20,000 bases of DNA. Source: an uncultured virus (IMG/VR IMGVR_UViG_3300035516_000278) (lineage: Duplodnaviria; Heunggongvirae; Uroviricota; Caudoviricetes). The translations under genes were made by a program, and so were the position numbers. Under the pieces are notes generated by a model. That model worked only from the letters and a program-made list of their open reading frames with translations. It was not told the DNA's origin and searched no databases. The DNA lies in IMG/VR virus record IMGVR_UViG_3300035516_000278. One strand, given 5' to 3'. This document shows positions 1 to 20,000 of this stretch, piece by piece (the stretch's first letter is position 1; every line of letters begins with the position of its first letter).

Positions 1-276
1 GAAAAGATTACCATTATAACTAAACAAACACTGGATGAACTTTTAAAGAGATACAATATTACTTTAAATAATAATCAATTATACGATTATGTTTATGTAG
101 CTAATATGTGTAAAGCTGACTTTCTTGGTTCTAGTATTAAAGATGAAGAACATCTTGCTCATTATGTAAAGGATGTTATAGATGATGATGATGCTTACGA
201 TGGAATAGTATTTAATCGTTGGTATGCTGATATGTGTAGATTAGGTATTCCAATTGATTGGGAAGAAATGCTGTAA
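1..276 (+). CDS. 3' end of a hypothetical phage protein (partial, starts before the window)
   Basis: Frame 1 is open from base 1 to TAA 274-276: EKITIITKQTLDELLKRYNI...YVANMCKADFLGSSIKDEEHLAHYVKD...FNRWYADMCRLGIPIDWEEML*. Confidence 0.8.
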   Translation, partial: EKITIITKQTLDELLKRYNITLNNNQLYDYVYVANMCKADFLGSSIKDEEHLAHYVKDVIDDDDAYDGIVFNRWYADMCRLGIPIDWEEML

Positions 277-299
277 AATTAAGTATTTAAGCATTTAAT

Positions 300-330
300 T
301 TTGCAGAACTTATAAAATTTACTAACTTTA
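300..330 (+). promoter_or_regulatory. Candidate Bacteroidota-type sigma promoter (-33/-7)
   Basis: TTTG (300-303), 19-nt spacer, TAACTTTA (323-330). One mismatch to the TTTG-N19-21-TAnnTTTG consensus, in an intergenic gap. Confidence 0.4.
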
Positions 331-354
331 CCTAAATTAAGGTAAAGCCTAATG

Positions 355-384
355 AGGAGGGCTTATTACAAGCTCTCCTTTTTT
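355..384 (+). terminator. Rho-independent terminator-like hairpin
   Basis: AGGAGGGCTT-attac-AAGCTCTCCT stem (one G.U pair) running into a T tract. Confidence 0.65.
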
Positions 385-396
385 ATTATATATACT

Positions 397-972
397 ATGA
401 CAGTAATACTTGATGCTGGACACGGAGTTGAAACTCCAGGCAAAAGATCTCCTGATGAGACTTTAAGAGAATATAAATACTGCAGAGAAATTGCTTAGAA
501 GGTAAAAGATATTCTTACTTCTAAGGGAATTAAGGTAGTATTTATTATGGAAAATATTGATGAAGATGTCGCTCTATCTAAAAGATGTAAGACCGTTAAT
601 CAGATTTGTAAAACCGATAATTGTATTTTGGTGTCGATACACTGTGATGCTTATGGTTCTGATGGCAAATGGCATACAGCTTCTGGATGGAGCGCACGTG
701 TTTCTCTTAATGCCTCCTCCAAAAGTAAAGAACTTGCAGGATATTTATTTGATTCTGCTAAATCTCATAATCTTAAAACAAGACAATACAGACCTACTGA
801 AAAGTATTGGCAATAGAACTTAGCAATTTGTAGAGATACAAACTGCCCAGCTGTTTTGACTGAGAATTTGTTTCAAGATAATGAAGAAGATGTAAAGTTC
901 TTACTAGCACATAAAGATGAAATCGCTGATTTACATGTTCAAGGTATTCTTGAATATATAAAGAATCATTGA
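397..972 (+). CDS. N-acetylmuramoyl-L-alanine amidase (Amidase_3 family, probable endolysin), 191 aa with TAG read-through
   Basis: ATG 397, MTVILDAGHG..TPGKRSPD..REY, SIH, CPAVLTENLFQDN: the full Zn-amidase motif set lies in one frame interrupted only by TAG at 496 and 814. Ends TGA 970-972. Confidence 0.9.
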
Positions 973-1006
973 GATACTTATAATATAAATGTAAATATGG
1001 ACTAAT

Positions 1007-2062
1007 ATGGCTGAAGTGTTAAATTAGGATCCTGTTGAATACAATTTCGACACAGAGGAGGATCCTTCTGTAGATGAGGTAATTGATGATAATGGAGATG
1101 ACAATCAACCTACTCCTCCTATTAACAATTTACCTCCGAATAATGATGTTCCTGAGCCTCCTGCTCCTCCGGTTTTAGATGAAACTGTAGCAGCTCTTTT
1201 GAAGGCACAAGGAATTTCTGACCCTAGTAGAATTATTTTTGAAGACACAAACGGTAACCATCAAGAAATTGCTTGGAATAACCTTACATTACAAGAGCGT
1301 ATGAATATGCTCCGCGGAGAAGACCCTGAAGTTGGTCTTTCTGCGGATGAAATTAATATGCTTAATGAAATGCGTCAAAGCAATATGACTTCTGAATAGT
1401 TTAAGAATTACTATAAACAAGCAGGAGCCAGAGAATATGCAAATAATAAAGAGCCTGAATATAACTTATCAGTTAATCAGCTTACAGATGATGAATTATT
1501 TATTTTAGATTTGCAATCCAAAGTAGAAGATTTAACTGACGAAGAGGCTCTTGCAGCACTTGATACAGCAAAACAGAATGAAGCATTGTATGCACGTCAG
1601 GTTGAAGGGTTAAGAAGAGATTACCAAGCTAAGGAAGAGAGAATGAATCAAGAAGAAGCCTATGCTCAGCAACAAGAAAAAGCTCAACAGTTTGGTGAAT
1701 TTAAAAATTCCGTCCTTAATAGTATCCAGAGTTTAAATAGCATTGGAGACATTGGTATTAACCTTGATAATGATGATAAAGAAAATCTTGCTTCATTTAT
1801 TTTAGATACAGACGATACTGGTGTAAGCTACCTAGGTAAAGCATTAAACGACCCGCAGTTGTTAGTGCAGCTTGCGTGGTTTGCTTTACATGGTGCAGAT
1901 ACATTTAATAGTATTTCAGATTATATGGCTGAGGAAATTAAGCGTGTTGGTCAAAGTAATTATGATAAGGGTTACAGAGATGGACAGAATCGTCAGCCAA
2001 GTTCAAGAGTTGTTTATTAGCAACCACAACGAGATGTAAATTCTTACTTAGATTTAATCTAA
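1007..2062 (+). CDS. Acidic, helical protein upstream of MCP (putative scaffold/capsid assembly protein), 351 aa
   Basis: ATG 1007. Joins track ORFs 1199 and 1511 in one frame through TAGs at 1025, 1397 and 2018. Ends TAA 2060-2062. D/E/P-rich N-terminus and a coiled-coil-like middle. Function inferred from position. Confidence 0.7.
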
Positions 2063-2084
2063 CTAGAAAATAAAATGATTTAAT

Positions 2085-2642
2085 ATGATTGTAGCACAAA
2101 TGACGAACTTACGTCCTACGATGAGCGAAACGAGGACGTATGAAGATTTTTATAAGGTCATTGGTACAAAGCCCCACATGCTCGGTGTTTTGTCTCGTAT
2201 GAATCCTGACCTTACTACCAACTTTATTACTGAAGGTTTACGTAACGTATTCTATAACGATAATAAGAAGTCTAACCGTTTCCAGTCAATTGACTCCATG
2301 TATTTCGATTGGGAAATTGAATCTAATCAGATTAAGAAGATTCAGTTTGCTGAAGTACCCACCGAGGTTGGTACTGATGGTACCGAAATTACTATGAAGT
2401 TTACTGAGCGCTGGTATGAGAAATATGATATTTTCAAGATTGACAAAACTCGTCAGCAGTGTATCGTAGTTTCTCGTCCTATCCGTCGTGCAGATAACTG
2501 CTGGGAAGTACAGGTTCGTTTGGTAGATAACAACTACGATACGGAGCTTGATCTCGAAGGCTGCCAGATTGGTGATACTACTACATTCCAGTCTAATGCA
2601 GTTCCTGAAATGTCAGAGGAAGGCTACGTTAAGTATCAGAGT
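2085..2642 (+). CDS. Major capsid protein, exon 1 of 4 (join 2085..2642, 3935..4192, 5549..6101, 7360..7415; 1425 nt, 474 aa)
   Basis: MIVAQMTNLRPTMSETRTYEDF...PEMSEEGYVKYQS. Strongly biased codons. Ends in U at the P1 wobble and joins in frame to NIEKHRGY. Size and position fit a crAss-like MCP. Confidence 0.85.
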
Positions 2643-3934
2643 AAACAAATATTGCTCCTTGTCATTGTGAGATGACTCGAAGAAGCTTTTTAATTGCTGG
2701 AAACTTACAATAATTTGTAACAATCAGCAGCGAAGATTGAGATTGTGCAAACATTTTTATGGAGCACTCAATAACGTTCAACGACTATCCCGCAAGGGAG
2801 TACACCTAAAGGTGGAAATGGAAGCTAACTTTATGAAATATATAATATATTAGACGCTCAATACAATCAATAACAAAATCTATGTCGGAGTACATAAAAC
2901 TAAAGATCCAGAAGTTTTTGATGGATATATAGGATGTGGTATTAGAATAAATATGCCAAGTTCCTATAATAATCCGTCAACTCCTTTACAATTTGCAGTA
3001 AATAAATATGGAACTAAAGCCTTTAAGAGATCAACTCTTTATATATTTGATACTCCAGAAGAGGCTTATGCAGAAGAAGCGAGATTGGTAAATAAAGACT
3101 TTATCCGCAGAACTGATACCTATAATGCTAAATTAGGTGGTTATGGAAGAAATAGTTGGTTTACAAAAGTTTATCAATTCACTTTAGATGGTACATTTGT
3201 AAAGATGTGGGATTCACTTATAGAGGCTTCCGATTTTTACGGAGTATCTCATACTGCAATTTTACAAGCTGCTAAATTCAAAGGAAGTTGTAAACGATTC
3301 TTTTGGTCTTATGTTGAAAATCCTGATTTATCTAAATACACTAGTAGTGTAGGAACTATTTGCTATCAATATGATTCTGATGGTCATTATTGCAATACTT
3401 ACAATTCTTATTTTGAAGCAATGCAAGATAATGACATTTCAGAACAATCCTTATCAAGGGCAATTAAAGGAGGATATAATCTTAAAGGATTTTATTACAG
3501 TACTAAACTCTTAGAAGAATATAATGGAAAACCTAAAGTATCTTTAAAAGGCAAATCCATTTATGTATATTCTTTAGATGGAGAATTTATTACTGAACTT
3601 AAAAACTCTACAGAGATTTATGAGTTCTTCAATATTAAAACAACTCATGCAATTACTACAGCATTGAGAACAGAACGACCATATAAGCAATATCAAATAT
3701 CTTTAGAGCATGTGCTACAAATGCCTAAAGTTATAAACAAAAGAAACATCAGCAAGCCTGTTGAGTGTTATGATTTATATGGTAATTTGATTGAAGAATT
3801 TAAAAGCATTACTGAAGCTGTGAAGAAATATGGAACTGGAGTTCAGAAAGTTCTAAAAGGGCAGCAACAAGTATGCAAAGAACATATATTTCAGTATAAA
3901 AGTTAATGATATAGTCTACATTTTTAAAAATGTG
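2643..3934 (+). mobile_element. Group I self-splicing intron 1 in MCP (IA-like), 1292 nt
   Basis: P1 GAGU/GCUC with U.G. Core elements AATTGCTGGAAA (2692), AATCAGCAG (2722), GTTCAACGACTA (2776), GATATAGTCT (3908). Extra P7.1/P7.2 hairpins TCCC-GCAA-GGGA and CACC-TAAA-GGTG. Terminal G 3934. Confidence 0.92.
2833..3906 (+). CDS. Intron-encoded GIY-YIG homing endonuclease with NUMOD1-like repeats (HEG1), 357 aa
   Basis: True start is ATG 2833: MKYIIY(TAG)TLNTINNKIYVGVHKTKDPEVFDGYIGCG, in frame with track ORF 2953. Repeats VYQFTLDG, YQYDSDG, VYSLDG, CYDLYG. Confidence 0.88.
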
Positions 3935-4192
3935 AATATTGAGAAGCATAGAGGTTACATTAATACCTTCCGTGTTGATGATTCTTACTCTTCTCTTTAC
4001 AAGATCCATGAGCAGAAGTTTATTTCAATTGCAGAAGGTAAAGATCAGGGTAGCTTAAAAGAGACTATCTATAAGATGGATACCGTTGAAAAGAACCTCT
4101 TGGATAACTTCCAGTTCGTAAAGAATCAGGGACTTCTTTTGAACAAGTCAAATATTGATCCTAAGACAGGAAAACCGACGATATGTGACCCT
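3935..4192 (+). CDS. Major capsid protein, exon 2
   Basis: NIEKHRGYINTFRVDDSYS...KPTICDP, 258 nt, in phase with exons 1 and 3. Confidence 0.85.
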
Positions 4193-5548
4193 AAACTCCA
4201 GTATTGGGGTCAAGCAGCTTAACATAAGTTGCAAAAAGCAAAATCTACTGAATTGCTGGAAATCTAAACGGATAATGCCGTAGACAATCAGCAGCCAAGA
4301 CTATACATAGGCAGGCTCGTATGAGTAGCGTATAGTAAGGTTCAACGACTAGCCGCAGGGCGTACACACTTTATGTGTGGAAGTGGTAGATTCTTATTTT
4401 AAAATGTTAAAATATATTTGAATATGATTTATATTGTATATTGTACTACCAATATTCTTAATAAGAAGATTTATATTGGTGTTCATAAGTGTGAGTCTAA
4501 TAAGTTTGATGGTTATATTGGCTGTGGTGTTTATGTAAATAAACCTAGTACCTATAATAAACCTAAAACAACTTTTCAGTTTGCAGTACAAAAGTATGGG
4601 CCTAGCAACTTTAAACGTATTGTTATTAAAGAATACGATAATTTAGAGGATGCTTATAATTTAGAGGCGGAACTTGTAAATAAAGAATTTCTTCAAAGAA
4701 AGGATGTTTATAATGAAATTCTTGGAGGAAATGTGGGCGATACTACAACAGCAGTACCTTGTTCACAGTATGATTTAAATGGTAAATATCTTAGAAGTTT
4801 TGATTCTCAACAAGACGCTGCTAGATATGTTGGCAGAGGTTTTTCAACAATCAAACATGCCATTAAAAATCATGTAAAATCTGCTGATAGTTATTGGGCA
4901 CTTGAAAAAGTTGATACTTTAGACTTAACTAATTACAAAACTACTGATAATAGAGTTCCAGTATTTCAATACTCTATAAATGGCGAATATGATTGCTGTT
5001 ATGAATCTGTTGCTGATGCAGCGAGAGTAAATAATGAAGCTACTTCTAATATCTCTAGAAGTTGTAAACTAGGATTTAGATGTGGTGATAAATATTTTTC
5101 TTATGAATTTCAGCCCACATATTCAATAGCCAGAAATGAGCAAATAAAGAATCAAAAGGTTTATCAATATTCTTTAGATGGACAGTTTATAAAGGAATAT
5201 GATTCTTATTTAGTTGCTCAAAGAGAATTGGGAAAACATGGTTTAGGAACTGCTATTAAACTTGGAAGACTATTCGCTGATTTTCAGTGGAAATTAGAAA
5301 AGTTTGATTCAATAGCACCTGTAAAAAGTATACATAATAAAGCAAGAGCAGTAGGACAGTATGATTTAGATGGAAATTTAATTAAAACATATCGTACTGT
5401 TACAGATTGTGGAAAAGATTTTCCAGGAAGTTTACAAGTTTTGCGAGGCAAATATAAAACTTCTGGAGGATTCGTATTTAAATATATAGAATAAGAAAAG
5501 ATATAGTCTAATCCTTAAGAAATTAAGGTAATTTTTAATCGGACAATG
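4193..5548 (+). mobile_element. Group I self-splicing intron 2 in MCP, 1356 nt
   Basis: P1 TGACCCT/GGGGTCA with U.G. P10 CCAGTAT pairs with 3' exon ATACTGG. Core AATTGCTGGAAA (4251), AATCAGCAG (4286), GTTCAACGACTA (4340), GATATAGTCTA (5500). Terminal G 5548. Confidence 0.93.
4424..5494 (+). CDS. Intron-encoded GIY-YIG homing endonuclease with NUMOD1-like repeats (HEG2), 356 aa
   Basis: MIYIVYCTTNILNKKIYIGVHK...DGYIGCG...AYNLEAELV...YN. Four repeats QYDLNG, QYSING, QYSLDG, QYDLDG. ATG 4424 preferred over TTG 4418. Confidence 0.9.
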   Translation: MIYIVYCTTNILNKKIYIGVHKCESNKFDGYIGCGVYVNKPSTYNKPKTTFQFAVQKYGPSNFKRIVIKEYDNLEDAYNLEAELVNKEFLQRKDVYNEILGGNVGDTTTAVPCSQYDLNGKYLRSFDSQQDAARYVGRGFSTIKHAIKNHVKSADSYWALEKVDTLDLTNYKTTDNRVPVFQYSINGEYDCCYESVADAARVNNEATSNISRSCKLGFRCGDKYFSYEFQPTYSIARNEQIKNQKVYQYSLDGQFIKEYDSYLVAQRELGKHGLGTAIKLGRLFADFQWKLEKFDSIAPVKSIHNKARAVGQYDLDGNLIKTYRTVTDCGKDFPGSLQVLRGKYKTSGGFVFKYIE

Positions 5549-6101
5549 GATACTGGTCGTCCGATTTACATTTCCGATGGATTTATTCCTCAGGTCGAAA
5601 GATTTGCATCCAAGTTTGCTGCTTCTCGCATTGATGTAGAGACATTCAACACAATCATCTCTACTATGTGTGACAAGGCAGAGAAGGCCACTGGTAATAA
5701 GTTTGTATTTATTGTAAACGACCGTGCTTGGCATCTCGTACAGCAGTCACTTGGTGGCTATCTCGCTAACTTTAAGGTTGATGCTACCTACCTCTGGTCT
5801 AAGTAGGCTAACGGTTACGTTAAGGTAGGTGCAACTTTCGACACTTATGAGTATGGTGGCAACTAGATTTCATTCAAGGTTGATAGAGCACTTACTCGTG
5901 AGTTCGGTAGTGAGAAAGCCTACATGATTTGTGTCGATTTGACCGCAGATGCAGCTTCTAATACTCCTGCAGTAGCATCCTTCGCTTTGAAGGGCAAAGA
6001 TTTCATCTACAACAAGATTCTTGGTGTTGGTGGTCTTGATGGTATGTCCTCTGGAATTGTTTCTTCGCCTGTAGCAGGCTCCAAACTCTCAATCCATGGA
6101 T
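5549..6101 (+). CDS. Major capsid protein, exon 3 (two in-frame TAG)
   Basis: DTGRPIYISDGFIPQVERFA...LWSK(TAG 5804)ANGYVKVGATFDTYEYGGN(TAG 5864)ISFKVDRAL...SPVAGSKLSIHG plus one T. Confidence 0.85.
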
Positions 6102-7359
6102 TAATTCTTCGCATAGTCCATGTAAAACTTTTTAAATTGCTGGAAAGCCGTGTAGGTAATCAGCAGCCAAGCCGTAAAATAAGAGCCTGATAAGGACAGT
6201 TTTACGGAAGGTTCAACGACTAGTGCTAATGCACGTAAATTAATTTTGAAAAAGAAAGTGACCTAACGTATGAAATACATTGTATATCAAGTTACAAATA
6301 AAGAAAATGGAAAACTATATATAGGAGTCCATAAAACTGAAAATCCCGATGTGTTTGACGGGTATATTGGAAATGGCATTTGTGTTGGATATTCTTTAGA
6401 AAATCCTAAAACAGCATATCAACATGCTTTAAAAAAATATGGCTATAAAGCTTTTGTAAGAACTACATTAAAGGTCTTTGATAAGCTTGAAGATGCTTTA
6501 AGTTATGAAGCATTTTTAGTTACACCAGAATTTGTAAAGCAAGACAATAATTATAATACAGCTGTTGGTGGAGGTTATGCAATTATATATAAAACAATAT
6601 ATCAATTTAATAACAGAAAAGAACTAGTAAGAACCTGGGAAGGAAATCCTTCTGTAGCAGAGTTCTATGGAATATCAAAACAAGTTGTTAATTATGCCAT
6701 TTTACATAAAAAAATAATTCTTGATTCTTATTTTAGTTATGATGAATCTCCAATATTTGAAGAATTTACAACTTATAGAAATGAGTTATTTGAATTTTCT
6801 GATACTGGTGATTTATTAAATACTTATAAAAGTACAAGAGATGCAGCAGAAAAGACTGGTTATAATTTAAAAAGCATTGAAGCTGCTGCAACAGAAAAGA
6901 AAATTTATAAAAATCATTATTGGACTAGAAATCCTGATGATATTTATAATATAATTAAAATCAACCATTTATATAAACTAACTTACAAGCCTGTAATTCT
7001 TTATAATGATAAGAAAGAGGTTATTAAAGAATATAGGAACATGAGAGAAGCTGCTGCTGAGTTAAATCTTAGTTATGATACTATTAAGCAAGGAGCTAGA
7101 CTTGGAAGGTTAGTAAATGGAATGTATTATTTCTCTTATACTAATGTAGTTACTAAAGCTACTAAAATAGGACAATATGAAAATGGAGAACTTGTTAAAG
7201 TTTGGGATACGGTAGCACAATGTGCTAAAGTTCATCCTAAGTGTAGAGAAGTTCTAAAAGGACAGAGAAATCAAACACATGGATATACATTTAAGTATTT
7301 AGAAGAAGATTAGGTTAATGATATAGTCTAATCCTATATGAAAATATAGGTATCAAATG
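6102..7359 (+). mobile_element. Group I self-splicing intron 3 in MCP, 1258 nt
   Basis: P1 CATGGAT/GTCCATG with U.G. P10 GCAT pairs with 3' exon ATGC. Core AATTGCTGGAAA (6136), AATCAGCAG (6158), GTTCAACGACTA (6211), GATATAGTCTA (7320). P9 CCTATAT-gaaa-ATATAGG. Terminal G 7359. Confidence 0.93.
6270..7331 (+). CDS. Intron-encoded GIY-YIG homing endonuclease with NUMOD1-like repeats (HEG3). 347 aa if TAG 7311 stops, 353 aa if read through to TAA 7329-7331.
   Basis: MKYIVYQVTNKENGKLYIGVHKTENPDVFDGYIGNG...YEAFLV...NYN. C-terminal IGQYENGELVKVWDTV...GYTFKY. Confidence 0.88.
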
Positions 7360-7415
7360 ATGCAGGAATTGCAGTGTTTAATCCCTATAGATCCTTCATT
7401 CTCAGAGAAATTTGA
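7360..7415 (+). CDS. Major capsid protein, exon 4 (C-terminus)
   Basis: Split codon T|AT gives ...SIHG-Y-AGIAVFNPYRSFILREI*, TGA 7413-7415 followed by a second TGA. Confidence 0.85.
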
Positions 7416-7437
7416 TGAATTAAGGCTTACAGATAAT

Positions 7438-7470
7438 GCACAGGAGGCTTTCCCCTCCTGTGCTTACTTT
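7438..7470 (+). terminator. Terminator-like hairpin after the MCP gene
   Basis: Perfect 10-bp stem GCACAGGAGG / CCTCCTGTGC followed by TTACTTT. Confidence 0.7.
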
Positions 7471-7496
7471 CAATATAAAATGTAAAATGAATTAAT

Positions 7497-8324
7497 ATGA
7501 CTACAGAGGAACAGTTGCAATCAAAGACAATTATTTTAAGAAGTGTCTTTGGCAAAGTTGGTCAGAAATATTATATCAATCCTTGCAAGGATCCTAAAAC
7601 TAATCGTTTTCCCGAATGTGTTAAACGTGTAAATTCTCAGGGGGATATGATACTTACTGACGCTGAAAGAAATAGCGGTAAATATTTTGTAAAAGAATCA
7701 GAAACATTTATTGTTACTGATGGTACAACTTATGATTTATCAAATGAAGTTGATAGAGCACAGTGGGAAGCAATTCGCTTCTGCCCATTTATTGCTATGA
7801 GTAGAGATGAACGAGATAGTTCAGGTAATCTTAAAATTGATGGCAATGCTAAGCGTTATGGCGTTGCCGAACTTTATGTAGAGATTCCTGGTGAAGAATC
7901 TAACAAGCGTGTATCTAAGAGAGAAATGGTACATAGAGCTGAATCTTATATCTTTGATGATCCGAAGGGTGCTGATGGTCGTCGTATTGCTGCTAAGTTA
8001 CTTGGCCGTATTATGAACAATGCTCCTGATGCAGATGTTAAGGAATGGCTTCTTAACATTGCCTCTAAAGAGCCTCAGAAGATTATTGAAGTTTATACTG
8101 GTTCTGATACTGCTCTCAGAATTTTGTTTATTGATGCTCGACAGAAGAATGTAATTTATCAGAAGAATAAGTTATTCTTATATGCTGATAATATTGTTCT
8201 CGGTGCAACTGACGATGCAGTCATTACTTGGATGAAAACTTCCAAAAATTCAAAAGTCCTTGAACTTATTAAAAAGGATACATATCCTGAGTTATTTGGC
8301 ATTAAGGACGAAGATAAAGAATAA
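7497..8324 (+). CDS. Hypothetical protein directly downstream of MCP (capsid-module gene), 275 aa
   Basis: Intact track ORF, no TAG, ends TAA. Function unknown. Confidence 0.8.
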   Translation: MTTEEQLQSKTIILRSVFGKVGQKYYINPCKDPKTNRFPECVKRVNSQGDMILTDAERNSGKYFVKESETFIVTDGTTYDLSNEVDRAQWEAIRFCPFIAMSRDERDSSGNLKIDGNAKRYGVAELYVEIPGEESNKRVSKREMVHRAESYIFDDPKGADGRRIAAKLLGRIMNNAPDADVKEWLLNIASKEPQKIIEVYTGSDTALRILFIDARQKNVIYQKNKLFLYADNIVLGATDDAVITWMKTSKNSKVLELIKKDTYPELFGIKDEDKE

Positions 8325-8348
8325 TAGAATTTTTAAAACTATACAACT

Positions 8349-9668
8349 ATCACAGCTCGATAGGTTTATGAGGGTGTTCTGGTTGAATTAAATAAGGACC
8401 AAGCCCCCAGTTTGATTTTAGAGGAGTTTAATTACCTTTTCAATAAAGCTATTAACTAGTATATAAACAAGAGTTATAATGTATATGATGTTAATTAGCA
8501 GTATACTGATAATCTGAGGGTGTTAAAAGCAACTGCCGTTCTTACTCCTAAATTATCCGATCTTTATGGAGATACACATAAAGGAGTAAATGCAAGAAAT
8601 TCATTATATAATGCAACCTATGAAGTATTGCTTCCTCCGGATTATCTACACATTTTAAATTGTATTTGTAACTTTGAAGTTAAGAAACAATTTAAATGCT
8701 ATGATAAGGATACATATGTATAGTTTCCAGCCACACGATTAACTGCGGATGCTTGGTCTTAGGTTATGTAGAATTTCTATATGAAACCTTCATACAAGCG
8801 TCCTTATTATTACTTACATAATACAAACACTTATTCTGAGAATGTTCAATCTCCTAGAATATCCACTAATCCTTATGAATATGATGAGGAGTTTGGAACA
8901 TATAGAGGAACTGATGTTGGTTTAAAAACCACATTAACTGCTTTGTTTGAACAATATAAGAGTTTGAATGCGGATAAATTTACATTTGATCTTGTTACTA
9001 CTAGTCAAGGTATAAAAACTTGGGTAGCAACTGATAAGAATAATGCAACTGAGTATTTTGTAATTTATGATGCTTCAAACAAAAGATTTATTCTTGCAGA
9101 AAGTGCTCAAGTTGAAATTTCTATAACAAACGGAGTTGTAAATGTTTATACTCCACTAGAGAGTGTTTATGTAGGTGATACTACATTATATATAAATACT
9201 ACAGGAGCTACACTTGGAGATTTAAATCAACAATATAATCTTGTAAGTGAAGATTTTCTTGATAACTATGGTAATGCTGTAGTTTAGACTGATGCTCCTA
9301 GAGAAATTCAACTTGGAAATGGTGAGTATTTAAGTACTGTAGAAAAGACTGCAGGCTATCGTTATGGTAATTTATCCAATGTACGCTGCGAAATCCGTTA
9401 TGGAAAAGACAACAGTGTCTTTGCCCTTACTGATGTGTACATTGACTATATAAAAGCTCCTCAATTTATAAGACTTACACAGGAACAATTAGATTTGACA
9501 GAGGACACATCATAGATGATGGAATTTCCTGATTATGTATGTCAAGAGATAATAAATGAGTTGGTACACTTAGTTATGGAGAATGCTTCTGATCAGCGTC
9601 TTCAAACACATCCCGTAGTTACTTAGTCTATTGCTAATCCAGCTCAACAGTAGACGCAATCAACCTAA
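8349..9668 (+). CDS. Putative virion ring/neck protein, about 439 aa, apparent ATC start
   Basis: One frame open from after TAA 8334-8336 to TAA 9666-9668, with 10 TAGs (8361, 8457, 8496, 8721, 8760, 8769, 9285, 9513, 9624, 9651). Includes track ORFs 8520 and 8781. Motifs LPPDYLHILN, IDYIKAPQ, EFPDYVCQEII. Function from synteny only. Confidence 0.7.
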
Positions 9669-9679
9669 TAATTTAAATT

Positions 9680-10666
9680 ATGTATCAGTACACTAGCACA
9701 ACTATTGTTAATTCCGCTGATGTAATTTTCAGTAAGAAAGTAAGTGATGAGAAGTCACTTTTCCGTGTTAAATTTGGTCCCGAACTTATTGTTGAAGACG
9801 ATAAGTCTAAAATTACTGCTGTTTACAAGAACTCTTATTCTGAAGGTAAACCCGCTACTGCAGTTATTGATCTTGGTAATGAAGCAATTAATACTGACGG
9901 TACAGGTATTTATCGTGTGGCTATTTACGTTCGTCTTTCTCCTCATAGCAATGAGGCTAACTACTCTAATGTATGGGTATTTAAAGGCAAGCCTGTTTAT
10001 ATTGAGTTTGATGTAAATAAGGCTAAGGAAGGAAAACTTGCTGAGTATGCTGCTCGTATTGCTAAAAAGTTCCAGCTTGCTACTTATGGCAACGATATTC
10101 TTGAGATTACTGGCGAAGGTAATACACTTACCATTAAGGGTAAAGATCAGTATCAGCAATTCTTGACACAGGATAGTCTTCCTGGCATTAATGTTCAGAA
10201 GCTTTCTGAAGCTAAATATGCTACTCCTGAGCGTTTTGAAGACGTAATTGATTGGGAGTATGACGAGAATGCAAAGAAATATACTAACGAACTTGTTACT
10301 ACTTTTGAGCAGGGAGTTGAAGGCTTTGGTGATTACGATCACATGCTTCGCTCTTATGTATATCCCACTGCTCAGAATACTCGCTGGAATGGTATCCATG
10401 AGGATGAGCGTCCTCTTGTAAATGGCAAGTACACTCAGTACACTGTTTACTTCCAGGCAGAACGTGGTATTATGGGTCTTGGTGCAGTTGGTATGCTTGC
10501 TAATTCTAAGACTACTCATGTATTCATGGTTGAGGAAGGTGCAACTGCTAAGTTCGAGGAAGAGCTTGCTAAAGTTCTCAACGGTGTAACAATCGAGGAT
10601 GTTACTCCTGGTCAGGCTGAAGCTGCTAGCACTCCTGCAACTGCAAGCGTAGATGCTGAGGATTGA
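9680..10666 (+). CDS. Probably abundant structural protein (possible auxiliary capsid/decoration protein), 328 aa
   Basis: Intact ORF with no TAG and MCP-like biased codons (cgt, ggt, act, cag, aag). Ala-rich tail, followed by a terminator. Confidence 0.7.
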   Translation: MYQYTSTTIVNSADVIFSKKVSDEKSLFRVKFGPELIVEDDKSKITAVYKNSYSEGKPATAVIDLGNEAINTDGTGIYRVAIYVRLSPHSNEANYSNVWVFKGKPVYIEFDVNKAKEGKLAEYAARIAKKFQLATYGNDILEITGEGNTLTIKGKDQYQQFLTQDSLPGINVQKLSEAKYATPERFEDVIDWEYDENAKKYTNELVTTFEQGVEGFGDYDHMLRSYVYPTAQNTRWNGIHEDERPLVNGKYTQYTVYFQAERGIMGLGAVGMLANSKTTHVFMVEEGATAKFEEELAKVLNGVTIEDVTPGQAEAASTPATASVDAED

Positions 10667-10678
10667 TAATCATTAATT

Positions 10679-10716
10679 GAGGCGGTGGCAATTAAGCCTC
10701 CGCCTTTATTTGTTTT
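10679..10716 (+). terminator. Terminator-like hairpin
   Basis: GAGGCGG-t-GGC-aattaa-GCC-t-CCGCCTT followed by TATTTGTTTT. Confidence 0.65.
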
Positions 10717-10718
10717 AT

Positions 10719-11390
10719 ATGTACAGTAAACTAGCTTCAGCAATATATAACCATTTAGTAACTGGTTTACGTGGTTATCATTAGAATCCTACAATAAGCA
10801 TTGAACAAATTGAAGATGAAATTGTAGAAACTAGATTATAGATTATTAAAGAATATCTAGCTAAGAACTTACTTCCTAGAGAAGAGTTATTAACTACAAT
10901 AAATTGTGTTACTGTAGACTGTTAGGATTTAGAAAGATGCTGCAGTGTAAAATCTGAAAATGGAACTCCTGTAGCTCATTTTGAAATCCCTTAGCTAGTA
11001 CACGATTTCGGTACAGGATCTATTGCTTATGTAGGTTCTCCCGACAGACAAAATCCATTCATTGTTTATATAAATTCAAACTTTAAGAATACTCTATAGA
11101 AATATAGAAGAAGAGGCAAGGATAAACCTTACGTAATGATTGATCCAGCACCTAATGCTGACGGATTTTGTGATTGTTATATTTTCAATGCTCCATATAT
11201 AAAGAAAGTGTCTGTAGTAGGCTTATTTAAAGATTTAAGATAGTTGGAGGAATTAACTTGTTGTGTTGATTCTTCTGAAATTTCTACAGGACTTGATGCA
11301 GAAATTAAAGATCGAATGATTAAGAAATTAATGTCTTATTATAGAGCTTATCCTACATAGACTAAACCTAATACACAAGAATATACCTAA
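10719..11390 (+). CDS. Putative ring/tail protein, 223 aa (absent from the ORF track)
   Basis: ATG 10719 MYSKLASAIYNHLVTGLRGYH... with 7 in-frame TAG and no TAA/TGA until 11388-11390, which overlaps the next ATG (TAATG). Confidence 0.75.
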
Positions 11391-12079
11391 TGCAAGATTT
11401 TCACGCACCAATGTTTCAGGCCAATCTTTTATATGGTCTTAATTTAGATGAAGATACTTATGAAGAACTTGCATTAAATGCTTGGGGATTAATAGGTAAT
11501 AAACACTATAGATTGTACAAAATAAGTGCAATTATAGATAAAGATACACTATCAGTTGAATTACCTTGTAATGCTTCTACAGTTGAAGCTGTAACAGCTG
11601 ATGGTGAAGATTGGAGTTATACTTCCAATATTCATGATCATGGTGATATATATACTAAATTTACAGAAGAATATATAGAACTTATGAAGCATGATAAAAA
11701 TTCATTCTATTTAAGTGGACATTATGTAGACTTCAATTAGCAGGGAAATACTTTATATTTTCCCCATAACTATGGAAAGGTAAATATTCTTTATAAAGGT
11801 TATCAGGTAGATGAAAATGGTTTACCTGAATTAACTGATAAGGAAGTAATTGCAATTGCTACATATTGTGCTTTCTATGATAAGTATAAAATGGCCTTAA
11901 TGACTAATAATACTGTATCAATGAACTTTGCTAACAATCTTAAATAGGAATGGTACAGACAATGCGATGCAGCAAGAGTTCCAGAACATATTACACAAAA
12001 TGAAATGGATCGAATTTTAGATGCCAAAGTTTCTTGGAACCGTAAAGTATATAATAAGTCTTTTAAACCAATAATGTAA
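11390..12079 (+). CDS. Putative tail tubular/ring protein, 229 aa
   Basis: Track ORF extended through TAG 11738 and 11945. Contains VNILYKGYQVDENGLPEL. Ends TAA 12077-12079 with another TAATG overlap. Confidence 0.75.
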
Positions 12080-13089
12080 TGTTTGCCCTTGGTTGTGCAT
12101 TTTCATTAAACGAAATATTTGCAAACTTTAATTGCAAGAAGTTAAAGTTTTCATGTAAAGAATCAGTAGATTATTTTTAGGATGCACACCGAGACAGAGT
12201 TAGTGCTAGAATATTTAGAGATTGTTTGTAGATGGTATTTGAAGATATGGTTGAAAATAGTATTACATTTAAACTTCCTACAGGCTCAAGACCCTCTTGT
12301 ATGTATATACGTAAAGTAGAAGGACAACTTTTTAAAGAAGCAAGATAGAATGGAAGATTTGCTGATATTGATTTTATTGCTTCTAATTTTGCAGCATTTG
12401 AGCCAGTGTTATAGATGGGAAATACAATGACTTGCAGAATTAAACATATTTACTTTGATAAAGCACTTAAAGAGAAACTCATTAAGTACACTAATGAAGG
12501 TAGATAGTATTATGAAACATAGGAGAAAACAGTAAAAGACTATTATGATGCTATATATGATAAATATCCTGACTTATGTCATGCAGACATAAACCGTATT
12601 TTGAATTACGGATTTAAATCTCTATATTTGCATAATAGCTATGGTGCTGACGTTTAGATTGATTCTGGAGATTTTTGGTGCTATTTTGGAGAATTACGAC
12701 GTGATCCTATCAAACACTTTAAATATTATGTAAAAAAACTTGCAATAAAACTCAGAATCCTTCATAAACGTAAACATATTGAATGGGATGGTTATTATTA
12801 TTTTGCATTATCTTAGAATGAATACGATTAGCTTCAAATAAAACACAGAGGACGTCCTAGGAAACGATTTGTTTTCTAGAACGTCGCTCTGTTCAGAATG
12901 TTTGATGAATGTAATCTTAGAAATTCTGGAAAGCAATATATATTCCGAGTTAAGTTATCTTTTGATCTTGGAAGTTATATTGTAGTAAGACGTAGATATG
13001 AAACTACTAATGCAGAACTAATACTACATAGAGAACCATTAAAGTTCAAAGATATTCTAGTATCAACTAATAAATATGAATGTTTATGA
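12079..13089 (+). CDS. Hypothetical basic protein, 336 aa (possibly two domains; position resembles the IHF-like genes of crAss-like tail modules)
   Basis: ATG 12079, 10 in-frame TAG, no other stop until TGA 13087-13089 (ATGA overlap with the next gene). Includes track ORF 12898. Confidence 0.7.
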
Positions 13090-16000
13090 ATACTAAAAAT
13101 GAAGCTTCTAATGGATTTACAGGAGGCCTACAAATGGACTTACATCCATTATTGACTCCTAATAGTTCATTAACTGATTGTTTAAATGGCACTACCATTA
13201 CCATGAATGGTAATGAAAATATGTTATAGAATGACATGGGTAATGGTAGAGTTGAAACTGCATATCTCCCTTCTGGTTATGTACCTGTAGGAATGAAAGA
13301 ACATGGCGGAATTGTCTATGTAGCATCTTACAATCCACAAACTAAGAAAGGTTAGTTAGGTTCATTTCCTTCACCTGAAAGAAATATATCTAGTGAGGAA
13401 ATGAATGAAATTGAAGGAAACACCATTGGAGAACTTGTTGAAGGACAAGTTGTCTATAAATATAAAATATTTCCAGAAGATTTAATTATTCGTTCTGGTG
13501 ATGATTTTGCAATCTTCCTTAAAAATTTAAGTATAGAAGATGCAAAGACTATGTTTTCACATTGTTATAATGTGGATGAAAATGGTTATTCAGCTAAAAA
13601 GAATAAACTATTTACAGTGTCAGTTTGTATATAGGATTCTGATAATAATTTACGTGATATAACTAGTTCTTTAAAAAGGTTTATTCAAGAAACTGACGAT
13701 AATGGTGACACTACTTCAAAATAGGTCGAAGGAACTGAAAATGGATTCTATCTTTTATTTGGAGATAGTGCTGGTATTGTTAATTCTATAAAGAATCCTG
13801 ACGATGCTTAGGCTGTAAATGAATTTAAAGCTTATAATAAATATAACAATAAGTTATTTGGAACTCTTTACTTAGTTTTATCTGTAAACTATTTTGATTC
13901 TTTTGAATTACAAATAGATACATTTATTACAGATAATGACAATTTTACTGTAAAGTTTACACCTATATATACATATAATAGTCCTAATGGATGTAATGAA
14001 AGTACTGGATTTGTTTGTTCAGATAAAGAGGGAACTATTACACAAGTAATTAATGGTACAATATTTAAAATATCACCAGGTTTAAACTGGGATAACTACT
14101 CTAATTATATATATAATGGAGATAGCTCGTATAAATTATTGCCTTTTATCTCGGAAGATTTTGAAGATAAATCTTCGTATGTATAGACTTGTGATTCTTT
14201 AATATTTACGGGGAATAAAGCTAATTACACTTCATTAACTTATACATTCATTCCAACTCTTAATTTTAATATAAAGGAATTAAGTGGATATGCTAAAACA
14301 GGAACTATTGATGTAACTAAAATAAATAGTGGATATAAAAATTTAACAGAGTTTAGGTATTTCTATGAGGAGGGATTTATTACTGTAAAGTATGGATTTG
14401 AATGCTATTTTAAATCCTATGAATAGGGAACCTCTGTTGAATTTGAATTTTATGACATTAATACATATACAAGTAGCAAACTAAAACCTGACCTTACTTT
14501 AAATTTTTAGAAATACTCTTATAATGGATCTTTTGAATTTACTACATCCACCTTAACACAAGGACACATGTATGCAGTAAAAGTTAAGTTAAATTATAGA
14601 GAGCGAGGTGAACTAAAGAACGATTAGGTTTATTGGAGATTCATTTTAACTACTCCTTATTTTAATAAATATTACTTCAGTATACGTGATTTTATAGATA
14701 TTAAAGATTATAACATTACTCCTACCTTATATGTTTCAAGTTACAATGTACAATCTACTAATGTTACTTATAAACATAACAATTAGGAAGTAACTCCTTC
14801 GGATTTAATAGTCAATTCAGACAATGAGGATACTTACGTTTTAACCAAAGAATAGACTTCTATTATAAACATTAATGAGGTTAAAATATCTGTTCCAGAA
14901 AATTTGCCTTTTAATAGTAGTGATTTCAATATCTATGAACATTCTAAATAGGCTAGTGTAAAACAGACTTAGAATTGTTCATGCTCTGAATATAAAAAAT
15001 CTGATATAACTAGTAATTATACATTAACTACATAGAATGTTAATACATTAATAGGAGATCGTAAGATTCCCGTAGTGTAGTTCGATAATTTTTTTTGTAT
15101 TGGAGAAAATTCGTTTCCTAATTCTACACCTGAAATTATCTGGAAATCAGAGCTCTATAACGAAGCTTTATCAATAGGATAGAATTATTATATATATGAA
15201 GGATCTTTAAGTACAGATTTGGGTAGTGCCGGTATTTATTTTTATGGATCTTCCAAAACTACTATAGATTGGGGGAATAGTGAAACCACCCTTAACAATC
15301 TTACTTCTGGAATTTATCATGATGATGAAAATGCAGCAAATATTGCAATACATGATTCTATTTATGATATTTATTATGATCCTATAAGTGAAGACGAAAA
15401 ATAGTATCAGCCATATTATTATGAAAACTATGTAAATAATGATGCAATAGATTTTACTGCTGGAGGAAAGTTTGATTATTATGTTCCTGATGGGGGTATA
15501 AATGATAAAAAGTGGAATTAGCTATTTGAAACTACAGAGAGACCTGTACGTCTTTTAAATTTTGAAAAATGTGTAAATAATACTTCTAATTTGCCAGGAA
15601 ACACTCGATTTTTGTTTGTTTGTGCCTATATGAAGTATAGTAATTACACATGGGATGATAAAGCAAAAAAGGATTTTTTTAAAGAGTTAGGTTCATTTAT
15701 TGATTGTTATACTTTAATGAAAGGCCAGAATAATAAATACTATGGATTGGGTAAACCGTTTAGATGGTATCGTCCAAATAAAATTAAAGGAAATAAAGAG
15801 GCTGATGCTAATATACCATTTGGGTGTTATATAAACCATATAATGCAATTCTTTTCTGATTCATGTATAGGTAATTTTGGCGGATAGCAATCTACTAAAC
15901 AAATCAATTATCCTCATACTTTTGATTTTAATGAAATTACTCAAGAAGCTCCTTCTATGACAGCATCTTATGAGACTAAGGATTATTTTTCAAAGCTTGA

Positions 16001-16655
16001 AAAATTTTTAGAGCCTTTACCCATTAGTTCTGATGATGACTTATATAAAATATTACATTTTGGAATTAATTCTGGCAAAAATGACGATGTTAGCTTAAAT
16101 ATAAATGTAAATATTCCTTTTTCTAATTTAAATTCTCTTTAGTTAATTAACTCACTCCAAGAAGAAAAAGTTGATGTATTAGGGGAAATAAATGGAGAAT
16201 ATTATTTAGCTGATTCTGCTGGAAATGTATTGGATGCCTAGAAAGTGTATTCATTACAGAATGGAATGCTACATGAAAATTCTTAGTTAGCTGTATATGA
16301 AGATTATTTTATTCCTTCTAATAATATAACCAAAGCATTACATCCTGTATTAACTTATTATGATAGTTACTGGGATGAAGGAAATGCTAATCGAGACTTA
16401 CATTCTGTATATTTAAGACATAGAGATATGGACTATCTTAATGGAGACAGAAGAGATAAAAATGATCCAATATACAATACAGATGATGGAAAAGTTAATT
16501 ATGAGTCTGAAAGTATAGTTTCTGCGGGAGGAGAACCAAAGCGCATTCTTACAGATGATTATGCTTTTGGATATATGAATCTTGAAGGTATGCCTTATAT
16601 AGATATTACTAATTATTATAATGAAAAGGATACTCCTGTATGGGGAAGTTTTTAA
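13086..16655 (+). CDS. Large putative tail/virion protein, 1189 aa
   Basis: ATG 13086. N-terminus F.GGL.MDLHP..TPN..LTDCLNGT..T.NGNE..L(TAG)NDMGN...GYVPVG.KEHGGI.YV.SYNP...G(TAG)LGSFPSP. Track ORFs 13401, 15219, 15591, 15957 and 16428 share this frame. About 22 TAGs by manual count, no TAA/TGA until 16653-16655. Confidence 0.78.
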
Positions 16656-19600
16656 CTGATATATTAAGTGGAGTTTCAATTTCATATTATGCTAAAGTAT
16701 AGCCTACAGAAGGCAATTTAGTATATGAATATAACCCTCTACGAAATTACCGACTATCTTCAGATTAGGTTATAGATGATACCGAATATGAAGCAGGAAG
16801 TATAATAGACTTAGATACTGAAAATTTACAATTTGATTTAGAACATCCAGTAACTATTGATTGTCAGGATTCTTACGATGGGTCAGTAAATTTAATATTT
16901 AATGATTATAAGAATGAGCCTAAGTTAATAAATACTAGATTTGCTCCTTTACAAAATAATCAATACGAGATTGTAGACCATATTGGAAATAATGACACTA
17001 ATCTTTATGATGAAGATTAGTTTGGCTCTGATACTGGTTTATATAAAAAGTCATCTACAATTGCTTATATTGATTTTGTATCTCTATTAAATACAGGAAA
17101 CTTAAAAGTAGGTAATTACAATGTATATCTTACATATTGTGATGCCGATGGAAATGAAACTGATTTTATTGCAGAGTCTGGTATAATTTCTTGTTTTATA
17201 GGAGAAAATTGTGATCCTTTTTCTATAAATGGTGGATATAAAGATTAGAATAGCAACAAAGGAATAATCATTACTGTAAATAATGTTGATTAGAATTATG
17301 ACTATATAAAGGTTTATTATAGTAGAAATACTTCTGATGCGGATCTCTCTAATACAAAGTCTTATTATAAAATAGATAGAAAATACCCAATTAGAGGAAC
17401 ATCAGTAACTTTAACAATTACTGGATTTGAAGAAGTTGAAGAAGTAACTGCAGAAACTATAAATGCCTAGTATTTTATTGCTACTAAAGCTAAAGCATAG
17501 GCTACTTGTTAGAGTAGATTATTCCTTGCAAATTTACAAACTAATCAACTAGATTATTCTGATTTCACTGATTTAAGTTTACATATAGTGCCTCAATTAG
17601 TTACTAATAAGAGGACTGATTTAATAGGCAATGTAGATTCTAATTATGAGGATTCTACTGGAAAGTTTGAATACTATAATGTTGAAAACATTTATTATCG
17701 AGTTGGTTATTGGAATGAGGAATTTTATAGGTTTGGAATTGTTTATATATTAAAAGATGGAAGTTTATCTAATGTATTTAATATTTGTGGTACATCTTCT
17801 TTAACTACAGAATTGCCTTCTAATATAAAAAACCTCTATCAAATCTTAGATGTAAATAAATCAAGACAATACTTAGAAATACTGGATAATAAATTAGTTG
17901 GATATAATTATAACTCTAAAGGAGTAATACGATTTAATGGTACTAATGATGATTATATTTATTCTATTAAATTTAATATACCTTCTTAGGTAATTGAATA
18001 TTTAAAGGATAAAGTTTCTGGATTTTTCTTTGTAAGATAGAAACGTATCCCTACAATATTAGCTCAAGCAGTTCTATTTCCTGTAGACCAAGAATCAAAC
18101 CTTCCTACATTATATTTTTAGGATTCAGAAACATATAAATATTGTATAGAGAGTTTTTTATCTCCCAATAAGAGATATTTGGGAACTTCTTATATTACAA
18201 GACTTCAAGAAATAAACGAATCTTATATATTAGGATCTGGATTTGCTGCAATATGCCCTGAATTTGAAACTAATTAGGCATATTATAATACTATTTTCAC
18301 AGGAGGTTCTTTTATAGTTTCTCCTTATGTTACTAATACTATTACTAGAAGTAGTTATTATGATTACTGTTATAATGTAGAATCTTCAGACAATTATAAT
18401 TCATCAAGTACAGTAAGTACTGCCTATATTGCAGCTTTGCCAGATAGTACACCTTTAGTTGTTCTTAAAGATAAAAAATTTAGAGGAGTAGCTGGAGAAG
18501 CAGAAACTGCATATAAATTTAGATATATAGGTAAAGAGAATAAAGACACTGAAGCTGATAATTTAGTTAGAGGTGTATATTCTCCTTATTTGGCAGTAGT
18601 TAATTCTCAATGTTCTGTAGGAGATACTATAAATATTAGAGTTCCTAATTATTCTGTATTTAAACTTAATGATTATATTTCTGTAAGACAAGAAGATGAT
18701 TCTCCTTATTATGCAATCACTGATAGATTTGACATTAATGATTTAAGTAGACTACAAAATGATACTGATTCTTATTCAGTATAGGCATTTAGAGGAGATT
18801 GCTATATATGTAATTTTACACATCGACTTAATCGTAATTTTCAAGACCCATCTGCACCATATAATGATATTATTGTAGAAAGAAATACTTGGAAAGACAA
18901 TTATGATTATGACGATGCAGAAAAAACTGCAAAAATAAATAGAGGTGATGTTAATGCAGTATCATTAGGAAGCTGGATTACTGTAAAAATAAGAGCTTCA
19001 ACTAACTTATCTTTACGTGCATTAGATCATTCTTATCCAACAGAAGAAGGAGCTTGCGGTAAAGCAAGAGGATTCTACCCTTTATAGGCTATGTCTACTG
19101 GAGGAGAATCTAAAATTCCTGAATCAGGAATACTTAATGCAGGGTATGGAATTACTTTAAGTGAGCGTTATAATTTTACATAGCCAGAAGTTCCATATAT
19201 AAAGAATAAGTATGAAACTAGAGTAGCTTATTCTGATGTATCAACTGGAGATGCCTTTAAAAATGGATTCCGAGTATTTAATGCTGATGATTATGAAGAT
19301 TATCCCAGTACTTATGGTGGAATTATGAAACTAGTTGATATTGGCGGTAATCTTTTATGTGTGTTTGAACACGGTATTGCATTAATTCCAGTTAATGAAC
19401 GTACTGCAGTTGGAGATAGTTCTGGAGGTTCTGTTTATATAAACACAGATAGAGTACTTCCTTCTAATCCTAGAATGTTATCTGATATGTATGGTACTCA
19501 ATGGCCAGAAAGTGTTGTAAAGACATCAAGAGCTGTTTATGGAGTTGATACTGTAGCTAAAAAAATCTGGGTAACTAATGGACAATCTGTAGAAATTATT

Positions 19601-20000
19601 TCTGATAAGAGAGTTACTCAATTCTTAAATTAGAATATTACTCTATCAGAACGTGAACTTACTCCTATTATTGGTGTTAGAAATGTTAAATCACATTATA
19701 ATGCCTTTAAGAATGATGTAATGTTTACATTCTATGATAGTTTACATGGCTTCACAGAAAAAGCATGGAATTTATGCTGGAATGAAGATTTATAGCAATT
19801 TGTAACATTCTATTCTTGGATTCCCTCTTATTCTGAAAATATTGATAATATATTCTTCTCTTTTGATAGAGATACATCTAAATATATTTCTAAATTAGGA
19901 TTGGAAGATGGCGTTTGTGTTGAAGATCCTATTTTATCAGAAGATTGGATTAAAGTAGGTTCAGAGCTTTCATTAAAGAATAGAACACTTCCTTCTAATG
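16640..20000 (+). CDS. Very large tail protein, probable tail stabilization/muzzle protein (partial, over 1100 aa)
   Basis: ATG 16640 overlaps the previous gene: MGKFLTDILSG...GNLVYEYNPLRNYR, DSYDGSVNLIFND, YRVGYWNEEFYRFGIVY, FRGDCYICNF, YGTQWPESV, YGVDT, FVTFYSWIP. Track ORFs 17588, 18437 and 19325 share this frame and each ends at TAG. Confidence 0.75.

Follow-up and report, generated by a model that had tools for sequence, protein, structure and literature searches.

The 20,000-nt stretch of DNA analyzed here (the window) is very probably the late structural block of a TAG-recoded crAss-like phage, in which a single major capsid protein (MCP) gene is split by three mobile group I introns. 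The MCP locus occupies positions 2085-7415 on the + strand (5331 nt), and 3906 nt of it (73%) is intron, which agrees with the roughly 3.9 kb of intron in a 5.3-kb locus given in a preliminary description of this DNA. The three insertions reported there, at 2643-3934, 4193-5548, and 6102-7359, were located at exactly those positions. The exons, introns, and intron-borne open reading frames (ORFs) are as follows.

2085..2642, + strand: MCP exon 1, translated; 186 codons with C-terminal KYQS, colinear with homologues
2643..3934, + strand: predicted group I intron 1, 1292 nt; RF00028 match, P1 with U.G, P10, terminal G, P7.1/P7.2 and P8 stems
2833..3906, + strand: putative endonuclease ORF 1 in the P8 loop of intron 1; 357 aa if the TAG at 2851-2853 is read as Gln
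3935..4192, + strand: MCP exon 2; 86 codons, NIEK...ICDP, colinear with homologues
4193..5548, + strand: predicted group I intron 2, 1356 nt; RF00028 match, P1, P10
4424..5494, + strand: putative endonuclease ORF 2 in the P8 loop of intron 2; 356 aa, no TAG
5549..6101, + strand: MCP exon 3; 184 codons plus 1 nt, in-frame TAG at 5804-5806 and 5864-5866
6102..7359, + strand: predicted group I intron 3, 1258 nt; RF00028 match, 7-bp P1 with U.G, P10, terminal G; no P2 seen
6270..7313, + strand: putative endonuclease ORF 3 in the P8 loop of intron 3; 347 aa, stop codon TAG
7360..7415, + strand: MCP exon 4; AT plus 17 codons plus TGA

When joined, the exons form a frame of 474 codons plus a stop, and the codon split by intron 3 (T|AT) is restored to a Tyr that is conserved in both intron-less homologues. 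The 474-aa frame had been described as seamless, which is true of the junctions, where no gap opens against homologues, but not under the standard genetic code; because exon 3 contains two in-frame TAGs, the frame is seamless only with TAG read as an amino acid. This need for recoding had been overlooked, as had the start of ORF 1 at 2833 with its own in-frame TAG. Inteins were ruled out, as the insertions shift the frame and contain stops. No spare C-terminus for the capsid protein is encoded in intron 3, where read-through meets a stop after 30 unrelated residues. The insertion sites are not unusually conserved, with 8-aa windows falling at the 64th, 34th, and 86th percentiles of the gene.

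Colinearity with intron-less homologues had been set in advance as a comparison able to overturn the split-gene reading. The spliced product was identical to uninterrupted homologue L001 at 297/473 positions (63%) and to L002 at 256/473 (54%), and both alignments were gap-free at every junction. The uninterrupted homologues (473/474 aa) also served as queries for the capsid profile and the fold; they scored 52.2 and 40.4 bits against PF23898 (Crassvirus capsid; cut-off, 27), and exon 1 alone matched Pfam Crass_capsid weakly (16.2 bits). Searches of PDB sequences with L001 and with profile A3 returned no capsid match, making a fold search necessary, and the three large exon pieces matched no family in PHROGs. 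An initial model, for which just 32 close homologues were aligned, was unusable (pLDDT 39). The AF2 model of homologue L004 (pLDDT 75.3, pTM 0.61) found the phicrAss001 capsid as its best fold match (7qof_A; E 1.2e-23, TM 0.57). Its top matches were chains 7qof/7qoi/7qoh of the phicrAss001 capsid (E 1e-23 to 2e-20, TM about 0.55); next came structures of other phage heads (capsids), HK97 included. Both the profile and the HK97-type fold anticipated for this protein were therefore recovered in its homologues, and together these matches support the interrupted gene as the MCP gene of a crAss-like phage.

Nine late frames carry 74 in-frame TAGs, and the genes around the locus are intact when TAG is read as Gln. 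Of the 43 covered TAG positions, 14 have Gln as the majority residue among homologues and 4, the next most, have Lys, and pooled homologue residues at these positions give Gln 941 vs Lys 235; recoding of the whole late block to Gln is thus the most likely reading of the alignments. No tRNA, including a suppressor tRNA(CUA), was found in the 20,000-nt window, and a source for such a tRNA is presumed. In line with the capsid assignment, crAss tail ring protein models were matched downstream of the capsid gene at 30.5 bits for Ring 1 (above the 27-bit cut-off) and at 21.7 for Ring 2 (below it), and a muzzle protein model at 127.8 bits, while the TerL and portal genes are absent from the window. 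A megablast search of the window against GenBank phages gave a sole match of 237 nt. The 140-212 kb contigs of relatives, together with code switching over short distances, are only suggestive of the Zeta or Delta group of crAss-like phages.

All three insertions were matched by the Infernal model RF00028, as the preliminary description had expected, with only intron 2 exceeding the Rfam gathering score of 50 bits. The matches were 4183-4479 for intron 2 (54.1 bits, E 1.9e-11), 2633-2890 for intron 1 (49.5 bits, E 4.5e-10, slightly under the gathering score), and 6125-6259 for the core of intron 3 (37.5 bits, E 1.7e-06, under it). Because an ORF of about 1 kb sits in P8, the matches are split; separate 3' pieces were found at 5389-5529 in intron 2 and at 7213-7350 in intron 3 (34.5 bits, under the gathering score), and E-values overall span 1.9e-11 to 1.3e-05. 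The U.G-containing P1, the P10 pairing, and the terminal G described earlier are present in every intron. P1 is closed by U.G in all three (GAGU/GCUC, GACCCU/GGGGUC, and CAUGGAU/GUCCAUG in introns 1, 2, and 3), and the splice-site U of introns 1 and 2 aligns to the conserved U of RF00028. P10 pairs with the 3' exon over 6, 8, and 4 positions in introns 1, 2, and 3 (AUGC/GCAU in intron 3), and every intron terminates in G (3934, 5548, and 7359). An alternative 3' site for intron 3 at 7350|7351, where the Rfam match ends, was rejected; it is in frame but adds three residues, loses the conserved Tyr, and has a weaker P10.

Similar agreement was observed in the ribozyme cores, which had been called near-identical. 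The P/Q/R/S-type core blocks are invariant across the three introns and two introns of relatives, as are the P7 strands. RNAalifold, run on these five introns independently of Rfam, recovered P3, P4, P5, P6, P6a, and P7.1, and 16 of 30 pairs showed compensatory changes. The introns also have extra P7.1/P7.2 helices, as is usual for phage introns of type IA. This anatomy, as read from sequence and covariation, supports the identification of the three insertions as group I introns.

Each intron also appears to carry its own homing endonuclease, as claimed previously, with phrog_314 (homing endonuclease) and NUMOD1 matches in all three. The phrog_314 E-values were 2.2e-18 for ORF 1 (from a start at 2953), 1.8e-28 for ORF 2, and 1e-22 for ORF 3, and the NUMOD1 scores were 41.5, 77.2, and 40.4 bits, respectively, all above the 22.8 cut-off. 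ORF 3 additionally matches an I-HmuI NUMOD-like domain (31.7 bits). GIY-YIG (Pfam PF01541) was matched at E <= 0.1 in two of the three, with a best score, that of ORF 3, of 20.0 bits (E 8.5e-4), under the 22.6 cut-off, and ORF 2 matched phrog_5123, which has a GIY-YIG motif, at E 1.3e-4. PDB sequence matches to I-TevI and I-HmuI were weak (E 0.14-0.2), and that to I-TevI (1mk0/1ln0) covered residues 1-22 only (E 0.19). The stop codon of each ORF falls within the 3' strand of P8. The TAG of endonuclease 1 aligns to a Gln of endonuclease 3; with its own TAG stop read as Gln, ORF 3 extends to the TAA at 7329-7331, and this 353-aa form is present in the database (P0159). The three products are probably endonucleases of a GIY-YIG-like/NUMOD1 type and would be expected to be active.

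The distribution of insertions among relatives supports the preliminary suggestion that this gene is an intron hotspot, since other members of the family carry insertions at about ten other positions of the capsid gene. Among 80 IMG/VR relatives, 70 are uninterrupted, one is uninterrupted up to the contig end, eight have a single group I intron at a fourth site (aa 413/414), and one is an identical three-intron contig. The sites interrupted here are marked in divergent relatives as well. Entries P0015 and P0075 begin at junction 1, the point at which P0088 stops; P0040 and P0080 begin at junction 2, where P0121 and P0117 stop with intron-like read-through; and P0096 stops at junction 3. At junction 2, L102 contains a 495-nt homologue of intron 2 (RF00028, 71.2 bits). 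No RF00028 match was found in three near-complete relatives (163-212 kb), indicating that the lineage is not uniformly intron-rich.

Joined exons were observed in contigs from three RNA-labelled libraries (runs X1, X2, and X3), in which DNA may be present. The exact join 2642>3935 had a depth of 20.7 in X1 and 18.3 in X2, vs 20.1 in X1 and 17.9 and 9.84 in X2 for unspliced intron 1, so that the two forms are close to parity in X1 and range from parity to about 2:1 in X2. The exact join 4192>5549 had depths of 73.7 in X1 and 40.1 in X2, vs 17.7 and 8.1-10.4 for unspliced intron 2, and of 6.1 in X3, where it is flanked by 219 and 497 nt on its two sides and occurs without an unspliced intron 2 boundary. 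One 258-nt contig of X1 spans exactly exon 2. The exon 3-exon 4 join (6101>7360) was seen in none of four runs, an absence that is not proven since contigs drop rare forms; contigs 5549-6442 of X1 and 5723-6487 of X2 pass through the 5' splice site of this intron without a break, and X3 contains a back-join (7357>6102) that places the ends of intron 3 head to tail. The fourth run, X4, held a share of only 0.07 of the window, in pieces 90-99% alike. The junction-spanning molecules expected from the preliminary description are thus present as exact joins at junctions 1 and 2 and were not seen at junction 3.

The most serious alternative accepts the introns as real and reads these joins as DNA from a population polymorphic for introns 1 and 2, in which case they would say nothing about splicing. 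We consider this unlikely, although it deserves weight. RNA-labelled libraries may hold DNA, so the joined forms could be intron-less alleles, and the joins do not themselves demonstrate transcription. The same runs contain unspliced contigs across whole introns (2615-3964 and 4163-5578 in X1), and a 3.9-kb contig (P0156, P0164) has exons 1 and 2 fused with intron 2 kept, as expected of either an intron-1-less allele or a splicing intermediate; P0156 is a 281-aa database protein consisting of exon 1 plus exon 2 and reading on into intron 2. However, joined and intron-bearing forms share the same exon sequence, with 0 other letters in exons 1 and 2 and two exon 3 variants in common, and no sufficiently close allele occurs among the 79 other IMG/VR relatives, L001, and L002 (<=67% nucleotide identity). 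The intron-specific join ratios are also more simply explained by splicing efficiency than by repeated strain mixtures, with the reservation that the runs may come from one campaign.

Much less probable is a defective phage whose fragmented capsid gene is dead and whose introns or ribozymes have stopped working. The unseen intron 3 join, the dependence of endonuclease 1 on TAG read-through, and the occurrence of endonuclease 2 as a 253-aa C-terminal fragment on three other contigs could be taken as signs of such decay, but all exons are intact, in phase, and conserved against homologues, none of the three introns has lost its core ribozyme helices or splice-site pairings, two junctions have precisely joined forms, and the neighbouring late genes are intact with TAG read as Gln. 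A chimeric assembly that joined parts of a capsid gene to intron sequence unrelated to it, conceivable in a metagenome-type assembly from samples with related intron cores elsewhere (loose ends at 2772, 2805, and 7348), can be practically dismissed, given that an independent 6285-bp IMG/VR contig (L003) shows the same three-intron arrangement, contigs of three runs span the exon-intron borders, and the exon 1 read-through ORF is recorded on three contigs, the longest of 72,329 bp.

Under the preferred reading of an MCP gene split by mobile introns, the late transcript would fold, and guanosine would attack directly 3' of the U in each U.G pair (positions 2642, 4192, and 6101). P10 would then position the 3' exon, and ligation, which we expect to proceed by self-splicing and to include intron 3, would yield a 474-codon message to be translated with TAG as Gln. 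Intron-less capsid alleles of co-infecting relatives would be targets for the endonucleases, which would cleave them so that the introns are copied in (homing).

Known phage introns resemble this arrangement in part. The phage T4 td, nrdB, and sunY introns occur one per gene in nucleotide-metabolism genes, and their ORFs occupy the P6a and P9.1 loops. T4 introns have P7.1/P7.2-type helices, like the introns described here, and I-TevI is a GIY-YIG-type endonuclease with a modular DNA-binding tail that homes into intron-less alleles, as the endonucleases here would; in contrast to T4, all three ORFs here lie in P8 and the host gene encodes the capsid. Staphylococcus phage Twort orf142 contains three self-splicing group I introns, as predicted for the gene here, though phage, host, and gene differ.

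Closer parallels show that the novelty implied by the preliminary description was too high. Multi-intron capsid genes in crAss-like phages were described by Yutin et al. 2021 (PMC7886860) and are also covered by a 2023 review (PMC10136315); the splitting of capsid genes by group I introns is already known in these phages, and the window is an added example. In the sections of Yutin et al. on these genes, several group I introns with endonuclease ORFs interrupt the same gene in the same virus assemblage, late genes are recoded at stop codons, and the code switches at short distances. Their example MCP is in five fragments, with three of four spacers encoding intron-type domains (PMC7886860), and as presented there it lacks in-frame stops, whereas exon 3 here has two TAGs. 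Whereas endonuclease domains were the basis for recognizing introns in those sections, the present evidence consists of ribozymes, splice sites, P1/P10 pairings, and joined molecules. Jug (jumbo gut) phages, which infect Bacteroidota-type hosts in the gut, likewise have many group I introns in essential genes, whose splicing is supported by metatranscriptome reads mapping precisely to the flanks (PMC12880540). In that source, the introns are mostly about 206 nt with stand-alone endonucleases and the examples are terL, nrdD, and DNA polymerase, in contrast to the capsid gene and intron-encoded endonucleases here. A full-text literature search returned no demonstrated splicing of crAss-like capsid introns, a result that does not prove absence.

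The split capsid gene leaves the known picture of how phages work unchanged. For a phenomenon originally recognized through protein domains, it supplies precise splice sites, the anatomy of the ribozymes, and support at the level of junctions. One further reading, which we regard as doubtful, is that removal in vivo is unequal, most efficient for intron 2, less so for intron 1, and far less for intron 3 than for either, so that intron 3 splicing would limit full-length capsid protein; intron 3, 18 codons before the gene end, would then be mostly retained or released without exon ligation. If true, intron 3 would not be a neutral parasite but would act from within the gene to slow or time the assembly of heads, and any role of the three-intron gene as a timing or competition device is speculation. 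For annotation and classification of crAss-like phages, it matters that gene callers miss or fragment such capsid genes. The family as a whole appears as a patchwork of intron sites, about ten or more in number, whose alleles bear an endonuclease, retain an eroded one, or are empty. Such variety would be useful for study of the homing cycle. In this phage an essential, highly expressed gene would depend on three splicing events and a non-standard genetic code.

The capsid (MCP) locus of the window, on the plus strand from 2085 to 7415, is interrupted by three insertions (introns 1, 2, and 3 at 2643 to 3934, 4193 to 5548, and 6102 to 7359) that account for 3,906 of its 5,331 nt. The four exons are as follows.

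Exons of the capsid gene
2085 to 2642, plus strand: exon 1
3935 to 4192, plus strand: exon 2
5549 to 6101, plus strand: exon 3
7360 to 7415, plus strand: exon 4; joined, the exons give 474 codons and a stop

Uninterrupted homologues of 473 and 474 aa are encoded by two GenBank phage contigs, L001 and L002, whose capsid loci gave no Rfam intron match. The spliced product shares 297/473 and 256/473 identities with them, respectively, and aligns colinearly with zero gaps at the junctions; the split codon T|AT restores a Tyr that is also found in both. The preliminary description had claimed a seamless 474-aa frame, and its length holds, but exon 3 carries two in-frame TAG codons and the frame is therefore seamless only with recoding. 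The L001 and L002 homologues match the Pfam Crassvirus capsid family at 52.2 and 40.4 bits (cut-off 27). An AlphaFold model built on close homologues only had a pLDDT of 39, and a model of a homologue made after a profile search had brought in distant relatives reached 75.3. The latter best matched the capsid chains of phicrAss001 (7qof_A, E 1.2e-23, TM 0.57); next came head (capsid) structures of further phages, including HK97, in keeping with the capsid identity first proposed.

Each of the three insertions is matched by RF00028, the Rfam group I intron model. The matches are split because an open reading frame (ORF) of about 1 kb lies between the two P8 strands of each intron.

RF00028 matches in the capsid locus
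2633 to 2890, plus strand: intron 1 core, 49.5 bits, E 4.5e-10
4183 to 4479, plus strand: intron 2 core, 54.1 bits, E 1.9e-11
6125 to 6259, plus strand: intron 3 core, 37.5 bits, E 1.7e-06
5389 to 5529 and 7213 to 7350, plus strand: 3' pieces of introns

Directly from the sequence, P1 is closed by a U.G pair at 2642, 4192, and 6101, P10 forms 6, 8, and 4 pairs with the start of the downstream exon (introns 1, 2, and 3), and the terminal base of every intron is G. P7 is followed by P7.1 and P7.2 hairpins, and a 7-bp P8 stem flanks each ORF, whose stop codon falls within the 3' strand of P8. No variation is seen in the core blocks across the three introns and two introns of relatives. Without recourse to Rfam, RNAalifold recovered P3, P4, P5, P6, P6a, and P7.1, and 16 of the 30 pairs show compensatory changes. 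Separately, all four sequencing runs contain short contigs that match only the conserved core pieces 2772 to 2805 and 7320 to 7347, with about 36 other letters between them; these are ORF-less relatives of the window introns elsewhere in the samples, a freshwater run included.

Joined molecules were found in gut libraries labelled as RNA (X1, X2, and X3, from three studies), in which 93%, 88%, and 36% of the stretch's sampled words were present. Contigs with the join 2642>3935 occur at a depth of 20.7 in X1 and 18.3 in X2, and those with 4192>5549 at 73.7 in X1, 40.1 in X2, and 6.1 in X3, where a single 716-nt contig runs from 3974 to 4192 and then from 5549 to 6045. Unspliced paths are also present in X1 (2615 to 3964 at depth 20.1 and 4163 to 5578 at 17.7), and exon contigs stand at a depth of about 45. 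Of the three exon junctions originally predicted, two are represented; the join 6101>7360 was not seen in the run contigs, which cannot show absence, and X1 and X2 contigs are continuous over the border between exon 3 and intron 3. One X3 contig of depth 2.7 connects 7357 back to 6102, the first base of intron 3, giving a head-to-tail form of 1,256 nt, 2 nt shorter than the 1,258-nt intron and lacking its terminal G. This single weak observation may reflect excision or circularization of the intron, or else a template switch by reverse transcriptase. The joins prove the boundaries and show that precisely joined molecules exist; since RNA-labelled libraries can contain DNA, they are not strict proof that these molecules are RNA. 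A database protein of 281 aa (P0156, from a 3.9-kb contig) fuses exons 1 and 2 exactly at KYQS|NIEK and continues into intron 2; its contig derives either from an RNA assembly that captured an intermediate of splicing or from a DNA allele without intron 1, and it fits both. In a fourth run from another habitat (X4), which contains a small share of the stretch and supports no inference on habitat, pieces 2433 to 2846 (8 other letters) and 3480 to 3966 (10 other letters) span the two borders of intron 1, so a slightly different phage has intron 1 at the same site.

That each intron has its own homing endonuclease, as first described, is borne out by matches of all three ORFs to the "homing endonuclease" family phrog_314 (E between 2e-18 and 2e-28) and by NUMOD1 above its cut-off in all three. 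The GIY-YIG domain is detected weakly (20.0 bits against a cut-off of 22.6), hence the name GIY-YIG-like, and a match to I-TevI covers the first 22 residues (E 0.19). At only 31 to 35% pairwise identity, the ORFs are old paralogues rather than recent copies. The true start of ORF 1 is 2833, not 2953, and its codon 7 is TAG (2851 to 2853), opposite a Gln of ORF 3 in the alignment. ORF 3 stops at TAG (7311 to 7313), where read-through adds 6 codons up to a TAA at 7329 to 7331, and a 353-aa database entry is exactly this read-through form. With one TAG in ORF 1, a TAG stop in ORF 3, and none in ORF 2, the intron ORFs are nearly code-neutral within a recoded gene. In sister contigs, only the C-terminal 253 aa of endonuclease 2 (4424 to 5494), from codon 104 onward, are recorded (P0163; 3 contigs of up to 72 kb), and an X1 contig at 4735 to 4789 lacks 6 bases and has 8 substitutions; endonuclease 2 may be eroding in sister strains.

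Among 80 IMG/VR loci encoding relatives of the capsid protein, 70 have an uninterrupted gene, one is uninterrupted as far as the contig end, one (L003) is an identical three-intron contig, and eight have a lone insertion at residue 413/414, which is a group I intron in all four of the eight tested. A separate set of 25 metagenome loci includes 19 that are uninterrupted over the length covered and six interrupted at about residues 81/82, 173/174, 180/181, or 271/272, with Rfam matches in all four of those tested. One small contig, L102, has a 495-nt group I intron (1586 to 2075, 71.2 bits) exactly at junction 2; since it is homologous to intron 2, lies at the same site, and has lost all but a few initial codons of the endonuclease ORF, it represents an endonuclease-deleted stage of intron 2. 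Two further intron matches lie on the same contig (4 to 180 and 2247 to 2454). Fragmentary database proteins of divergent relatives begin or stop exactly at junctions 1, 2, and 3. No RF00028 match at E ≤ 1e-4 was found in three near-complete related genomes of 163 to 212 kb, so intron load is lineage-specific. Unusual conservation at the insertion sites was not found within the capsid protein.

The recoding extends well beyond the capsid gene. Late genes of the phage, all on one strand, fill the window and look fragmented under the standard code; once TAG is taken as a sense codon, they merge into long ORFs.

Other late genes of the window
352 to 972, plus strand: amidase endolysin (Pfam/PHROGs)
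10677 to 11390, plus strand: crAss tail ring protein 2 (21.7 bits, under the cut-off)
11390 to 12079, plus strand: crAss tail ring protein 1 (30.5 bits)
16640 to the window's end, plus strand: crAss muzzle protein (127.8 bits)

The ring and muzzle protein matches (Pfam, PHROGs) identify a crAss-like phage. The only megablast match of the whole window among GenBank phages is the "crAssphage sp." record MH552500, whose DNA is 80% identical over the DUF7841 gene (40 to 276). The entire late block (352 to 19999, plus strand) is TAG-recoded, with 74 in-frame TAGs across nine late frames; homologues cover 43 of the TAG positions, and the residue most of them have there is Gln at 14, followed by Lys at 4. 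The capsid-gene TAG is absent in most close relatives (e.g., L001) and present in L002 and another capsid locus, L064, and the code therefore switches at short evolutionary distance.

The observation and core interpretation of the preliminary description are correct, and a multi-intron crAss-like capsid gene is already known. Yutin et al. (2021) report that Delta-group crAss-like phages typically have group I introns in the MCP gene, that one Zeta-group MCP is broken into five fragments and has three spacers of intron type, and that late genes are recoded at TAG or TGA, switching over short distances (PMC7886860); a 2023 review restates these findings on introns and recoding (PMC10136315). Group I introns of Jug phages are described as validated by metatranscriptome (PMC12880540), and a full-text literature search found no published proof of splicing for crAss-like capsid introns. 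The window is a well-documented further example, to which our analysis makes modest additions: the exact splice-site anatomy, joined molecules for two of the introns, the interplay between introns and recoded TAG codons, and the many alternative intron sites shown by one capsid gene family.
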